The notes under the pieces are model-generated. The model saw only the letters and a program-made list of their open reading frames with translations, did not search any database and was not told the origin of the DNA. The position numbers were made by a program, and so were the translations under genes. From a virus (taxonomy: Duplodnaviria; Heunggongvirae; Uroviricota; Caudoviricetes): DNA of 64,000 nt. This document shows positions 1-64,000 of the stretch, in pieces (position 1 is the first letter of the stretch; each line of letters begins with the position of its first letter). The stretch lies in IMG/VR virus record IMGVR_UViG_3300023202_000061; one strand, given 5' to 3'.

Positions 1-63
1 GACGGAGCACGGCGTGACCCTGCTCTGGGGAGAGAAGCTCAAGAAACAAATTCAAGACCTTAA
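1..63 (+). CDS. 3' end of an upstream gene (partial, enters window in frame, stop TAA 61-63)
   Basis: open frame from window start to TAA. Confidence 0.3.
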   Translation, partial: DGARRDPALGREAQETNSRP

Positions 64-65
64 AA

Positions 66-659
66 GTGAAGCTTATCAGCTCAAGAAAAAACTCAAATCA
101 AATGGAAAATGATCTGAGAAAAGAACTAGAGCATATGGTCGCCGAGATAAACAAGACCATGTTTGATCGTTTCTATGAAAAACCTCTAGGCAAAACATAT
201 CCTTTAAAAATGTCAGAATCCGAACCAAAAGAATTAGACAACTTCACTGCTGACCAAAAAAACGTCTTGTTACGGGCTCAAAATGGCGGTGTTGTATCCA
301 AATCATATGGCTTGGCTGGCCTTGGTTTGATGCAGGCTACAGAAAACGGATGGATACTTACAGAGGCGGGTGAGAAAACATCCTCTGCTGTTGAGTCCAT
401 GATAAAGTTTAGAAAAGCTGCCAAAGAAGGCTCCGAAGAGGTTCTGAACTATAGACAACAATCTGATAATTGGAAAACAAGATACGAATCAGCAGAAGAT
501 TTAAGACAAAAAAATTGGGATAGGATGCAACTTGCTCATGCCATCTTTGAAGATATCCAGTGGTGTAAAGATGGTTACTGTCCCGATTGCGGAAATTTAG
601 AAGACGAAGGTCACAGCGACAACTGTCGTATACAACAATATTTCAACGAGTACGGATGA
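66..659 (+). CDS. hypothetical protein (GTG start; alternative ATG at 102)
   Basis: 197-aa ORF in track, no recognisable motif. Confidence 0.45.
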   Translation: MKLISSRKNSNQMENDLRKELEHMVAEINKTMFDRFYEKPLGKTYPLKMSESEPKELDNFTADQKNVLLRAQNGGVVSKSYGLAGLGLMQATENGWILTEAGEKTSSAVESMIKFRKAAKEGSEEVLNYRQQSDNWKTRYESAEDLRQKNWDRMQLAHAIFEDIQWCKDGYCPDCGNLEDEGHSDNCRIQQYFNEYG

Positions 660-919
660 ATCTAAAGAAAATCGTAGGTGCTAACCTAAACAAACCGCCC
701 ATCAAAGTAAAACACGCAGACCTGGAAAAGCTGCACGAAGACTCTAGATTTAAAGTTGTTTGTCCAAAATGCGAGGCGGGGCTGCTGGGCGTTCATAGAA
801 ACAAAGACTTCACACTTTCGCGACATGATCGCTGCGTGATGTGTGCGCAAACTTTCACATACATCGATGATAAGATTGATGGAGAGAAACTGGAAGAAAT
901 GAAAGAGGATACCAAATGA
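656..919 (+). CDS. hypothetical small Zn-ribbon protein (CPKC...CVMC)
   Basis: ATGA overlap with upstream stop; two CxxC pairs. Confidence 0.45.
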   Translation: MNLKKIVGANLNKPPIKVKHADLEKLHEDSRFKVVCPKCEAGLLGVHRNKDFTLSRHDRCVMCAQTFTYIDDKIDGEKLEEMKEDTK

Positions 920-1521
920 CAGATACTATGATTGGCGGGGCAAAAGTACATGTTACAGAGGTAACTTCCGTACCCTGCCCTTGGGACTTGAGAACGAAAG
1001 AGGGCGCTGTCTCTTTCTCTGAGGCTATTCTTCAAGGAGCAAGAATGACTCTAGAGAAAGAGGGAAGAGTTACTATTGTGGCTTTTGTTATGGCAACCAC
1101 CGATCCTAATGGTAAGAAGTTTGATCAGCCGGTCCCTCTTCTCGTCCCTCAGTCGGCCTCTCCTGATGGATCTAAAGACGGACTCTCCTGGCTCGTCAAA
1201 ACTCTTGCAGAACAAACTAGGGCTGTTGGAGTGCTGTTTGTATCTGAAACTTGGATGCTTGAGATGAGCGGAAAGTCGCAAGCAGAGTACCATAGAGAAA
1301 GAGCTAAGTACGAAGACCTCGGAGATCATCCTGACTCAACAGAGTGGGTGTATGCTCATCTTGAACACACAGCTGTAAATGTACTTTGGCGTGGACCAAT
1401 CTCCCGCACAGAAGATGGAAAACCAGTCCTTGGTGAATATGAAAAACGAGATGGATATGAGATGTCTGGCCGATTTTCAGGACTTCATCACAACTTCGAC
1501 TCTGATCAAAGCTTGAACTAG
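916..1521 (+). CDS. hypothetical protein
   Basis: 201-aa ORF, ATGA overlap with upstream gene. Confidence 0.5.
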   Translation: MTDTMIGGAKVHVTEVTSVPCPWDLRTKEGAVSFSEAILQGARMTLEKEGRVTIVAFVMATTDPNGKKFDQPVPLLVPQSASPDGSKDGLSWLVKTLAEQTRAVGVLFVSETWMLEMSGKSQAEYHRERAKYEDLGDHPDSTEWVYAHLEHTAVNVLWRGPISRTEDGKPVLGEYEKRDGYEMSGRFSGLHHNFDSDQSLN

Positions 1522-1528
1522 GTTCATT

Positions 1529-1855
1529 GTGCTTACAAGAGAACAAGCCGAAGAGCGCAGGCGTCAACTTATTTCAGAAGAAGAAGCAAATGGAGAGGTA
1601 TCTTGGTGGTGGCTCTCCTTTGCTACTGAAGATGGATTTCGTGGCGTAGCAATTGTTAAAGCCAAAGGTTTTGCATCTGCTCATCTTGCAACATCTGTTC
1701 TTGGAATCAATCCTGGTGGTCAGATACAGGGTTTAGAATTCAATCTTCCAGAGCACGTTAACACTTTCATTGAAAAATACTCAAATAGGCTTCTTAATAA
1801 AGAGGAATGTAAAGAGTTCGATGATGGCATGGATAAACTGATGAAGGCAAACTAA
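1529..1855 (+). CDS. hypothetical protein (GTG start)
   Basis: 108-aa ORF. Confidence 0.4.
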   Translation: MLTREQAEERRRQLISEEEANGEVSWWWLSFATEDGFRGVAIVKAKGFASAHLATSVLGINPGGQIQGLEFNLPEHVNTFIEKYSNRLLNKEECKEFDDGMDKLMKAN

Positions 1856-2049
1856 TGGAAAGTGTCACGGTTGTACAGGATAGTGTCGATCCTAAAGGCA
1901 CTATCAAAAGACTTCGTAAACGGATCTCTCAACAAAACGATAGAATCGAAGCCCTGAATAAGAAGAATGAAACCCTGAAGTTGGGACTGGTGGTTGTAAC
2001 AACAGTATTTGCTGTTCTGTGGATGCTTCTTGGTCATGAACTTTTCTGA
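1855..2049 (+). CDS. small hydrophobic-tail protein
   Basis: 64-aa ORF, C-terminal TM-like segment. Confidence 0.3.
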   Translation: MESVTVVQDSVDPKGTIKRLRKRISQQNDRIEALNKKNETLKLGLVVVTTVFAVLWMLLGHELF

Positions 2050-2647
2050 GCTAGATTCCAAGCTCGACCCCGAAAAAAGGTATCACTTCACTCATCAAGA
2101 TCTGATTCTTTCAGATGAGAGAAAACCAAAACATGGAGGGTTGGGAAAACCATTGGGTCTATGGTACTCTTTTGGTAACGCATGGTCTGAGTGGGTTATT
2201 GGTGAAGAGTACGGTCATGATGGTTACACTCAGCTGTACGAAATAGAGGTTGATGAATCCAGGGTTCTTCAGATCTCTAGTACAGAAGATATCATAAACA
2301 TCGTTAAGACCTACAAAGGAGTTTCAGAGTTTGAAGGAGTGAGTATTCTTCAACATGAGGTTTCCTGGGAGAAAGTTTCTAAAGACTACTCTGGTGTTGA
2401 AATCAATCCATTAAGAAGACATATATGGATGGACCTCAATTTAAGGAAAGCTCTAAATGAAGATAATGGGTGGGCACCTCCACCTATGTTCATCATGATA
2501 TGGGACGTTTCGTCTGGCTGTGTGTGGGATACCTCAATCATCAAGTACAAATTGGTGGCTGTAAATGACAATGATGGTTGGAGGTTCCTCGATGAAAATG
2601 ATGTTGTGGAGTTTGGACCTGGCCCGAATCTTGCTCTAAATGCCTAA
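2036..2647 (+). CDS. hypothetical protein (ATG at 2036 inside track ORF 2009..2647)
   Basis: ORF track; first ATG after the TTG. Confidence 0.5.
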   Translation: MNFSELDSKLDPEKRYHFTHQDLILSDERKPKHGGLGKPLGLWYSFGNAWSEWVIGEEYGHDGYTQLYEIEVDESRVLQISSTEDIINIVKTYKGVSEFEGVSILQHEVSWEKVSKDYSGVEINPLRRHIWMDLNLRKALNEDNGWAPPPMFIMIWDVSSGCVWDTSIIKYKLVAVNDNDGWRFLDENDVVEFGPGPNLALNA

Positions 2648-2730
2648 ATTAGATCAACATAGATCTGGGGTAGCTTTTACAATTTATTTATCGATTACGG
2701 AAAAGATATTCCGTTACCAAAGGAAATATA

Positions 2731-3204
2731 ATGGCTAGAATTGTCAGCATAGCTCCTGCCAGGTGGATTACCAAAGATGGCAGGACACTTTTACCATCTG
2801 ATTTTGATGATGCCCATTTATACAACACAGTTCGTAAGATACGAAGAGATGACTGGCGAAGAGAATGGTTGATTTTTTTAGAGTCAGAAATGATGAGACG
2901 AGGATTGAGAAAAGAACTTAAAATTCTCAAGATAACATATCCAATGATACAAATGAAAATTCTACAAATACCCAAAATACCAAAGAAACTTCTGAGATTA
3001 TTCCACAAGAGAAATCTAAAAGTAGTTGAGACATGTGAAATTCTCTATAACTACCACCTTTGTGAACCTTATTCTCAAACATCTTTATGTGGCAAGACAT
3101 GCTATACAACGGCCGTTCCCATCGAGGATTGGGGAGTGCTTACCAGACCAGAGGAAACCTGGTGCTCTAAATGTGATAGATTACTACAAGAGTCAGAAAG
3201 TTAA
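2731..3204 (+). CDS. hypothetical protein
   Basis: 157-aa ORF. Confidence 0.45.
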   Translation: MARIVSIAPARWITKDGRTLLPSDFDDAHLYNTVRKIRRDDWRREWLIFLESEMMRRGLRKELKILKITYPMIQMKILQIPKIPKKLLRLFHKRNLKVVETCEILYNYHLCEPYSQTSLCGKTCYTTAVPIEDWGVLTRPEETWCSKCDRLLQESES

Positions 3205-3206
3205 AT

Positions 3207-3428
3207 ATGTTCATCAAAGTCATAAGAGCATTTTTCATAATAGCAGGATCCTTTGTTTCAGGGTTCTGCTTTAGTGTATTGATATCTGCTGTTATGGCTT
3301 ACCTGCTCTGGCTGAGCGGACATTCCCTTGAAGATCCACATATAAAAGACATTTGTCAAATGGTTGCTTTGCATTTTGGTATTGCAATAGGAATGTTGTT
3401 CACATCTTTACAGTTTTGGGGAGATTAG
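3207..3428 (+). CDS. small membrane protein
   Basis: 73-aa hydrophobic ORF. Confidence 0.35.
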   Translation: MFIKVIRAFFIIAGSFVSGFCFSVLISAVMAYLLWLSGHSLEDPHIKDICQMVALHFGIAIGMLFTSLQFWGD

Positions 3429-3601
3429 TGTTTGATTCAAAAATAGAAACAATCACTGTTATTACATTTCTCCTCTCACTCATTGGAATGATGTATTGGG
3501 CCATTACAAAGGCAGGCATTGGTTTTTCTATTGGAGTGTTAGCATTTGCTGTGATAACTATTTTTACAGGAATAGTTGTTGAAAAAGAAAAAAGGAAATG
3601 A
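3428..3601 (+). CDS. small membrane protein (GTG start, 57 aa)
   Basis: hydrophobic ORF following the previous stop. Confidence 0.3.
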   Translation: MFDSKIETITVITFLLSLIGMMYWAITKAGIGFSIGVLAFAVITIFTGIVVEKEKRK

Positions 3602-3765
3602 ATATTCTCATAGGTCTTGCCTGGACATTAGCGGCTTGTATTTCTGGTAGTGCTTTCAGGAGGTCTAAAGACAGAACTTATACAATTTTATCTTTCATGT
3701 TGTGTGGGTTGAGCTGTATAGTTGCTTGTCTATATTTCCTAGGTTACATCATTCCGTTTTGACAT
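3598..3765 (+). CDS. small membrane peptide (55 aa, below track cutoff)
   Basis: ATGA overlap with upstream stop; TM-like sequence MNILIGLAWTLAAC... Confidence 0.25.
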
Positions 3766-3790
3766 TAACCGAAAATTGTGGTGATGAGTC

Positions 3791-4078
3791 ATGGAACTAG
3801 AAGATGTCATAAGAAATAAAGCGATTCAAATGCTTCAAGATGGCGCTGATTGGCATGATGTCATTCACTGTCTCATGCAAATTGTCGGACAATGCACCCC
3901 TTTTGATGTAGAGCCTCATTGTGTACGTTCATGTGCTGATCCAAGCAAATGTAGTAATCGGCACAGTTTGGGTCGTGGCAGTTGGCATGCAGGACCTATG
4001 TACGTATGTACGTATTTTGTCGAGGATCATAGGTTTTTAGAGTTTGTTCCCTGCAATGCAGGACTCAGACGAACTTGA
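3791..4078 (+). CDS. hypothetical protein
   Basis: 95-aa ORF. Confidence 0.4.
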   Translation: MELEDVIRNKAIQMLQDGADWHDVIHCLMQIVGQCTPFDVEPHCVRSCADPSKCSNRHSLGRGSWHAGPMYVCTYFVEDHRFLEFVPCNAGLRRT

Positions 4079-5030
4079 TCCAGATGAAGATCTAAGACAT
4101 GCTTGGGAGATTAATGCATTTAATGATCTTGGTTTCATTCTTCTGTATGGATATGTAGAGGAAACCTGTTTCGGTCATGAGAACGAAACAAGAGAAGCTA
4201 CCGGTATAGAGGAAAAACTCTGGTATAGATTCGAGATGTTCACACCAGAGATTGGAACATTACAAATTCCAGATGATATCAACATAGAAGACATTAAGCT
4301 TAGTGATGATAGTCCATTAGATGGTCTTTATGAAACCGCCGCTGATGGGATGTGTGTGTGGTTAAAGAACAGATGGCACCTAGCTTTGTTTGCGCGCCAT
4401 GATGGTAATTGGAAAAGATACTACACAGAAATTTTAGATTTACAGGTATCACTGATGACATTTAGACCAACAGTACTTATTGATTGTGATGGAGTTCTTG
4501 CAGATTTTGATACAATGGTTTTTGACCGTGTCAAATCACAGTACGGAATTAGCGTTGAAGATACCACTATGTGGGATATCTTGGACGATCCTAAATTAGC
4601 AGACCTCAAAGATGAAATCTGGGATTGGATGATTAACACAGAGGGTGTAATCCGTGGTTTGGGCAAATACGATTACGCGGACTCTCTCATTGGTGAGTTG
4701 AGAGAGTTCTGTCATGTAATTTGTGTTACATCAGCTGTGTTTACTGGGAACTTTCCATCTGAACGTGTGTCATGGCTCATGGAAGAGCTAAACTTTGGTC
4801 GTAAGGATATCATGTTGTGTTATCAAAAGGAGCGTATCATTGGAGATGTGCTTGTAGATGATAAACCAGCAAATGTTGAAGCATGGGCTGATGCACACCA
4901 TAAGAATGGCGGTATTCCTGTTTTGTGGCAAACACCAAAAAGACCCCACAAGAGTGAAGACAAACGACTTCTTCACACCGGAGATCCTGCTGTCCTAATC
5001 AGTACGATTAAGAAGCGCTTGGGTCTTTAG
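4056..5030 (+). CDS. HAD-superfamily 5'(3')-deoxyribonucleotidase-like protein
   Basis: motif LIDCDGVLADFD resembles the DMDGVLADF phosphoryl-acceptor motif of NT5C-type nucleotidases. Confidence 0.5.
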   Translation: MQDSDELDPDEDLRHAWEINAFNDLGFILLYGYVEETCFGHENETREATGIEEKLWYRFEMFTPEIGTLQIPDDINIEDIKLSDDSPLDGLYETAADGMCVWLKNRWHLALFARHDGNWKRYYTEILDLQVSLMTFRPTVLIDCDGVLADFDTMVFDRVKSQYGISVEDTTMWDILDDPKLADLKDEIWDWMINTEGVIRGLGKYDYADSLIGELREFCHVICVTSAVFTGNFPSERVSWLMEELNFGRKDIMLCYQKERIIGDVLVDDKPANVEAWADAHHKNGGIPVLWQTPKRPHKSEDKRLLHTGDPAVLISTIKKRLGL

Positions 5031-5223
5031 TTATTGGGAATCCAACTGGGGTTAGCCCTCTACCAACAGGCATAGAACATACCTCACAAATTAGTGGCGA
5101 GTATAACAATTCACAATCAGCCCACTTCACATGCTTTTCAGCATCGAAGCACTTAACGCAAACGTAAGCAAGTTTCTCTCCTCCAAGATCAATGATGATT
5201 GCTTTTTTCATGTCGCCCTCCAT
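5008..5223 (-). CDS. possible small Cys-containing protein on minus strand
   Basis: 71-aa ORF filling a 250-bp gap between + genes. Confidence 0.2.
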   Translation of the reverse strand: MEGDMKKAIIIDLGGEKLAYVCVKCFDAEKHVKWADCELLYSPLICEVCSMPVGRGLTPVGFPITKDPSAS

Positions 5224-5284
5224 CTAAACATATTGGAATATGCATCATGATCTTTTTACATAACCACTCGACTAAAGGGAAACT

Positions 5285-5485
5285 ATGAAAGTTAGATTCT
5301 ATGTAGATGTACCTGAGTACAACCCCAATCCTGAATATCTTGTTGCATACTCTACACCCACTGGTGACCCGTTAAATGGTGATACTAGGTATTCATTTGA
5401 TGTAGACATTCCATTGCATGATTCAATACATCTTGGAGAAACCGAGATGGCGATTAAAGCTGGTACAGAGGACGATACAAACTGA
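5285..5485 (+). CDS. hypothetical protein
   Basis: 66-aa ORF. Confidence 0.35.
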   Translation: MKVRFYVDVPEYNPNPEYLVAYSTPTGDPLNGDTRYSFDVDIPLHDSIHLGETEMAIKAGTEDDTN

Positions 5486-5793
5486 TGTCAAAGAGCAGAA
5501 TCATTGCAATCTTCAGTGGTCAGAACGTACTGCCCGAGCACATCCACGACGACATCCTCTCCATTAAGAAACCAAAAGACTTGACTTTTGTGCGAAAAGA
5601 TGCAATCGTCGCTCTTTGGATGGTCACCATGTCCTTCGGCATTGCTTTAATCCTGTGGTACGGGATTGCACTGTCGAACTCACCGTGGCTATCAATATTG
5701 TCATTAGCAACTGCATTTTACATTTCATTTGTAACGGTTGTTCGCATCATAAGAAAAGAGATACAGGATGGGCTTGAGAAGAACAGTTCATGA
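5485..5793 (+). CDS. membrane protein
   Basis: 102-aa ORF with two TM-like segments. Confidence 0.45.
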   Translation: MSKSRIIAIFSGQNVLPEHIHDDILSIKKPKDLTFVRKDAIVALWMVTMSFGIALILWYGIALSNSPWLSILSLATAFYISFVTVVRIIRKEIQDGLEKNSS

Positions 5794-6088
5794 GTGGGGA
5801 CCAGCAGAAAAACTAACTGACAAATGGTTAGAAGAACATAAACCTCACGGACTTTTACCTTCATATAGACGAACTATTTTTGATGGACGTAAAGGTAAGG
5901 TTTATGAAGAGCATAGGTGCTATCAGTGTAGGGCGGTTGCAAGGAAGTTCATTGAAAATGCCCCCGATGCAAAGACCCTTCCCCCACCACCTAAGAAAAA
6001 GAAGTTTGAAAAGGGAAGCGTAATAAGACAGATAATGGATTTACCGACTTCTACGCTCCAGCAGAATGAAACTTTGGAAATGGATTGA
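5768..6088 (+). CDS. hypothetical protein
   Basis: 106-aa ORF. Confidence 0.4.
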   Translation: MGLRRTVHEWGPAEKLTDKWLEEHKPHGLLPSYRRTIFDGRKGKVYEEHRCYQCRAVARKFIENAPDAKTLPPPPKKKKFEKGSVIRQIMDLPTSTLQQNETLEMD

Positions 6089-6437
6089 GGGTCGTCAAGG
6101 TTCTGGGTACTTCAAACTACCACTTGCATACCTAAACCCATTTTTTGATCTGTACCTAATTAAGTTTCCTAAAGGTTCAGAGATTGGTCTTCACACAGAC
6201 CCTGTTCCTGGCAGAAAGCATTACAGGTTCAATATTGAATTGAAAAAAGCGCGAGGTGGATATTTCAGTGCCGATTACTCTAAGGGAGTTTTCTGGCGCT
6301 TTTGGAATTACGAACCAGAACGATGGCGCTTCGTACTTTTCAGACCAGACATTCAAGTCCACCAAGTATCACTCGTTGGAAGCGGCACAAGATGGGTCCT
6401 TTCCTTCGGATTTACACTAAGTGACCGAAATTGTTGA
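6066..6437 (+). CDS. hypothetical protein
   Basis: 123-aa ORF. Confidence 0.45.
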   Translation: MKLWKWIEGRQGSGYFKLPLAYLNPFFDLYLIKFPKGSEIGLHTDPVPGRKHYRFNIELKKARGGYFSADYSKGVFWRFWNYEPERWRFVLFRPDIQVHQVSLVGSGTRWVLSFGFTLSDRNC

Positions 6438-6563
6438 GAAAGAAAATCCTTGACTTATTGTTGTTTTCACACTAACCTACTAATACTTCATCAAAGAAGT
6501 GTAGGACATGAAGTGTTTCTCTTGTCGAGGGATGCTACCTGACCAAAACCTTTCACAGTGACA

Positions 6564-6608
6564 ACATTCCCAGCGAGGGAATCGTCACAACAACCACGGA
6601 GAGTGATT
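6564..6608 (+). promoter_or_regulatory. conserved 45-nt leader (hairpin TTCCCagcgaGGGAA, then GGAGAG RBS) upstream of the NMNAT-Nudix gene
   Basis: near-identical copy at 8700-8744 upstream of the NAMPT gene. Confidence 0.6.
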
Positions 6609-7703
6609 ATGAGTGATAAACCCAAAGTGGGTGTCTTTATCGGACGCCTTCAACCTGTACATAATGCACATCTCGCCGTCATTCGTTTGGCGTTATCGGA
6701 GATGGATAAATTGGTCATCATTCTTGGCTCTGATTGCCAAGCTAAGACCGTAAAGAACCCATGGACCTCTGCTGAGAGGATGGCGATGTTGAATCGTTGT
6801 CTGACTCCAGAGGAGAGGGAGCGAGTAGCAGTAGTTCCTGCAAAGGATTACCTCTACAATAATAACCTATGGCTTTCTGCTTTGCAGAGTTCACTGTCTC
6901 GCGTCTACTTTATAAGTAGAGCTAGAGGACAAGCAGAGGTTGTATACAAAGAGGACAATACTCGTGATGAGTGGATTGATCTCGATGACTGTGATGTAAC
7001 TCTTTACGGACATGACAAGGATCGTTCAACATTCTACTTGCACCTTTTCCCACAATGGACTTTGAAGGAAACGGGAGAGATTGGAGGGAACATCTCTGCA
7101 ACGCAAGTTCGCGGTATGTTTTTCCATAAAGACTCTCTCGATATTCGTCGTCATGTTCCAGAGCCTGTTTTCGAACAGCTTCACGGAGAGATTGGTACTG
7201 AAGAATATGAGCGTCTTTACCAAGAATATCGTCACATTTCTGAGTACAAGCAGATGTGGTCGAACACTCCGTACCCTGTTTCATTCATTACTACCGACGC
7301 TGTGGTTATCAAGAGCGGTCACGTTCTTGTAGTTAAGCGTCGGGGGTATCCTGGAAAGGGGTTGCTTGCACTTCCTGGCGGGTTCTTGAATCCAAAGGAG
7401 CAAGTAATCAACGGATGTATCCGTGAGCTGAAAGAAGAGACTTGCATTCAGATCCCTAAGGATGAGCTTCAAAAGAGAATTATTGATGAAAAAGTATTCG
7501 ACCACCCTGAAAGATCTCTTCGTGGCCGTACCATTACCCATGCTTTCTGTATTGATTTAGGTTCTGGTACACTGCCTAAAGTAAAGGGTGACGACGATGC
7601 AGAGCATGCTTTCTGGATGCCTATTCGTGATGTTCTGCGTAACGAAGAGCAGTTCTTTGAGGACCACTTTCACATCATCAATTACTTTTGCGTGAGGAGA
7701 TGA
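6609..7703 (+). CDS. nadM: bifunctional NMN adenylyltransferase / Nudix ADP-ribose pyrophosphatase (NadM-Nudix, NatV-like)
   Basis: N-terminal nucleotidyltransferase motif GRLQPVHNAHL; C-terminal Nudix box GGFLNPKEQVINGCIRELKEETCI; ATG at 6609 with GGAGAG RBS. Confidence 0.88.
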   Translation: MSDKPKVGVFIGRLQPVHNAHLAVIRLALSEMDKLVIILGSDCQAKTVKNPWTSAERMAMLNRCLTPEERERVAVVPAKDYLYNNNLWLSALQSSLSRVYFISRARGQAEVVYKEDNTRDEWIDLDDCDVTLYGHDKDRSTFYLHLFPQWTLKETGEIGGNISATQVRGMFFHKDSLDIRRHVPEPVFEQLHGEIGTEEYERLYQEYRHISEYKQMWSNTPYPVSFITTDAVVIKSGHVLVVKRRGYPGKGLLALPGGFLNPKEQVINGCIRELKEETCIQIPKDELQKRIIDEKVFDHPERSLRGRTITHAFCIDLGSGTLPKVKGDDDAEHAFWMPIRDVLRNEEQFFEDHFHIINYFCVRR

Positions 7704-7704
7704 T

Positions 7705-8250
7705 ATGAAAGATGTAAAGTATACATTCTTTTGGGCTGAGCCCACATGTCGTTCCTGTCCATTCTCGCAATGGATGGAGTCTGAATTCATCGTTGATGAT
7801 ATTGCTTACAATGGTGCCGAGCAATACATGATGGCAGGCAAAGCAAGACTTTTTGGTGATGAAGAAACACTTGCTAAGATCATGGGTGCCAAACACCCCG
7901 GACAACAAAAGAAACTTGGCCGTGAGGTCAAGGGTTTTGATCCTGTAAAGTGGGATAAGCACTGTCGTCAAATCGTTCTGAAGGGTAACCTTGCTAAGTT
8001 CACACAGAACAGAGTTCTGAAGAACGCCCTCAAGGATACTATTGGAACCTTTCTGGTAGAATCATCACCCTATGACAAGGTGTGGGGAATTGGAATTGGT
8101 ACATGTGACCCGGATCGTTTGGATCCATCTAAATGGAAAGGTACCAACTATCTCGGTGAGGTACTGACTGTTATTCGAAGGGATCTTTTCAAGGACCCTG
8201 AAGATGAGCAATTCAAGTTTGGTTGGGAGGAGATTGACAATGTGGAGTGA
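7705..8250 (+). CDS. NADAR-family (YbiA-like, DUF1768) protein
   Basis: FFWAEP...AEQYMMAGKARLF...WGIGIG pattern typical of NADAR domains. Confidence 0.7.
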   Translation: MKDVKYTFFWAEPTCRSCPFSQWMESEFIVDDIAYNGAEQYMMAGKARLFGDEETLAKIMGAKHPGQQKKLGREVKGFDPVKWDKHCRQIVLKGNLAKFTQNRVLKNALKDTIGTFLVESSPYDKVWGIGIGTCDPDRLDPSKWKGTNYLGEVLTVIRRDLFKDPEDEQFKFGWEEIDNVE

Positions 8251-8351
8251 TGTAAAAGCGGTGGAGTCATCTAACAAAGATGTTCTCAAGTATGTCTTTG
8301 AAAAGGACAATGCTGTAGCTGAGTCGGTACTTTACAAGTATCCAACCTCAT

Positions 8352-8747
8352 AATAGAACTGGCCATGGAAAAGTTGGGGTACAATCTTTTATCACATTAA
8401 AAACAATGCAAAAAGAAGAGGTATACCATTTGAAATAACAGCTGAACAGATTAGTGATCTTTTTGAAAAGCAAATGGAAAGTGCTTAATATCTGGAGTTG
8501 ATATTGTTTTAGTTAAAAACTATAGAGACAATAACAAAAACAATACAGCGTCTTTAGATAGAATCGATAATTCAAAAGGATACACAATTGACAATATTCA
8601 ATGGGTTCATAAAGTGGTAAACATCATGAAAAACAAATTAACCGCTGAAGAACTTCTGACATGGTGTCAGAAAATAGTTAAAAACCAAAACAAGTCTCAA
8701 CATTCCCAGGGAGGGAATCGAGACAACAACACGGAGAGTGTAACATG
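8352..8747 (+). pseudogene. degraded HNH homing endonuclease (frameshifted fragments)
   Basis: frame A ...NNAKRRGIPFEITAEQISDLFEKQ stops at 8476; a second frame gives NGKCLISGVDIVLVKNYRDNNKNNTASLDRIDNSKGYTIDNIQWVHKVVNIMKNK, the HNH_3 C-terminus also seen in the 61294 gene. Confidence 0.55.
8700..8744 (+). promoter_or_regulatory. second copy of the conserved 45-nt leader, upstream of NAMPT
   Basis: ACATTCCCAGGGAGGGAATCGAGACAACAACACGGAGAGTGTAAC matches 6564-6608 at about 39 of 45 positions. Confidence 0.6.
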
Positions 8748-10187
8748 AGAAACGTAATTAATAGAATCGAGGATATTCCTAACAACCACTGTCTGAGAAC
8801 AGACAGCTACAAACTATCTCACTGGGTTCAGTACCCAGAAGGAACCACCAGAATGATGAGCTACTTCGAATCCAGAGGCGGCCCATTCAAAGAGTGCACG
8901 CTCTTTGGTCTACAATACCTCTTACATAAGTACCTTGCTATTCCTGTTACCAAGGAAAGTGTAGATTACACAGAGAGGTTTGCACAAGCTCATGGAGAGC
9001 CTTTCAATCGTGCTGGCTGGGATCACATCCTTAATAAGTACAATGGTAGGCTTCCTGTAAAGATCAGAGCTATCAAAGAGGGAACTATTGTTCCTGTTCA
9101 GAATGTTCTGCTTACCATCGAATGTGATGATCCTGAGTGCTTCTGGATTGTGAGTTATCTAGAGACTATGCTTGTTCGTCTGTGGTACTCTAGCACGATT
9201 GCTACCACATCTCGTGAAAGCAAGAAGATTATCACGAAGTACTGGAAGATGACATCGGACGAACCTATCGAGAGCTTGCTGTTCAAGTTGCACGACTTTG
9301 GTGCTCGTGGCGTTACATCGGAAGAGCAGGCTCGCCTCGGCGGCGCAGCTCACCTTTTGAGCTTCCTTGGCTCTGACACCATGGAAGGTATCGAGATGGC
9401 TAATCATTACTACCGCTGTGCAATGGCTGGGTTTTCTATCCCGGCCAGTGAACACAGCACGGTTAGCATGTGGGGACGTTATGGTGAATTCAAGATGTAC
9501 GACAACTATGTTGATCAGTACCTCACCAAGCGTGAAGTACCAGAAGGTGTACCTAAGCTTGCAGCTTGTGTAAGTGATACATACAACATCTACGAGGCTG
9601 TGAAGTACTGGTGCAGCCCAGAGGTGGTGAAAAAACTCAAGGAAAGCGGAGGAACGCTTGTTATCAGGCCTGACTCTGGTGACCCGCTTGAGGTTCTTCC
9701 TAAGATTTTCCGCATCTTGGAGAAGGCTCTGGCTGATGAGGTAAAGGTGAACTCTAAAGGTTTCAAGGTACTACCTCCTTACATCAGAGTCATCCAGGGT
9801 GACGGAATCGATATGCAATCAATGGAAGAGATCATCAAGACTCTTACTGGATTGAAATGGAGTATTGATAACATCGCGTTTGGTAGTGGTGGCGGATTGC
9901 TTCAGAAGGTCAATCGAGACACTCAGAAATGGGCGTTCAAATGCTGTGCAGCAATGGTTGATGGTAAGTGGGTTGATGTCCGTAAGGACCCAATCACCGA
10001 TCCTGGTAAGCAAAGCAAAGCTGGTCGTTTGGATCTCATCTGTGAAAGTGATGTCTTTAGAACTGTCGCTCTTGAAGAAGGTCAAGATGAGCACCCCGAC
10101 AGCGTGCTTGTGACTGTTTTTGAAAACGGAGACATCCTATTCGACACCACTTTTGACGAATGCAGAGCACGAATGGAGGCAGCATGA
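8745..10187 (+). CDS. nadV: nicotinamide phosphoribosyltransferase (NAMPT/NadV)
   Basis: 480 aa; DSYKLSHWVQYPEGTT and NAMPT-like architecture throughout. Confidence 0.9.
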   Translation: MRNVINRIEDIPNNHCLRTDSYKLSHWVQYPEGTTRMMSYFESRGGPFKECTLFGLQYLLHKYLAIPVTKESVDYTERFAQAHGEPFNRAGWDHILNKYNGRLPVKIRAIKEGTIVPVQNVLLTIECDDPECFWIVSYLETMLVRLWYSSTIATTSRESKKIITKYWKMTSDEPIESLLFKLHDFGARGVTSEEQARLGGAAHLLSFLGSDTMEGIEMANHYYRCAMAGFSIPASEHSTVSMWGRYGEFKMYDNYVDQYLTKREVPEGVPKLAACVSDTYNIYEAVKYWCSPEVVKKLKESGGTLVIRPDSGDPLEVLPKIFRILEKALADEVKVNSKGFKVLPPYIRVIQGDGIDMQSMEEIIKTLTGLKWSIDNIAFGSGGGLLQKVNRDTQKWAFKCCAAMVDGKWVDVRKDPITDPGKQSKAGRLDLICESDVFRTVALEEGQDEHPDSVLVTVFENGDILFDTTFDECRARMEAA

Positions 10188-10543
10188 AACTCTATAGAAT
10201 TGAACACTCACAATCTGGTGACGGAATGTGGACAAAGAAGTTCGATGGTGATAAGTTGGTGCTTCATCACCTGAGCGATCCGCGTCTGGTTCAGCTCCCC
10301 ATGCCCAAATCGGAAACTTTTAGGCTTAACGGTAAGATTTGGAAGACATCTGTATCTTCCATTGAAGACCTCGGCTCTTGGTTTTCAAAGCAAGATATCA
10401 TTGAAATGGTTGATTTTGGATTTCGGCTAAAGGAGTTCCAATCAGGAGAGGTTCAGGTACAAGAGATGCAAGTACTATTCGTTGAATCTTCGATGAAGGA
10501 TATCCAAGATATTACAGATGACTTTTTAAAGTCAAAAGGATAA
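10160..10543 (+). CDS. hypothetical protein
   Basis: 127-aa ORF. Confidence 0.45.
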   Translation: MQSTNGGSMKLYRIEHSQSGDGMWTKKFDGDKLVLHHLSDPRLVQLPMPKSETFRLNGKIWKTSVSSIEDLGSWFSKQDIIEMVDFGFRLKEFQSGEVQVQEMQVLFVESSMKDIQDITDDFLKSKG

Positions 10544-10809
10544 TGATGAAAACAATAGCTAAGATAGTTGTAAAGGCCAGTGAACTTCATGAGAATGGGT
10601 TTCTCAAGCCTAAGCTCGAATGTCTTAGCAAACACATGGTACTGGGCTCTTGGTTTGGCTGGAATGTGTGCATCACACGAGCTGTACCGGAGCCCAGACC
10701 GGCACCTTCCGAAGAAGAACAAGATGAGATGGAAGAGTTGGCGGTTGCCAATGGAATTCCTCTTACCAAGGAAGACAGAGAATGGCTGAAGGTTCCAAAG
10801 GAAAGCTGA
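10543..10809 (+). CDS. hypothetical acidic protein
   Basis: 88-aa ORF, ATGA overlap with upstream gene. Confidence 0.4.
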   Translation: MMKTIAKIVVKASELHENGFLKPKLECLSKHMVLGSWFGWNVCITRAVPEPRPAPSEEEQDEMEELAVANGIPLTKEDREWLKVPKES

Positions 10810-12059
10810 GTAGAGTAGCTCAGCTTAAGGATAAATATCCTGACCAAGCTGATAGCGCATTAGATATTGCCGATCCAAAGCACAAGAACAAATATCTTCT
10901 TTGGATTGGTAAACAGCTTCATAATGGCCACAACAGGCCAGATATCACTGCTACGATCAGGGAGTTTCACAAACAACCATCAAAGTTTGAACACTCTGAT
11001 ATTTACAGATATGAAGATCTGAAAACTCTTGAGGATGAAATCAAGAATCTTGACAAATCCAGGCGTCAAAAAGAAAAAGACATCAAGGATATCTTCACCA
11101 AGGTCATTCATGATAATGATGATTATCTTTTGATTCGTGTAGATTCAAAAGACGCCATTCTATATTATGGGAAGGGCTCTCAGTGGTGTATTACAATGAA
11201 TGACTCTACCTACTGGGAAGATTATCATTGGGATGGAAATATATTCTATGTTCTTATACACAAGAAAAGTAACTCCAAACATGCAATTCAAAGAACATCA
11301 GCTTTGGGTGCGGTTATGTGGGATGTGCACGATAGGAGCCAAGATCTTCATAAGTGGGTAACTCAATCTACGTCTCGCAAAAACGGTTTGGAACATATTG
11401 TTTTGAAGCTTTATCAAGATGATATGCCAACAACCTGGACTGATATTAGGACTGGTAAAAGTAAGAGAGTTGATGTTGTTGAGTGGTTGAAAACCCAACA
11501 CAAAAGCACAAGACAGTTCATTTACAAAAAACACCCGTATCTAACCATTGATACCTCAAACGCAAACCCTCTCAAGAACATGTCAAATCTGAAAGAGAAG
11601 GAGTTGAGAGATCTAAATGATGAAGACCCTTCATTTCTTCCAAGGGTCATTGAGGCCCTTAAGGAGAATAAGAGAGAGTATTCAAAGCTTCGCATTGAGG
11701 TTGGGAATGTTTTTCCAGATGCAAGAAAAGATATCTATACTGAGCTTCAGCTGTTTGATCTTAAAGCATCTGAAAATCCTGACATGTGGGTTTCACTCAT
11801 CTTTAGTGATGATCAGCAAAAATGGCAGAAAGCTGTTCGAAAAGCTCCCCTAGATGTGCTGCTTTTATCTCTTGGTCGAGTTCGCGATATATCGAAAGTT
11901 ATCCGTATCAAAGAACGAATCTTTGCCGAGGTGAATCAGACCGAACTTCTCAAATGGGTTGGGAAGATTTGCGGAGATCACGACATCAAGATTCCAAGTG
12001 AATTATGGGAGAATAAGTATGAAAATCGTAAAGGAAGGAGAGCCAGAACTCGTAGATAA
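10782..12059 (+). CDS. hypothetical protein
   Basis: 425-aa ORF. Confidence 0.5.
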   Translation: MAEGSKGKLSRVAQLKDKYPDQADSALDIADPKHKNKYLLWIGKQLHNGHNRPDITATIREFHKQPSKFEHSDIYRYEDLKTLEDEIKNLDKSRRQKEKDIKDIFTKVIHDNDDYLLIRVDSKDAILYYGKGSQWCITMNDSTYWEDYHWDGNIFYVLIHKKSNSKHAIQRTSALGAVMWDVHDRSQDLHKWVTQSTSRKNGLEHIVLKLYQDDMPTTWTDIRTGKSKRVDVVEWLKTQHKSTRQFIYKKHPYLTIDTSNANPLKNMSNLKEKELRDLNDEDPSFLPRVIEALKENKREYSKLRIEVGNVFPDARKDIYTELQLFDLKASENPDMWVSLIFSDDQQKWQKAVRKAPLDVLLLSLGRVRDISKVIRIKERIFAEVNQTELLKWVGKICGDHDIKIPSELWENKYENRKGRRARTRR

Positions 12060-12420
12060 GATTAAGACTGAACGCCAAGAGCAGCTAGAGCCCCTCATTA
12101 AGTGTGAGGGTTGCGACGCTGAGTTTCGCATAATAGCTGGAGACTGTAGGTCTTGGTCAAAGTTTAGTCCATATCAAAGCACTACAACCTCTACAATTCT
12201 TCCCACAATTGCGTATGTAGATTGTCCGTGTTGTGAATCTGAGCTTTCTATCTCTGGAAGTCAGATTCCATCTGATTTTGTTACTTACCCAATAATTACT
12301 ATCAATGGTGACAATAAAAAACCTTTTCAACCTTTTCAACCACTGGATAATCAATGGGCACCTCCCTACACAATTACAACAACCACATCAAATGGTGTAA
12401 CTGACAGATTTACCAAGTGA
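12019..12420 (+). CDS. hypothetical Zn-ribbon protein (CEGC...CPCC)
   Basis: ATG at 12019 inside track ORF 11959..12420. Confidence 0.4.
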   Translation: MKIVKEGEPELVDKIKTERQEQLEPLIKCEGCDAEFRIIAGDCRSWSKFSPYQSTTTSTILPTIAYVDCPCCESELSISGSQIPSDFVTYPIITINGDNKKPFQPFQPLDNQWAPPYTITTTTSNGVTDRFTK

Positions 12421-12743
12421 TCATTCCCAGACATCCTAAAAGATCTCCCACACAAAAAGAGCTTTTTATTATGATGCTAGCAGAGAAGGAGATTAAAGAA
12501 GAACTTCTTCCCATGCCTCTTTTTGTATGGTCGCCGGGAGATATTCAGAAAAAGAACTACGAGCGAATTGATTCTTTGAAAAGAATCATAGTTCGACCAG
12601 TTGCTTTGTATGATATTACAATGGCAAATTACCTTTGGGATGCTCCGGCATCAACAGCCTTAATTGGGCGTGGATTTGCTCTGCGTTTGCAGTGGTTGTT
12701 ACAGGTAATAGCAATCATCGTAATTTTGAAGGTACTAATGTGA
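12417..12743 (+). CDS. hypothetical protein
   Basis: 108-aa ORF. Confidence 0.4.
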   Translation: MIIPRHPKRSPTQKELFIMMLAEKEIKEELLPMPLFVWSPGDIQKKNYERIDSLKRIIVRPVALYDITMANYLWDAPASTALIGRGFALRLQWLLQVIAIIVILKVLM

Positions 12744-12834
12744 TGGATAAGTTTTCAGATGTTTTGAAGCAGGTCAAGGAACGTCCTGGCATGTTTGGGA
12801 TGAAGCCATTTTGCCATTAAGATAGTAGAGGAAA

Positions 12835-13464
12835 GTGAAAGAAATGGCGATTGAACCAAACCCATATGATTCAGATGCTTTAGTGGCTGCTAGAGCCTCT
12901 CAAGATGACCCAATCAAACAATACATCATTGTAAGGCGTGATGTTGGTATGTCCTGGCCTAAGGCGCTGGCCCAGGTTGGACATGGTATTGCTATGTTTG
13001 ATGAGGGGTATAACAAACTCCGTGAAAGGTTCAAATCATTCGGACCTCATGGTGGAGATCGTTTTTTAAAGAAAGAGATCACTGACAAGTGGAGAGAAGA
13101 ATCTTTTCGTAAAATTACTTTAGCTGGTAAGACGAAAGATTTCGAGAAGATCAAGAACGATCCTAATCTTAGTGTATTCCTTGTTGTTGATGCTGGCCTT
13201 ACAGAGCTGGAGCCTGGCACTGAAACTGTCATGGTTACTTGGCCAATGCGTGAGTCTAATACGCCCAAAGTAATCAAAAGATTACGAGCGCTTCAAACAG
13301 AACACTTGCTGAAAAAAGAAGAAAAACGTCAAGAGTTCATAAATCTGGTGTCCAACACAGAGCCGACTGATGAGTCAAATATACTTCCTCCTATAGATTT
13401 TAAGAAATCAGATGACAGCACACACGATACCGAAACTGAACCTGGTAAAAAAGAAGAAAAGTAA
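12835..13464 (+). CDS. peptidyl-tRNA hydrolase, PTH2 family
   Basis: QYIIVRRDVGMSWPKALAQVGHGIAMF and VFLVVDAGLTELEPGTETVMV match the PTH2 core motifs. Confidence 0.75.
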   Translation: MKEMAIEPNPYDSDALVAARASQDDPIKQYIIVRRDVGMSWPKALAQVGHGIAMFDEGYNKLRERFKSFGPHGGDRFLKKEITDKWREESFRKITLAGKTKDFEKIKNDPNLSVFLVVDAGLTELEPGTETVMVTWPMRESNTPKVIKRLRALQTEHLLKKEEKRQEFINLVSNTEPTDESNILPPIDFKKSDDSTHDTETEPGKKEEK

Positions 13465-13474
13465 TATCGGACCT

Positions 13475-14347
13475 ATGATGGCAATTGCCATCAAGATTGG
13501 ATCTTCATTACTTAAGGTTTCTAAAAGCTTGAAGTTCCTTCTGGCTGCGGGATCTTTTGCGTCTTATTCTTTCCTGTTTACCTGGAAGTTTGCCATTCTT
13601 TTAATGTTTGGTGTAGGCATTCATGAAATGGGTCATGTATATGCAATGAGAAGGTGTGGAATGAAAACCAAAGGGTTTTATTTCATTCCTCTATTCGGTG
13701 GAGCAGCTGTTTCTGATGAGGAGTTTAGAACAGGAAAAGAGGAGATTTACATCGCACTGATGGGACCTGTGTTTGGTATTCTAACGATAGCCCTACCGCT
13801 CTTTATTTTTATGTTCACTGGTTCGCCGTTCTTTGCTGCAGCCGCATCCTGGCTGGCCATGGTAAATCTATTCAACCTCTTTCCGGTAAATCCACTAGAT
13901 GGAGGTCGTGTTGTAAAGTCACTTGCGTTTTCTCTACATAGCAATGTTGGTTACCTAATTATGCTTCTAGGTTTCTTTTTAGTACTTGCACTCTCTGTTC
14001 GGTTTGGATTTTCACTTCTTACTTTCATAGCCATTGTTGGACTTATAGAGGTTGGACCACTTGCTGTTTGGTGTTTGGCGTTTCCAACGTACCTAATAGC
14101 CGCTGCCCTTTCTAGACCTTTTACCAAAAACAACCCGCCCATAATGGAGGCCTGGTTTACTTGGGCTAACGAGATGATTACTAAATACCACGAAAAAACA
14201 GATAGTGAAAAATGGGATCTTAGTACTTTAGATAAAGCAAAATATAGTGTTTGGTATTTGGGAATGATTGCGCTTTTCATTACAATAATAGTGCTTTTGT
14301 CTCATATTCCTGGAGCAGATATATCTGAACAGTTTCTTAAGTCTTAG
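13475..14347 (+). CDS. M50-family (site-2 protease-like) membrane zinc metalloprotease
   Basis: HEMGH zinc motif and NLFPVNPLDGG second motif, multiple TM segments. Confidence 0.72.
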   Translation: MMAIAIKIGSSLLKVSKSLKFLLAAGSFASYSFLFTWKFAILLMFGVGIHEMGHVYAMRRCGMKTKGFYFIPLFGGAAVSDEEFRTGKEEIYIALMGPVFGILTIALPLFIFMFTGSPFFAAAASWLAMVNLFNLFPVNPLDGGRVVKSLAFSLHSNVGYLIMLLGFFLVLALSVRFGFSLLTFIAIVGLIEVGPLAVWCLAFPTYLIAAALSRPFTKNNPPIMEAWFTWANEMITKYHEKTDSEKWDLSTLDKAKYSVWYLGMIALFITIIVLLSHIPGADISEQFLKS

Positions 14348-14378
14348 TGTAATAGTTTCGCATACTTCCTGAGGTACT

Positions 14379-15683
14379 ATGCGGAAAAACTATGTACTTG
14401 ATACTAACGTTCTTATACACGATCCACAATCTATCTTCCAGTTCGATGACAATGACTTGTTCATTCCCATCTACGTACTAGAAGAGTTAGATAAGCTCAA
14501 AAACGAGCAATCCCTTCGAGGAAGGAACTCCCGAGAAGCCTGCCGCATCATTGATGACTTCAGGTCCGGAGGGTCCATTTGCGAGGGTGTCCAGGTAGGC
14601 GAAGGCACACTTAGAATATTCGTTCCCAAAGAACGCAAACGCCTAAGCGTTGCCCTTGATATGAACTCTATGGATAACGCCATTCTGCAAAGCGCTGTAG
14701 ATGTACGTGATACTTTCCCCGAGGTACGTACCATCCTTGTTACAATGGATGTGAACCTTCGTATTCGTGCGGAGTCCGTGGGCGTTCAAACGGCTGTTTA
14801 CGAGTCCTTATCAGTGGACCCGTCGCGCATGCCTTCTGGACAAACATCTATTGCAGTTGAAGGCGGGAGCATTGATCAAATGTTCAAGGTAGGTTTTGTT
14901 CACAGACCTGATGATGCTGAATTGTATGATAATCAGTGCGTTACTCTTGAAGAGGGAAACAAAACTGGTCTTGGAAGGTATAATAAAAAGTCCGACAAGA
15001 TTTGCAAACTGAACGTACCAAGGGAGGGTATCATGGGTATCCGTCCTCGAAACAAGGAGCAGCAGTTTGCACTGGACATGCTCCTGGATGACTCTGTAAA
15101 GCTTGTAACTTTGGTTGGTATGGCGGGTACCGGTAAAACACTGCTTGCTGTAGCTGCTGGAATTCAGAAAGCAGTTCATGAAGGCGAGTACTCACGCATT
15201 CTTATTTCACGTCCAGTTGTACCAATGGGTAAGGACTTAGGTTTCTTACCAGGAACATTAGAAGAAAAAATGGATCCATGGATGCAGCCCATCTATGACA
15301 ACCTAGACTTTCTCATGATGACTGGTGGTAAGAAGCGAACCAACGGCATGAACGTGGAACAGCTCTTTGACGAAGACTTGATTCGCGTTGAGCCTTTGAC
15401 CTATATTAGGGGCAGAACTTTACCGAACCAGTTTGTTATTATTGACGAATCCCAGAACCTATCTCCTCACGAGATTAAGACAATCATCACCCGATGTGGT
15501 GAAGGTTCCAAAATCGTCCTCACTGGTGATCCAGACCAAATCGACAACCCGTACATGGACAAGGGCTCTTCTGGCCTTTCCCTTGCAGTAGAGAAGCTAC
15601 GGGGGGATCCGCTTGTAGGACATCTGACTCTCTCCAAAGGAGAGCGTTCAGCATTGGCAAATTTGGCTGCAACTTGCCTCTAG
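14379..15683 (+). CDS. phoH: PhoH-like ATPase with N-terminal PIN domain
   Basis: PIN LDTNVLIHDP; Walker A GMAGTGKTLLAV; Walker B VIIDESQN. Confidence 0.88.
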   Translation: MRKNYVLDTNVLIHDPQSIFQFDDNDLFIPIYVLEELDKLKNEQSLRGRNSREACRIIDDFRSGGSICEGVQVGEGTLRIFVPKERKRLSVALDMNSMDNAILQSAVDVRDTFPEVRTILVTMDVNLRIRAESVGVQTAVYESLSVDPSRMPSGQTSIAVEGGSIDQMFKVGFVHRPDDAELYDNQCVTLEEGNKTGLGRYNKKSDKICKLNVPREGIMGIRPRNKEQQFALDMLLDDSVKLVTLVGMAGTGKTLLAVAAGIQKAVHEGEYSRILISRPVVPMGKDLGFLPGTLEEKMDPWMQPIYDNLDFLMMTGGKKRTNGMNVEQLFDEDLIRVEPLTYIRGRTLPNQFVIIDESQNLSPHEIKTIITRCGEGSKIVLTGDPDQIDNPYMDKGSSGLSLAVEKLRGDPLVGHLTLSKGERSALANLAATCL

Positions 15684-15716
15684 AGGGGGTTGTGAAAATT
15701 CTGCCAGTATGGTAGC

Positions 15717-15920
15717 GTGCACAAGGATATAGTGGGTCACATGACTTACGAATATAGTTGTAAAAGCTGTGATCATAAATGGGAGGAATCCCAAAAGATC
15801 ACTGAAGATCCAACCACAACATGTCCTGAGTGCAAAAAAGAAACAGCACAAAGGTTAATCTCCGGGGGAACTGGCCACATCTGCAAAGGACAGGGATGGT
15901 TCAATTCTGGCGGATACTGA
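15717..15920 (+). CDS. FmdB-like zinc-ribbon protein
   Basis: CKSCDHKW...CPECKK. Confidence 0.5.
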   Translation: MHKDIVGHMTYEYSCKSCDHKWEESQKITEDPTTTCPECKKETAQRLISGGTGHICKGQGWFNSGGY

Positions 15921-15931
15921 AAGACAAATAC

Positions 15932-16531
15932 ATGAAGATCAATCCCATCGAAGACAACCTCTCCAAAACCAACGCCCGCGCACTTCGAAAAGAGATCAAG
16001 GACATCACAGCAAAAAAGATCGAGATTGATCTTGACTTTTGCAAAAACATGTTCTACTCAAAAGTCTCTTATGTGGAGGTGGGCGGCGAAGCCATCCCCT
16101 TCTACGAATACTGCGATGCGAACTCTTGGAAAGAGTATGTCGAGCAAGAAGTCGGGATTACAATTGGAGCAGCACGTAAATATGCAAATGTGTACTCCAA
16201 GTACTGTGTGGAGCTGGAGTCTTTCAGTCCTAAAAAGCATGGTATCGATATCGAGAAGTTACACTTCTTGATTCGAATTGTTGACGACTCAAATCTGGAC
16301 TCACTCATCGAAACGGCTCGCACTGCAGACCTTGAAACTTTGCAGATGCTACTTGGTCCGGGAAGGAAGACCCCGATTATGTCGAGGACATTCCGGTTCG
16401 GAACTAAAAAAGAGGACAAAATCGTCAACAGAGCAATGAAGACTGCGAGCAAAGAATTCGGCAATGACCTCACGGATTCGCAACTCTTTGTTGCAATTTG
16501 CACAGAGTACCTAGAACATGCCCAAAACTAA
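15932..16531 (+). CDS. hypothetical protein
   Basis: ATG at 15932 inside track ORF 15830..16531. Confidence 0.5.
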   Translation: MKINPIEDNLSKTNARALRKEIKDITAKKIEIDLDFCKNMFYSKVSYVEVGGEAIPFYEYCDANSWKEYVEQEVGITIGAARKYANVYSKYCVELESFSPKKHGIDIEKLHFLIRIVDDSNLDSLIETARTADLETLQMLLGPGRKTPIMSRTFRFGTKKEDKIVNRAMKTASKEFGNDLTDSQLFVAICTEYLEHAQN

Positions 16532-17336
16532 GAAGGATTCGCTAGAGTCAATTTTTGGTATTATCTATGCGCTTCGTGGCCTTATGGGTCCGTGGCGCAA
16601 GATGGTAGCAAAGTCTTCATTTCTCAGTGATGATGAAGATATCCCCATGCACATTGCCAAGGCTCAGTTCATTCATTTGATGGACAATGATGAGTCGTTT
16701 CGCTCACATGTCGTTGAGTGGTGTTCCAAGATTTCCATTGATCTAATGGAGTCTGCAAAGTCTGTGGCAACCAGCCCAGTAAAGACACATGGCAAGATTC
16801 TTTTGTCTCAAGACCAGGCAAAATCTGTAAGATCTGGAACCGTCAAGAGCAGAGTACTTGAGGTGCTCGATTCTGCACCAAAGCCTTTGACTGTAGCTCA
16901 GATCATTAAAGAGGTTGGCTCCTCATACAAAACCGTTTATTCTTGTTTGACCATTCTTCATTCTGAAAAAGAAGCGAAGAAGGAAAAGAAAGATGGAAAT
17001 GTTATATGGAGAAAACGACGCAAGCCCGGTCGTAAGCCACAGTCAAAAGCTTTGGCAAAAGATCATCCCAATGTTCGCAGAAGGAAGAGGTCTGTCTCTG
17101 GCCCTCATACTGAGATTAGCGGTCACATCATGAACATCTTGTCCAACGGACCAATGACGATTGCTGACCTCCAGTCTTCGCTCAAAGGCAGAGACCAAAT
17201 TCGAACGCAGAACCCTTACCAAGAAATTTATGATCAAATGAATCGTCTGAAATCTTCTGGTAAAGTGCGCAAGTTCAAGAAAATCATCAACGAAAAAGAG
17301 CGAGTTGTTTGGGAGGCCATTTCACCGGCCAACTAA
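16518..17336 (+). CDS. hypothetical basic protein
   Basis: 272-aa ORF. Confidence 0.5.
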   Translation: MPKTKKDSLESIFGIIYALRGLMGPWRKMVAKSSFLSDDEDIPMHIAKAQFIHLMDNDESFRSHVVEWCSKISIDLMESAKSVATSPVKTHGKILLSQDQAKSVRSGTVKSRVLEVLDSAPKPLTVAQIIKEVGSSYKTVYSCLTILHSEKEAKKEKKDGNVIWRKRRKPGRKPQSKALAKDHPNVRRRKRSVSGPHTEISGHIMNILSNGPMTIADLQSSLKGRDQIRTQNPYQEIYDQMNRLKSSGKVRKFKKIINEKERVVWEAISPAN

Positions 17337-17379
17337 TCGATCCAATCTGATCCATAGATCCTCTCTTTCATCTATGGTT

Positions 17380-17420
17380 GATCGGGCTTGCTCTTCTCGG
17401 GCAAGCCCGATTGCATTTGT
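17380..17420 (+). terminator. hairpin GATCGGGCTTGC...GCAAGCCCGAT then TTGCATTTGT
   Basis: 11-bp perfect stem after gene end; weak U-tract. Confidence 0.4.
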
Positions 17421-17665
17421 AGTGCAACAAAAGCTTGTTCAAAGCTCACCCTCGGCTTCTGATGCATGTTCTGCGCAGATAATCTCTAGTGTATCAATAG
17501 CTGCAGGATGCCAACTTCTGGTAATAAGCGTTGTCATCTCACTCTCTAAAGAAGGATCATCACAACACCTAAGAACTGCGAGACAAGCCCTGAAGATAGA
17601 GCCATTTCCTGAGGCCTCTGCGTTTCTCTCAAGGATTTCAACAATTCCTGGTCTAAACAGAATAT

Positions 17666-18259
17666 TTGACTTCTTGTGGAACATACTCAATAATGCAACA
17701 TTATTGTATGCGCCGCCTAAGTGTTCTCGATGCTGCAAATGCTTTCTATAAAGCAGCTGTAGACCCAGTATCAACAGATGATAAGTACAATCAAATTGTA
17801 CATTTTGCAGGAGTTCTTGCAAACCCAAGACCTATTACTGCCTTTTCTGGTAACCTGAATTCTCTCAATGGTGGCCTTGCCAAGACATTAGAGGACAGAG
17901 TCAAATCTTGGTATACAGCGGAAGGGTCTAGAGAGTGGCCAATTGCTAGCGCTGATGCAAAACAAAAAGCAACAGCATTCTTTGAAGACTCAAAGCTTTT
18001 CTATTCTTCTTTAGCTCAGAAGAAAGATTATGCATCTATTCTGAATGACTTTACCAGAGTAAGACAGCATTGGGATAACTTCAAAAGAGATTACTTTACC
18101 AGGGAATTTTTGGATATTGAACTTCAACAGAAGAACAACCCTAATTACAATTTCTGGAGGGACTTGCGAAAGTATCTAGATGATGCTATTGGCTCGCTTG
18201 AGGCATTGATCAAGCAAGGACAAGCTGCTGCAAATGATCCTACTCAACAAGGGAATTAG
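17666..18259 (+). CDS. hypothetical protein
   Basis: 197-aa ORF. Confidence 0.45.
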   Translation: MTSCGTYSIMQHYCMRRLSVLDAANAFYKAAVDPVSTDDKYNQIVHFAGVLANPRPITAFSGNLNSLNGGLAKTLEDRVKSWYTAEGSREWPIASADAKQKATAFFEDSKLFYSSLAQKKDYASILNDFTRVRQHWDNFKRDYFTREFLDIELQQKNNPNYNFWRDLRKYLDDAIGSLEALIKQGQAAANDPTQQGN

Positions 18260-18264
18260 TCAGG

Positions 18265-18921
18265 TTAAGCTCTAACAGGTCTGCAATCTAAAAGAGGTAT
18301 ACAACCATCCTCGTCACATTGGTAAGAACCGCATAGAGAGTGTTCAGATGTTGGTCCGCAATTAGATCCACACCCAATACAGCCTCCAGAATTGTACTGA
18401 TTGTACGGATGATTTTCTGCAGGGAAGTTTGGGTCGTAAGTGGCTGGATAGTACGGAGAGGTTCCACAGTATCCATCATTAGGTGTATGGCAAGAGCAAC
18501 CGCAGGAAGGGCCACAGGCAGTTCTACAAGACCTGTCTAGTACTGTGTGGTAGATGCAGAGTGCTCCCCAGTAGATGTCTTTCATAAGATACGTCTGACC
18601 TGGAGGTCCAAAACAATTCTTTGTCACAGAGATCATTCCGCTTTTGAGGAAGGTTATGATGTCCATCTCCTCTCTATTGGTACTATCTCTATGATCTCTC
18701 ACCACTAGTATTCTACGTCTTTGGGCCCGAATTGTAATAGGGTAATCAGGATCTGCAGCAAACCTGAGATCAAAGGTTTCACCTGAAATCACTTCATCTA
18801 TGTGTAGTTGAATGACCAACTGATTCTGAGTATTCTCAGTCAGGTCATTGTTGATCATGATGAGTGCACCTGGTAGAGCAATAGATCCGATAGCCATACT
18901 AGTATGGACGATGATGCCCAT
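18265..18921 (-). CDS. hypothetical protein with Cys-rich C-terminal region
   Basis: 218-aa minus-strand ORF; about 15 Cys in the last 80 aa. Confidence 0.45.
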   Translation of the reverse strand: MGIIVHTSMAIGSIALPGALIMINNDLTENTQNQLVIQLHIDEVISGETFDLRFAADPDYPITIRAQRRRILVVRDHRDSTNREEMDIITFLKSGMISVTKNCFGPPGQTYLMKDIYWGALCIYHTVLDRSCRTACGPSCGCSCHTPNDGYCGTSPYYPATYDPNFPAENHPYNQYNSGGCIGCGSNCGPTSEHSLCGSYQCDEDGCIPLLDCRPVRA

Positions 18922-19344
18922 AGATTCGCATTTCGCAGCTGTTTTTAGCTGTATCTTTAGTTTTTAACAGAAAAATAGATTTTGTCCTTGACGACCTGAG
19001 CGTTTTACCTCACCCTTATGAACATCATCTTTGACTCGTTTCTGAACATATAAAGTGTTCGTTACTAAAAGAAAAACATAAAAATTCATGTCCTGATTAC
19101 TTTTCGGGTCGAGAACTGGGCATATCCCAACAATACTTTTAACCGGCAGAAAAAACTGCCCTTCAACTGATAGAAAACAATGTCTTCATTTACCCTGACA
19201 CGCCAAGAGATTACCAAGCCGTTGAATAACGGTCTGGCACTCGTATGCGCTCAGAATTGGGGACATGCGGATTTTTATCAGCCAGAAGGTAGCACCTGCC
19301 GGAGTACACAGTTGATCTAAGTACACACAAAGATCATCTCGATG

Positions 19345-19377
19345 AACCGGCAGGGAAAAATCCCTAGCCGGTTTTTC
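19345..19377 (+). terminator. rho-independent terminator-like hairpin AACCGGCAGGGAaaaaTCCCTAGCCGGTT then TTTTT
   Basis: long GC-rich stem followed by T-run, just upstream of the tRNA array. Confidence 0.55.
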
Positions 19378-19417
19378 ATATCTACATTCTTTATTCAATA
19401 ACAACATAAATACCTAA

Positions 19418-19489
19418 TGGGGTATCGTCCAACGGTTAGGACAGCAGGCTTTGACCCTGTCAATGTGAGTTCGAATCTCGCTACCCCAT
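19418..19489 (+). tRNA. tRNA-Gln(TTG)
   Basis: acceptor TGGGGTA/TACCCCA, anticodon loop CTTTGAC, T-arm GTGAGTTCGAATCTCGC. Confidence 0.7.
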
Positions 19490-19586
19490 CTACCGACGAC
19501 AAGTTGGTTTGGACTCTGCAACAGTCAGGGTTCTTATCGAGGGATATGCATTTACCTCTCGGTCATTGACAACTGAATACCTTTTA

Positions 19587-19672
19587 TGCATCAGCGACAG
19601 AGTTGGAGAGCTGTGGCAGTCTGTAAAACTGTTCCCTTCGGGGTGAATAGGTTCGAATCCTATATGATGCAC
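19587..19672 (+). tRNA. tRNA-Tyr(GTA), long variable arm
   Basis: acceptor TGCATCA/TGATGCA, anticodon loop CTGTAAA, extra arm TCCCTTCGGGGTGAA. Confidence 0.55.
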
Positions 19673-19740
19673 ACCTTGAACTTTTTGTTTGGTAGGGTTA
19701 TGAACTCTAACATTCGAATGGTCAAACATTAAGTTCACCT

Positions 19741-19811
19741 AGGTCCATAGTGTAACGGTAGCACGAGAGCCTCCAAAACTCTTTGTCCGGGTTCAAATCC
19801 TGGTGGACCTG
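19741..19811 (+). tRNA. tRNA-Trp(CCA)
   Basis: acceptor AGGTCCA/TGGACCT, loop CTCCAAA, T-arm CCGGGTTCAAATCCTGG. Confidence 0.65.
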
Positions 19812-19815
19812 CTAA

Positions 19816-19883
19816 GTAACGCGCATCGAGATCATTCATCAAACTTGAAAATTGAAAACGAGGGTCTCCACTTTTTTCGTTAC
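19816..19883 (+). repeat. A/B cassette 1 (motif A 19816-19840, motif B 19862-19883), empty
   Basis: GTAACGCGCATCGAGATCATTCATC ... GGGTCTCCACTTTTTTCGTTAC; outer ends GTAACG/CGTTAC are inverted repeats. Confidence 0.6.
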
Positions 19884-19890
19884 TATTTAT

Positions 19891-19963
19891 CCTTCGGTAG
19901 CTGAGGTGGCTTTAGCGCTTGTCTGAAGAACAGGAGATGTCGGTTCGACTCCGACCCGAAGGG
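19891..19963 (+). tRNA. tRNA-Phe(GAA)-like
   Basis: acceptor CCTTCGG/CCGAAGG, loop CTGAAGA, T-arm GTCGGTTCGACTCCGAC. Confidence 0.6.
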
Positions 19964-19980
19964 CTTATATGATAACACAT

Positions 19981-20063
19981 GCTGATGTGGTGGAACGGTA
20001 GACACGGTAGGTTGAGGGCCTGCTGCTCGAAAGGGCGTGAGAGTTCGACTCTCTCCATCAGCA
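19981..20063 (+). tRNA. tRNA-Leu(GAG), type II
   Basis: acceptor GCTGATG/CATCAGC, loop TTGAGGG, long variable arm. Confidence 0.6.
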
Positions 20064-20065
20064 CT

Positions 20066-20146
20066 GCGAGAATGTAGAGCAAAGGCGGCTCAGGGGTCTC
20101 ATAAGCCCTTCCATTCGGCACGACAGGTTCGATTCCTGCTCTCGCA
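20066..20146 (+). tRNA. tRNA with CAT anticodon (Met/Ile), atypical
   Basis: acceptor GCGAGA/TCTCGC, loop CTCATAA, T-loop TTCGATT; extra nucleotides. Confidence 0.35.
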
Positions 20147-20190
20147 ACCATCCCGAAATCTAGTTTAACGGAGAGAACGCTGGTTTACAT

Positions 20191-20262
20191 TGTAGGATAG
20201 GCAATCGGTACGCCGGCTGCTGTTAACCAGTGACGATGGGGGTTCGAGTCCCTCTCCTACAG
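20191..20262 (+). tRNA. tRNA (anticodon region GCTGTTAACCAG, probably Asn GTT)
   Basis: acceptor TGTAGGA/TCCTACA, T-arm GGGGGTTCGAGTCCCTC; anticodon stem ambiguous. Confidence 0.4.
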
Positions 20263-20354
20263 CGAGAGAAGATATTCGTAGGTTCGAATCCTACCATGGC
20301 ACGACTCGGGAGGGTACGGTCATGTGGCTGGAGGAAACAAGTACTTCTCGTTAT

Positions 20355-20435
20355 TTCAGGGTGGCCGAGCGGTAAGGCAGCTGGCTGTTAACCAGTCGCA
20401 GAAATGCATCGCGGGTTCGAATCCTGCCCCTGGAG
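20355..20435 (+). tRNA. type-II-like tRNA, anticodon loop CTGTTAA (GTT?)
   Basis: acceptor TTCAGGG/CCCTGGA, D-arm GCCGAGCGGTAAGGC, extra hairpin GCAGAAATGC. Confidence 0.35.
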
Positions 20436-20436
20436 C

Positions 20437-20543
20437 AGAGTGATGGCGGAATGTGTAGTTGTAAGACTACCGGTAGACGCTAGGTTAGGCAAAAGCTGAA
20501 GTCGAGACAATTTGTCGTGGAGGTTCGAACCCTTCTCACTCTA
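20437..20543 (+). ncRNA. unusual 106-nt tRNA-like gene (canonical acceptor and T-arm, expanded interior)
   Basis: acceptor AGAGTGA/TCACTCT, T-arm GGAGGTTCGAACCCTTC; interior does not fold as a standard tRNA. Confidence 0.35.
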
Positions 20544-20547
20544 CTTA

Positions 20548-20722
20548 GATAACGCGCTTTAGAGGATCTTTCATCGGTAAAGCAAATGTATCATAAACAT
20601 TAGATTGTTGGTTCAAGTCCAACCCTCGCCACCAAACCTGTAAGGAATAAAGGAATACTTACAAGTTCAAATTTCGGCGAGGTAGCTAAATTAAACTCGG
20701 GTCTTCGCCCCTTTTCGTTATC
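20548..20722 (+). repeat. A/B cassette 2 (A 20548-20575, B 20699-20722) enclosing permuted tRNA-like halves
   Basis: 3' portion 20576-20634 (anticodon arm CAT, T-arm, acceptor-3' CCTCGCC-A-CCA), then 5' portion 20676-20698 (acceptor-5' GGCGAGG TA GCT...); the two acceptor strands are perfectly complementary. Confidence 0.55.
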
Positions 20723-20741
20723 TTATTGGTTCCATAGTTTA

Positions 20742-21023
20742 ATGGTAAAGAGAAGAGTAAAAAATACTAAACTAACTAGAGAACGTCATAGGGAGAAGAT
20801 AGCGGATATTAAAAACAATCATCCATGTGTTGATTGTGGTAAGAAGTACCCGCATTATGTTTTACAATTTGATCATTTAAAAGACAAATCATGTAATGTC
20901 TCTAATATGCCGGGTAATGTTTCATGGAAAAAAATTCAGAAAGAAATAGATAAATGTTAAATTGTATGTTCTAACTGTCATCAAATTAGAACATGGGAAC
21001 GAAGACAATCAGGGTATAGCTGA
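20742..21023 (+). pseudogene. HNH endonuclease, interrupted by in-frame TAA at 20958-20960
   Basis: HPCVDCGKKYPHYVLQFDH...KC [TAA] IVCSNCHQIRTWER: the canonical C..CH half of the HNH motif lies after the stop, and the frame runs into tRNA-Pro. Confidence 0.5.
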
Positions 21024-21082
21024 GCTTGGTTTAGCGCCACGTTTGGGACGTGGAGACGGGGGTTCGAATCCCTCTTCCCTGA
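21010..21082 (+). tRNA. tRNA-Pro(TGG)
   Basis: acceptor CAGGGTA/TTCCCTG (one mismatch), anticodon stem CCACG/CGTGG, loop TTTGGGA, encoded CCA. Confidence 0.65.
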
Positions 21083-21158
21083 CCAGAGTGTAATGTCAAT
21101 TTGGTAGACGGCCTGCCTTGGACGCAGGAGGTTGCGAGTTCGAATCCCGCCACTCTGA
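21083..21158 (+). tRNA. tRNA, loop CTTGGAC (anticodon TGG?), abuts previous tRNA
   Basis: acceptor CAGAGTG/CACTCTG, anticodon stem CCTGC/GCAGG; T-stem has a mismatch. Confidence 0.4.
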
Positions 21159-21238
21159 CCGAGTTCTTCTAATGAGGTGAAGATTAAATTTGATGACCGA
21201 GACAGATTAACTTCTGCGAATTTTCAAGCTCCCACAAT

Positions 21239-21318
21239 GCTGATGTGATGAAACTGGTAAACATAGCACGCTTAGAACGTGCCGCTTCGGCTTGGGGGTT
21301 CGAGTCCCTCCATCAGCA
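21239..21318 (+). tRNA. tRNA-Leu(TAG), type II
   Basis: acceptor GCTGATG/CATCAGC, anticodon stem GCACG/CGTGC, loop CTTAGAA, variable hairpin GCTTCGGC. Confidence 0.65.
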
Positions 21319-21501
21319 CAAACTCTTATCAAAGGAGATAATCATGAAGTCAATCGTTACACTCGTCATCTGCGTATGATCTTGCATACGCAGAGAGTAC
21401 AAGGTCATACGCGCCTCAGTAAACCATTCTGGTAACTGGGACAGACCGCTCCCTAGTTCACCTATCTCTGCACCCATCCAAGCGGTGTAAGGTGAACACA
21501 A

Positions 21502-21762
21502 ATGAGTAAGCTAGGAAAGCTCAGAGCATCTGAGCAACGTAAAGCAGCCAAGAGGGCACGTAAAGATTCCAGAAGAAGGTTCTGGGAAAATCTAATGGCT
21601 CAAGGGCTAAATCGTAAAGTCAAGAATTATGAACTTGAGAAGATGCATGGACATGATCATCCGAGAGGTCCTTGCGGAAACATAGGTTGTAAAAAATGTA
21701 ACCCACAAGAGTATAATCTCTTGACCCCACGATTGCTTCATGCAAAGAACAAACAGTCTTAA
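21502..21762 (+). CDS. hypothetical basic protein
   Basis: 86-aa ORF inside the tRNA array. Confidence 0.45.
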   Translation: MSKLGKLRASEQRKAAKRARKDSRRRFWENLMAQGLNRKVKNYELEKMHGHDHPRGPCGNIGCKKCNPQEYNLLTPRLLHAKNKQS

Positions 21763-21793
21763 TTGACCACGACGCCTGGAAGGGCGTCACCTT

Positions 21794-21866
21794 GGAAAGG
21801 TAGCTCAGCTGGTAGAGCATTTGGTTGAAGCCCAGAGTGTCGTTGGTTCGAATCCAACTCTTTCCA
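21794..21866 (+). tRNA. tRNA-Phe(GAA)
   Basis: acceptor GGAAAGG/TCTTTCC, D-arm GCTCAGCTGGTAGAGC, loop TTGAAGC. Confidence 0.7.
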
Positions 21867-21871
21867 CCGTG

Positions 21872-22051
21872 TAACGCGCACTAGAGATCTTTCATCGGTA
21901 TGTAAACCCCTGTGTCGTTAGTTCGAATCTAACCTGGGCCACAAGATCATTGCGATCCTAGACTCCTATCCCAGATAGGGACGGAGTTGCCTGGCCCGGT
22001 AGCTCAGTTGGTAGAGCAAGGAAAAAGCTTGGTCTCACCTCTTTTCGTTAC
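21872..22051 (+). repeat. A/B cassette 3 (A 21872-21896, B 22031-22051) enclosing permuted tRNA-like halves
   Basis: 3' portion ends GTTAGTTCGAATCTAAC CTGGGCC A (21917-21941); 5' portion GGCCCGG TA GCTCAGTTGGTAGAGCA (21993-22018); acceptor strands pair 7/7 with one G-U. Confidence 0.55.
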
Positions 22052-22058
22052 ACAATTT

Positions 22059-22131
22059 GTCCCCATAGATTAGCGGTTAAATCGCTTGGTTTTCACCCAG
22101 GAGATCGTCGGTTCGAATCCGACTGGGGATG
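22059..22131 (+). tRNA. tRNA-Glu(TTC)
   Basis: acceptor GTCCCCA/TGGGGAT, anticodon stem CTTGG/CCAGG, loop TTTTCAC. Confidence 0.65.
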
Positions 22132-22236
22132 CAAGGTTTAGAAGCAGGTTAGCAAATCGCGCGAATAGTGGTTCGAGTCCACACCTAAACTTAGTAGGAA
22201 AAGTGAAGTCTGCAGCTGAACAATTCCTGCGTCTAT

Positions 22237-22308
22237 GGGAGTAGATGGTCCGGTAGACCTGCTTCGCCTGATAAGCGAAGTGGCTAAGTTCAACTCTTAG
22301 TATTCCCA
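22237..22308 (+). tRNA. tRNA-Ile(GAT)
   Basis: acceptor GGGAGTA/TATTCCC, anticodon stem CTTCGC/GCGAAG, loop CTGATAA. Confidence 0.6.
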
Positions 22309-22309
22309 C

Positions 22310-22383
22310 TGGGGTAGACGATCCGGTAGATCTATTACGTCTGATAAATGTGATGCGCTTGAGTTCGACTCTCAGTACCCCAA
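22310..22383 (+). tRNA. tRNA-Ile(GAT), diverged second copy
   Basis: acceptor TGGGGTA/TACCCCA, loop CTGATAA, T-arm TTGAGTTCGACTCTCAG. Confidence 0.5.
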
Positions 22384-22424
22384 CTACGAAACCAAAGGTT
22401 TCTAAAGAAGCTTTGTCTTCATAT

Positions 22425-22492
22425 GGTGTGGTAGTTTTGGAAACAAACTTGGTTGTGACCCAGGTTAAGGGGTTCGATTCCCCGCTACACCC
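22425..22492 (+). tRNA. tRNA-His(GTG)
   Basis: acceptor GGTGTGG/CTACACC, anticodon stem CTTGG/CCAGG, loop TTGTGAC. Confidence 0.6.
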
Positions 22493-22497
22493 CACAT

Positions 22498-22582
22498 GGT
22501 AGGTCAAATCGATTGGCGACGAAAACTGTTTTGAAAACAGCCGAGCGTAACAGCCTTGGGGGTTCGATTCCCTCACCTACCG
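22498..22582 (+). tRNA. tRNA-Ser(TGA), type II
   Basis: acceptor GGTAGGT/ACCTACC, loop TTTGAAA, long variable arm. Confidence 0.55.
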
Positions 22583-22584
22583 CT

Positions 22585-22709
22585 AGACGCGCATCGAGGA
22601 GTGTTCATCGTTATGGGTGGTGAAACTGAGCATCACGCCGGACCCTAGCGGGTCCGTAGTTCTGGGTTCGAATCCCAGCCTATAACCTACTCTTTGAGTT
22701 TTTCGTCTA
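22585..22709 (+). repeat. A/B cassette 4 (A 22585-22609, B 22691-22709) enclosing a closed tRNA-like element
   Basis: interior 22610-22687 has 8-bp acceptor GTTATGGG/CCTATAAC, two hairpins and T-arm CTGGGTTCGAATCCCAG. Confidence 0.5.
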
Positions 22710-22711
22710 AT

Positions 22712-22786
22712 GGACCCTAAGCTAGATTGGAACAGCATCCGGTTCTTACCCGGAAGATATCCTCGGTTCGATTCCGAGAGGGTTCA
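22712..22786 (+). tRNA. tRNA-Lys(CTT)
   Basis: acceptor GGACCCT/AGGGTTC, anticodon stem TCCGG/CCGGA, loop TTCTTAC. Confidence 0.6.
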
Positions 22787-22815
22787 CTAAAATAATTTCG
22801 AACTATCTACTAATA

Positions 22816-23517
22816 TTGTCTCATACAGATATGATAGATAATGGTTCGATATGGTCTGAACAGAATTTCAGAAAAGCTGTTCAAAAAAGTAAAAATATTT
22901 CAGAAACATTAACAAGATTGGGATTAAATCCTCGTGGTAACTATAGAACGTTTCACAAGTATAAGAAAATCTATAGTATAGATACCTCTCATTTTCTTGG
23001 TAAAGATGAAAGATTAAAAATAGCCAGAGAGCAAAGAAAGATAACTAATCTTGATGAAATTTTAGTAAAAGATTCATTCTTTGCACCAAAGGGTCTAAAA
23101 AAGAGATTGATAGAAGAGGGGCATTTTGAATACAAGTGCTCAAGCTGTGAGATATCAGAATGGAAAGGTAAACCACTATCATTACAGATGGATCATATCA
23201 ACGGTGACAAATTTGATAACAGGATTGAAAACTTAAGGCTACTGTGTCCCAACTGTCATTCCCAAACTCCTACATTCTGTGGCAAGTCAAATAAATCAAA
23301 GCATGTTAAGTGTAAGTGCGGAAAGGAGATGTATTACAGTTCAACTCTTTGTAAAGAGTGCATTCTAAAGAATAGAAAAACCAAAATATCCTGGCCTAGA
23401 ATAGAATGGTTACAAGCAGAGGTTAAGAAGAGGGGGTTTGTAGCTGTAGGAAAAGAGTTAGGCGTTTCTGATAACGCCATCAGAAAACGAATACAAAAAA
23501 TTCGTAAGTCTGATTAG
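22816..23517 (+). CDS. HNH homing endonuclease
   Basis: HINGDKFDNRIENLRLLCPNCHSQT. Confidence 0.8.
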   Translation: MSHTDMIDNGSIWSEQNFRKAVQKSKNISETLTRLGLNPRGNYRTFHKYKKIYSIDTSHFLGKDERLKIAREQRKITNLDEILVKDSFFAPKGLKKRLIEEGHFEYKCSSCEISEWKGKPLSLQMDHINGDKFDNRIENLRLLCPNCHSQTPTFCGKSNKSKHVKCKCGKEMYYSSTLCKECILKNRKTKISWPRIEWLQAEVKKRGFVAVGKELGVSDNAIRKRIQKIRKSD

Positions 23518-23524
23518 GACTATT

Positions 23525-23549
23525 GGGGTTCGACTCCCTGGTAGCCCAC
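23525..23549 (+). other. orphan tRNA 3' fragment (T-arm GGGGTTCGACTCCC plus acceptor-3' TGGTAGCC-A) immediately after the HNH gene
   Basis: no matching 5' half nearby. Confidence 0.4.
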
Positions 23550-23550
23550 T

Positions 23551-23664
23551 GGAACGCGCCTTGTTGAGGTTTCATCTGGTGAAATGGAAAACACAATTGA
23601 CAACAAATCAATCAACTGCGGGTTCGACTCCCGCGATGGTTATACTCCTCTTCGCTCTTTCGTT
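23551..23664 (+). repeat. A/B cassette 5 (A 23551-23576, divergent B 23645-23664) with a degenerate tRNA-like interior
   Basis: interior TGGTGAAATGGAAAACAC...GCGGGTTCGACTCCCGC GATGGTTAT; the D-region resembles tRNA-Leu(CAA) at 31324. Confidence 0.45.
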
Positions 23665-23672
23665 CCAAATCT

Positions 23673-23753
23673 TGGGGTGTCATCTAACGGTAGGATGACA
23701 GGTTCTGATTCTGTTCATGCGGGTTCGATTCCTGCCACCCCAGCCCAAAACGT
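23673..23753 (+). tRNA. tRNA-Gln(CTG)
   Basis: acceptor TGGGGTG/CACCCCA, anticodon stem ACAGG/TCTGT, loop TTCTGAT. Confidence 0.6.
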
Positions 23754-23827
23754 ATTCATTCTGTCCGTGGTAACCAAAGGAGTGAATGGAACAAGGAGCC
23801 TGTACTTGGAAACTAATTCAGGTATAT

Positions 23828-23893
23828 TGAGGTATCGTCTAACGGTAGGACAACAGTCTCTGACATGTGGGAGTTCGAATCTCTCTACCTCAA
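23828..23893 (+). tRNA. tRNA, anticodon undetermined
   Basis: acceptor TGAGGTA/TACCTCA, D-arm GTCTAACGGTAGGAC, T-arm GGGAGTTCGAATCTCTC; anticodon stem does not pair cleanly. Confidence 0.4.
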
Positions 23894-23975
23894 CCATCGT
23901 CCCAGTGAGGGTTGAACTCCTTCCTGGTTGGGCTCATGAGCCCATAGCTTGCGCTTCAAGCTGGGACGTTTTCAT

Positions 23976-24048
23976 GCTAACGTGGTATAATGGCTATTAC
24001 GCTACTCTTGTAAAGTAGATGATGCAGGTTCGAGTCCTGTCGTTAGCT
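23976..24048 (+). tRNA. tRNA-Thr(TGT)
   Basis: acceptor GCTAACG/CGTTAGC, anticodon stem CTACT/AGTAG, loop CTTGTAA, encoded CCA. Confidence 0.65.
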
Positions 24049-24091
24049 CCAAATAAGTCGAGAAACTCTGGTAATACTGGAACAATTCATT

Positions 24092-24352
24092 ATGAGAATA
24101 TTTTATCTTTCATTAGTTTTCGTTTTAATTGGTTGTGGTAGTTACATGAATCCAACAACAGATGTAACACGTCCCACAGAACAACAGTTGCAGTCTTACC
24201 AAAATGTTTGGGTTTGTGAAGATGATCAGGGTGTTACTCTTTCTTGTGAGTACGACGCTGATTGTTGTGAAGATTTTTCCTGTGTAAAGGATCCTGCAGG
24301 AGGGCGTAAAGCAAAGCACTGCATTTACGATCCTAATGCGCCTAAAGAGTAA
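24092..24352 (+). CDS. small secreted lipoprotein with 6-Cys knottin-like spacing
   Basis: signal peptide with lipobox LIGC; Cys pattern C-x10-C-x6-CC-x4-C-x11-C. Confidence 0.5.
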   Translation: MRIFYLSLVFVLIGCGSYMNPTTDVTRPTEQQLQSYQNVWVCEDDQGVTLSCEYDADCCEDFSCVKDPAGGRKAKHCIYDPNAPKE

Positions 24353-24380
24353 AGGTTCGCAAGCACCTTGAGCTTGTAAA

Positions 24381-24451
24381 GGTCCCATAGTTTAATGGTA
24401 AAACAAGAGCTTGTCACGTTCTAGTTAGGAGTTCAATTCTCCTTGGGACCG
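24381..24451 (+). tRNA. tRNA-Asp(GTC)
   Basis: acceptor GGTCCCA/TGGGACC, loop TTGTCAC, T-arm AGGAGTTCAATTCTCCT. Confidence 0.7.
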
Positions 24452-24453
24452 CA

Positions 24454-24524
24454 GCGGGTTGGAGCAGTCTGGTAGCTCGGTAGGCTCATAACCTACAGGC
24501 CGCAAGTTCAAATCTTGCACCCGC
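24454..24524 (+). tRNA. tRNA-Met(CAT), elongator-type
   Basis: acceptor GCGGGTT/ACCCGC, anticodon stem GTAGG/CCTAC, loop CTCATAA. Confidence 0.6.
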
Positions 24525-24530
24525 AACTAA

Positions 24531-24633
24531 AGCAACGCGCATCGAGATCATTCATCATTAGTTCGATTCTAATATCCTCCTCCAAGTATGGGGGATAGCC
24601 CATGGGGGCTGTTGGTCTTGCCTCTTTCGTTGT
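24531..24633 (+). repeat. A/B cassette 6 (A 24531-24555, B 24613-24633) enclosing permuted tRNA-like halves
   Basis: 3' portion ATTAGTTCGATTCTAAT ATCCTCC (24556-24579); 5' portion GGGGGAT AG CCCATGGGGGCTG (24590-24612); acceptor strands pair 7/7 with one G-U. Confidence 0.5.
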
Positions 24634-24675
24634 TTAACAATCTAAGATTGTCTGGAGGCCTTAGGGCCTCTAATT

Positions 24676-24749
24676 TGGCCTCATAGTGTAACGGATTAGC
24701 ACGAGACGCTTCGAACGTTTTAGTCCGGGTTCGAATCCTGGTGGGGCTG
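24676..24749 (+). tRNA. tRNA with loop CTTCGAA (anticodon TCG, Arg?) on a Trp-like scaffold
   Basis: acceptor GGCCTCA/TGGGGCT; overall about 80% identical to tRNA-Trp at 19741. Confidence 0.5.
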
Positions 24750-24768
24750 CATAACAGGGCATACAGAT

Positions 24769-25161
24769 ATGCTCACTATTGTGGATGTTAAGAGAGAATT
24801 TGATCAAGAATACAAGAAGTCTGGTATTCAGCACTTTCTCAATGATCTTTATCATGGTACAGATAGGTTGAACTGTGATGTTCGACCAGTAGCTGGCTCT
24901 GATGCATTCTTCGGATCTTATGATTACTTCGGATCTAATATTGATCAGACTGAAACTAATCCACCAGCTGGTCCATATTGGAGAATGCAACACCTTGACT
25001 CCATGAAAGAATTTCTTGATAACAACAGAGAATACAGAACTAAGAAGATCAAGGAAATGAATAAAAAGAACCCTGGTGTTAATCAAGAAAGGGTAGCGTC
25101 TAAAAGTGATGAGATTTTAAAGATGGCTTCTATCTTTGAAGAAGCAACTATGGTCCCGTAG
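24769..25161 (+). CDS. hypothetical protein
   Basis: 130-aa ORF. Confidence 0.5.
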   Translation: MLTIVDVKREFDQEYKKSGIQHFLNDLYHGTDRLNCDVRPVAGSDAFFGSYDYFGSNIDQTETNPPAGPYWRMQHLDSMKEFLDNNREYRTKKIKEMNKKNPGVNQERVASKSDEILKMASIFEEATMVP

Positions 25162-25225
25162 CATAACTGGATAATGCACCAGTCTACGAAACTGACGATT
25201 GCAGGTTCGAATCCTGCCGGGACTG
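25152..25225 (+). tRNA. tRNA-Arg(ACG)
   Basis: acceptor GGTCCCG/CGGGACT, D-arm GCATAACTGGATAATGC, loop CTACGAA. Confidence 0.65.
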
Positions 25226-25306
25226 CCGGGAGACGGTTGTGTGTCCGTCTGAGATAAAAACCAAAACACTCCGAAGTGTCGTGACACATTGTGGCACTTC
25301 GTTCAT

Positions 25307-25375
25307 GGGCTTGTGTGACGGGTCACAGGTTTCCCTTGCACGGAAACTTTGCGGGTTCAACTCCCGACAGGTCCA
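25307..25375 (+). tRNA. possible tRNA-Ala(TGC), atypical short D-arm
   Basis: anticodon stem GTTTCC/GGAAAC, loop CTTGCAC, T-arm CGGGTTCAACTCCCG; acceptor GGGCTTG/CAGGTCC with G-U pairs. Confidence 0.3.
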
Positions 25376-25444
25376 CCGGGTTTTCATATGATAGTATTGC
25401 AGTAAGAGCGCTATATCGATACGTTTATGTGAGAACCCACCAAT

Positions 25445-25516
25445 GCTGCCATAGTACAGCGGCTAGTACGCTAAGTTGGTATCTTAGTAACCCCAGTTCG
25501 ACTCTGGGTGGCAGCT
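25445..25516 (+). tRNA. tRNA-Thr(GGT)
   Basis: acceptor GCTGCCA/TGGCAGC, anticodon stem CTAAG/CTTAG, loop TTGGTAT, encoded CCA. Confidence 0.65.
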
Positions 25517-25521
25517 CCAAT

Positions 25522-25593
25522 GCAGGATTAACTCAGCGGCAGAGTGCCCTCTTGACTAGTGGGTGGCCAGAGGTTCGAGTCCTCTATCCTGCA
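25522..25593 (+). tRNA. tRNA-Val(GAC)
   Basis: acceptor GCAGGAT/ATCCTGC, D-arm ACTCAGCGGCAGAGT, loop TTGACTA. Confidence 0.55.
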
Positions 25594-25746
25594 CTGCGTA
25601 GTATCAAATGATGTGATGTTAGACGTAACAGATCATTCAGGGTACTTCGTGTTTGGCCAAAACAACGGAACGTTCTGTAGCTTAGTTGGCAGAGCAGCGG
25701 TTCACCCCGTGTACGAGTGGTTCGAATCCCTCCAGAATGTTCAAAT

Positions 25747-25826
25747 CCGGGTGATGTCCTAATGGCAGGACGCCAGTCTTCCAAACTGGAGCGAAAGCAT
25801 AGCGGGTTCGATTCCCGTCACCTGGT
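25747..25826 (+). tRNA. tRNA-Gly(TCC), extended variable region
   Basis: acceptor CCGGGTG/CACCTGG, anticodon stem CCAGT/ACTGG, loop CTTCCAA. Confidence 0.55.
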
Positions 25827-25854
25827 CTATTCAGACATACTCTTATGAGGAAGC

Positions 25855-26034
25855 TATTCTTTGTAGTTGTATTGTTTGGTATTCTGGCTCCAGGACCCTG
25901 CAGCCCTTCTCCTCGCCCTCCTTTCGGAACCGGGATGGGTGGAGGAGGATCTTTTCATCCGTACCATCTTGGTGGATACGGTGGAGAATGTGGAGGCTTC
26001 GGAGGGTTGCCAGATGAATAATGGTCCAGTCGTC
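25855..26034 (+). CDS. small Gly-rich secreted peptide (59 aa, below track cutoff)
   Basis: MRKLFFVVVLFGILAPGPC... signal-like N-terminus then GGGGSFHPYHLGGYGGECGGFGG. Confidence 0.3.
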
Positions 26035-26104
26035 AAGTGGTAAGACGCCTCTTTTACAAGGAGGTTATCGGGGGTTCGATTCCCTCCTGGACTACTACCA
26101 ATAC
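26034..26104 (+). tRNA. tRNA-Val(TAC)
   Basis: acceptor GGTCCAG/CTGGACT, anticodon stem CCTCT/GGAGG, loop TTTACAA. Confidence 0.6.
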
Positions 26105-26106
26105 CA

Positions 26107-26802
26107 ATGCATTTAGTCATGAACTATGATAAGTTACTGAAACTCGCTGGTATTTATGAGCAGGATACTGGTTCTGCAACTACTGGAGCAGAAGCCCTTG
26201 AGACGGCTCAACGTGATCCTTCTAGGGTTGAAGAGATGCAGCGCATCATTCAGTACTCTTTAGGAGTTCATGACTCTCAATTGGCTTACAAGGCTCTTCA
26301 AAAGGGTATTCAGTTTGCCAATACTATCGAGGGTGCAGATAAGGAAGCCCTGTACAAAGCGGTTCTTGAAACAAGAAAGCCTGATTTTGTAACCTCCTTT
26401 GCTTCTCGTGTTTCTGGACTGGATAACTCCAATCCGAATATTTACAGTGTACTTTCTAGAAACCCTCAATACCTTTACCAATTTGCTAAGGGTGTGAAGG
26501 GTGCTGACACTGATAGGATCTACAAAACCCTTCTTAATATCTACAAGAAGGATCCGAACAATCGATACCTTGTTTGGGCCGATCAAGTAAAGAATATTGC
26601 AGATAAGAGATTGCTACAAGAGCAATACCCAGCTTCAAACCCCGCAGAGCTTTTCCCATTCAAACCAAAAGAAGAGCCAGAAGATGCAGCCCAGGAGGGT
26701 CCGGTTCCACAGGATGAAGAGGTTGCTGAAAAGAAAGAAATAACAGCATCTCTTTTTCAAAAACTGTTATCTCTTGGTATTGTAAATAAGTCGAGAGTGT
26801 AA
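26107..26802 (+). CDS. hypothetical protein
   Basis: 231-aa ORF. Confidence 0.5.
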   Translation: MHLVMNYDKLLKLAGIYEQDTGSATTGAEALETAQRDPSRVEEMQRIIQYSLGVHDSQLAYKALQKGIQFANTIEGADKEALYKAVLETRKPDFVTSFASRVSGLDNSNPNIYSVLSRNPQYLYQFAKGVKGADTDRIYKTLLNIYKKDPNNRYLVWADQVKNIADKRLLQEQYPASNPAELFPFKPKEEPEDAAQEGPVPQDEEVAEKKEITASLFQKLLSLGIVNKSRV

Positions 26803-26811
26803 AGTCATTGT

Positions 26812-27447
26812 TTGTCAATACAAATGGATGGCAAAACTAAACTCTTTGTATCTACTTGTTTAGATCTGCTTCTTACCAAAGGAATAGAGGTTAGACTTAT
26901 TCCTTCAGACAGGGTTGTTGGTGATGACGGAGTTAAGTGTGCTGGTTGGTTTGACAACGAGAAGAAAGAACTTGTTATTGCAACTGCCAGGGATGATTGG
27001 ATTGAAACATTCGTCCATGAATACTGCCACTTTGAACAATACCTAGACGGAATGTTCAAGGGGTTTGACGATTCTCGTCTTTGGAATTGGCTCGGCGGAA
27101 AAATTGAGCTAGAACAGGAAGAGATTAATAGGCTGTGCGTTCAATCCAGGGAGCTTGAGGCTGACTGTGAGCGCAGAGCAATGAGGAAGATAAAGCAATA
27201 TGAACTACCAATTGACACCCGTTACTATGCACGGAAAGGCAATGCGTACATCATGGTCTACAATGCGATTAGTAGATACCATTCAGTCCCGCAAAAAGTT
27301 GCACCATACAGAATCGCAGACATCTGTAACCTCTTTTCAGAAGACATTCTTGAGTCTTTTGATAGTACTCCATCTGAGTACTTTGAACTCTTGAAGAAGT
27401 ACTGTTATGAAAAAAATCAGATAAAGTCTTTTCCTGTTGAGACTTGA
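26812..27447 (+). CDS. hypothetical protein
   Basis: 211-aa ORF. Confidence 0.5.
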   Translation: MSIQMDGKTKLFVSTCLDLLLTKGIEVRLIPSDRVVGDDGVKCAGWFDNEKKELVIATARDDWIETFVHEYCHFEQYLDGMFKGFDDSRLWNWLGGKIELEQEEINRLCVQSRELEADCERRAMRKIKQYELPIDTRYYARKGNAYIMVYNAISRYHSVPQKVAPYRIADICNLFSEDILESFDSTPSEYFELLKKYCYEKNQIKSFPVET

Positions 27448-27815
27448 TCTACGAAGTAATCGAAATTGTCGGCCAACTCTTCGTATAGCGGCCAAGCGCC
27501 ATTGAGGCGCTTGTAGCAGCGGTAGTAGCTGGCCCTTCCAATTCCACTGTAGAAGGAAATGTCACAGGGGATTGACTCCGGGAACATGACTCTGGTAAAG
27601 AAGACCCAGTCCCCTATGTCCTGAAAGAGTTGGAAATTGTGTTTCTGCTTTGCATCAAACCAAAGAAGAACAACTGATTTATCAGAGAGATCCTTTTCGC
27701 CTTTCAAGTACTTTCGCAAAGTAGACTTGATGTATGCGGACGTTTCCCAATGTTCGCTCTTAAGGTCTACCCAACGGTCTAAAACTGACTCGAAACTCTC
27801 TGTGCACAATTTCAT
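27417..27815 (-). CDS. hypothetical protein (minus strand)
   Basis: 132-aa ORF in a region with no competing + ORF. Confidence 0.4.
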   Translation of the reverse strand: MKLCTESFESVLDRWVDLKSEHWETSAYIKSTLRKYLKGEKDLSDKSVVLLWFDAKQKHNFQLFQDIGDWVFFTRVMFPESIPCDISFYSGIGRASYYRCYKRLNGAWPLYEELADNFDYFVDQVSTGKDFI

Positions 27816-28084
27816 GTAATAATGCCGCAGAAGTGATATAGGGGATAGGTACCTACATGTAGGTAAGTTTCAATCGGATTTGTTTCCGGTCGAGATACGA
27901 AGGACTCATGACAAGAGTCGAACGTTGAAGAAGCGTTGACAGCAGGAAAGACTGCCACCTCGATAGAGGATAGCTAAATCACATATAGACTAAAGCACAG
28001 GGAGCTGTGCCACTCTAAGCCATGATTTGGCTGTCTTCAATAGTTGACAGTTCTCTCTGTGCTTGGGGTTTAGTATGGAGAAAC

Positions 28085-28828
28085 ATGAATACATTACTTA
28101 ACAAACTCAGATACCTTGCAGTCGTAGTAACGGCGTTTGCTCTATTGGGAGCAACGGAACCAAAGAATGAGCAAGAGGTATCGCACACATCTGTAGAGAA
28201 AGTTTCTGCACATCTAGTTTCTCTTCCACTATGGTGGGAGGATGCAAGACTTGAGAAACCTGAAGATCGCAAAGAGAGGCTTGATATTGTAGCTGATACA
28301 CAGCTAGATGTTGCTTATGAACTCACATGCACCGGAGTGTATGACACTCCTGAGTGTGAACCGCAGTTCCATTCAGATTACAGAAAGCTTGTTGGACTAA
28401 TCATTACAGCAGGTTTTTGGGAGACCCGATACGCTCGACGTATCCAGCTTGGAGATTGCAAGAAGAAGGGCGAGAAGATGCCTCTTGGAGGTGTAGCTTC
28501 TCGAAACGAATGTGATTCTGGTAGGGCTCGCTCAGTTTATCAGGTTCAAAAGAATGGTGCATACCCAGAGGAGCTTTGGGATAACGCATTAGGGCTTGAT
28601 TGGCAGTCTCATAGAGATGCGGCAATGGCAGCTGGTCTTACCTTCTCTCATGCTTGGAAGAAGTGTTACGGAAACCATGGTGACTATGGGGTATGGGGTG
28701 CTTATGCAATTGGTAAGTGCGCTACGGTTGAGAAGGGTGTTGCTCGCGCACGATCTTATCGAAAGAGAATGGTTATACTTTACAGGGTGTTGCCAGAGAT
28801 GAGGCGTCAAAACAGGAATCCTTCCTGA
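28085..28828 (+). CDS. hypothetical exported protein
   Basis: ATG at 28085 inside track ORF 28022..28828; N-terminal hydrophobic segment. Confidence 0.45.
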   Translation: MNTLLNKLRYLAVVVTAFALLGATEPKNEQEVSHTSVEKVSAHLVSLPLWWEDARLEKPEDRKERLDIVADTQLDVAYELTCTGVYDTPECEPQFHSDYRKLVGLIITAGFWETRYARRIQLGDCKKKGEKMPLGGVASRNECDSGRARSVYQVQKNGAYPEELWDNALGLDWQSHRDAAMAAGLTFSHAWKKCYGNHGDYGVWGAYAIGKCATVEKGVARARSYRKRMVILYRVLPEMRRQNRNPS

Positions 28829-28857
28829 TATAAAAGAGGGTGGAAACACCCTCGCAT

Positions 28858-28929
28858 TCCTGGGTAGCTCAATGGCAGAGCTTTCGGCTGTTAACCGGAT
28901 GGTTGTAGGTTCGACCCCTACCCCAGGAG
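28858..28929 (+). tRNA. tRNA-Asn(GTT)
   Basis: acceptor TCCTGGG/CCCAGGA, D-arm GCTCAATGGCAGAGC, loop CTGTTAA. Confidence 0.7.
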
Positions 28930-29027
28930 CTAGATTACCAGGGAGTTGCACGCTGACCTTTTGCGGTAGATCTAAGTCACAGCGGTAGCCCCTCCCATTT
29001 ACGATCAATCAATACTGAGCCATTTCT

Positions 29028-29405
29028 TTGATGGCTCTGGTTGATCAAATATTGAAAGCTGCGTCCGAATTCCAAGATGCAGCTTACAAAGAACGCAGGC
29101 GTATAGACCTGACAACGGTTCTTCCAACATTGAAGGGCTGGGATGCAATCAAAAGCCTCCTAGCTCAATATGGAATGGATGTAGGCGCAGAATTCGCAAA
29201 GAACAAGCACTACATAAAGAAAGGATCTGGCATCCTTACCAAGATGTATCTTCTTGGTAACTATGATGGGTGTAGAATAATACCAGACTCACCACCACCT
29301 CCATCTTCTCATGTCGAGATTAACCCTGCGATTTATTACAGTGAATCTGCAAAGTACGATAGAGAAGAAGATGAAAGGGAAAACAACCAATACAACGACA
29401 TATGA
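29028..29405 (+). CDS. hypothetical protein
   Basis: 125-aa ORF. Confidence 0.45.
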   Translation: MMALVDQILKAASEFQDAAYKERRRIDLTTVLPTLKGWDAIKSLLAQYGMDVGAEFAKNKHYIKKGSGILTKMYLLGNYDGCRIIPDSPPPPSSHVEINPAIYYSESAKYDREEDERENNQYNDI

Positions 29406-29688
29406 TTGTCCTCTCTGTGGTCGAGAAGTCCCAAAGGTCAGTGACCATCACTTAGTTCCTAAGTCAAGAGGTGGAAGAGAAACACTTCCAATTTGCTTGG
29501 ACTGCCACAAATCAGTACATGCATTCTTCACTAACAAAGAACTAGAGACCACATACAATACGGTCGAGTCCCTCTTGGCGGACGAGAGTTTTGGTAAGCA
29601 CATAAAGTGGCTTTCGAAACAAGATTCCAACAGGCGGTATAAAACCAAGAGACGCAACGACAAGAAGCGTCGAGGAAGAAGTGGTTAA
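29371..29688 (+). CDS. small HNH endonuclease
   Basis: CPLCGREVPKVSDHHLVPKSRGGRETLPICLDCHKSVH. Confidence 0.7.
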   Translation: MKGKTTNTTTYDCPLCGREVPKVSDHHLVPKSRGGRETLPICLDCHKSVHAFFTNKELETTYNTVESLLADESFGKHIKWLSKQDSNRRYKTKRRNDKKRRGRSG

Positions 29689-29925
29689 GTGTCGAATGTT
29701 GTTTACATACAAGATTATCTAAGGAATAAAGACATGATAACAGATACACAAGCTCACGCTGAGTGGGAAAGAGTAGGACTCCGCACACTGCTGCAGAAAC
29801 TCTGCAACTCTCTTTACGAGACAGCGCATGGATTTGTAGTTTCTTTCTTGCCCGACTCAGAAATTGAGGCAGAGAAAGAGTTAGTCAGAGTTTTCGGCGC
29901 TGACTGGCGTACCAGAAAAGGCTGA
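29689..29925 (+). CDS. hypothetical protein
   Basis: 78-aa ORF. Confidence 0.4.
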   Translation: MSNVVYIQDYLRNKDMITDTQAHAEWERVGLRTLLQKLCNSLYETAHGFVVSFLPDSEIEAEKELVRVFGADWRTRKG

Positions 29926-29957
29926 TTCCAAGACCTCTGTAAAGTTAGAGGTCACAT

Positions 29958-30029
29958 GCTCCTTTAGCTCAATGGATAGAGCAACCGGCTTCTACCCGGT
30001 CGATGAGGGTTCGAGTCCTTCAAGGAGTG
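29958..30029 (+). tRNA. tRNA-Arg(TCT)
   Basis: acceptor GCTCCTT/AAGGAGT, anticodon stem ACCGG/CCGGT, loop CTTCTAC, encoded CCA. Confidence 0.65.
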
Positions 30030-30032
30030 CCA

Positions 30033-30257
30033 ATGGAAAAGTATGAATACAGTGTGATTGATGTAGTGAATAGAATTCACTGTACAGTCCGAGGAACCTG
30101 GCAAGATTACTCTGATCTTGAGTACATGAAGAAAGCATCTGAATGGCTCTCTTGGAGGGTTAGAGAAGGCTGGGATGACTCAGATGATACACAGTACGCA
30201 TCATTGCTTAGGTGTATGGCTCTCATCACTTTAGATGAAGCAAAAAAAAATGGTTAG
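30033..30257 (+). CDS. hypothetical protein (start moved downstream of the tRNA)
   Basis: ATG after tRNA-Arg; the track ORF 30003.. overlaps the tRNA. Confidence 0.4.
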   Translation: MEKYEYSVIDVVNRIHCTVRGTWQDYSDLEYMKKASEWLSWRVREGWDDSDDTQYASLLRCMALITLDEAKKNG

Positions 30258-30311
30258 AGATATATACTCCTAAGGAACAATCAATACAACAGTATAATAT
30301 AATGATATACT

Positions 30312-30384
30312 GGGCCTATAGCACAACGGTTAGTGCAAGCCGCTCATAACGGATAGGTTGGGGGTTCGAATCCCTCTAGGCCCA
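30312..30384 (+). tRNA. tRNA-Met(CAT)
   Basis: acceptor GGGCCTA/TAGGCCC, loop CTCATAA, T-arm GGGGGTTCGAATCCCTC. Confidence 0.6.
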
Positions 30385-30397
30385 CTAAGCTAACTAT

Positions 30398-30479
30398 GGT
30401 GAATTAACACGGCTGGGCCGTGAGTCCTCTTTCTTCGGAGACTGGTCAAGTTAGCGAGTTCGATTCTCGTAATTCACCC
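30398..30479 (+). ncRNA. tRNA-like gene with 8-bp acceptor and 6-bp D-stem (Sec-like fold), anticodon uncertain
   Basis: acceptor GGTGAATT/AATTCACC, D hairpin CACGGC-TGG-GCCGTG, anticodon region GTCCTC-TTTCTTC-GGAGAC, T-arm GCGAGTTCGATTCTCGT. Confidence 0.35.
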
Positions 30480-30482
30480 TAA

Positions 30483-30601
30483 GTAACGCGCTTGAGAGAT
30501 CGTTCATCTTTTATTTGCAACATAAAACCAGCCTGTTCGATTCAGGCAATACTGCTCATGGTGGTCTAGGAGAGCAACTCGGTCTTTCTTCTTTTCGTTA
30601 C
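30483..30601 (+). repeat. A/B cassette 7 (A 30483-30507, B 30581-30601) enclosing a tRNA 3' portion
   Basis: interior has anticodon-like hairpin TTTTAT-TTGCAAC-ATAAAA (GCA), T-arm GCCTGTTCGATTCAGGC, acceptor-3' AATACTG, then D-arm-like GCTCATGGTGGTCTAGGAGAGC. Confidence 0.45.
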
Positions 30602-30606
30602 TTTAT

Positions 30607-30679
30607 GTCCCCATCTTACTAACGGTTAGGTGGTCTGATTCTCAGTCAGAAGGTCTCGGTTCGAATCCGGGTGGGGATG
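30607..30679 (+). tRNA. tRNA-Glu(CTC)
   Basis: acceptor GTCCCCA/TGGGGAT, anticodon stem TCTGA/TCAGA, loop TTCTCAG, encoded CCA. Confidence 0.6.
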
Positions 30680-30681
30680 CC

Positions 30682-30984
30682 ATGAAGGTACCTGGTGAAT
30701 ACTTAGTAATTCTTGGTGATGAGTTTTCAAAACTAAAAATACCAAAAACCCCAGGTGAATTCTGGGAGTGCCTGAATGAAGAGTTTTTGCACAAAAAGGT
30801 TGATCTTAATAAACTTAAGCACTGGGTTCGTCATAGACTAGAATTATTTTTACAAGTAGGTTCAATAGATAAAATACCAGATCTCGATGTACACCAAAAT
30901 CAGAGTGATGCTTGCGAAGTATTTATTCTTGCAGATGGAAAAGATTTAGAGATTTGGTTAGTAGAAAATTTCAAGGCCATATGA
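30682..30984 (+). CDS. hypothetical protein
   Basis: 100-aa ORF. Confidence 0.45.
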   Translation: MKVPGEYLVILGDEFSKLKIPKTPGEFWECLNEEFLHKKVDLNKLKHWVRHRLELFLQVGSIDKIPDLDVHQNQSDACEVFILADGKDLEIWLVENFKAI

Positions 30985-31077
30985 AATATTTATGGTGCTC
31001 ACCGCAATGAGATTATCTCTTTAGCTTATACAACATTAACTCTAACACTAGGGATTGCGGGTGTTGTATAAGTGTCT

Positions 31078-31148
31078 GTCGAGGATCCAAATGGCCAGGG
31101 GGCTGTCTGCAAAACAGTTATTAGCGGGTTCGATTCCCGCCCTCGACT
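31078..31148 (+). tRNA. tRNA-Cys(GCA)
   Basis: acceptor GTCGAGG/CCTCGAC, anticodon stem GCTGT/ACAGT, loop CTGCAAA. Confidence 0.6.
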
Positions 31149-31152
31149 CTAA

Positions 31153-31319
31153 GTAACGCGCTTTGAGATCATTCATCGCCTGTTAAGCCGGATATGGAGG
31201 TTCGATTCCTTCTTCTCGCGCTAAAAGCTAGTTAGTGTACGCACTAAAAGCTAATAAGTGTACGCGAGAATCGTCTAATGGTAGGACGCCGTAAAATGAG
31301 GTCTCGCATCTTTCGTTAC
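31153..31319 (+). repeat. A/B cassette 8 (A 31153-31177, B 31300-31319) enclosing permuted tRNA-like halves
   Basis: 3' portion ...GGAGGTTCGATTCCTTC TTCTCGC G (31196-31220); 5' portion GCGAGAA TC GTCTAATGGTAGGACG (31264-31288); acceptor strands perfectly complementary. Confidence 0.55.
31220..31264 (+). repeat. tandem direct repeat, 2 x about 23 nt (GCTAAAAGCTAGTTAGTGTACG / CACTAAAAGCTAATAAGTGTACG)
   Basis: forms the linker between the permuted halves of cassette 8. Confidence 0.6.
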
Positions 31320-31323
31320 TTTT

Positions 31324-31403
31324 GCTCATGTGGTGAAACAGGAAAACACGACAAGTTCAAACCTTGTTGCTTCGGCTTGGGGGTTCGAGTCCCTCCATGA
31401 GCA
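31324..31403 (+). tRNA. tRNA-Leu(CAA), type II
   Basis: acceptor GCTCATG/CATGAGC, anticodon stem ACAAG/CTTGT, loop TTCAAAC, variable hairpin GCTTCGGC. Confidence 0.65.
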
Positions 31404-31424
31404 CTCTTCAAAAGTAGAAAATAA

Positions 31425-31757
31425 ATGAGCACCAAAACACCCTCTGAAAAGTTTCTGGAAGAATACAAAGCTCTGTGTGAAAAACATAGTTACCACATCT
31501 GTCAAACATACCCAGTCATTTATGGTAACGATCCGGATGAAGAAGAGTACTACAGCACATTCTCCGTACTTCCCTTTGAAACCAAGTCAGGTAAAATCAT
31601 AGGTATCAATCCGATAACTCATGAACAACATGCTGAGCTTGTTAAGAAGGTTTCTCAAGATGAAGAAGAATCATTGGAAGCAATGAAAGCATCTTATGAA
31701 AGATGTGGTGGCAAGTTTGATGAAGAGGGTAATCCAATAGGATTTGAAGATGAGTGA
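31425..31757 (+). CDS. hypothetical acidic protein
   Basis: 110-aa ORF. Confidence 0.5.
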   Translation: MSTKTPSEKFLEEYKALCEKHSYHICQTYPVIYGNDPDEEEYYSTFSVLPFETKSGKIIGINPITHEQHAELVKKVSQDEEESLEAMKASYERCGGKFDEEGNPIGFEDE

Positions 31758-31980
31758 AAGAGTAGACATACCACAATTTGAACTCATCGGAACTAAGTGT
31801 AAGCATGAAGATTGTGATGGGGTTCTGACTCCTTACTGGCACCTAAAGAAAGCCGAGACAGGACATCAATGCTCAGTTTGTAATGATAAGTTCGATGTTA
31901 TAAAAAGGGATAAGGAATCTCATAAGAAGGAACTCCGACTACTCTTTCCTCAAATGATAGACAAAATAGATATAAAGTAA
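31744..31980 (+). CDS. hypothetical Zn-ribbon protein
   Basis: CKHEDCDG...CSVCND. Confidence 0.45.
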   Translation: MKMSERVDIPQFELIGTKCKHEDCDGVLTPYWHLKKAETGHQCSVCNDKFDVIKRDKESHKKELRLLFPQMIDKIDIK

Positions 31981-32062
31981 CCGTGCGTGGTGGAACTGGC
32001 ATACACACTTGGTTTAAGCCCAAGCGCCTTCGGGATTGGGGGTTCGACTCCCTCCGCACGGA
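31981..32062 (+). tRNA. tRNA-Leu(TAA), type II
   Basis: acceptor CCGTGCG/CGCACGG, anticodon stem CTTGG/CCAAG, loop TTTAAGC, long variable arm. Confidence 0.65.
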
Positions 32063-32067
32063 CTACT

Positions 32068-32262
32068 ATGAGTTTAGAAATAAGTAGATATGGATGGTAC
32101 TTGCGGCTAGGACGTTTTTCTTTACATTGGTTAGCGCCCTGGGCTTGGTACGAATTCCATCTAAAAAGTTATATTTGGTCTTATCTACCAGATGATGAAC
32201 ATTTCTGGGGAAGAATATTAGGATTAGAATACTGTTGGTACAAAGGAAATTTTGATAGTTAA
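32068..32262 (+). CDS. hypothetical Trp/Tyr-rich small protein (start moved downstream of the tRNA)
   Basis: the track ORF 31987.. overlaps tRNA-Leu; ATG at 32068. Confidence 0.3.
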   Translation: MSLEISRYGWYLRLGRFSLHWLAPWAWYEFHLKSYIWSYLPDDEHFWGRILGLEYCWYKGNFDS

Positions 32263-32519
32263 TGGGATACAAAATTTGGAGAAAAGACAAGCATGGTTGG
32301 GACTTAGCCTTTGACACTGTGTACGATACGAAAGATAAGGCTGATGAATACATAGCCTCTTTGAACGCTCAGTATGCTGAGATGGTAAAGTACGGTGAGC
32401 TATCTTTTTATCCCTACCGAGAAGACATAAAGCTTGACAAAAACGGGGAAATCATCGATACTGAACTGCATAGAAGGATACGAAAACCCCGCCGTCCACA
32501 CAGACGCAAAAAGCGATAA
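32262..32519 (+). CDS. hypothetical protein
   Basis: 85-aa ORF. Confidence 0.45.
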   Translation: MGYKIWRKDKHGWDLAFDTVYDTKDKADEYIASLNAQYAEMVKYGELSFYPYREDIKLDKNGEIIDTELHRRIRKPRRPHRRKKR

Positions 32520-32552
32520 AAGGTATTCAGTTGCCAATGAAAGGGCAGACTC

Positions 32553-32783
32553 ATGTTGGATGTAAAAATGATCGCTCAAGATCCAGAGATGGTGAAAGAG
32601 AGATTGAAAACAAGAGTTACCAAAGAGGAAGATAAACAGAAGATTGAAGATGACATAGATGGCATCTGTCTTCTTTACCACGAGATCAAGCTCACCAGGA
32701 AAGCCCTGGATGATGCAAAGCATCTGCAAAAACTGCTACAGCAGGATATGATGGAAATGGCAAAGCCAAAGAACAAGAAGTAA
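32553..32783 (+). CDS. hypothetical protein
   Basis: 76-aa ORF. Confidence 0.4.
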   Translation: MLDVKMIAQDPEMVKERLKTRVTKEEDKQKIEDDIDGICLLYHEIKLTRKALDDAKHLQKLLQQDMMEMAKPKNKK

Positions 32784-32856
32784 AGACTTTGGATCATAAG
32801 TGATCCTTAGATGGGGATCACCACATGAAAGATCTCCATTCAATATTGGAGCTAAA

Positions 32857-34029
32857 ATGACACAAACACACGTAAATATCGGAACCATTGGACACGTTGA
32901 CCACGGAAAGACAACCCTTACCGCTGCGCTAACAAAGGTTCTATCGTCACTGTATGGTGGTAGCTCCATTGATTTTGATCAGATCGATAAGGCTCCTGAA
33001 GAGAAGGAGCGAGGCATTACGATCAATACATCGCATGTTGAGTACAACACTGCCAATCGGCATTATGCTCACATCGATTGTCCTGGTCATGCCGACTACG
33101 TGAAGAACATGATCACTGGAGCATCACAAATGGACGGCGCTATCCTACTAGTTGATGCTTCACAGGGAGCACAGCAGCAGACCCGTGAGCATATCCTTCT
33201 TGCTAAGCAGGTTGGAGTTGAGCAGATGGTAGTCTTCCTTAACAAGATTGATGTTTCTGATGAGGAACTCATCGAGCTTGTAGAGATGGAAGTTACTGAG
33301 ATGCTTGAGTCTCAGGGTTTTGAAGGTACACCAATGGTTAGAGGGAGTGCTCTCAAGGCACTTCAAGCTGATTCTGATGGCCCTGAGTGGCAGTGCATCA
33401 AGGATTTGGCCCAGGCTTTGGACGAACATCTCACAGAGCCTACTCGTGATTATGACTCACCATTCCTCATGCCTATTGAGGATGTTCACTCTATCCCTGG
33501 TAGAGGAACTGTTGTTACCGGACGTGTATCTCGCGGTAAGATAAAGGTAGGAGATAAGATCGAAATCATTGGTTTGAGCAAGGTTGATGACAAGCCTAGA
33601 GAGGTTGTTGTCACTGGAACTCAGGCTTTCCACAAGGACATTCCTGAAGCTGTAGCTGGTCTTAATGTTGGATTGCTCCTTCGTGGTGTAGATAAGGATG
33701 AGGTTGTCCGTGGACAAGTCATCACTGCACCAGGATCCATCAAGCCACACACCAAGGGTAAGGCTGAGATTTATGTTCTCTCTAAGGATGAGGGTGGTCG
33801 TCACACACCATTTTTCAGTGGTTACAAGCCACAGTTCTTCTTTGGTACAACATCTGTAACTGGAGAGGTTTTCCTTGATGGAGAGGGTGCAATGGTTGCT
33901 CCCGGTGGACGTTCGGAGATCAACTTTGGTCTTGATAAGCCAGTTGGTGTCGAGAACGGTATGCGTTTTGCCATTCGTGAGGGTGGTAAGACTGTTGGTG
34001 CTGGAATTGTAACTGATATCTCTGCATAA
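32857..34029 (+). CDS. tuf: translation elongation factor Tu (bacterial type, short N-terminus)
   Basis: [26 protein letters not shown]-motifs; 390 aa; GGAG RBS upstream of ATG at 32857. Confidence 0.9.
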
Positions 34030-34144
34030 TACCAATTGTTAGGAGAGGCTTTCGTCTCTCCTAACAATCCAGCTCTAAAGAGTTCGCTATGATTTGCCGA
34101 TTAAAACACAAACCGACTAAACAGAAACCCAAGTACAACACTTT

Positions 34145-34217
34145 GGGCCAGTCGGTTAATTGTGCAAACCAGCAGGCTTTTACCCTGTGACTGTGAGTTC
34201 GACTCTCACCTGGCCCA
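34145..34217 (+). tRNA. tRNA-Lys(TTT)
   Basis: acceptor GGGCCAG/CTGGCCC, loop CTTTTAC, T-arm GTGAGTTCGACTCTCAC, encoded CCA. Confidence 0.6.
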
Positions 34218-34235
34218 CCACCACGAATGTGGTTT

Positions 34236-34308
34236 GGGCCTATAGCTAAATGGTAAAGCAGCGGACTTTTAATCCGAAGATTTCTCAGTTCAAGTCTGGG
34301 TGGGCCTA
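34236..34308 (+). tRNA. tRNA-Lys(TTT), second copy
   Basis: acceptor GGGCCTA/TGGGCCT, loop CTTTTAA, encoded CCA. Confidence 0.5.
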
Positions 34309-34413
34309 CCAAAGGAGGATATGGGATGTTATGTAGTAAACGTATGCTCTTGGTGCACCAAGGAATTTGAACCCCATACATTCCTTTGATAGTTTCTAGA
34401 CTAAAAAGGAGGG

Positions 34414-34761
34414 ATGATGGAGGTGAAAGTGACAAAGTTGATAAAGAACGTTCTCCCAAAGGGATGGAGAAGGGCACCCAACATAGCTCATAGAGTCTTA
34501 GTTGATAAGACCAACAAGATGAAGCATGACTTTCTTATCGAAAGGGAAGGTCTGAAAGAATGGGCTGCTATTTACATTGAGAAGGATGTTTGGGCTTATG
34601 GAGACACTCCCAAAGAAGCCATGGACAACCTGATTGATATGGACCTAAATCCAGAAGGTCGAGCAACTTCTAGCCATAGGGTTGTTGCTAGGTTTAACGA
34701 GGCCGCAGTGGGTATTGGTCTTGAAGAGTTTGAAGTACGTATAGGTAAAAGAGAGATTTGA
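34414..34761 (+). CDS. hypothetical protein
   Basis: 115-aa ORF. Confidence 0.5.
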   Translation: MMEVKVTKLIKNVLPKGWRRAPNIAHRVLVDKTNKMKHDFLIEREGLKEWAAIYIEKDVWAYGDTPKEAMDNLIDMDLNPEGRATSSHRVVARFNEAAVGIGLEEFEVRIGKREI

Positions 34762-34762
34762 C

Positions 34763-35239
34763 ATGAAGGAGCCAGTAAAGCCAAGGAAGCCTGCCAGGCC
34801 ATCTAAGCCAAAGGCTCCAAAAGAGGTTGTTGAGTACGATATGACTCTTTTCGAAATTCACTCTTATGAGCAGAATATCTCTCTTCCAAAGATATTGGAA
34901 AGGGCCAGAGAATGTGCCAAGTCTCGTGGAGTTAAAAGCGAAATCAACCTTGAAAATTTCAATGTAAGAATTCAAGCTGAAGATTATGATGATTGTGCTT
35001 ACGTTGATTTTTACACAAAAGTTGTAATAGACAATCCTCATTACGAGTCTGAGAAGAAGAAGTACCCAGCTAAGCTAAAGGCGTATGAAAAGAAGTACGC
35101 TAAGTACAAAATCAAGCTCGAACAGTATTGGAAGGAACTACAAATCTTTGATACTGATTTGAAAAAATACAATGCTCTTATCAAGAAGAAGGAAATTAGA
35201 GAGCTTGAAACTAAACTGAAGCAGCTAAAGAGCGCATAG
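34763..35239 (+). CDS. hypothetical protein with basic N-terminus and coiled-coil C-terminus
   Basis: 158-aa ORF. Confidence 0.5.
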   Translation: MKEPVKPRKPARPSKPKAPKEVVEYDMTLFEIHSYEQNISLPKILERARECAKSRGVKSEINLENFNVRIQAEDYDDCAYVDFYTKVVIDNPHYESEKKKYPAKLKAYEKKYAKYKIKLEQYWKELQIFDTDLKKYNALIKKKEIRELETKLKQLKSA

Positions 35240-35270
35240 GAAGACAATGAGTAAAGATTGAGGTGTAGCT

Positions 35271-35717
35271 ATGGCTACAAAAAAGAAGAAAACTGAAAAG
35301 GTAGAACCACCACGATTGTACTTGGTGTATGATCAGCATGAAAGTGGTGGAGAGATTTGTAAAGGGGATGAGGATTCCGCTTGGCCTAGCCACGAAGACG
35401 CCCACATTGATGTGCGTTTCAAGGCGCTGTATCGCAACCCTCCCACCGACCGATTCTTCTATGATTCATTCGAAGTATCAGAGGACATCTACAAGGAGCC
35501 ACATCTCCACATGGGAGTTATTCGATACGCAGATGGAGGAACCTTCGGAAGAACCTGCGGGTATTTCCATGTTGTAGGTTTCTACAAGACATCCACAGAA
35601 GCTGCAGAGGCTATTCAAAAGGCTTTGAAAGCAGAAGGCACATATAAGCCATGGGAAGGTTACTTCGCTTCGTTTGAAGATGACCAGATTGAAATCATGG
35701 CTGTATTGGAACAGTGA
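35271..35717 (+). CDS. hypothetical protein
   Basis: 148-aa ORF. Confidence 0.5.
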   Translation: MATKKKKTEKVEPPRLYLVYDQHESGGEICKGDEDSAWPSHEDAHIDVRFKALYRNPPTDRFFYDSFEVSEDIYKEPHLHMGVIRYADGGTFGRTCGYFHVVGFYKTSTEAAEAIQKALKAEGTYKPWEGYFASFEDDQIEIMAVLEQ

Positions 35718-36037
35718 TGGAAATCGGAGGATACGACATGGTTGTTGAGGGATCCTTTTCGGAGGATCTTCTCATCAACACCATCAAAGAATTTTGGCCC
35801 AAGGCTGTGGTTGATAATGTTCAAGATGAACTTAGCTCCCATAAACACGAAATTTTTGGATACTCTACAAATGATTCAAAGATGGTATGGGATGAGCATG
35901 GGCTAACGGATGAGTTTGCAGATGAAATGATTTACATCATACTTGAAAAAGACCACATCTGTTTAGTTGTAAATTCTCCAGAATCAAAAATAGGTAAGCA
36001 CATTGTTGCTACATTAGGTAAAGAAAATGGCAAATGA
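35714..36037 (+). CDS. hypothetical protein
   Basis: 107-aa ORF. Confidence 0.45.
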   Translation: MMEIGGYDMVVEGSFSEDLLINTIKEFWPKAVVDNVQDELSSHKHEIFGYSTNDSKMVWDEHGLTDEFADEMIYIILEKDHICLVVNSPESKIGKHIVATLGKENGK

Positions 36038-38231
36038 TTATTCAGAAATGAACACGTATCGTCATGATAACGTACACATCACAACAGGTGGAAAGGTTCC
36101 AATCAAGGAGTGGACCGTTGGTGTTGATGTAGAGGATGGTGCTCGTAAGCAGCTTGTTAACACAGCTCAGATGCCATTTATTTTCAGACACATTGCGGCC
36201 ATGCCAGACGTACATTCTGGTAAGGGCTCAACAGTTGGTTCGGTTATCCCAACACACAAGGCTATCGTGCCTGCTTGTGTAGGTGTGGATATTGGATGTG
36301 GAATGATGGCCGTGCAAACAACTATCAAGGGTTCTCAGCTACCAGACAACCTCGCAGATGTTCGTTCTGCTATTGAAGCTGCGGTTCCACATGGTCGTAC
36401 TGCTAACGGTGGTCCAAACGATAGAGGTTCTTGGTCCGATCCACCAAGCACTGTAGAAATCGCTTGGATGGGTCTTGAGCCAAAGTACAAGAAGATTGTA
36501 GAGAAGAATAAGGGTATTGAGTCCAGACATGGCCGAGTTCCTCATTCTCATCTTGGTACTCTTGGAACAGGTAACCACTTTATTGAGATGTGTATTGATG
36601 AATCTGATTCTGTTTGGATCATGCTTCACTCTGGGTCTCGTGGAGTAGGTAACCGTATTGGTTCCTTCTTCATTGATAAGGCTAAGCAAGAGATGGATCG
36701 ATGGTTCATTTCTGGACGTTTGCCAGATATCAATCTAGCATTCCTGCCAGAGGGATCTGATCTCTTCAAGGACTATGTTGAGGCGGTCGGATGGGCTCAG
36801 GACTTTGCTCGTACTAATCGTGAGCAAATGATGAATGCTGTCCTTAAGGCTCTTAAGAAGTGCAAAAAGATTCCTAAGTTTGAGACAACTGAGGTTGCTG
36901 TGAACTGCTTTCGAGGAGATACTAAGTTCATTACATCTACTGGAGTAAAGTCATTAAGTGAAGTTTCAGGATCAACTGTAAAGCTTTTAACAAGCACTGG
37001 TGAGTGGGTATCCGCCCCCATTAAGAGCTTTGGAGATCAAAGCATTGTAAAGCTAACACTAGGCCGTTATGATGTAACAAAAACAATTTATACTACTGCC
37101 GAACATAGATGGTTTGTAGATCCACTTCAAAGGAAGAGGGTTGAAAAACTAACAATGGATCTTGAGCCTGGGGATCGTCTAGCATTTCAACGTGCAAATA
37201 AATCTTTTGATGGTTTTGATCCGCTATTTGAGTATCGAGGTTTTACTTTCGGTGACGGTTCTACTTGTAGCGTAAACACATCTTTAGCTAATTTTTGTGG
37301 GCCAAAAATTCCATTGCTAGATCGATTTAAAAAACTAGGAGTTGGTAATGAGCCACGATCATATGGTGATACAATTCGTGTAACAGGCTTGAGAGGGCAC
37401 TGGAAAAAAACATTTGATGATCTATTTAATGCCTCTCCCAATAAGATTGCAGGCTGGCTAGCTGGGTATTTTGCTGCTGATGGTGATATCGATAAAACAG
37501 GCCGCCCCACTATTACTTCTGCTAGAAAAGAGCACTTAGAAGTTTATAGAGATTTGTGTTGGTTAATTGGAATAGCTACCTATCCCATCAGGGTAACATA
37601 TCGCACAGGATATGGAGAGGAAGAAACCCCTATTTACTTGATGGGTCTAAGTAGAAATGATTTACCAAATGATTTCTTTTTGCGCGAAGATCATCGTGTA
37701 CGTTTGCGAAGCGTTGATGAACGGTTAAATTGGAAAGTTTTATCAGTAGAAACAACAGATTGCATTGATGAAGTGTTCTGTGCTGAGGTTGATGGTACAC
37801 ACTCATTTGTATTGGAAGATGGAATCCTTACTTCGAACTGTCACCACAACTATGTGGAGAAGGAATTCCATTTCGGTAAGTCCGTATGGGTAACTCGTAA
37901 GGGCGCTATTCGTGCTCGCAAGGGTGACCTTGGAATTATCCCAGGATCAATGGGGGCTAAGTCTTTCATCGTTCGTGGACTTGGATGTGAGGATTCTTTC
38001 TGTTCAGCTTCTCACGGAGCAGGGCGTAAGATGAGCCGTACTGAGGCTAAGAAGAGATTTACACTCAAAGATCACCGAGAGGCAACTGAGGGTGTTGAGT
38101 GTAAGAAAGATGCTTCTGTACTCGATGAGACACCACAAGCTTATAAGGACATTGATACCGTCATGGAAGCTCAGAAGGATCTCGTTGAAGTTGTTCATAC
38201 GCTCAAGCAAGTTGTTTGTGTGAAGGGGTAA
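36027..38231 (+). CDS. rtcB: RtcB RNA 3'-phosphate/5'-OH ligase, interrupted by an intein
   Basis: RtcB conserved blocks (MPDVHSGKG, GTGNHF, CHHNY, HGAGR); 734 aa versus about 420 aa expected, excess explained by the intein. Confidence 0.85.
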   Translation: MANDYSEMNTYRHDNVHITTGGKVPIKEWTVGVDVEDGARKQLVNTAQMPFIFRHIAAMPDVHSGKGSTVGSVIPTHKAIVPACVGVDIGCGMMAVQTTIKGSQLPDNLADVRSAIEAAVPHGRTANGGPNDRGSWSDPPSTVEIAWMGLEPKYKKIVEKNKGIESRHGRVPHSHLGTLGTGNHFIEMCIDESDSVWIMLHSGSRGVGNRIGSFFIDKAKQEMDRWFISGRLPDINLAFLPEGSDLFKDYVEAVGWAQDFARTNREQMMNAVLKALKKCKKIPKFETTEVAVNCFRGDTKFITSTGVKSLSEVSGSTVKLLTSTGEWVSAPIKSFGDQSIVKLTLGRYDVTKTIYTTAEHRWFVDPLQRKRVEKLTMDLEPGDRLAFQRANKSFDGFDPLFEYRGFTFGDGSTCSVNTSLANFCGPKIPLLDRFKKLGVGNEPRSYGDTIRVTGLRGHWKKTFDDLFNASPNKIAGWLAGYFAADGDIDKTGRPTITSARKEHLEVYRDLCWLIGIATYPIRVTYRTGYGEEETPIYLMGLSRNDLPNDFFLREDHRVRLRSVDERLNWKVLSVETTDCIDEVFCAEVDGTHSFVLEDGILTSNCHHNYVEKEFHFGKSVWVTRKGAIRARKGDLGIIPGSMGAKSFIVRGLGCEDSFCSASHGAGRKMSRTEAKKRFTLKDHREATEGVECKKDASVLDETPQAYKDIDTVMEAQKDLVEVVHTLKQVVCVKG
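36906..37838 (+). mobile_element. intein (311 aa) with LAGLIDADG homing-endonuclease domain inside rtcB
   Basis: begins CFRGDTKFITSTG, contains LAGYFAADGDI, ends ...ILTSN with +1 Cys of extein motif CHHNY. Confidence 0.75.
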
Positions 38232-38235
38232 TCAG

Positions 38236-38775
38236 TTGTCACAATTAAAGATTGAAGATCACATATCCGTTGTTCCAGACTTTCCTAAGCCTGGTATTGT
38301 CTTTCGAGACATTACCCCTCTTCTGGCGATAGAAGGAGGGCTTAGGAAAGTTTCTGGGGACATCTTCAAAACCTTCGTAGATCTGAATCCAAAAGAGCCT
38401 CTTGATTACATTGCTGGGCTCGATGCCAGAGGATTCATAATAGGTGGAGCAATGTCTGTTGATTTCAACACTCCACTCATCACTGTTCGTAAAGCTGGTA
38501 AACTTCCTCCTCCAGTAATCTCTGTTGAATATGAAAAAGAATACGGCACTGATAAGGTTGAGGTATCTGCCAATCTTAACATTGAGCCTGGCTCTACTGT
38601 TGCTATCGTAGATGATCTTTTAGCCACTGGTGGTACTGCGATTGCTGCGATTCAGCTTTTGAGAAAGCTCAAGCTCAATGTAATGTGTGCTTCATTTGTT
38701 GTCGAGCTAGATATTGGTGGTCGTAACCGAATAGAGGAGCAAGGTGTTGTAGTAACATCATTGTTAAAGTATTGA
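38236..38775 (+). CDS. apt: adenine phosphoribosyltransferase (type I PRTase)
   Basis: PRPP-binding motif VAIVDDLLATGGT. Confidence 0.8.
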   Translation: MSQLKIEDHISVVPDFPKPGIVFRDITPLLAIEGGLRKVSGDIFKTFVDLNPKEPLDYIAGLDARGFIIGGAMSVDFNTPLITVRKAGKLPPPVISVEYEKEYGTDKVEVSANLNIEPGSTVAIVDDLLATGGTAIAAIQLLRKLKLNVMCASFVVELDIGGRNRIEEQGVVVTSLLKY

Positions 38776-39134
38776 TGAAAGGCTCTGGGTTATTGACGGT
38801 ATACGATGAGAAAATCGTTGTAGAGATAGACCCGGACCTTGGTTACTTTTATCGCTCACTGATACCAAAAGCGAAGGGTGTCCATGGAACACGATACCCG
38901 CCACACATAACTGTTGTACGCAAAGAGGCTTTCCCGAAGTTTGTACAGGGCTTTGAGGTATCTTTTGAGTACTCAGTAGATATTCAGCACAATGATGTTT
39001 ACTGGTGGCTACCAGTTCGGTGTCGAGAGCTGAATGAGTTTAGGATTTCTTTAGGTCTACCATGGTGGTCTGAACTTTGCCGTCCACCCGATGGATCAGA
39101 TAATTTTCATATCACAATAGGTAATACCAAATGA
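38772..39134 (+). CDS. 2H-phosphoesterase superfamily protein (LigT / cyclic phosphodiesterase-like)
   Basis: two H-x-T-x motifs (PHITVV and FHITIG) about 80 aa apart. Confidence 0.6.
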   Translation: MMKGSGLLTVYDEKIVVEIDPDLGYFYRSLIPKAKGVHGTRYPPHITVVRKEAFPKFVQGFEVSFEYSVDIQHNDVYWWLPVRCRELNEFRISLGLPWWSELCRPPDGSDNFHITIGNTK

Positions 39135-39352
39135 TAGACTTCACCACTCATATTGGCTGTGATAAGTGTTCTGAAAAACATGACACTCGCCGTTATTATG
39201 ATGACGAGATGAACAGCACATGGCAACATATAAAATCAGATATTGAAAAGTATGAGTACAAAACTGTCAATACAAAAAAGAAGTCATACCTGCTATGTAA
39301 GAAATGTCATAAAGAGTATGAGGATTCAGTAGAAGAAATTCTTTCAAAATGA
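39131..39352 (+). CDS. hypothetical Zn-ribbon protein
   Basis: CDKC...CKKCH. Confidence 0.4.
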   Translation: MIDFTTHIGCDKCSEKHDTRRYYDDEMNSTWQHIKSDIEKYEYKTVNTKKKSYLLCKKCHKEYEDSVEEILSK

Positions 39353-39609
39353 AAGAAAAGGAGCGAGAAATGAGCGTACTATCATGTAACAGAAAAGACT
39401 GCGAGAACGTCATGTGCGACAGGTATAGTGATGCTCATGGTTACATTTGTGATGAATGTTTCGCAGAGCTGCTTCTTGTGTTTCCAGATGTAACTATTGC
39501 TAGTTTTATGGACTCTCCAAAGAGTGGCGAGAAGAAGTTAGATTACACATCTGTTCTTGAGCAGGAATTTAGATCTAGGTGGGATGAAGATGAAGAATCT
39601 ACATCTTGA
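39349..39609 (+). CDS. hypothetical Zn-binding protein
   Basis: 86-aa ORF with CxxC pairs. Confidence 0.4.
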   Translation: MKEKEREMSVLSCNRKDCENVMCDRYSDAHGYICDECFAELLLVFPDVTIASFMDSPKSGEKKLDYTSVLEQEFRSRWDEDEESTS

Positions 39610-40465
39610 TATAGAGACGGGCGATCCAGACGATCTCTGGACGTTAGCTCTCGTAGCTACACATCCCAAACTAAACCTCAAGACTGTCAGTGTTTACCCT
39701 GGTCGTCCAGATCAGATTGGTTTAGTGCGCAAGGTGCTAAGGCTTGTAGGTCGTGAAGATGTAATCATCGGAGCTAACCTTCTCAAGGATGACAAGAAGT
39801 CCGTAGGCCAGTACTACTACAATTGGCTTGGAGACATTCCCGAAGAAGAGCCTGATTGGGATCTTGTAAACCTCAAGAATGAAATTGAGTATGGAACAGA
39901 TCTTATCACTGGCGGGCCACTAAAAAATATCGGTGACCTAGTGGCTTATCAAGCAGGAGAGCAAAACGACAAGAAGCTCTTTAGTAACTGGACCGCTCAG
40001 GGTGGTTTCGTTGGGTGTAACATTATCCCTGACTCTGAAGCTCTGGAGAAATTCAGAAGTAAAGAGTTCATGGCTACTTACAATCTGGGTGGTCACAAAA
40101 AGTCTGCTCTGTATTTGATGAGTGAGGGATCAAATAGATTTGATTCTATTCATATGGTAGGAAAAAATGTATGTCACGGATTTGTCTTCACTGGAGATGA
40201 TGTGGCTTCTTTACCAAAGGGCAAACACGATGGGCTGGATGTGATGATTCAAGGCATGGAGAAATATTGCAAAAAGAAACCTCAGGGAAAAGCTATGCAT
40301 GATATCCTAGCCGCTCTGCTTCATATCAATCCTGATCATGGAAAGTGGATAATGGGTGAAGCTATTCGTGAAAAGGGTAAGTGGGGATTTTGGTGGAAAC
40401 AGTACTCTAAAATCCAGGCCCTTACCTCTGTAGACAAAGAGGCCGTAATACAGGAGCTTTGGTAA
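39584..40465 (+). CDS. nucleoside hydrolase-like protein (IUNH family)
   Basis: N-terminal LDIETGDPDDLWTLAL resembles the DxDxxxDD metal-binding motif of IU-nucleoside hydrolases. Confidence 0.45.
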   Translation: MKMKNLHLDIETGDPDDLWTLALVATHPKLNLKTVSVYPGRPDQIGLVRKVLRLVGREDVIIGANLLKDDKKSVGQYYYNWLGDIPEEEPDWDLVNLKNEIEYGTDLITGGPLKNIGDLVAYQAGEQNDKKLFSNWTAQGGFVGCNIIPDSEALEKFRSKEFMATYNLGGHKKSALYLMSEGSNRFDSIHMVGKNVCHGFVFTGDDVASLPKGKHDGLDVMIQGMEKYCKKKPQGKAMHDILAALLHINPDHGKWIMGEAIREKGKWGFWWKQYSKIQALTSVDKEAVIQELW

Positions 40466-40701
40466 TGTTTTATGGCAGAGAACTTCTAATCATCCATGGA
40501 ATATCACTTGAGTATTGGGCCAAAAAGTATGGCGTAGAGCCTTTTGAAGTCGAATGTGATAATTGTGGTAAGATTAAGAAAGCTAACCTTCCTGCACGCT
40601 CCAAGACCCATGTTGGTCTTCGCTCTGCTCCGTGCCCTTGTGGTGATGATTCCGTTGCTCCTTATGCAATAGTCATGAATGATTCAGACTGGGGAAGGTA
40701 G
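40459..40701 (+). CDS. hypothetical Zn-ribbon protein
   Basis: 80-aa ORF, CDNCG...CPCG. Confidence 0.4.
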   Translation: MVMFYGRELLIIHGISLEYWAKKYGVEPFEVECDNCGKIKKANLPARSKTHVGLRSAPCPCGDDSVAPYAIVMNDSDWGR

Positions 40702-41078
40702 TGTTCAAGATAACCGGAAAGACAACTGATGGAAAGATCGTAGTCAAAGGTGTGTACAAAATGTACGAAACTGATGGTCTTCCTTTAGATGTTATCTTCG
40801 GTTTCCTAAATGAGAACAATGCCATTCCTGATTGGCTTTGGTTTTTCATTGAGGCTACTGAGGCAGGGATGAAACCAGAACGTATCCTCTCTAAGTTGGA
40901 ACATCCCATTGCGGACTCCTATGGACCAGAGATGAGAGATGTTGTTATCAAGAAGCTCAGGTGTTTCTACACCCTTCATGATAAGCGAATGAAGATCAGA
41001 GAAGAAGCATTAGACAAGCTAGCAAAACTAGGACAAGAATTCGATGCAGACGATGGGAAACAAAGTCCTGATAGTTGA
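40701..41078 (+). CDS. hypothetical protein
   Basis: 125-aa ORF. Confidence 0.45.
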   Translation: MFKITGKTTDGKIVVKGVYKMYETDGLPLDVIFGFLNENNAIPDWLWFFIEATEAGMKPERILSKLEHPIADSYGPEMRDVVIKKLRCFYTLHDKRMKIREEALDKLAKLGQEFDADDGKQSPDS

Positions 41079-41520
41079 TGATATGACAGAGAGGCATGAT
41101 GGTTTGTCCAGAGAGTATTCTGGACAAGATATACATCATGCTTACTCTTACAGCGAAGCTGTATCCTATCTTGATAACAATGTTTATGATCTGGTTTGTT
41201 TTGATCATGACCTAAATGACTTTTCTGATGGATCAGAGAAGACAGGTGCATCTGTAGCAAAGTATATGGCCTATGGTGGAATGATTTGTAAGGGTGCGAG
41301 AGTTCATTCTCACAACCCCATTGGAGCCCAAAACATAATATCTATACTTAGATCTGGAGACGTTAGCTCCAATATTTGGTATGAACCATTTGCCATATTT
41401 CCTGGGGCGAATATGGTTGGCCTTAAAGAAAAAGCCTTACAAGAACTTGTAGAAATTACCGAAGAAATGGGCCTTTACGATGATTTGGAAAATCCACTTA
41501 TCAAAAAGGATAAGGAATAA
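41044..41520 (+). CDS. hypothetical protein
   Basis: 158-aa ORF. Confidence 0.45.
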   Translation: MQTMGNKVLIVDDMTERHDGLSREYSGQDIHHAYSYSEAVSYLDNNVYDLVCFDHDLNDFSDGSEKTGASVAKYMAYGGMICKGARVHSHNPIGAQNIISILRSGDVSSNIWYEPFAIFPGANMVGLKEKALQELVEITEEMGLYDDLENPLIKKDKE

Positions 41521-41534
41521 CTTAGCATGAGAGT

Positions 41535-42329
41535 ATGCAAAAAGTATTGGATTTTGCCACAATATTTAGCAAGGAAGCTTCAATGAAGGGCGCTGCATTG
41601 CCAATGGATTTTTGGGTTGGTTTTGTACAGATGGCTCGTAGATTGCAGGTTGATCCTTATGAGCTGGCAGCTGTTATCAATCTTGAGTCTGCGGGATTCA
41701 ATCCACATGCTCAGAACAAGCAGGGTGGTAGAGTTGTTGCTCAGGGCTTGAATCAACTCATCAAATCTACTGCTACCAAGGCTCTCGGAATGTCTGAAGA
41801 ACTATGGGAGAACTTCTCCAAACTCTCTCCAATGGAACACTTGAAGTGGACAGAGAAGTACTTCCGAATGTTTGGAACACGAGCACGGGGAAAAGATGCG
41901 GGTGAGTTATACCTGCTGAATTTCGGTGGGTACAATAATCCTGACGGATCTTTGTACGCTGGCAAGGAAGCACAAGAACAATACAAAAAATTACATCCTG
42001 ATGCAGTATTTAAGAACCCTGAATATCAGCAGAAGGCAATTGAACAAAACAAAGGGTTCGTAACAAACGACAGGATCATGCCTGAGACTGTCAAGAAGAG
42101 TGTGGCAAAAGGACCACCCTCAGCAATTAGAGCTAGAATTGATGAAGCACTCCGGGCGGTTGGAAACTCGCCACTCCCTGGATACCAAGAACCAAATCCA
42201 AATTGGACAGGACCAAGCACGATGCAGGCCCCGCGAGCACCTGGAAACACCAGGCCACCGCAATATGAACAACCTGTACTCCAAGCTCCTGAACAACTAA
42301 CGAGTATTGAACAAAAACTTTGGTTCTGA
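41535..42329 (+). CDS. lytic transglycosylase (SLT domain)-like protein
   Basis: LESAGFNPHAQ...AQGLNQL resembles the SLT catalytic region ESGFNPNA...GLMQ. Confidence 0.55.
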   Translation: MQKVLDFATIFSKEASMKGAALPMDFWVGFVQMARRLQVDPYELAAVINLESAGFNPHAQNKQGGRVVAQGLNQLIKSTATKALGMSEELWENFSKLSPMEHLKWTEKYFRMFGTRARGKDAGELYLLNFGGYNNPDGSLYAGKEAQEQYKKLHPDAVFKNPEYQQKAIEQNKGFVTNDRIMPETVKKSVAKGPPSAIRARIDEALRAVGNSPLPGYQEPNPNWTGPSTMQAPRAPGNTRPPQYEQPVLQAPEQLTSIEQKLWF

Positions 42330-42379
42330 GTCTTCACCTGTCTAGCTCGCAATATTTTTAGTTAGATAGGAAAGACAAT

Positions 42380-43021
42380 ATGATTTACTTTACTTCAGAC
42401 CTACATTTTGGTCACGACAACATTATCAAATATTCCAACCGCCCGTTTAGGGATGTTCATGAAATGAACAGACAGATTACTCTGAACTGGAACTCAGTAG
42501 TTGGAAAGAACGATACAATTTATTGTATCGGTGACTTTGCTTTTGGCAAAGGCAAAAACAAGCCACATGAGTATTTCAAGAAACTCAATGGTAAGAAACA
42601 CCTGATTCGTGGCAATCACGATGCAGACAAAACAGCAGACATGGACTGGGAATCAGTACATGACCTACTTGAGATCAACGTTGGTAAGCAACGGATCGTT
42701 ATGTGTCACTACTCCATGCGTGTGTGGCACCACTCCTACAAAGGAACGTGGCAGCTGTACGGACACTCACACGGCACCCTGCCCGAGCAGGAGACGCTCT
42801 CCTGTGATGTTGGAACGGATGTATGGAATTACACACCAGTTTCGCTTGAAACGCTCAAACGAAAAATGACCTGGAAGAAAGAAAACCCAGGTCACTTTAA
42901 TAAGATTCACAAACCTTCTGAGGATGTGAAGCATCATAAGACTTCAGAAGTTAGGTCTAATGATGATATGGAGAAATGCAGAAAGGAGATTGCGGAGTTC
43001 AATCTTCGTTTTGCTCGTTAA
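42380..43021 (+). CDS. calcineurin-like metallophosphoesterase
   Basis: DLHFGHDN, GDFAFGKG, GNHD motifs. Confidence 0.7.
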   Translation: MIYFTSDLHFGHDNIIKYSNRPFRDVHEMNRQITLNWNSVVGKNDTIYCIGDFAFGKGKNKPHEYFKKLNGKKHLIRGNHDADKTADMDWESVHDLLEINVGKQRIVMCHYSMRVWHHSYKGTWQLYGHSHGTLPEQETLSCDVGTDVWNYTPVSLETLKRKMTWKKENPGHFNKIHKPSEDVKHHKTSEVRSNDDMEKCRKEIAEFNLRFAR

Positions 43022-43235
43022 GCATCCTGGCAAGCATCTCAAAAAGAGTAGCGGCATCCAGTGCTTCCTGACCTGGTCCAGCTAGGTCAGACTTATCCTT
43101 CTTCTTCTTTTTCTTCTTGGAAGCTTTTTCAGGAAGTTTAGAAAAGTCAGTCTCATCGGACCACTTCTCTACGTCAACGCCCTTAGGACGGACTGCGAAC
43201 ATGAAGCGCTGTTGTTTCTTTGAACGAAATGGCAT
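42999..43235 (-). CDS. small Lys-rich protein (minus strand)
   Basis: 78-aa ORF convergent with upstream + gene. Confidence 0.3.
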   Translation of the reverse strand: MPFRSKKQQRFMFAVRPKGVDVEKWSDETDFSKLPEKASKKKKKKKDKSDLAGPGQEALDAATLFEMLARMLNEQNED

Positions 43236-43265
43236 GAATTCCTCCGGTAAAATAATGCGGAGATA

Positions 43266-44066
43266 TTACATCCCCAGATCTTTCATCATCTCTTTGACGT
43301 TGATGTAGTCTGGGATTTTGTATTTACTGCGCTTTACGCCTAAATCTAGAGCCGGATGCCATCTTCCATGAACACCTTTATCAGGGATGTCCTTGGGATT
43401 GAATGATTTCCACACCTTATTGTACCAACCTTTTTTTTCATAGATACCCATCTTAAATCGCATTCTCTTGTCCCCAACAAAGGCGAAGTGGTGGAGAACC
43501 TGATGTTTTAGAACATGGACAGGAGTGTGTTTCTGTAGGGTACAATGACCATAGATTCTTCCAGGTACGTGACGTGTAATGCGAGCAAAGGGAAATGGGT
43601 GAGTATCAATGCCTTTTGGATTGGCCAAGATGAAATGGTGATCGTAGAAGTAAATTACATGAGGAATTACGATAGTATTTACTTTCTTTTCTTTGTCATT
43701 GAATGAAGCCTCAACTTTTCTGATAATGCCCTCATCGAAAAACTCATCCATATCAGTGCACCAAAAAACATCCATGTCATTTCGCACAAGTTTTGAGCCC
43801 GCCGCAAACATCTTACATTTTTCTTCGAAGCTCTGACCTTCAAACTTTTTGATTTCAGAAAGATCAGTTTGTTCAATGAGGGTTATCTTATTCTCTGGAT
43901 CTGGAAAGTTTTTAATATATTCATGTCCACCATCGGTAGAAAACTTGAAAGTCTTAATATTTAGATCAAAGAATATGATTTGATCAAAATGCTTATACAA
44001 GAATGGTAGTTTTTGTTTCAAGAATGGTAATTCATTCCACAATATAGAAAAATGGCAATGCTTCAT
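43266..44066 (-). CDS. hypothetical protein (minus strand)
   Basis: 266-aa ORF, the largest minus-strand gene in the window. Confidence 0.5.
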   Translation of the reverse strand: MKHCHFSILWNELPFLKQKLPFLYKHFDQIIFFDLNIKTFKFSTDGGHEYIKNFPDPENKITLIEQTDLSEIKKFEGQSFEEKCKMFAAGSKLVRNDMDVFWCTDMDEFFDEGIIRKVEASFNDKEKKVNTIVIPHVIYFYDHHFILANPKGIDTHPFPFARITRHVPGRIYGHCTLQKHTPVHVLKHQVLHHFAFVGDKRMRFKMGIYEKKGWYNKVWKSFNPKDIPDKGVHGRWHPALDLGVKRSKYKIPDYINVKEMMKDLGM

Positions 44067-44286
44067 AGGTCACCCATTGTATGCTAAGTTATTCAAACAA
44101 CTCTCGACCTCTGTTATTATCAACGCATATTTAGGCAAAGATCTATGGGCAAACGGCTATCAGTAGCCGCCTTTTAACTCTACCAGTAAGGAGGTGAGTA
44201 ACTACTACAATTAGAGACAATTTCATGAAAGAAGTGTCTCTTGCGTTTGTCCCAATTAACATAAGTAGCTTCGTAAGAAGCTTACT

Positions 44287-44472
44287 ATGGATTACTATTG
44301 CTGTGACTTAGTCACGAAGAGGTATAGAATGGTTGAAATCAAAGATATGAAAGAGAACTCTAAGTGTGTTGCGACTTTTACTATGAGGGTTATCAGGCCA
44401 ACATCTGGTATGAGAGTTGGTAATAAAGTATACAAGATTTCAAGAATTCTACACATACCGACTTCACAATAA
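44287..44472 (+). CDS. hypothetical small protein
   Basis: 61-aa ORF. Confidence 0.3.
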   Translation: MDYYCCDLVTKRYRMVEIKDMKENSKCVATFTMRVIRPTSGMRVGNKVYKISRILHIPTSQ

Positions 44473-44483
44473 CAAATGTTACA

Positions 44484-44867
44484 TTGAAAATCTGGATTAT
44501 CCGACATGTAAGTATGGAGGAAATTAAGGCTGCAGAAATCAGAGTGTTAATCGCTGCAGATCATTGGGCTCGTGAGACAATGAGGGAAGACAGATCTCTC
44601 AAAAATGTCGAGACGAAGCTACTTGATGCGGTATTGTATTACCTAAAAATTGTTAAAGAGGCTCGTGAAAAACCAATAGATATACCGAGACCTGCTCATG
44701 TTCCTAGTGATTTGGCAAAGTCTATTTCGCACTCTGAATTACCTACAGCAAGGTATTCAGACAAACCCACAGTACCTACACCAGCTGGTGGGTTTGAGGC
44801 GGTTCGCGTTATAGAGTTAAGGGATAGCGATTACAGTGATTACATAAATAATGAGGATGACGAATGA
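44484..44867 (+). CDS. hypothetical protein
   Basis: 127-aa ORF. Confidence 0.45.
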   Translation: MKIWIIRHVSMEEIKAAEIRVLIAADHWARETMREDRSLKNVETKLLDAVLYYLKIVKEAREKPIDIPRPAHVPSDLAKSISHSELPTARYSDKPTVPTPAGGFEAVRVIELRDSDYSDYINNEDDE

Positions 44868-45850
44868 AGTGGCAAGTAAAAGCAGGAATTATTGGTGGAG
44901 TGCTTCTCCTCATTATGGGCTTGGCTTTTGTTGTAAAGTATCAGTACGACAAAATTCAAGAGCTGAAAGCAACAACGACCAAGGTAGTTGAGCAGAAAGA
45001 TATTGGTAATGGGATTACTCGTTCTGAGTCCAAACAACTGACCCGTAAGGAACTTGAAAAACTCATCAAAGAGAAGTATCCTGACTTGGCTCTTATCAAA
45101 AAAGATATGAGAGAAAATGGAGCCAAAATGAAGGGGTTTCATACTGTAAGTATTGTTACTCCTGGTCTTGAGGAAACCAACCTCCCCTCAACCGATAGCA
45201 CTCCCTCTACAGATCCGAAGGCTCCTAAGCCTGGAGACTCTGTAATTGATAGATATGGGTATTTTGGAAGTACTCAATGGATTGAACTGAAGGAGCCTTT
45301 TTCTGATGGTACCAAGGTTCCTTATGGAAGAGCTGGTTTCTCAGCCGCACAAGAAAACCCTTGGTCTCTTGAGGTAACATCAAGAGAGTATTCTGCAACT
45401 ACGGTTATTGGAGAAGACAAGGAGGGAAGGCGTATTGCGTACTCTCGCGTTACCATCACAGCAGATGGAGAAACATACACAGTTCCGATCAGTGAGAATA
45501 AGCTGGTCGAGGAGTACCCAAAAGCAAAGTTTCGTTTCAATCCAAAGTTGAATCTTGGAGTTCAGTTCGGAGCTGTTGCAAACCCTCCAGCACATGCAGA
45601 GGTTACTCCAAATGTTGATATCACACTCTTCTCATTTGGAAAATCAAAAGAAAATCCCAGTTGGACATTTTTGGGTGTCGGTGCTGGATATGCAACTCAA
45701 ACTCAGGCTCCGGTTTTAACTGTTGCCCCTGTAAGATACAATGTGGGTGAACCTTTGCCATTAATGAACAACCTTCATCTAGGACCTTCTGTGTCTCTGG
45801 ATGTTGACGGAAATATCGGAATTTACATAGGAATTGCAGTTGGGCTCTAA
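44864..45850 (+). CDS. hypothetical membrane-anchored protein
   Basis: 328 aa, N-terminal TM helix. Confidence 0.5.
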   Translation: MKWQVKAGIIGGVLLLIMGLAFVVKYQYDKIQELKATTTKVVEQKDIGNGITRSESKQLTRKELEKLIKEKYPDLALIKKDMRENGAKMKGFHTVSIVTPGLEETNLPSTDSTPSTDPKAPKPGDSVIDRYGYFGSTQWIELKEPFSDGTKVPYGRAGFSAAQENPWSLEVTSREYSATTVIGEDKEGRRIAYSRVTITADGETYTVPISENKLVEEYPKAKFRFNPKLNLGVQFGAVANPPAHAEVTPNVDITLFSFGKSKENPSWTFLGVGAGYATQTQAPVLTVAPVRYNVGEPLPLMNNLHLGPSVSLDVDGNIGIYIGIAVGL

Positions 45851-46037
45851 AGGATTACGTTCAGTTGAAGACTTTATTTTGTTCCTTGTTAGAAACGGCA
45901 GAGCGAACACTAAAAATGAGGTATTGAAAAAACTAGGCATTTTTGGGTTTGAAGTAAAGGAAATAAAACAGGCACAGTTGATGCTTATCGCAAATGGTAA
46001 GCTAAAGTGCAAAGGTAACACTATCAGTATTGCCTGA
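45834..46037 (+). CDS. hypothetical small protein
   Basis: 67-aa ORF. Confidence 0.35.
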   Translation: MQLGSKGLRSVEDFILFLVRNGRANTKNEVLKKLGIFGFEVKEIKQAQLMLIANGKLKCKGNTISIA

Positions 46038-46041
46038 GTAC

Positions 46042-46124
46042 GGTAGGTCAAGCAGATTGGCGACTGCACCCGGTTCGAATCCGGACGAGCGCAAGCCTTG
46101 GGAGTTCGATTCTCTCACCTACCG
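46042..46124 (+). tRNA. tRNA-Ser(CGA), type II
   Basis: acceptor GGTAGGT/ACCTACC, anticodon stem CCGG/CCGG, loop TTCGAAT, long variable arm, T-arm GGGAGTTCGATTCTCTC. Confidence 0.6.
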
Positions 46125-46169
46125 CGAATAACACTGTGCCGCTTAATCTCAAACCAATGAGGTGATCAA

Positions 46170-46484
46170 ATGGCAACATTGTTGATGATTCTTGGAATTG
46201 TTTCGCTCGCAGGGTTTCTCTGCTTGTTAGCAAATGGCACTCTTTTCAAACCAGAAGACTTAGAGACCATAAGGAAAACCTGGAGGCTTTTACATGCAGA
46301 GAGATGTGAGGCCAATTCATGTTTTGCAATACTTACAGTCGAGACTCCAAACGGGATTCGAAGATTTCACGGACGCTGTCATTACCGTGACGCAGAAACA
46401 TCTGCTGCTTGTTCTACACAGCAGATGAAAGTACTAGAAGAATTTTGGCAAAAAGCTGATTCAGAAGGAAAATTTGATGAGTAA
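46170..46484 (+). CDS. hypothetical protein with N-terminal TM segment
   Basis: 104-aa ORF. Confidence 0.45.
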   Translation: MATLLMILGIVSLAGFLCLLANGTLFKPEDLETIRKTWRLLHAERCEANSCFAILTVETPNGIRRFHGRCHYRDAETSAACSTQQMKVLEEFWQKADSEGKFDE

Positions 46485-46881
46485 AAGAGCAATTGTAAAC
46501 TCTGGTTCTAGAAAGATTATTGGAGACGTTGAGGAGTTTGGTGACGGACCTCTGCCAGGACCTGGAAATATCACGACAATCAAGAATGCATGGGAACTTC
46601 GCTGTGACATGTTTCTTGTTCCAACCCCTCAGGGTCCAATTGCAATGAACAAGACTTCATGTGTTCCAATTGATGCAGAAGAGGAAGAGACAGAAATCAC
46701 TGTGATGATTGATAACATCCGATATTACGATGATATGAAAGATCGTGGGAGGAAGTACGAACTTCTTATTGACGAAATCAAGGAAGTCATGCTACAGACT
46801 CGGGCCAATAGGGCTGGAATTCAGACAGCCTCTCAGGCTCCCCAGGCACCACAAAAGAGTGATTCGGGGATCATACTTTGA
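46474..46881 (+). CDS. hypothetical protein
   Basis: 135-aa ORF. Confidence 0.45.
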   Translation: MMSKRAIVNSGSRKIIGDVEEFGDGPLPGPGNITTIKNAWELRCDMFLVPTPQGPIAMNKTSCVPIDAEEEETEITVMIDNIRYYDDMKDRGRKYELLIDEIKEVMLQTRANRAGIQTASQAPQAPQKSDSGIIL

Positions 46882-47525
46882 TGGATAGGAGGAGATTCTT
46901 TCAATCTCTAGGCGTTGTAGCTGGAGCCACGGCTGTGGTTCCGGCTGTCGTAGCTTCTTCTCCTGTTGCTGCGACTGTTGAGCGTTCAATGCAATCTGTT
47001 GATAAGATGATTGCTGCTCTTGAAAATGTACAGTGGTCAGTTTGGACTAAAAGCAAGAAGTATGGAAATCCTCATTGGGTACACACTCTTGGAGTAAGAA
47101 AAGCTATAGTTTATGAATCAAAAGAGAAGATTAAAGAATACAAGAATATTCTTGATGATTTGAAACAAGACTTGTTTGTTTCAACAGGAATATGTAATGA
47201 CTACATATCTAAATTTTCTGATGAGCAAACAAAACAGTTTGAAAAAATTGTTTACCATATAAATGATGAGGTTTTACATCTTCAAGATGAAGCAAATGAA
47301 GTTCTTGCTGTTGTCGATAAATACAATAACGCCGTAGGTAAGAGAGATTCTAAAGAGCTTATCAATATTCAACAAAATTTGGTTCAACACTATGGACCAA
47401 AAACGGTGGTTCATGTTCATACACTAAAACCAATAACCACCAAAGAATATATAGCCAATAAAGACACTGGTCCTTACAAAGATGACGTTAAACAATACGT
47501 AGAGAAATTAAGGAAGAAATCATGA
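46878..47525 (+). CDS. hypothetical protein with twin-arginine (Tat)-like signal peptide
   Basis: MMDRRRFFQSLGVVAGATAVVPAVVAS. Confidence 0.5.
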   Translation: MMDRRRFFQSLGVVAGATAVVPAVVASSPVAATVERSMQSVDKMIAALENVQWSVWTKSKKYGNPHWVHTLGVRKAIVYESKEKIKEYKNILDDLKQDLFVSTGICNDYISKFSDEQTKQFEKIVYHINDEVLHLQDEANEVLAVVDKYNNAVGKRDSKELINIQQNLVQHYGPKTVVHVHTLKPITTKEYIANKDTGPYKDDVKQYVEKLRKKS

Positions 47526-47627
47526 AGACATCTCAAGAGTGGTGGGAAGAAGTTAAGAACGATGATGCTAAGTTACCAAAAATGCACATGAGAAAGGAAG
47601 AGAGATTCTAGGTCTCTCTGCATAAGC

Positions 47628-48032
47628 ATGTCTCAAACATTTGCAATGATAAAGCCGGACGCTGTTGCCAAGGGCGTGGCGCTTGGATGTATTCTTACTC
47701 ACATCTCATTAGAAGGTTTCGAGATTTCACAAATGCGTCTGGTCAATATGACACTAGAACAGGCTCGGCAATTTTATGAAGTCCATTCTGATAAGCCATT
47801 CTATGATTCTCTTTGTGAGTTCATGTCTTCGGGACCAAGTGTTGTAATGGTTCTCTCAAGAGATGATGCGGTCAAATACTGGCGAAAGGTTATTGGTGCA
47901 ACCAATCCTAAAGAGGCTGGGTTCAATACGATCAGGCAAAACTGGGGTGATTCCATTGATCGTAATGCTGTTCACGGATCTGATTCTGATGAAAATGCGG
48001 AAAAGGAAATTGCATTCTGGTTTGGCAAATAA
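47628..48032 (+). CDS. ndk: nucleoside diphosphate kinase
   Basis: FAMIKPDAV, NAVHGSDS motifs. Confidence 0.85.
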   Translation: MSQTFAMIKPDAVAKGVALGCILTHISLEGFEISQMRLVNMTLEQARQFYEVHSDKPFYDSLCEFMSSGPSVVMVLSRDDAVKYWRKVIGATNPKEAGFNTIRQNWGDSIDRNAVHGSDSDENAEKEIAFWFGK

Positions 48033-48294
48033 TTCTAAACCGAAAATATACTTACGAGGATTGCTTAAATCCCCCGATCAATACAAAGTAGTAGAAGGCG
48101 CGACCTTACCCAATTTCATTGTTAAGGTAAATAAAGGTGATGTCGTAGCCGTCGAGAACTCTGACGGGATCAGATACTTTAAAGCCAAAGAAAAGGTTAG
48201 AACAACCTATGATGGTAAGAAGTGGCACCTATCCAATAAAGATGATAAGTTCACTGATATAACCCCTTAATGGGTATAAATCCAAAAGGAAAAA

Positions 48295-49017
48295 ATGACT
48301 GATAAAAATCTAACAGAAATTGTTGCTATCATCGACCGATCTGGTTCGATGCAGAACTTATCCTCTGATACTATTGGAGGGTTCAACAGCTTTATTGAAT
48401 CTCAGAAAAACACTGAAGGTAGAGCACTCATTACTCGTGTCCAGTTTGATGACGAGTATCAAATCGACTATCAGGGTGTTGATGTAAATGAAGCCCCTCT
48501 TCTTGACGAATCATCATACACCCCTCGCGGCACCACTGCATTGTTTGATGCAGTTGGCAGGACAGTAAATACAATTGGTCAGCGTCTTGCTGCAACTCCC
48601 GAGCATGAACGTCCTGGACAGGTAATTTTTGTAATCATCACTGATGGTTTAGAAAATGCCTCTAAAGAATTTGGCTCTCGTGCTGATGGAGGATCAAAAC
48701 TTCGTGATATGGTAAACCATCAGATTGAAAAGTACTCATGGCAGTTCATCTATCTTGGTGGTGGAGATCTTGAATCTCAGAAAAAGCAGGGCGCATCTCT
48801 TGGTATTCGCACCTCCAATGTTTATGGTTATTCCAATAACTCTGGCGGAACTAAGGCTTTGTACACAAATGTAGGTGCTGCACTTTCTCGTAGGAGAATG
48901 GGAGCTGCTGCGGGAGCTGTTTATTCAGCTGACGCATCTGTTCTTAATAAACAGGAAGCAGAATCTCTCATTGTTGATGATAATAAGGCACCATCTGTCA
49001 AGCTAACCTCTGAATAA
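48295..49017 (+). CDS. von Willebrand factor A (vWA) domain protein
   Basis: MIDAS motif IVAIIDRSGSM, later TDG motif. Confidence 0.7.
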   Translation: MTDKNLTEIVAIIDRSGSMQNLSSDTIGGFNSFIESQKNTEGRALITRVQFDDEYQIDYQGVDVNEAPLLDESSYTPRGTTALFDAVGRTVNTIGQRLAATPEHERPGQVIFVIITDGLENASKEFGSRADGGSKLRDMVNHQIEKYSWQFIYLGGGDLESQKKQGASLGIRTSNVYGYSNNSGGTKALYTNVGAALSRRRMGAAAGAVYSADASVLNKQEAESLIVDDNKAPSVKLTSE

Positions 49018-49031
49018 AGTAGCATGTTGAT

Positions 49032-49310
49032 ATGAAGATCCTGAATGATGAAGGTCAAATAATAGGCGAATGTGAAATTGTAGATCAAACTAAAGATGTA
49101 ATTTGCTGCAAAAGCGTAGTGTTAGAACTCACAGCCTCTTGTCCTGAAGTCAAAAAAATGTCATTCGCCTTTGATGAGGCTGATGGAGAATACAGGATCA
49201 CGAATGTGCCAGTGTTCTTTTCCAACAAAGAAAAGACCATCATGGCAACGTACAATATCTCCTCTGGAAATACTCCTGCCGGAGGGTACGTTCTCTTCGA
49301 AAAGGCTTGA
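49032..49310 (+). CDS. hypothetical protein
   Basis: 92-aa ORF. Confidence 0.45.
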   Translation: MKILNDEGQIIGECEIVDQTKDVICCKSVVLELTASCPEVKKMSFAFDEADGEYRITNVPVFFSNKEKTIMATYNISSGNTPAGGYVLFEKA

Positions 49311-49395
49311 CTTTTTCGTCTGTACATGGGACCTTTTGAGGGTCGAGTTGCTGCTCGATTTGCGGTCCTTTCTGGTTCGTTTTGTGGTTGAAGGT

Positions 49396-49431
49396 GAGAA
49401 GCCCCTGGAGAAATCTGGGGGCTTCTTTTTG
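49396..49431 (+). terminator. rho-independent terminator GAGAAGCCCC...GGGGCTTCTTTTT
   Basis: 9-bp GC-rich stem followed by T5. Confidence 0.7.
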
Positions 49432-49739
49432 TCTTGACTTCTGTGCAGTACTATGCTAGTGCTGCTGGAGCCGAGTAGAACGAAAAGGCACGAAAAGATC
49501 GAGTATATCGAAAACCTAGTACATTTCTCCCCGTGCATTTGCACCCGGAGTGATCGAAGTGCCAGTAAATGAAAAGTCAATTAGTTGTACGAAGTAGTTC
49601 GAAAGGCTCTAATTTTCCACAGACCCCCTTGTCAGTTCTTGGGGTGTGGTTATAGTACAAAGCATGGAACACTAGAACCTCAAATCTATCCGTTGGCCCC
49701 GTGGCCCTCCTGTAGCTCAAACCTTTCAGTACAAATCGT

Positions 49740-50246
49740 TTGAACCGTTTGAAGAACAATATTAACTACAGGAGAATTACAATGAACATTAACGGAAAAA
49801 CTAGAAAAGACCTTATCAAGGCATACCGTAAAAAGGTAGAAAATGGAAAATGTGCAGGCCGATGGGAGTTGCTTGCATATGCATTCTTGCGTGATGTGCC
49901 ATACATCAATCTGGAACGTATTACCAATGAAGACAAATTTCCTGATGATGGAGCTTTGACTTTTATTCAAACTCTAGCGATGTGGGTCGCTGGTGATATC
50001 ATCTGTACTGCATATGGCAAATCTAAGTGGAGTATGCATAATGAATTTCGAGAAGCAGAATGGGCGCTAGAACATCCTCCAACTCTTCTCAGGAAATTCA
50101 AGACCATGTTTGTAGATAAAGATGGACATCTTGCAGAGATCAGAGAGAAAAAGAAAGAACTCTCTGATGTCATCATGCAGATCGAAACTGAGATCCATGA
50201 GTGGATGAAAGAGAAGTACAAAAAGGAGGAACAGAAAGTTGCATAG
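49740..50246 (+). CDS. hypothetical protein
   Basis: 168-aa ORF after a 430-bp intergenic region. Confidence 0.5.
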   Translation: MNRLKNNINYRRITMNINGKTRKDLIKAYRKKVENGKCAGRWELLAYAFLRDVPYINLERITNEDKFPDDGALTFIQTLAMWVAGDIICTAYGKSKWSMHNEFREAEWALEHPPTLLRKFKTMFVDKDGHLAEIREKKKELSDVIMQIETEIHEWMKEKYKKEEQKVA

Positions 50247-50309
50247 GGTGACAAGCTCTATATAATTACCAGGAGAGATATCGATCCTGGGTACCAAGGT
50301 GTACAGTCC

Positions 50310-50570
50310 ATGCATGCTCTCCGAGAGTTCGTCAGTGACCATCCTGAAGTCGATCAGTGCTGGTACAAGAATTCGAACTACCTCGGCTGGCTCTCGACTT
50401 CGGATGAATCCGCACTGATTTCTTTGTTGACAAAAGCTGCTGAGCAGGGTATTCGTCACAGCTCCTTCAGAGAACCAGATATTGGGAATAAGGTTACTGC
50501 CATCGCTTTGGAGCCGGGAGAGAAGACACGCAGGTTGTGCGCAAACCTGCAGCTAGCATTACGCTCTTGA
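50310..50570 (+). CDS. hypothetical protein
   Basis: 86-aa ORF. Confidence 0.4.
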   Translation: MHALREFVSDHPEVDQCWYKNSNYLGWLSTSDESALISLLTKAAEQGIRHSSFREPDIGNKVTAIALEPGEKTRRLCANLQLALRS

Positions 50571-50604
50571 AAAAACAGGGGTGAGCTGGCAAAGCCACCC
50601 CTCC

Positions 50605-50676
50605 GGACCTATAGCTCAGTGGTAGAGCAGAGAGTTCTAAACTCTTTGGTCCAGGGTTCAATTCCCTGTGGGTCCT
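50605..50676 (+). tRNA. suppressor tRNA, anticodon CTA (reads UAG amber)
   Basis: acceptor GGACCTA/TGGGTCC, D-arm GCTCAGTGGTAGAGC, anticodon stem GAGAG/CTCTT, loop TTCTAAA (U33, C34 U35 A36, A37), T-arm CAGGGTTCAATTCCCTG. Confidence 0.65.
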
Positions 50677-50759
50677 CAAATACAATGACCAACATCAAGA
50701 TTCACACCGAAAAGATTAAGGTTTTTATTTCCAAAATCATTTCGGTTTGATATACCTTT

Positions 50760-50844
50760 GGTCCCTTGGCGGAACTGGCGAGACGCGGGGGATTTAAAAT
50801 CCCCTGATCACTTGATCATCCCGGTTCGAATCCGGGAGGGACTA
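50760..50844 (+). tRNA. tRNA-Leu(TAA), type II, second copy
   Basis: acceptor GGTCCCT/AGGGACT, anticodon stem GGGGA/TCCCC, loop TTTAAAA, palindromic variable arm, encoded CCA. Confidence 0.6.
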
Positions 50845-50897
50845 CCATATCAACATTGCCAAGCACATAGTGCAAATAAACCAGAGAAGAAAACAAG

Positions 50898-52391
50898 ATG
50901 AATAAAAAAGAACGTCAGGAATATGAAGAGAAGATTCTCAAAGATCTTTCAGTGGAGCGTCAGGGAAAGAAGCTCATCGTACCAGAGGGTGTTGAGCTAA
51001 GCATTGCAGTCAAAGCTTTGCAGCTCAAACAAGAAGAAGAGGAAGAATTCAACGCTGTTTCCTGGGACTTTGAATATGGAGTTGCAGAAGGTATGGTGGC
51101 ATTCCTTCGTACTCTTGAGAAGCAGTTCGGTTTCGTATCTGCTCGCCCCACGCCTACCTTCTTTGGTAATCGCCCTCCTCAGTTCCTTGGAATTGAGACT
51201 GCACCAGGTCATCAAGAGTCTGTTCCTTTCGGACGACTCAATGTTCCTGGTATTAATGGATGGCTGGAACCCACTTACAACATCAAGAAGGGCAAAGTTG
51301 TCTTTAAGATTCATGGTGAGATCAAAGGCAAACACCGTGTAAAGGCAGATGTCATCATTGAGGCTGTGAGAAGGGAGTGCAAAGATAACTCCATCTATAA
51401 AGGTCAGGCAATTGAGACTTCATTCCCCGAGATTGAAGATCTCAACTCTTTGGGAGATACTTTCCCCACCTTTGCTAAGCTCAACAAGATTGATTTGGAT
51501 GACATCATTTTCAGCAAGGTTGTTTCTGACAAGATTATGGTTTCTCTGTTCATGCCTATCATGCACAGTGAACGTTGTCGCAAGCATGAAGTTCCGCTCA
51601 AGCGCGGCATTCTTCTTGAAGGCCCTTACGGTGTTGGTAAGACCCTCACCGCAGCTGCTACGGCAGCCCTTTGTAAGGAAAACAACTGGACTTTCATCTA
51701 TCTAAAGGATGTGACTAAGCTTGCACAGGCGTACTCTTTCGCTGAACAGTATCAGCCTGCCGTCATCTTTGCAGAGGACATCGATCAGATTGTCAAAAAC
51801 AAAGATCCTGAACATCGAGATGATGAAATCAACAACGTGCTCAACGCACTTGATGGAATTGACTCTAAGGGCATTGAGGTTATCACTGTTCTGACCACGA
51901 ACAATGTTCAGAACCTCACCAAGGCAATGCTTCGTCCCGGTCGTTTGGATACCGTTGTTTCGGTTCGTCCCCCAGATGCAGACGCAGCTCAACAATTGGT
52001 TCGTCTATTCGGTGGCGATCTTATTGCAGCGGACGAAGATCTCTCATCTGTTGGAGATATTCTTAAGGGAGAGATTCCCGCTCTCATCAGAGAGGTTGTG
52101 GAGCGCTCCAAGCTTGCAGCAATGCGTCGTGAGCAGGAAGATGAAAACCTCAGAATTGTCGCTGAGGACATCAAGGTTACGGCAGAGGGTATGAAGGATC
52201 ACATGAATCTTCTCAAGAAGAAGGATCCGGATAACCGCTCCGAGCGCGAGAAGGCTGCTGGCGTCATTGCTTCGGCAACAGTTGCTGCTGAGCAGATCAA
52301 GCAAGGCAAGGACATCAAGGAAGTTCTTGAGGATCTTCCCGATCTCAAGAGAGCAACTCAGAAGCCAGACGAGCTGCCTTTCGCTAACTAA
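50898..52391 (+). CDS. AAA+ ATPase (classic AAA family)
   Basis: Walker A GPYGVGKT, Walker B IFAEDID, second region of homology TTNNVQNLTKAMLRPGRLD. Confidence 0.75.
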   Translation: MNKKERQEYEEKILKDLSVERQGKKLIVPEGVELSIAVKALQLKQEEEEEFNAVSWDFEYGVAEGMVAFLRTLEKQFGFVSARPTPTFFGNRPPQFLGIETAPGHQESVPFGRLNVPGINGWLEPTYNIKKGKVVFKIHGEIKGKHRVKADVIIEAVRRECKDNSIYKGQAIETSFPEIEDLNSLGDTFPTFAKLNKIDLDDIIFSKVVSDKIMVSLFMPIMHSERCRKHEVPLKRGILLEGPYGVGKTLTAAATAALCKENNWTFIYLKDVTKLAQAYSFAEQYQPAVIFAEDIDQIVKNKDPEHRDDEINNVLNALDGIDSKGIEVITVLTTNNVQNLTKAMLRPGRLDTVVSVRPPDADAAQQLVRLFGGDLIAADEDLSSVGDILKGEIPALIREVVERSKLAAMRREQEDENLRIVAEDIKVTAEGMKDHMNLLKKKDPDNRSEREKAAGVIASATVAAEQIKQGKDIKEVLEDLPDLKRATQKPDELPFAN

Positions 52392-52403
52392 GCAAACCAG
52401 TGA

Positions 52404-52438
52404 AGAAGCCCACATGATAATTCATGTGGGCTTTTTTG
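52404..52438 (+). terminator. rho-independent terminator AAGCCCACATGA...TCATGTGGGCTTTTTTG
   Basis: 12-bp stem followed by T6. Confidence 0.7.
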
Positions 52439-52525
52439 CGTCTTTTTATAGCTATCAAAAAGGTTCATTTGTAATTTCTTATGCAGGTCGAGCCCTGAGA
52501 CCATGCCCCTGTTCCCATCAGGAGC

Positions 52526-53872
52526 ATGGCTAAAAAATACAGGATTCAATCATCAACCCCTTGGGGAACGAACCCCAATGAAGAAGAGGGCAATGTGGGG
52601 TTCAACCCCAAAAAGATAACTGATAATAAATCTATCTTTTACTCTATAGCCTCAATTGGTTCTATCTCTAGATATGTCGGCATGATTGGAGATCGTCTTC
52701 ACATGTTACCAAAACCAGGAGAGAAGGACTTTCTGAAGAAGTTGAAACTATTTACATTCTTCTGGCAAATATTTCAAAATGCAATCATCTCTTCTCCAAA
52801 GCTATTTGAAAGAAGAGGGATCAGGAAAATAACATTTGGAGCTTCCGACAGTATCATCTACGATCTTATGAGTGAGATTCTAGAACCTGATGAAGTATAC
52901 AGACCAAAGGGAGCTAACTATCCAGGCTCAGCACTTGCCAACCTTTACCGATTTGATCTTGGTGAAGAAAAATATGTTTATTGGTCAATCTATACTCATG
53001 ACCAAAACATCAAATCTGTTCATGTCACATCTGGCGTAAACAAGGATATTATCATTTCATTTTTATGGAAAAGGCTTGGAAAGGTTATTCAGCTTGATAC
53101 ATCAAATGATGATATTGGATATGTTAGAACTGAGCTGCACCAGAAAAAGATATATGGCTCATCCACTGAGATGATTTCTAAGCTCAAGAAGGATTACGAT
53201 CATTTCTATGATAATAAAATGTCTAGAGGGTATCTTCTAATTGGAAAGCCTGGTACTGGTAAAACTGGTATTGTCAATGCTATTGTATCTGAGGCAAAGG
53301 GAAGAGTGTTTGTCATATCTGGTCTTGGCTCTGTGAGTATGATCGAATCTATTGAAAGTCTTTCCACACACATGGAGCCAGACTTCATCATCTTTGATGA
53401 CTGTGATCGTTCTGCCAGCACCTCTCCATATGTTCGTGCGATTCTTAAGCTAATTGAGTCTGTAAAGGAAAAGAACCCTCATACTATGTTCTTGTTTACA
53501 GCCAATACATTCGATGGAATCTTAAGTGATGATGCTGTTACCAGGAAGGGGAGGATTGACCAGATTTATGAAATTCCTGAGCCCGGTCTAGAAGACCGCA
53601 AAGAAATCATTACCAGATATGCCGAGGAGTTTGGTGTTAAACTTTCAGATGAGGATCTGGATAAATGCATTCAAGAGTCTGATGGAATGACCGGCGCAGA
53701 CTTGAAAGAGCTTTGCATCCAGCTACAACGCGCAAGCATTGATGAGTGTTTTGAACAGAATCAGCTAATCGAGACGCTGAAAGAAAAGTACAAACCAGAT
53801 TTGTTTGGTAAGCTCAATGCTTACAACGATGATGATATCATGGATATCGGAACTACAAGAAGGAGAATGTAG
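52526..53872 (+). CDS. AAA+ ATPase (classic AAA family), second paralog
   Basis: Walker A GKPGTGKT, Walker B IIFDDCD, second region of homology with RKGRID. Confidence 0.7.
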   Translation: MAKKYRIQSSTPWGTNPNEEEGNVGFNPKKITDNKSIFYSIASIGSISRYVGMIGDRLHMLPKPGEKDFLKKLKLFTFFWQIFQNAIISSPKLFERRGIRKITFGASDSIIYDLMSEILEPDEVYRPKGANYPGSALANLYRFDLGEEKYVYWSIYTHDQNIKSVHVTSGVNKDIIISFLWKRLGKVIQLDTSNDDIGYVRTELHQKKIYGSSTEMISKLKKDYDHFYDNKMSRGYLLIGKPGTGKTGIVNAIVSEAKGRVFVISGLGSVSMIESIESLSTHMEPDFIIFDDCDRSASTSPYVRAILKLIESVKEKNPHTMFLFTANTFDGILSDDAVTRKGRIDQIYEIPEPGLEDRKEIITRYAEEFGVKLSDEDLDKCIQESDGMTGADLKELCIQLQRASIDECFEQNQLIETLKEKYKPDLFGKLNAYNDDDIMDIGTTRRRM

Positions 53873-54114
53873 TGGAGTTCTGCATTGGAATACTTGGAGT
53901 TGTTCTGCTCATCTTCATAGGCACTCTCAAGAAACCTAAAGGTGATAAATGAGATACAGAGGGCAGCTTCTGTTTTGCCTAGTTGGTATTCAGCTATGTA
54001 TCATTCTAAATGTGGGAGCTGTACATGTTGAAGCAGGGTTTATGCTTTTACTATTACTTTTACTTGCGGGTATCACCGGAATACATACAAGTAAGTATAT
54101 AGAAGAGAGGAAAA

Positions 54115-54339
54115 ATGATACCTAATAATGTACATGATCTGTTCTTGAACAGAAAGAACATTTCTGAAGATCAAAAGAAAAAACTATACGAGACACATAT
54201 CAATATGTTGTACAAAACAGCTTGTGACTTAGAGGTAAAGAGCAGTAAGCTAGAAAAAGAAGCTAAGCGCTTGCTTAACGAGAATCAAGACTGGGAAAGA
54301 AGATACTATGAGCTTAATACTAGGAATAACAGGACATAG
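54115..54339 (+). CDS. hypothetical coiled-coil protein
   Basis: 74-aa ORF. Confidence 0.4.
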   Translation: MIPNNVHDLFLNRKNISEDQKKKLYETHINMLYKTACDLEVKSSKLEKEAKRLLNENQDWERRYYELNTRNNRT

Positions 54340-54372
54340 ACCTCCTTCTTAGGCATACCTTGACATCATGGT

Positions 54373-55083
54373 ATGGGTCGTAAAAAAATTAATGATTGGG
54401 ATTTGGTTCTTCAAAAATATTACGAACTTGGTAGTTATAGAAAAACTGCCGAAGTTCTTTCTATGTCAAAAACAGGCGTTGAGTATATTGTAAAAAAGGT
54501 CGGCGATCCATTACCTCAACATAGAACAGGTAATCAGAATTCAATTAGAAAAGCTATAGCTAACAATCCTAATTCTCCATCTTCTAAGATCAGAGATCCT
54601 CAACTGATGGAAGAGTTATATCTAAACCAAAAACTGTCTTGTAAAGACATAGGTATACGATTAGGGATAGACCCATCAAGAGTTAAGGTTGGGTTAGAGC
54701 AGTGTGGAATAAAGCAAAGAACTTTAAGTGAGGAACTTAAAGGTAGACCAAGGCCTAATTCACAAGGATCTAAAAATCACAACTGGAAAGGCGGCCTAAC
54801 AGGATGGAGAAAATTATCCAGAGGAAGATTAAATGAACACTTCGTTAGGCCGATAATGGAAAGAGACAATTTTGCATGCCAATGGTGTGGTTCTAAAAAG
54901 AAAATCGTTGTTCATCATGATAAAAGGACATTCATGGAAATAGTTAGAAAAGTAGAGAGCAAAATAAGCAGAGAAGACGTAGAGGAATTTGTCAGTGGTA
55001 TAGTTGATGAACACGATTTATCAGATGGAATTACTTTGTGTAAGAAGTGTCATGACAGTCATCACAAGGATAACGGAAAGTGA
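54373..55083 (+). CDS. HNH homing endonuclease with N-terminal DNA-binding region
   Basis: CQWCGSKKKIVVHHD...CKKCHDSHH. Confidence 0.75.
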   Translation: MGRKKINDWDLVLQKYYELGSYRKTAEVLSMSKTGVEYIVKKVGDPLPQHRTGNQNSIRKAIANNPNSPSSKIRDPQLMEELYLNQKLSCKDIGIRLGIDPSRVKVGLEQCGIKQRTLSEELKGRPRPNSQGSKNHNWKGGLTGWRKLSRGRLNEHFVRPIMERDNFACQWCGSKKKIVVHHDKRTFMEIVRKVESKISREDVEEFVSGIVDEHDLSDGITLCKKCHDSHHKDNGK

Positions 55084-55574
55084 TTCTTGGCATTACTGGT
55101 CATCGCCCTAGCTCACCATCAATGGGTGGTTACACCATTCCTAATCCGACATATGAAAAAGTCTACGCAGCTCTTAAAGAGAAGTTTGAGCTGTTAAAGC
55201 CTAACAAAATCATTTCTGGTATGGCCCTTGGCACAGACCAGTGGGCCGTTTCAGTTGCACTAGAACTGGAAATTCCATTTGTGGCTGCCGTGCCTTGTGA
55301 TGGACAAGACAGGATGTGGCCAGATGATTCTAAAGCCAAATACAAGGAGTATCTTGACTTGGCAGAAGAGGTTGTGATAGTGTCGCCCGGACCATACGCG
55401 CCTGAAAAAATGCATTTCAGGGACAAATGGATAGTGGATAATTCAGACTGCCTTCTTGGTGTCTGGAGTGGAATTCGCAAGGGAGGAACCTTTGCAACAA
55501 TACGATATGCAGAGAAGTCCATCAACAGAGGGAGGGATTATGACATCTATTTGATCAATCCAGATCTGTTGTAG
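55080..55574 (+). CDS. SLOG-superfamily YpsA-like (DUF1273-like) protein
   Basis: N-terminal ILGITGHRP motif. Confidence 0.45.
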   Translation: MILGITGHRPSSPSMGGYTIPNPTYEKVYAALKEKFELLKPNKIISGMALGTDQWAVSVALELEIPFVAAVPCDGQDRMWPDDSKAKYKEYLDLAEEVVIVSPGPYAPEKMHFRDKWIVDNSDCLLGVWSGIRKGGTFATIRYAEKSINRGRDYDIYLINPDLL

Positions 55575-55581
55575 AGGTCAT

Positions 55582-55767
55582 ATGAACAATGGTGGTGGTG
55601 CTCATTTTGAGCCAAAAATGAAAGAGCTAAGACTTTGTTCACGAGAAAGTCTGTTGCGTCTAGCAAAATATTTGCATCTAAGAAGAGGTTTGGATCAGAT
55701 GTCAAATGAACAGCTGGCCAAGCTCATCAAATGGAGAACATCTAGACATAGGAGAGAACGTGGCTAA
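55582..55767 (+). CDS. hypothetical small protein
   Basis: 61-aa ORF. Confidence 0.3.
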   Translation: MNNGGGAHFEPKMKELRLCSRESLLRLAKYLHLRRGLDQMSNEQLAKLIKWRTSRHRRERG

Positions 55768-55790
55768 CAAAAAGAAAAAGGGTAACAAGA

Positions 55791-56138
55791 ATGTTATCCT
55801 GGCGATTGTGCAGAAAGAAGATCCGCACAGATATAGAGACAGAGTGGTCAGGCCCGAGAAGGGCATGGGTAGAAAAGACAGACCACGCAACAAGGACTAT
55901 TCTGACTTTTTTGATTGTGCTGCCTAAGAAGTTAGACATCAGAATCAAGGAAGTCATGATAGTAACAAGAGCGACAAGACCTGTAGAACTATGTTCACAA
56001 TGTCTTGGTGTTGGAAGGGTTCCGTGCTGGCACTTTTGTAACCCATCAGAAAAGACATGTGATAACTGTAAAGGTTCTGGATATGTTTCTGAACTCTCTG
56101 CTCAAGAGAGATTATGCTCCCGTAGCTCAGCTGGATAG
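55791..56138 (+). CDS. hypothetical Cys-rich protein (3' end overlaps tRNA-Arg)
   Basis: 115-aa ORF; CSQC...CNPSEKTCDNCKGSG. Confidence 0.35.
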   Translation: MLSWRLCRKKIRTDIETEWSGPRRAWVEKTDHATRTILTFLIVLPKKLDIRIKEVMIVTRATRPVELCSQCLGVGRVPCWHFCNPSEKTCDNCKGSGYVSELSAQERLCSRSSAG

Positions 56139-56189
56139 AGCAGCGCTTTCCTAAAGCGAAGATCATAGGTTCGAATCCTATCGGGAGTG
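56116..56189 (+). tRNA. tRNA-Arg(CCT)
   Basis: acceptor GCTCCCG/CGGGAGT, D-arm GCTCAGCTGGATAGAGC, loop TTCCTAA, T-arm ATAGGTTCGAATCCTAT. Confidence 0.65.
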
Positions 56190-57182
56190 CAAGGCAGTAT
56201 AGTGGTAAAGAAACGTTCAAAGCGTTATAACTTCATTGATGAGTTTGACTTTCATGATGGTTATAATTTGTTAGATCATAATCTCCTTGAGTCTTTCAGT
56301 CATGATATGGAAAGATTTAATCGTGATATGGCAGATTATAGTCGAAAAGTTGTGTTCGGTCCCATTCCTAATCTACCTCCTATACCACCAAAACCTCCTG
56401 TCCCTCATTTTTCTCCAGCAAATCCAAATGCTAAAATTGTAAAGAAAGAAGAAAGAATGTCCCATAACCTTTGGATCTGTACTCCGAAAGATACAGAGAT
56501 CATTGATCATATCTGTGCAAAAATCGTTGGAATGGGAGTGAAGATCTCGGCCCTGGCACAAAACGGAAACATATACCAGGATAAGCAAAGCTCTCCGACA
56601 ACCATAATTGCTATTAAAATTCATAACTTCAATAGCAAGCTCGGCATTGGTGATGTTCTTTCAAGGATCAAAAACAAGATCAAAGACCATCCATACTATG
56701 GAATCGTCTTAGTAAATACCAGAACCAACAAATGTATCTGGGGAGCTGGTAATGTTGAAGACTGGGATATGCACGCCCCTGATGACAGATGGGAAGTCGG
56801 ATTGGATATTCCTCCTGCAAAGGCTGAGGTGGAGAAATCTGAGCCCGAGCCACAAAAAAATGAACCAAAGAAAGATCCGGTAGGAGACATTGACATGTCC
56901 CTTCTTTTGCGCGTGCTCAAAGCAAGCACCGCCATCTCAGATGTATTTTTTGATAATGTATCTCAGAATGAACGAAGAAAGCTTTACGAAAAAGTCGAGA
57001 CTCTCGCTACTGGGCCGAACCATTCTCTAGGAAATATTGTCCCAAAAGTACAAACGCCTGAATCAGGCGCTGCCGTGAAAAACAAGTACAAGGTACTTGA
57101 AGAGGAAAAGAAAAAGGTGATTGAAGTGCCTTTACAAACTCCTCATACATCGATGTTCGGGACTTTTAGACGAACAGAATGA
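56187..57182 (+). CDS. hypothetical Pro-rich protein (start uncertain, GTG overlaps the tRNA)
   Basis: 331-aa ORF. Confidence 0.45.
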   Translation: MQGSIVVKKRSKRYNFIDEFDFHDGYNLLDHNLLESFSHDMERFNRDMADYSRKVVFGPIPNLPPIPPKPPVPHFSPANPNAKIVKKEERMSHNLWICTPKDTEIIDHICAKIVGMGVKISALAQNGNIYQDKQSSPTTIIAIKIHNFNSKLGIGDVLSRIKNKIKDHPYYGIVLVNTRTNKCIWGAGNVEDWDMHAPDDRWEVGLDIPPAKAEVEKSEPEPQKNEPKKDPVGDIDMSLLLRVLKASTAISDVFFDNVSQNERRKLYEKVETLATGPNHSLGNIVPKVQTPESGAAVKNKYKVLEEEKKKVIEVPLQTPHTSMFGTFRRTE

Positions 57183-57676
57183 AAAAGCTAGATAGAAACC
57201 TTGTTGACGCATTAGCAAAGGCAAGGTTTCATTCCAAGAGATCAGCAGGAATATCAGATACAAGATATGACGGATCTAAATGTTCCGTTGATAATGATTT
57301 GAATGCAACTGGTGCCGAATATTTTGCGGCCCAGGAGTACGGACAACCTTTCAATGCAACTATTGGAAAGAGAGGTGATGGAGGTGCAGATTTCCATTTA
57401 CCTTTGTCGGTAGAGGTGGTATGGTTGGGCGTTCAAAAAGACGGGAAACCGAGGGATACAGGACACCTAATAGTTAATCCTGATGAGCCACAAAGATGGG
57501 CTGACATATACATTGTAATCAAAGGCTCTGTAGACGAAGGCTTCGAAGAGGTCGGATGGGTGTCTCATAAGATGCTCACATCATTGCCGAAGAAAGACTT
57601 TGGTTATGGAAAGAAGTTTGCCTGTCATATTTCTGATTTGAAAAAACCACATCTGTTGAAGAACTTGATGAAATGA
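57179..57676 (+). CDS. hypothetical protein
   Basis: 165-aa ORF. Confidence 0.5.
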   Translation: MKKLDRNLVDALAKARFHSKRSAGISDTRYDGSKCSVDNDLNATGAEYFAAQEYGQPFNATIGKRGDGGADFHLPLSVEVVWLGVQKDGKPRDTGHLIVNPDEPQRWADIYIVIKGSVDEGFEEVGWVSHKMLTSLPKKDFGYGKKFACHISDLKKPHLLKNLMK

Positions 57677-58275
57677 ATGAATTTTTCGCCTGGCACAATT
57701 TGATTTTCTATATCTCATTGTTAATCGGCATCTTGCTGATCTTTGTATCAACAATGGGTGTTGGTGATGCTGACGCAGATGTCGATCATGACATAGGTGT
57801 TAATACTGATACGGATTTGTTCATCAGAGTTCTCTCTGTTCTTGGTGTTGGTAAGTGCCCTCTTAGTATCATCATGTTCTCGTTTTTTCTCATCTTTGGA
57901 GGTGCTGGGATCATGTTGAACGTGATCATTCCTCCTGCTATTGCTCTGGTGTCTGTTGCTGGAGCTGGATTTGCAGCACTTACTCTTATCAAAATCGTTG
58001 CCACTACGGTAGCTAAACTGATGCCCAATACAGAATCTTACAATGTCGATAAAGAAAGTTTGAAAGGTTCTTATGCAGAGGTTACCATGAAGGTAAGTTC
58101 TGACTTTGGTATCTGCCATGTCAAAGATAAGTATGGCAGCTTACACAAGATCAACGCCCGTTCTTATCAGAAGGATGGCGAAGAAGAAAAGACATTCCCC
58201 GTTGGAATGGAAGTTCTCATCATTGACCGCAAAGATGACGTATACTACGTCGAAGACCCACAGGAGATGAAGTAA
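57673..58275 (+). CDS. NfeD-like membrane protein (partner of SPFH proteins)
   Basis: N-terminal TM helices plus C-terminal beta-rich soluble domain, immediately upstream of the flotillin-like gene. Confidence 0.55.
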   Translation: MNEFFAWHNLIFYISLLIGILLIFVSTMGVGDADADVDHDIGVNTDTDLFIRVLSVLGVGKCPLSIIMFSFFLIFGGAGIMLNVIIPPAIALVSVAGAGFAALTLIKIVATTVAKLMPNTESYNVDKESLKGSYAEVTMKVSSDFGICHVKDKYGSLHKINARSYQKDGEEEKTFPVGMEVLIIDRKDDVYYVEDPQEMK

Positions 58276-60063
58276 ATGGTAGTGTTATTGTTTCTGGCTG
58301 CAATCGTGTTGATTGGAGCCCCTATCGCAATGAACGCGATTGGTATGGAGATCTCTTCGGTCTCTCAGATCCTCATGACTGGTGCGGGAATTTTCCTGCT
58401 ATTGGTTGGCTCAATCATTGTTGTTGTTACGAAACTCTATCAGCGTGCCCGTGCTAACGAAGCTTTCGTTCGTACCGGTATGGGTGGTGTGCGTATCATC
58501 CGTGATGGCGGTGCTCTGGTTATTCCAGTCATCCATGAGTTTCTCAAGATTTCTCTTCAAACATTGAAGCTTGAGGTTGTTCGTGAGCATTCTGAAGCTC
58601 TCATTACACAAGATAATCTTCGTGCAGATATCGGAGCTGAATTCTTCGTTCGTGTTGAGCCTAATGATGAATCAATTCTTCAGGCAGCACGATCTCTTGG
58701 TGACAAGATGATGGATGTTGTTCAGGTTCGAACAGCAGTTGAAGACAAGCTCATCTCAGCACTTCGTGCAGTTGCAGCTACAAAGACTCTGACTCAGCTT
58801 CACACTGATCGTGAAGGGTTTGTGGAAGAAGTTACCAAAGCTGTAAACAACGATCTCAAAGAGAATGGTCTTACTCTTGAATCTGTTACGATTTCAAAGC
58901 TTGACCAGACAAGTGTTTCATCCTTGAAGGATGACAACGTCTTCGACGCTCAGGGTAAGCGAACCATCGCAGAAATCACTCAGAAGAATATGACTGAGAC
59001 GAACCGCCTTCAGCGTGCTGGTGAGCAAGCTCGTAAGGAGCAAGATGTTGAAACTGAAAAGGCTGTTCTTACTCTTGATCAAGAGAAAAAGAATGCCGAA
59101 GCACGCCAGCGAGCGGAGATTGCTAAGGTAGAGGCTGAGCAGCAGAGAGAGGCTACTGAGAAGTCCATCGAGGCACAGAAGGCAATCGAACTTGCAGAGG
59201 TTGAGAAACAACAGCGAGTTGCAGTTGCTGGCATCGAAAAGGATAAGGCAGCAAACATTGCTAACGAAGCTAAGCTTACAGCAATTGCTCTTGCATCTTC
59301 CGAGAAGGCAACTCAAGAAGCTGAGCTTGCTAAGGCTCAGGCGATGCGAGAGTCTGAGATGCAGAAGATCAAGACTGTCGAGATCGAAGCTGCAGCAAAT
59401 CGTGATAAGGCTAAGTCTGTGATTGAAGCTCAGGCACAGGCAGAGCAAAACTATGTTGTTGCTCAGCGCCAGGCTGACGCTCAGGCTTATCAGGTACAAA
59501 AGGATGCTGAGGCTCGTAAGGCAGCAGCTGATGCAGATGCAGAGGCAACAACCAAGAAAGCAGCTGCAGAAGCTTCTGCTCTCAAGGCTAGGGCAGATGG
59601 CGATCAGGCGGTCCAAATGGTTCCTGTTCAGGTTGAACGTGAACGAGTCAAGATTGACCAAGATCGCATTGAGCATGTTGTGAAGCCTGAACTTGAGGCT
59701 CGTGAGAAGTCAGGTAAGGTTGCTCAGGATTTCGAAATTGCGAAGCTCAAAGTTGAGGCCGAGATGCAGGTCCAAATCGAAACTGCCCGAGCAATGGCAT
59801 CTATTGGTTCCAAGGTTCAGATGAACCTCTATGGTACTCCCGAAAATGCTGCAGATATGCTCAATGGCATTGTGAAGGGTCAGAACTGGGCAGAGTCTAT
59901 CAATGCCTTCAAGAACACTATTGATCCTTCTATCATTGAAGCTGCTAGAGATGCGGCTGAAGGAGCCGCATCAATGTTGGGAGGGTCACCTCGCAAGATT
60001 GATGACGAAGGCTCTGAGAGGCCCTCAGAGGGCTCTGACAAGAAGAGTGAAGATAAGAAGTAA
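58276..60063 (+). CDS. SPFH/Band-7 flotillin-like protein (YqiK/FloA-like)
   Basis: N-terminal TM, SPFH core (ANEAFVRTGMGG...), very long EA-rich coiled coil, acidic tail. Confidence 0.7.
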   Translation: MVVLLFLAAIVLIGAPIAMNAIGMEISSVSQILMTGAGIFLLLVGSIIVVVTKLYQRARANEAFVRTGMGGVRIIRDGGALVIPVIHEFLKISLQTLKLEVVREHSEALITQDNLRADIGAEFFVRVEPNDESILQAARSLGDKMMDVVQVRTAVEDKLISALRAVAATKTLTQLHTDREGFVEEVTKAVNNDLKENGLTLESVTISKLDQTSVSSLKDDNVFDAQGKRTIAEITQKNMTETNRLQRAGEQARKEQDVETEKAVLTLDQEKKNAEARQRAEIAKVEAEQQREATEKSIEAQKAIELAEVEKQQRVAVAGIEKDKAANIANEAKLTAIALASSEKATQEAELAKAQAMRESEMQKIKTVEIEAAANRDKAKSVIEAQAQAEQNYVVAQRQADAQAYQVQKDAEARKAAADADAEATTKKAAAEASALKARADGDQAVQMVPVQVERERVKIDQDRIEHVVKPELEAREKSGKVAQDFEIAKLKVEAEMQVQIETARAMASIGSKVQMNLYGTPENAADMLNGIVKGQNWAESINAFKNTIDPSIIEAARDAAEGAASMLGGSPRKIDDEGSERPSEGSDKKSEDKK

Positions 60064-60085
60064 TTATTGTTGAACTTGTAGAGTG

Positions 60086-60118
60086 AAAGCCCAGTCTTCG
60101 GACTGGGCTTTCTTTTTA
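60086..60118 (+). terminator. rho-independent terminator AAAGCCCAGTC-TTCG-GACTGGGCTTT then CTTTTT
   Basis: 11-bp stem plus T-run directly after the flotillin gene. Confidence 0.65.
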
Positions 60119-60139
60119 CGCATACTGCAATATCATGAC

Positions 60140-60406
60140 ATGAAAGGTAAGATTGATTTTATTGTGTGTGAAAAGGACGGAGCCTGGTACACAGAATCCA
60201 TCCAAATTCCTCCAGAAATAGCTACCCAACCAGACCAAGTTCTGGTAGATTGGGCGAAGCGCGAACGGTTCAATGATGAGCCGGATATAGTATTCATTGG
60301 CGTGTATTGGAGAGATCAAGTTCTAGATGAACTAGGTCTCACCACAGAGGCAGCTGTCGCGGCTGCGTACTCCAAGATCAATAAGGTAGCCAATGCGGGA
60401 AATTGA
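60140..60406 (+). CDS. hypothetical protein (ATG at 60140, downstream of terminator)
   Basis: the track ORF 60083.. begins inside the terminator hairpin. Confidence 0.4.
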   Translation: MKGKIDFIVCEKDGAWYTESIQIPPEIATQPDQVLVDWAKRERFNDEPDIVFIGVYWRDQVLDELGLTTEAAVAAAYSKINKVANAGN

Positions 60407-60680
60407 TACTGAATTTGAACTCTTCAAGTCTTTGGTAACAGGTTTGGATAGATCTTTGTTTCCAACAAAGATCAAGAATGAAGCCTCAGATGTTGAGGTC
60501 GCAGACAAGTTGTTGAACAATCCGGATATCGGAAAGTTCTTGACAGCAGAGTTTGTTGATGCAATGAAAGAAAAGCTAAATAGAAAAGCTCAAGGCCTCA
60601 TAAAACAGGCAGAGATTGAAAGTCAAGGACTCAACAAGTTCGCAACAGCAGAGTTCGAACCTGAAGAAGAAAACTCTTGA
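60393..60680 (+). CDS. hypothetical acidic protein
   Basis: 95-aa ORF. Confidence 0.45.
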   Translation: MREIDTEFELFKSLVTGLDRSLFPTKIKNEASDVEVADKLLNNPDIGKFLTAEFVDAMKEKLNRKAQGLIKQAEIESQGLNKFATAEFEPEEENS

Positions 60681-60716
60681 CTTCAAGTACAGGTCTGATA
60701 CAAGTCATGGTCGATT

Positions 60717-60789
60717 GCCGCTTTAGCTCAATTGGTAGAGCACCGGTTTTGTAAACCGAAGGTTGTGGGTTCAAGTCCCTCATGCGGCT
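60717..60789 (+). tRNA. tRNA-Thr(TGT), second copy
   Basis: acceptor GCCGCTT/ATGCGGC (one mismatch), D-arm GCTCAATTGGTAGAGC, loop TTTGTAA. Confidence 0.6.
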
Positions 60790-60877
60790 CCCTTTCCACT
60801 GTGAAAGGTGGTGGAGGGCAAAGGTGAAAAGCCTAGCCCCTAGTAGTTCCAAGTCTGCTCTATCAAAACTTGGATAC

Positions 60878-61255
60878 GGGGATGAAATGGATTCGACATG
60901 GAGAAAGAAACAAACTTGATCATGTAGGCAGAGTTAGAGCTGGCTTAATCAATTCTAGCAACGTTAATTGCAAACGATAACGCATTCGCTCCTGCCGCTC
61001 TCGCAGCGTAAGGCGCTGTCTCTTGAAGAGGGTGTTTGAGTATTCAAGAGGCATTAACCACACAAACTGGACTACTGGACTTCGGTCACAGATCGCCTCG
61101 AAAAGGTAGTTGAGATAATTAGAGGGTGACATTCCAAGAATAGATTGGATGACGGTTACCAAAGGTAACAACCTGCTGGTAGGTATCCAGATAAACATGT
61201 GAGCGAGAGTTTGATAGACATCTTCGTGGACCCGGCTTCGATGCCGGCATCTCCA
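60878..61255 (+). ncRNA. ssrA: tmRNA (ssrA), tag peptide ANDNAFAPAALAA
   Basis: 5' GGGGATGAAATGGATTCGACATGG matches the tmRNA consensus GGGGNUGAUUCUGGAUUCGAC; internal GCAAACGATAACGCATTCGCTCCTGCCGCTCTCGCAGCGTAA; 3' T-arm CCGGCTTCGATGCCGG and acceptor CATCTCC-A pairing with the 5' GGGGATG. Confidence 0.75.
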
Positions 61256-61293
61256 CAAAAACTCTCAACATCTCCATACCTGTTGATATATCA

Positions 61294-61899
61294 GTGGGTA
61301 TGGTTATGTTGAGATGTACTAATTGCGCCTCCCCTTTTGAAAAGAACAACTCAGAATATAAAAGGCAAATTAAGAAAGGTAGAGAAAACTTTTTCTGTTC
61401 AAGATCGTGTTCTATGAAGTTCACAAATACACGAAGAGAAAAAGAAGCAATTCTAAATGGTAAAGACCCATACGAACAGGCTAAAAAAAATATTGTTGAT
61501 TGGATGGGTAACAAAAAAGGACAACGAAAGAAAGACTCCTTAACACCGTTTAGATGGTTTGTACTCAGAGCAAAATTCAGAAGTAAACAATGCAAGAGAA
61601 AAAATTGTGGTGTAACTCCTGAGTTTTTGAAGCAATTATTTGATAGTCAAAATGGTATTTGCCCAATTACGGGATGGAATCTTGTATTACCAGATAGTAC
61701 TAGTAAGGGTTGGTCAAATGGACCCTCTCCACAAAACGCGAGTCTTGACAGGATTGATCCATCTATGGGATACATAGAAACTAACGTTAGATTTGTAAGC
61801 CTGATGGCCAATCATGCTAGAAATTCATTTGATGACAATACACTAATTGATTTTTGTGAATCAGTTGTGAAAAACAAGAAAGAAAGACATACAATATGA
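61294..61899 (+). CDS. HNH homing endonuclease (HNH_3-type)
   Basis: C-terminal SLDRIDPSMGYIETNVRFV...N..K; directly downstream of ssrA. Confidence 0.7.
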   Translation: MGMVMLRCTNCASPFEKNNSEYKRQIKKGRENFFCSRSCSMKFTNTRREKEAILNGKDPYEQAKKNIVDWMGNKKGQRKKDSLTPFRWFVLRAKFRSKQCKRKNCGVTPEFLKQLFDSQNGICPITGWNLVLPDSTSKGWSNGPSPQNASLDRIDPSMGYIETNVRFVSLMANHARNSFDDNTLIDFCESVVKNKKERHTI

Positions 61900-63557
61900 A
61901 TTGGGGATTTGCTAAGCCAGCAACTAAACCAGAACCTACATCAAGAAATGAGAGCGATGGAACTCTCATTGATATGCTCAAGAGTGCTCGCGGCAGAATC
62001 GCAGAGCTTGAAGGGTTCTTCACGAAGATGGAGAACTCATCCCTCTCTATCCATGGATATGTTATCAAAGTTGATGGAGACAAGGTTCTTGTTGGATCCT
62101 CTCAAGGTGTCTTTGAGGGTGTAAGAAACCCAATGGCAAAGGACAAGAAAGAGCTGAACTTAGAGTTGGGTCAAGCTGTCCGAGCCAATCGTGAAAATGG
62201 AATTGTCATCTCAAACTCTTTAGAGATTGATGCTGGTAAGGTTTACATTGTCCAATCATGTGACATGGAACAAGGATGGGTTGAGATTGATGCTGAGGGA
62301 TCTCCTCATCGCCTCAGTACATGCAGCCTTGAAAAGGTTGAAGATGGAGACAGGATTCTTGTTGATCCATCTCTCACCATTGCTCTGAGGAACTACGGCA
62401 AAGACCGTAAGCGCTTTGCATTCAAAGGTGAGACCGGTGTTTCCTGGGATGACATTGGTGGTCTTCATATTGCAAAGGAAGCTCTTCGTGAAGCAATTGA
62501 GCTTCCCGCAAAGCACGCTCAGATCTTCAAAGCATATGGGAAGAAGATCTCTAAAGGTGTTATGATGTATGGTCCCACTGGTTGTGGTAAGACCATGCTT
62601 GCAAAAGCAGCTGCAACTTCATTGGCTGACACTTTCGGTGCAGAAGCCAAAGAGACAGGGTTCATCTACGTCAAGGGACCAGAGCTTCTTGACAAATGGG
62701 TGGGCAACACCGAGGCAATGATTCGTGGTCTGTTCGCACAGGCACGAGATCACCACAAGAAGAATGGATACCCAGCTATCCTTTTCATTGATGAGGCTGA
62801 TGCTCTTCTTGGTAAGAGAGGTGGCGCAAAGGGTGAGCGTGCGACCTCTCTATCAAGCACCATTGTGCCTCAATTCCTGAGTGAAATGGATGGCCTTGAA
62901 GAGTCCGGTGCGTTTGTTCTTCTTGCAACGAATCGCCCTGACATCTTGGATCCTGCGGTGGTTCGTGATGGGCGTATTGATCGTAAGGTTCATGTAACAC
63001 GTCCTGATCAATCATCTGTCCGAGACATCCTCAAGATCAATCTCAAGAACAAGCCAATCTGTGGTGAGCTTGATCAATTGGTAGAGTATGCTGCCTCTGA
63101 GATTTGTAGCACTGAGCATAAGCTGTATGATGTCCAGTACACAAAGAGTGGTAAGACAGAAGTTGCTGAGATGTTCTACCGAGACTTGGTCAATGGTGCT
63201 ATGATTGCCGGTATTATTGAGCAGGCAACTGGTGAGGCAATGAATCGAGACATTGCAAGTGGTAATCCCCATCCAACTGGCATCAAAGAAGAAGACCTTC
63301 GTGAAGCTATCATGAAGTCACTTCGTGAGAACTCAGATACCAACCATGATATTGCTTTGGAAGAGTTTGAGATCTCTATTGATGGTAAGATCAAGGGTAT
63401 TAGGAAAGCTACCGAAGATGTAAAGGAAGCAGTTCCAGATCTTCCTCCCAAAATCGAAACACAACAGAAGACATCAGATATTAAGGAGATACAGGATGAG
63501 CAATTGGTGGGGGCTTCTCAAGAAGCCGCAGAAGCAGTCCAAGCCTGGGGTGGTTGA
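61896..63557 (+). CDS. AAA+ ATPase (classic AAA, CDC48/proteasomal-ATPase-like), third paralog
   Basis: Walker A GPTGCGKT, Walker B ILFIDEAD, second region of homology ATNRPDILDPAVVRDGRIDRK. Confidence 0.75.
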   Translation: MNWGFAKPATKPEPTSRNESDGTLIDMLKSARGRIAELEGFFTKMENSSLSIHGYVIKVDGDKVLVGSSQGVFEGVRNPMAKDKKELNLELGQAVRANRENGIVISNSLEIDAGKVYIVQSCDMEQGWVEIDAEGSPHRLSTCSLEKVEDGDRILVDPSLTIALRNYGKDRKRFAFKGETGVSWDDIGGLHIAKEALREAIELPAKHAQIFKAYGKKISKGVMMYGPTGCGKTMLAKAAATSLADTFGAEAKETGFIYVKGPELLDKWVGNTEAMIRGLFAQARDHHKKNGYPAILFIDEADALLGKRGGAKGERATSLSSTIVPQFLSEMDGLEESGAFVLLATNRPDILDPAVVRDGRIDRKVHVTRPDQSSVRDILKINLKNKPICGELDQLVEYAASEICSTEHKLYDVQYTKSGKTEVAEMFYRDLVNGAMIAGIIEQATGEAMNRDIASGNPHPTGIKEEDLREAIMKSLRENSDTNHDIALEEFEISIDGKIKGIRKATEDVKEAVPDLPPKIETQQKTSDIKEIQDEQLVGASQEAAEAVQAWGG

Positions 63558-63762
63558 TGGAAAAGTTAAACTTCCAAAACTTGCCGGAACAGGTGACATT
63601 GACAGTGTCATTGATGAACATGAAGCTGCTGCAGCTGCGGCAGAAGCAGAGGCAGAAGCAGAACGACAAGCCTATCGAGAGGCTATGGAAGACGAACGGG
63701 CAGCAGAGCGAGCCCAACGTCATGAAGAAGAGCGGTACATCGGTGACTACTGTGGTTGTTAA
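63496..63762 (+). CDS. hypothetical EA-rich small protein
   Basis: 88-aa ORF overlapping the 3' end of the upstream gene. Confidence 0.35.
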   Translation: MSNWWGLLKKPQKQSKPGVVDGKVKLPKLAGTGDIDSVIDEHEAAAAAAEAEAEAERQAYREAMEDERAAERAQRHEEERYIGDYCGC

Positions 63763-64000
63763 TGCTTGAAGCTATCATCGCATTTGTGTTTCTTGGTCTT
63801 GCCAATGGCATGATCTCATTCACAATATCCAAGGGAATTATCTTCCGAAGCTTTCGTGACTTTTTCTTCTTCAGATCGCAGAAGAGCAAGTTCATGGGCT
63901 GGATGTATGACTTAGTGACATGTCCTTATTGTACATCTCACTGGGTCGCGTTTGCGATGATCGGCATCTGGCAACCAACATTCACAAATTGTGGTGTGAA
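63762..64000 (+). CDS. hypothetical membrane protein (3' truncated by window end)
   Basis: ATG at 63762, open to the end of the window, hydrophobic. Confidence 0.35.
   Translation, partial: MLEAIIAFVFLGLANGMISFTISKGIIFRSFRDFFFFRSQKSKFMGWMYDLVTCPYCTSHWVAFAMIGIWQPTFTNCGV

Follow-up and report, generated by a model that had tools for sequence, protein, structure and literature searches.

The 64-kb window, that is, the whole stretch of DNA that we analysed, carries a real, full-length tmRNA (ssrA) gene of the one-piece type at positions 60878-61255 of the plus strand, from its 5' G to its discriminator A. Very probably this is a functional, standard tmRNA gene that resides on an uncultured large phage, and the gene itself, its fold, its conservation and its covariation within a phage lineage are all seen in the sequence data.

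ARAGORN called the gene at 60878-61256 with the tag ANDNAFAPAALAA*, and the Rfam model RF00023 matched 60878-61258 on the plus strand with 95.6 bits, around twice the gathering threshold of 47 (E 5.3e-36), over model positions 1-374 of 374 and without truncation. The topology is collinear, ARAGORN having given the label 'tmRNA' and not the permuted 'tmRNA*', and both programs found just one tmRNA in the window. The initial annotation had read the bases, the tag frame and the acceptor strands of 60878-61255 as a phage-encoded tmRNA, and our analysis agrees on each of these points. It had named the pseudoknot-rich fold as a test, and here PK1 and PK2 could both be drawn, in covariation with those of two relatives. 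It had also seen only short antisense ORFs over the gene, and indeed the two that lie there (60920-61258 and 61119-61595) are no more than the product of mechanical ORF calling.

Anatomy of the tmRNA and its flanks

We checked the helices explicitly in each of three tmRNAs, namely the one of the window and those of two distant relatives, L002 and L006, which are described in the next section. In the window, where all the features given here are on the plus strand, the gene begins with GGGGATGAAATGGATTCGACATGG, and the acceptor strand GGGGAUG (60878-60884) pairs with CAUCUCC (61248-61254) at 7 of 7 positions, including G3:U70, the identity pair for alanine, which L002 and L006 have as well. The discriminator A at 61255 is followed by CAA (ACAA), so that CCA is not in the genome at the 3' end and enzymatic addition would be needed; CCA is encoded in the L002 tmRNA and is not encoded in that of L006. 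Helix P2 is made of three segments, CAUGGAGA/UCUUCGUG, CAAACUU/GAGUUUG and CAUGU/ACAUG. Between P2 and the resume codon lies PK1 (60925-60959), a classical H-type pseudoknot with S1 UAGGC/GCUUA (60925-60929 with 60943-60947, 5/5 paired) and S2 GUUAGAG/UUCUAGC (60933-60939 with 60953-60959, 7/7 paired).

The spacer AACGUUAAUU precedes the resume codon GCA, with which the tag frame opens (60970-61011). This frame reads GCA AAC GAT AAC GCA TTC GCT CCT GCC GCT CTC GCA GCG TAA, that is, 13 codons for the tag ANDNAFAPAALAA, which ends in ALAA, and the stop codon TAA at 61009-61011. It is followed by PK2 (61017-61067), where S1 (61017-61027 with 61043-61053) is paired at 11 of 11 positions and S2, GUUUG/CAAAC (61034-61038 with 61063-61067), at 5 of 5. 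The putative PK3/PK4 region (about 61068-61194) exceeds its counterparts in L002 and L006 in length and contains an inserted segment that these two lack, and the Rfam posterior probability is low there (mean over the alignment of the whole tmRNA, 0.68). Regarding the T-arm, CCGGC-UUCGAU-GCCGG at 61232-61247, it is present as had been proposed and its stem has 5 bp, but the loop UUCGAU has 6 nt, not the canonical 7, and its closing pair is C:G, not G53:C61; the T-loops of the L002 and L006 tmRNAs are canonical, with 7 nt. Apart from the caveats of the T-loop and the CCA, all the sequence elements for trans-translation are present.

A tRNA-Thr(UGU) gene (60717-60791), found by ARAGORN and by the Rfam tRNA model with 66.7 bits, lies 86 nt upstream of the tmRNA. 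We looked for a promoter-like site between the two genes and found none, and since there is no such site, co-transcription with the tRNA-Thr and a tRNA-type processing of the 5' end would be the simplest reading; the two RNAs probably share one transcript. Upstream of the tmRNA locus there are also two protein genes, one YqiJ/NfeD-like and the other of the SPFH (Band 7) type.

Immediately past the 3' end of the tmRNA there is a strong hairpin (61261-61317), an inverted repeat with 26-nt arms, whose stability of -28.9 kcal/mol (z -7.4) was reached by none of 200 shuffled sequences. No comparable hairpin was found 3' of the L002 and L006 tmRNAs. The three candidate start codons of the downstream endonuclease gene (61294, 61300 and 61306) are all inside the hairpin, which could be a barrier for 3' processing or termination of the tmRNA, or could hold back the translation of the endonuclease.

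This downstream gene is a free-standing ORF of 201 aa (61294-61899), and the initial annotation had described it as an HNH_3 gene starting 39 nt downstream of the tmRNA. The spacing is correct, the earliest start being the GTG at 61294, 39 nt past the discriminator base, and the ORF does match PHROG endonuclease families, but neither Pfam HNH (PF01844) nor HNH_3 (PF13392) matched it at E<=0.01 or even at E<=10. The PHROG matches were 3322 'endonuclease' (1.3e-21), 1035 'endonuclease VII' (1.8e-10) and 3118 'HNH endonuclease' (3e-7), and the ORF is 34-40% identical to ORFs of crAss-like phages, the majority of these ORFs having an endonuclease annotation. Its N-terminal segment is rich in Cys and resembles a zinc finger, its C-terminal region is nuclease-like, and a sequence search of the PDB returned only weak zinc-finger matches. 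It is predicted, by PHROG profiles only, to encode a phage endonuclease or endonuclease VII-like protein. The following gene (61896-63557) encodes an ARC/Mpa-like AAA+ ATPase (Pfam AAA, 1.6e-32), which aligned over nearly its full length, residues 21-491, with the pup_AAA model TIGR03689 at 286.8 bits, a score under the cutoff of 504.75.

Conservation and possible loss of the locus among relatives

The two relatives carry a tmRNA in the same position. In L002, an ENA contig of 453,626 bp, it is found at 9076-9431 with the tag ANDNAALALAA (RF00023, 116.6 bits), and the gene order is Band_7, tRNA-Thr(tgt), tmRNA, an ORF of 111 aa and the ATPase. In L006 (the same as L007, L010 and L017), a contig of 169,027 bp that is an IMG/VR viral genome, it is found at 5190-5551 with the tag ANDNADLAIAA, and the order is tRNA-Thr(tgt), tmRNA, two small ORFs and the ATPase. 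This copy reached 98.5 bits in Rfam and was missed by ARAGORN, probably because G7 of its acceptor stem is mismatched with A; therefore, phage tmRNAs are undercounted by pipelines that use ARAGORN only. The ATPases of L002 and L006 are 51-53% identical to that of the window. The tmRNA of the window is 53-54% identical to those of L002 and L006, and these two are 69% identical to each other. All three phage tags start with ANDNA and end with [LI]AA.

In spite of these low identities the structure is maintained. P1, P2a-c, the PK1 stems, PK2 and the T-stem are paired at nearly all positions in the three tmRNAs, with many double substitutions. Thus, P2a is CAUGGAGA/UCUUCGUG, CAGGGUGU/AUGUUCUG and CGUGGCUA/UAGUCGCG in the three tmRNAs, S2 of PK1 is paired at 8 of 8 positions in both L002 and L006 with sequences that differ, and S2 of PK2 is GUUUG/CAAAC in the window, GUCUA/UAGAC in L002 and GUCUU/AGGAC in L006. 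Because the helices have been kept by compensatory changes, the tmRNA would be a selected, functional RNA that was inherited in the phage lineage and not a recent capture from a host; in other words, the covariation argues for a fold under selection within that lineage, and one would not expect it of a captured gene in decay.

Between their tmRNA and ATPase genes, the window, L002 and L006 have mutually unrelated ORFs, and since this holds across the three lineages, the endonuclease and the hairpin of the window are a lineage-specific insertion in a variable slot. The tmRNA itself is also variable in its presence. Among six further relatives found through the ATPase (L004/L005, L008, L009 and L025-L027), there was no tmRNA in the flanks examined; L024 was left out of this count, its upstream sequence being too short. 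Of these, L004/L005, L025 and L026 are close to L006 and have no tmRNA within 2.4-5 kb upstream of the ATPase, but they retain the tRNA-Thr and/or the ATPase, and in L005, L025 and L026 there are PDDEXK_5 nuclease genes in the place of the tmRNA. In these genomes the tmRNA is either dispensable or located elsewhere. In a neighbour-joining tree of the ATPases, the genomes with the tmRNA form one clade together with the tmRNA-less L004/L005, L025 and L026, and the simplest history would be an ancestral tmRNA that was later lost or moved in some members.

The clade-specific P2 motif AGATAARCATGTGAGCRAG was found at 13 loci in metagenomes, one of which had a tmRNA, identical to the L006 copy. The 5' 24-mer of the tmRNA matched only an unrelated permuted tmRNA on a viral contig of 344 kb (L001), and a search of IMG/VR for related loci by means of the ATPase gave no relative.

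Translation genes, function and rival explanations

ARAGORN and Rfam found 44 tRNA genes in the window, between 19.4 and 60.8 kb; two more HNH ORFs lie within this array. An EF-Tu gene at 32800-34029 passes the NCBIfam equivalog cutoff, and the window also encodes Pth2 and RtcB, the latter split by an intein that carries a LAGLIDADG domain. Other products encoded in the window are a 2H phosphoesterase, a cREC receiver domain, NAD-salvage enzymes and a PIN-PhoH protein.

The proposal that the phage manages ribosome rescue by itself goes further than the sequence shows, because SmpB is absent from the 64-kb window and the check for a cognate smpB was negative there in every search: tblastn with three SmpB queries gave no match (the E. 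coli query was confirmed to be exact), an SmpB HMM run against all six frames gave nothing below E = 1, and Pfam scans of around 60 window ORFs gave none. When we searched IMG/VR with an SmpB alignment, the only matches were the ends of E. coli-type prophages that abut the host smpB, which is uninformative about the present clade. The SmpB for the tmRNA must be supplied by the host or by a part of the genome outside the window; most likely the tmRNA depends on the SmpB, the AlaRS and the CCA-adding enzyme of the host. Since a host SmpB would suffice, its absence from the window is no argument against the identity of the tmRNA.

A tmRNA is alanylated through G3:U70 and delivered by EF-Tu and SmpB to ribosomes with an empty A site. 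Translation then resumes at the GCA codon, the tag is added, the ribosome stops at UAA, and the tagged peptide is degraded through its C-terminal ALAA. How the tmRNA is expressed and charged in the present case, which SmpB serves it and what the phage gains from it we infer as follows. The tmRNA would be transcribed with, or just after, the tRNA-Thr(UGU), its 5' end would mature like that of a tRNA, and its 3' end would be trimmed and receive CCA from a CCA-adding enzyme, whereupon the host AlaRS would charge it with alanine through G3:U70. SmpB, most likely that of the host, and EF-Tu, possibly the phage copy at 32800-34029, would bring it into ribosomes on broken or stop-less mRNAs, and translation would switch to the tmRNA frame, so that (A)ANDNAFAPAALAA would be added before termination at UAA. 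The ribosome would be freed, and the peptide with its C-terminal ALAA degron would pass to the AAA+ proteases of the host. The likely benefit is that ribosomes would be kept available during the infection, when host mRNA is degraded, the expression of host ssrA may fall and defence nucleases may cut mRNAs or tRNAs. Such a benefit would fit the 44 tRNAs, EF-Tu, Pth2 and RtcB encoded nearby.

By far the best reading of the window, from its relatives and its gene content, would be that of a large phage, because it combines viral and tail-gene relatives with a tRNA array, homing-type nucleases and genes in a single orientation. A megaplasmid or an odd cellular replicon, with the tmRNA as the ssrA of that replicon, strikes us as very improbable. 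Pfam scans saw no capsid, portal or terminase genes in the 64 kb, the window had no DNA-level match in the INPHARED phage collection, and analogous translation suites occur on some large putative plasmids (PMC7162821), all of which would suit such a replicon. However, the window has 44 tRNA genes in 42 kb with HNH genes and an intein interspersed, nearly all its genes are on one strand, PHROG families match it strongly (e.g. phrog_10440, 5e-115), it has AAA+ genes of the PHROG type, and there are no cellular core genes in it. Furthermore, the best annotated relatives of its AAA+ genes are phages, and for two proteins of the window the nearest ones are LR756511.1 (595 kb) and LR756500.1 (462 kb), both deposited as 'uncultured phage, metagenomic'. 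The ATPase has an identical copy on a JGI contig of 138,643 bp in a large protein collection, and many of its relatives, 44-57% identical, come from contigs with lengths of 121-498 kb; IMG/VR lists the 169-kb relative as a viral genome, and in L025 a phage tail gene lies 3 kb from the ATPase. Temperate elements often integrate into the 3' end of ssrA, and the gene might in principle be an attP-type fragment of a host ssrA, either the remnant of an integration at a host tmRNA gene or the site for one. The E. coli prophage ends that abut smpB/ssrA in IMG/VR would agree with this, as would the 8-nt sequence CATCTCCA, which repeats the 3' end of the tmRNA and lies 21 nt downstream of it. We rejected this reading, whose probability we regard as close to negligible, because the gene has its full length, with both the 5' GGGG and the discriminator base, and is not a 3' piece; no integrase was seen nearby, and outside the tag region there is no BLAST-level similarity to bacterial tmRNAs.

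A tmRNA captured from a host could also be crippled, either decaying or acting as a decoy that titrates host SmpB or AlaRS and thereby inhibits trans-translation. The 6-nt T-loop with its non-canonical closing pair, the CCA that is not encoded and the absence of SmpB from the window would suit this explanation, and there is a precedent, since the molecule of mycobacteriophage DS6A has little beyond the tRNA-like domain and such molecules strongly inhibit tmRNA (PMC4131195). For such a role, however, a tRNA-like domain alone would suffice, whereas the mRNA-like domain, PK1, PK2 and the whole of P2 have been kept by compensation in three lineages that are 53-69% identical, and the tag frame is open in all three, with the degron and the stop codon at its end; we therefore consider a decoy unlikely. 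Another explanation, which we hold to be very unlikely, is that the tmRNA and the adjacent ARC/Mpa-like ATPase form a tagging and unfolding module of the phage, the tag being read by a phage unfoldase and not by host ClpXP. In three genomes that have diverged deeply, the tmRNA directly precedes the ATPase, and the alignment of the ATPase with TIGR03689, a proteasome-ATPase model, runs from end to end, but the ATPase persists in relatives without a nearby tmRNA, the ORFs between the two genes are unrelated in each lineage, a protease partner was not seen among the genes of the window, and shared descent alone can explain the adjacency. It is likewise quite unlikely that tagging is run by the phage as a whole, with its own EF-Tu delivering the tmRNA and the adjacent unfoldase recognising nascent chains, stalled or selected, that were tagged with ANDNA...LAA; if this were true, both the ribosome rescue and the fate of the tagged proteins would be controlled by the phage and not by the host.

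Tag family, host lead and known tmRNAs

The tags provide a lead to the host or donor. We scanned 185,579 species genomes for tags that start with ANDNA and end with AA before the stop codon, and obtained 67 loci; particular codons were required, therefore other lineages may have been missed. Nearly all the one-piece tmRNAs among these loci were from Myxococcota (Polyangiaceae, Polyangiales, Nannocystis and Kofleriaceae), with tags such as ANDNAIALAA, ANDNALALAA, ANDNATVALAA and ANDNANFALAA; one match was from Halanaerobiaceae, and the remainder were alphaproteobacterial two-piece tmRNAs or chance matches. The initial annotation had suggested an alignment with host ssrA as a way to see whether the gene is host-derived. 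BLAST of the phage tmRNAs against the 67 tag-sharing bacterial loci found similarity at the tag region only, and on this ground a recent host capture was rejected. In one MAFFT alignment, the global identity was 53-56% to the tmRNAs of Polyangiaceae and 45-46% to that of E. coli. The G+C content is 43-49% in the phage tmRNAs versus 53-62% in those of Myxococcota.

The tag family may serve as a pointer, and as a lead only, to a Myxococcota host or donor. It points to Myxococcota (Polyangia) as possible hosts of these phages, and a Myxococcota-like tag would be in line with the view that a tag has to be suitable for the host proteases. If this is true, these would be the first huge phages assigned to Myxococcota; in any case, the tag family is a host lead that can be tested.

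Genes for tmRNAs, SmpB and EF-Tu have been reported in huge phages (Al-Shayeb et al. 2020, PMC7162821), and ssrA is known in eight cluster C-type mycobacteriophages and in Bacillus phage G (PMC4131195; PMC12484599), although the function of phage ssrA in infection has had no experimental test (PMC12484599; PMC4131195). The gene of the window is a well-supported addition to this short list, and it leaves the knowledge of the tmRNA mechanism unchanged. Most reports of phage tmRNAs rest on an ARAGORN call alone, whereas for the present clade structural selection across a deep lineage has been shown, which is the best argument that sequence can give that phage tmRNAs are used and are not passenger DNA. 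Moreover, the small locus of tRNA-Thr, tmRNA, variable nuclease slot and AAA+ gene could help to identify further members of the clade and to compare them.

The tmRNAs of huge phages (PMC7162821) resemble that of the window in that they are of the one-piece type, on very large uncultured phages with dozens of tRNAs and EF-Tu; however, phage SmpB is reported there and the window has none, and the window has no DNA match to INPHARED phages. The ssrA genes of phage G and of Bxz1, Cali and Catera (Hudson, Lau & Williams 2014, PMC4131195) are similar in encoding a full-length tmRNA on jumbo genomes of the myovirus type with large sets of tRNAs. Nevertheless, the phage G tag AKLNITNNELQVA (PMC12484599) differs from ANDNAFAPAALAA, the hosts belong to different phyla, and no sequence similarity was detected between the window and the ssrA of phage G or cluster C. 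With E. coli SsrA (tag ANDENYALAA) the window tmRNA shares the stem with G3:U70, the T-arm, a long P2, PK1, the GCA resume codon, a tag of the form AND...ALAA and PK2, but it is phage-borne, its T-loop has 6 nt, CCA is not encoded and there is no adjacent smpB. Regarding the Myxococcota tmRNAs, with tags of the type ANDNA[ILV]ALAA, the three phage tags (ANDNAALALAA, ANDNADLAIAA and ANDNAFAPAALAA) fit the pattern, and the identity of 53-56% to Polyangiaceae is as high as that between the phage tmRNAs themselves.

Actually, tmRNAs are already known in jumbo and huge phages, and in this respect the gene of the window is solid but ordinary. What is new is the clade with its conserved locus, the covariation of the tmRNA, the ANDNA tag family with its resemblance to Myxococcota and the endonuclease as a later insertion, the tag family and the tRNA-Thr/tmRNA/AAA+ locus being features of the clade that are described here from sequence.

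tmRNA genes on other viral contigs

Regarding the tmRNAs outside the window, the gene at 5190-5551 of L006, a 169-kb IMG/VR contig related to the window at this locus, was recognised by the Rfam model with 98.5 bits and yet was missed by ARAGORN. The acceptor stem of this tmRNA carries a G7-A mismatch. Phage tmRNAs will be undercounted in surveys using ARAGORN alone. On the same contig, the tRNA model was matched over 151 nt (3294-3444, 37.3 bits), perhaps by a tRNA gene that an insertion or intron interrupts.

A permuted (two-piece type) tmRNA with a 28-aa tag was called at 8236-8618 of L001, a 344-kb IMG/VR contig that is another very large viral one. This permuted tmRNA is unrelated to the window tmRNA, with which it has only the 5' 24-mer in common.

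Translation, RNA and NAD genes of the window

All the genes described here lie on the + strand. A full-length EF-Tu gene (32800-34029) was identified by its NCBIfam equivalog, scoring 584 bits against a cutoff of 522, and by Pfam, as all three Pfam EF-Tu domains are present. EF-Tu delivers the Ala-tmRNA-SmpB complex to the ribosome. The Pth2-type peptidyl-tRNA hydrolase at 12835-13464 (Pfam 4e-17) is a further ribosome and tRNA recycling function.

The top score among the window tRNAs, 69.5 bits, belongs to a tRNA with the amber suppressor anticodon CUA, labelled 'Pyl' by ARAGORN (50605-50677), which may be a sign that part of the genome recodes TAG; beside this possibility we note that the frame of the window tmRNA stops at TAA. 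Two tRNA-like genes to which ARAGORN assigned 4-base anticodons (gtta, tagc) and a tRNA-Cys(ACA) were also seen (20191-20263, 22611-22687 and 23570-23642 for the three), and these could be either odd decoders or prediction artefacts.

The RtcB RNA ligase is split by an intein that contains a LAGLIDADG domain. Two further domains were found near it, one of the 2H phosphoesterase ('Swiss Army Knife') type and one a cyclic-phosphate-processing receiver, and the three together (36027-38231, 38772-39134 and 41044-41520) look like an RNA-repair set. The PIN-PhoH fusion protein (PIN_4 and PhoH, 14379-15683) is a predicted RNA-directed nuclease/ATPase. Finally, an NMNAT-Nudix fusion, a NADAR domain protein and NAMPT form an NAD salvage set (6558-10187), which could rebuild NAD+ during infection.

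Surroundings of the tRNA-Thr/tmRNA pair

The final 8 nt of the window tmRNA, CATCTCCA (61248-61255), are repeated 21 nt downstream (61269-61276), where a large hairpin follows the gene and holds the copy in its 5' arm. This 8-mer occurs only 5 times in the 64-kb window, counting both strands, and the repeat may have been left behind when the endonuclease gene inserted or may be due to chance. Among the relatives that share the ATPase and were without a tmRNA in the fetched flanks, PDDEXK_5 nuclease genes lie on the opposite strand in the tRNA/ATPase neighbourhood (L005 181-849, L025 3239-3919, L026 2461-3111), and this region seems to be a collecting place of mobile nuclease genes.

Directly upstream of the pair, the stretch 57673-60063 (+) encodes a YqiJ/NfeD-like membrane protein and an SPFH protein (Band 7, flotillin-like) of 595 aa. 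The 453-kb relative L002 has the SPFH gene in a syntenic position (6897-8666). Three AAA+ ATPases are found inside 13 kb on the + strand (50898-52391, 52526-53872 and 61896-63557): the first matched phrog_10440 (5e-115), and the last has the complete layout of ARC/Mpa, the proteasome ATPase.
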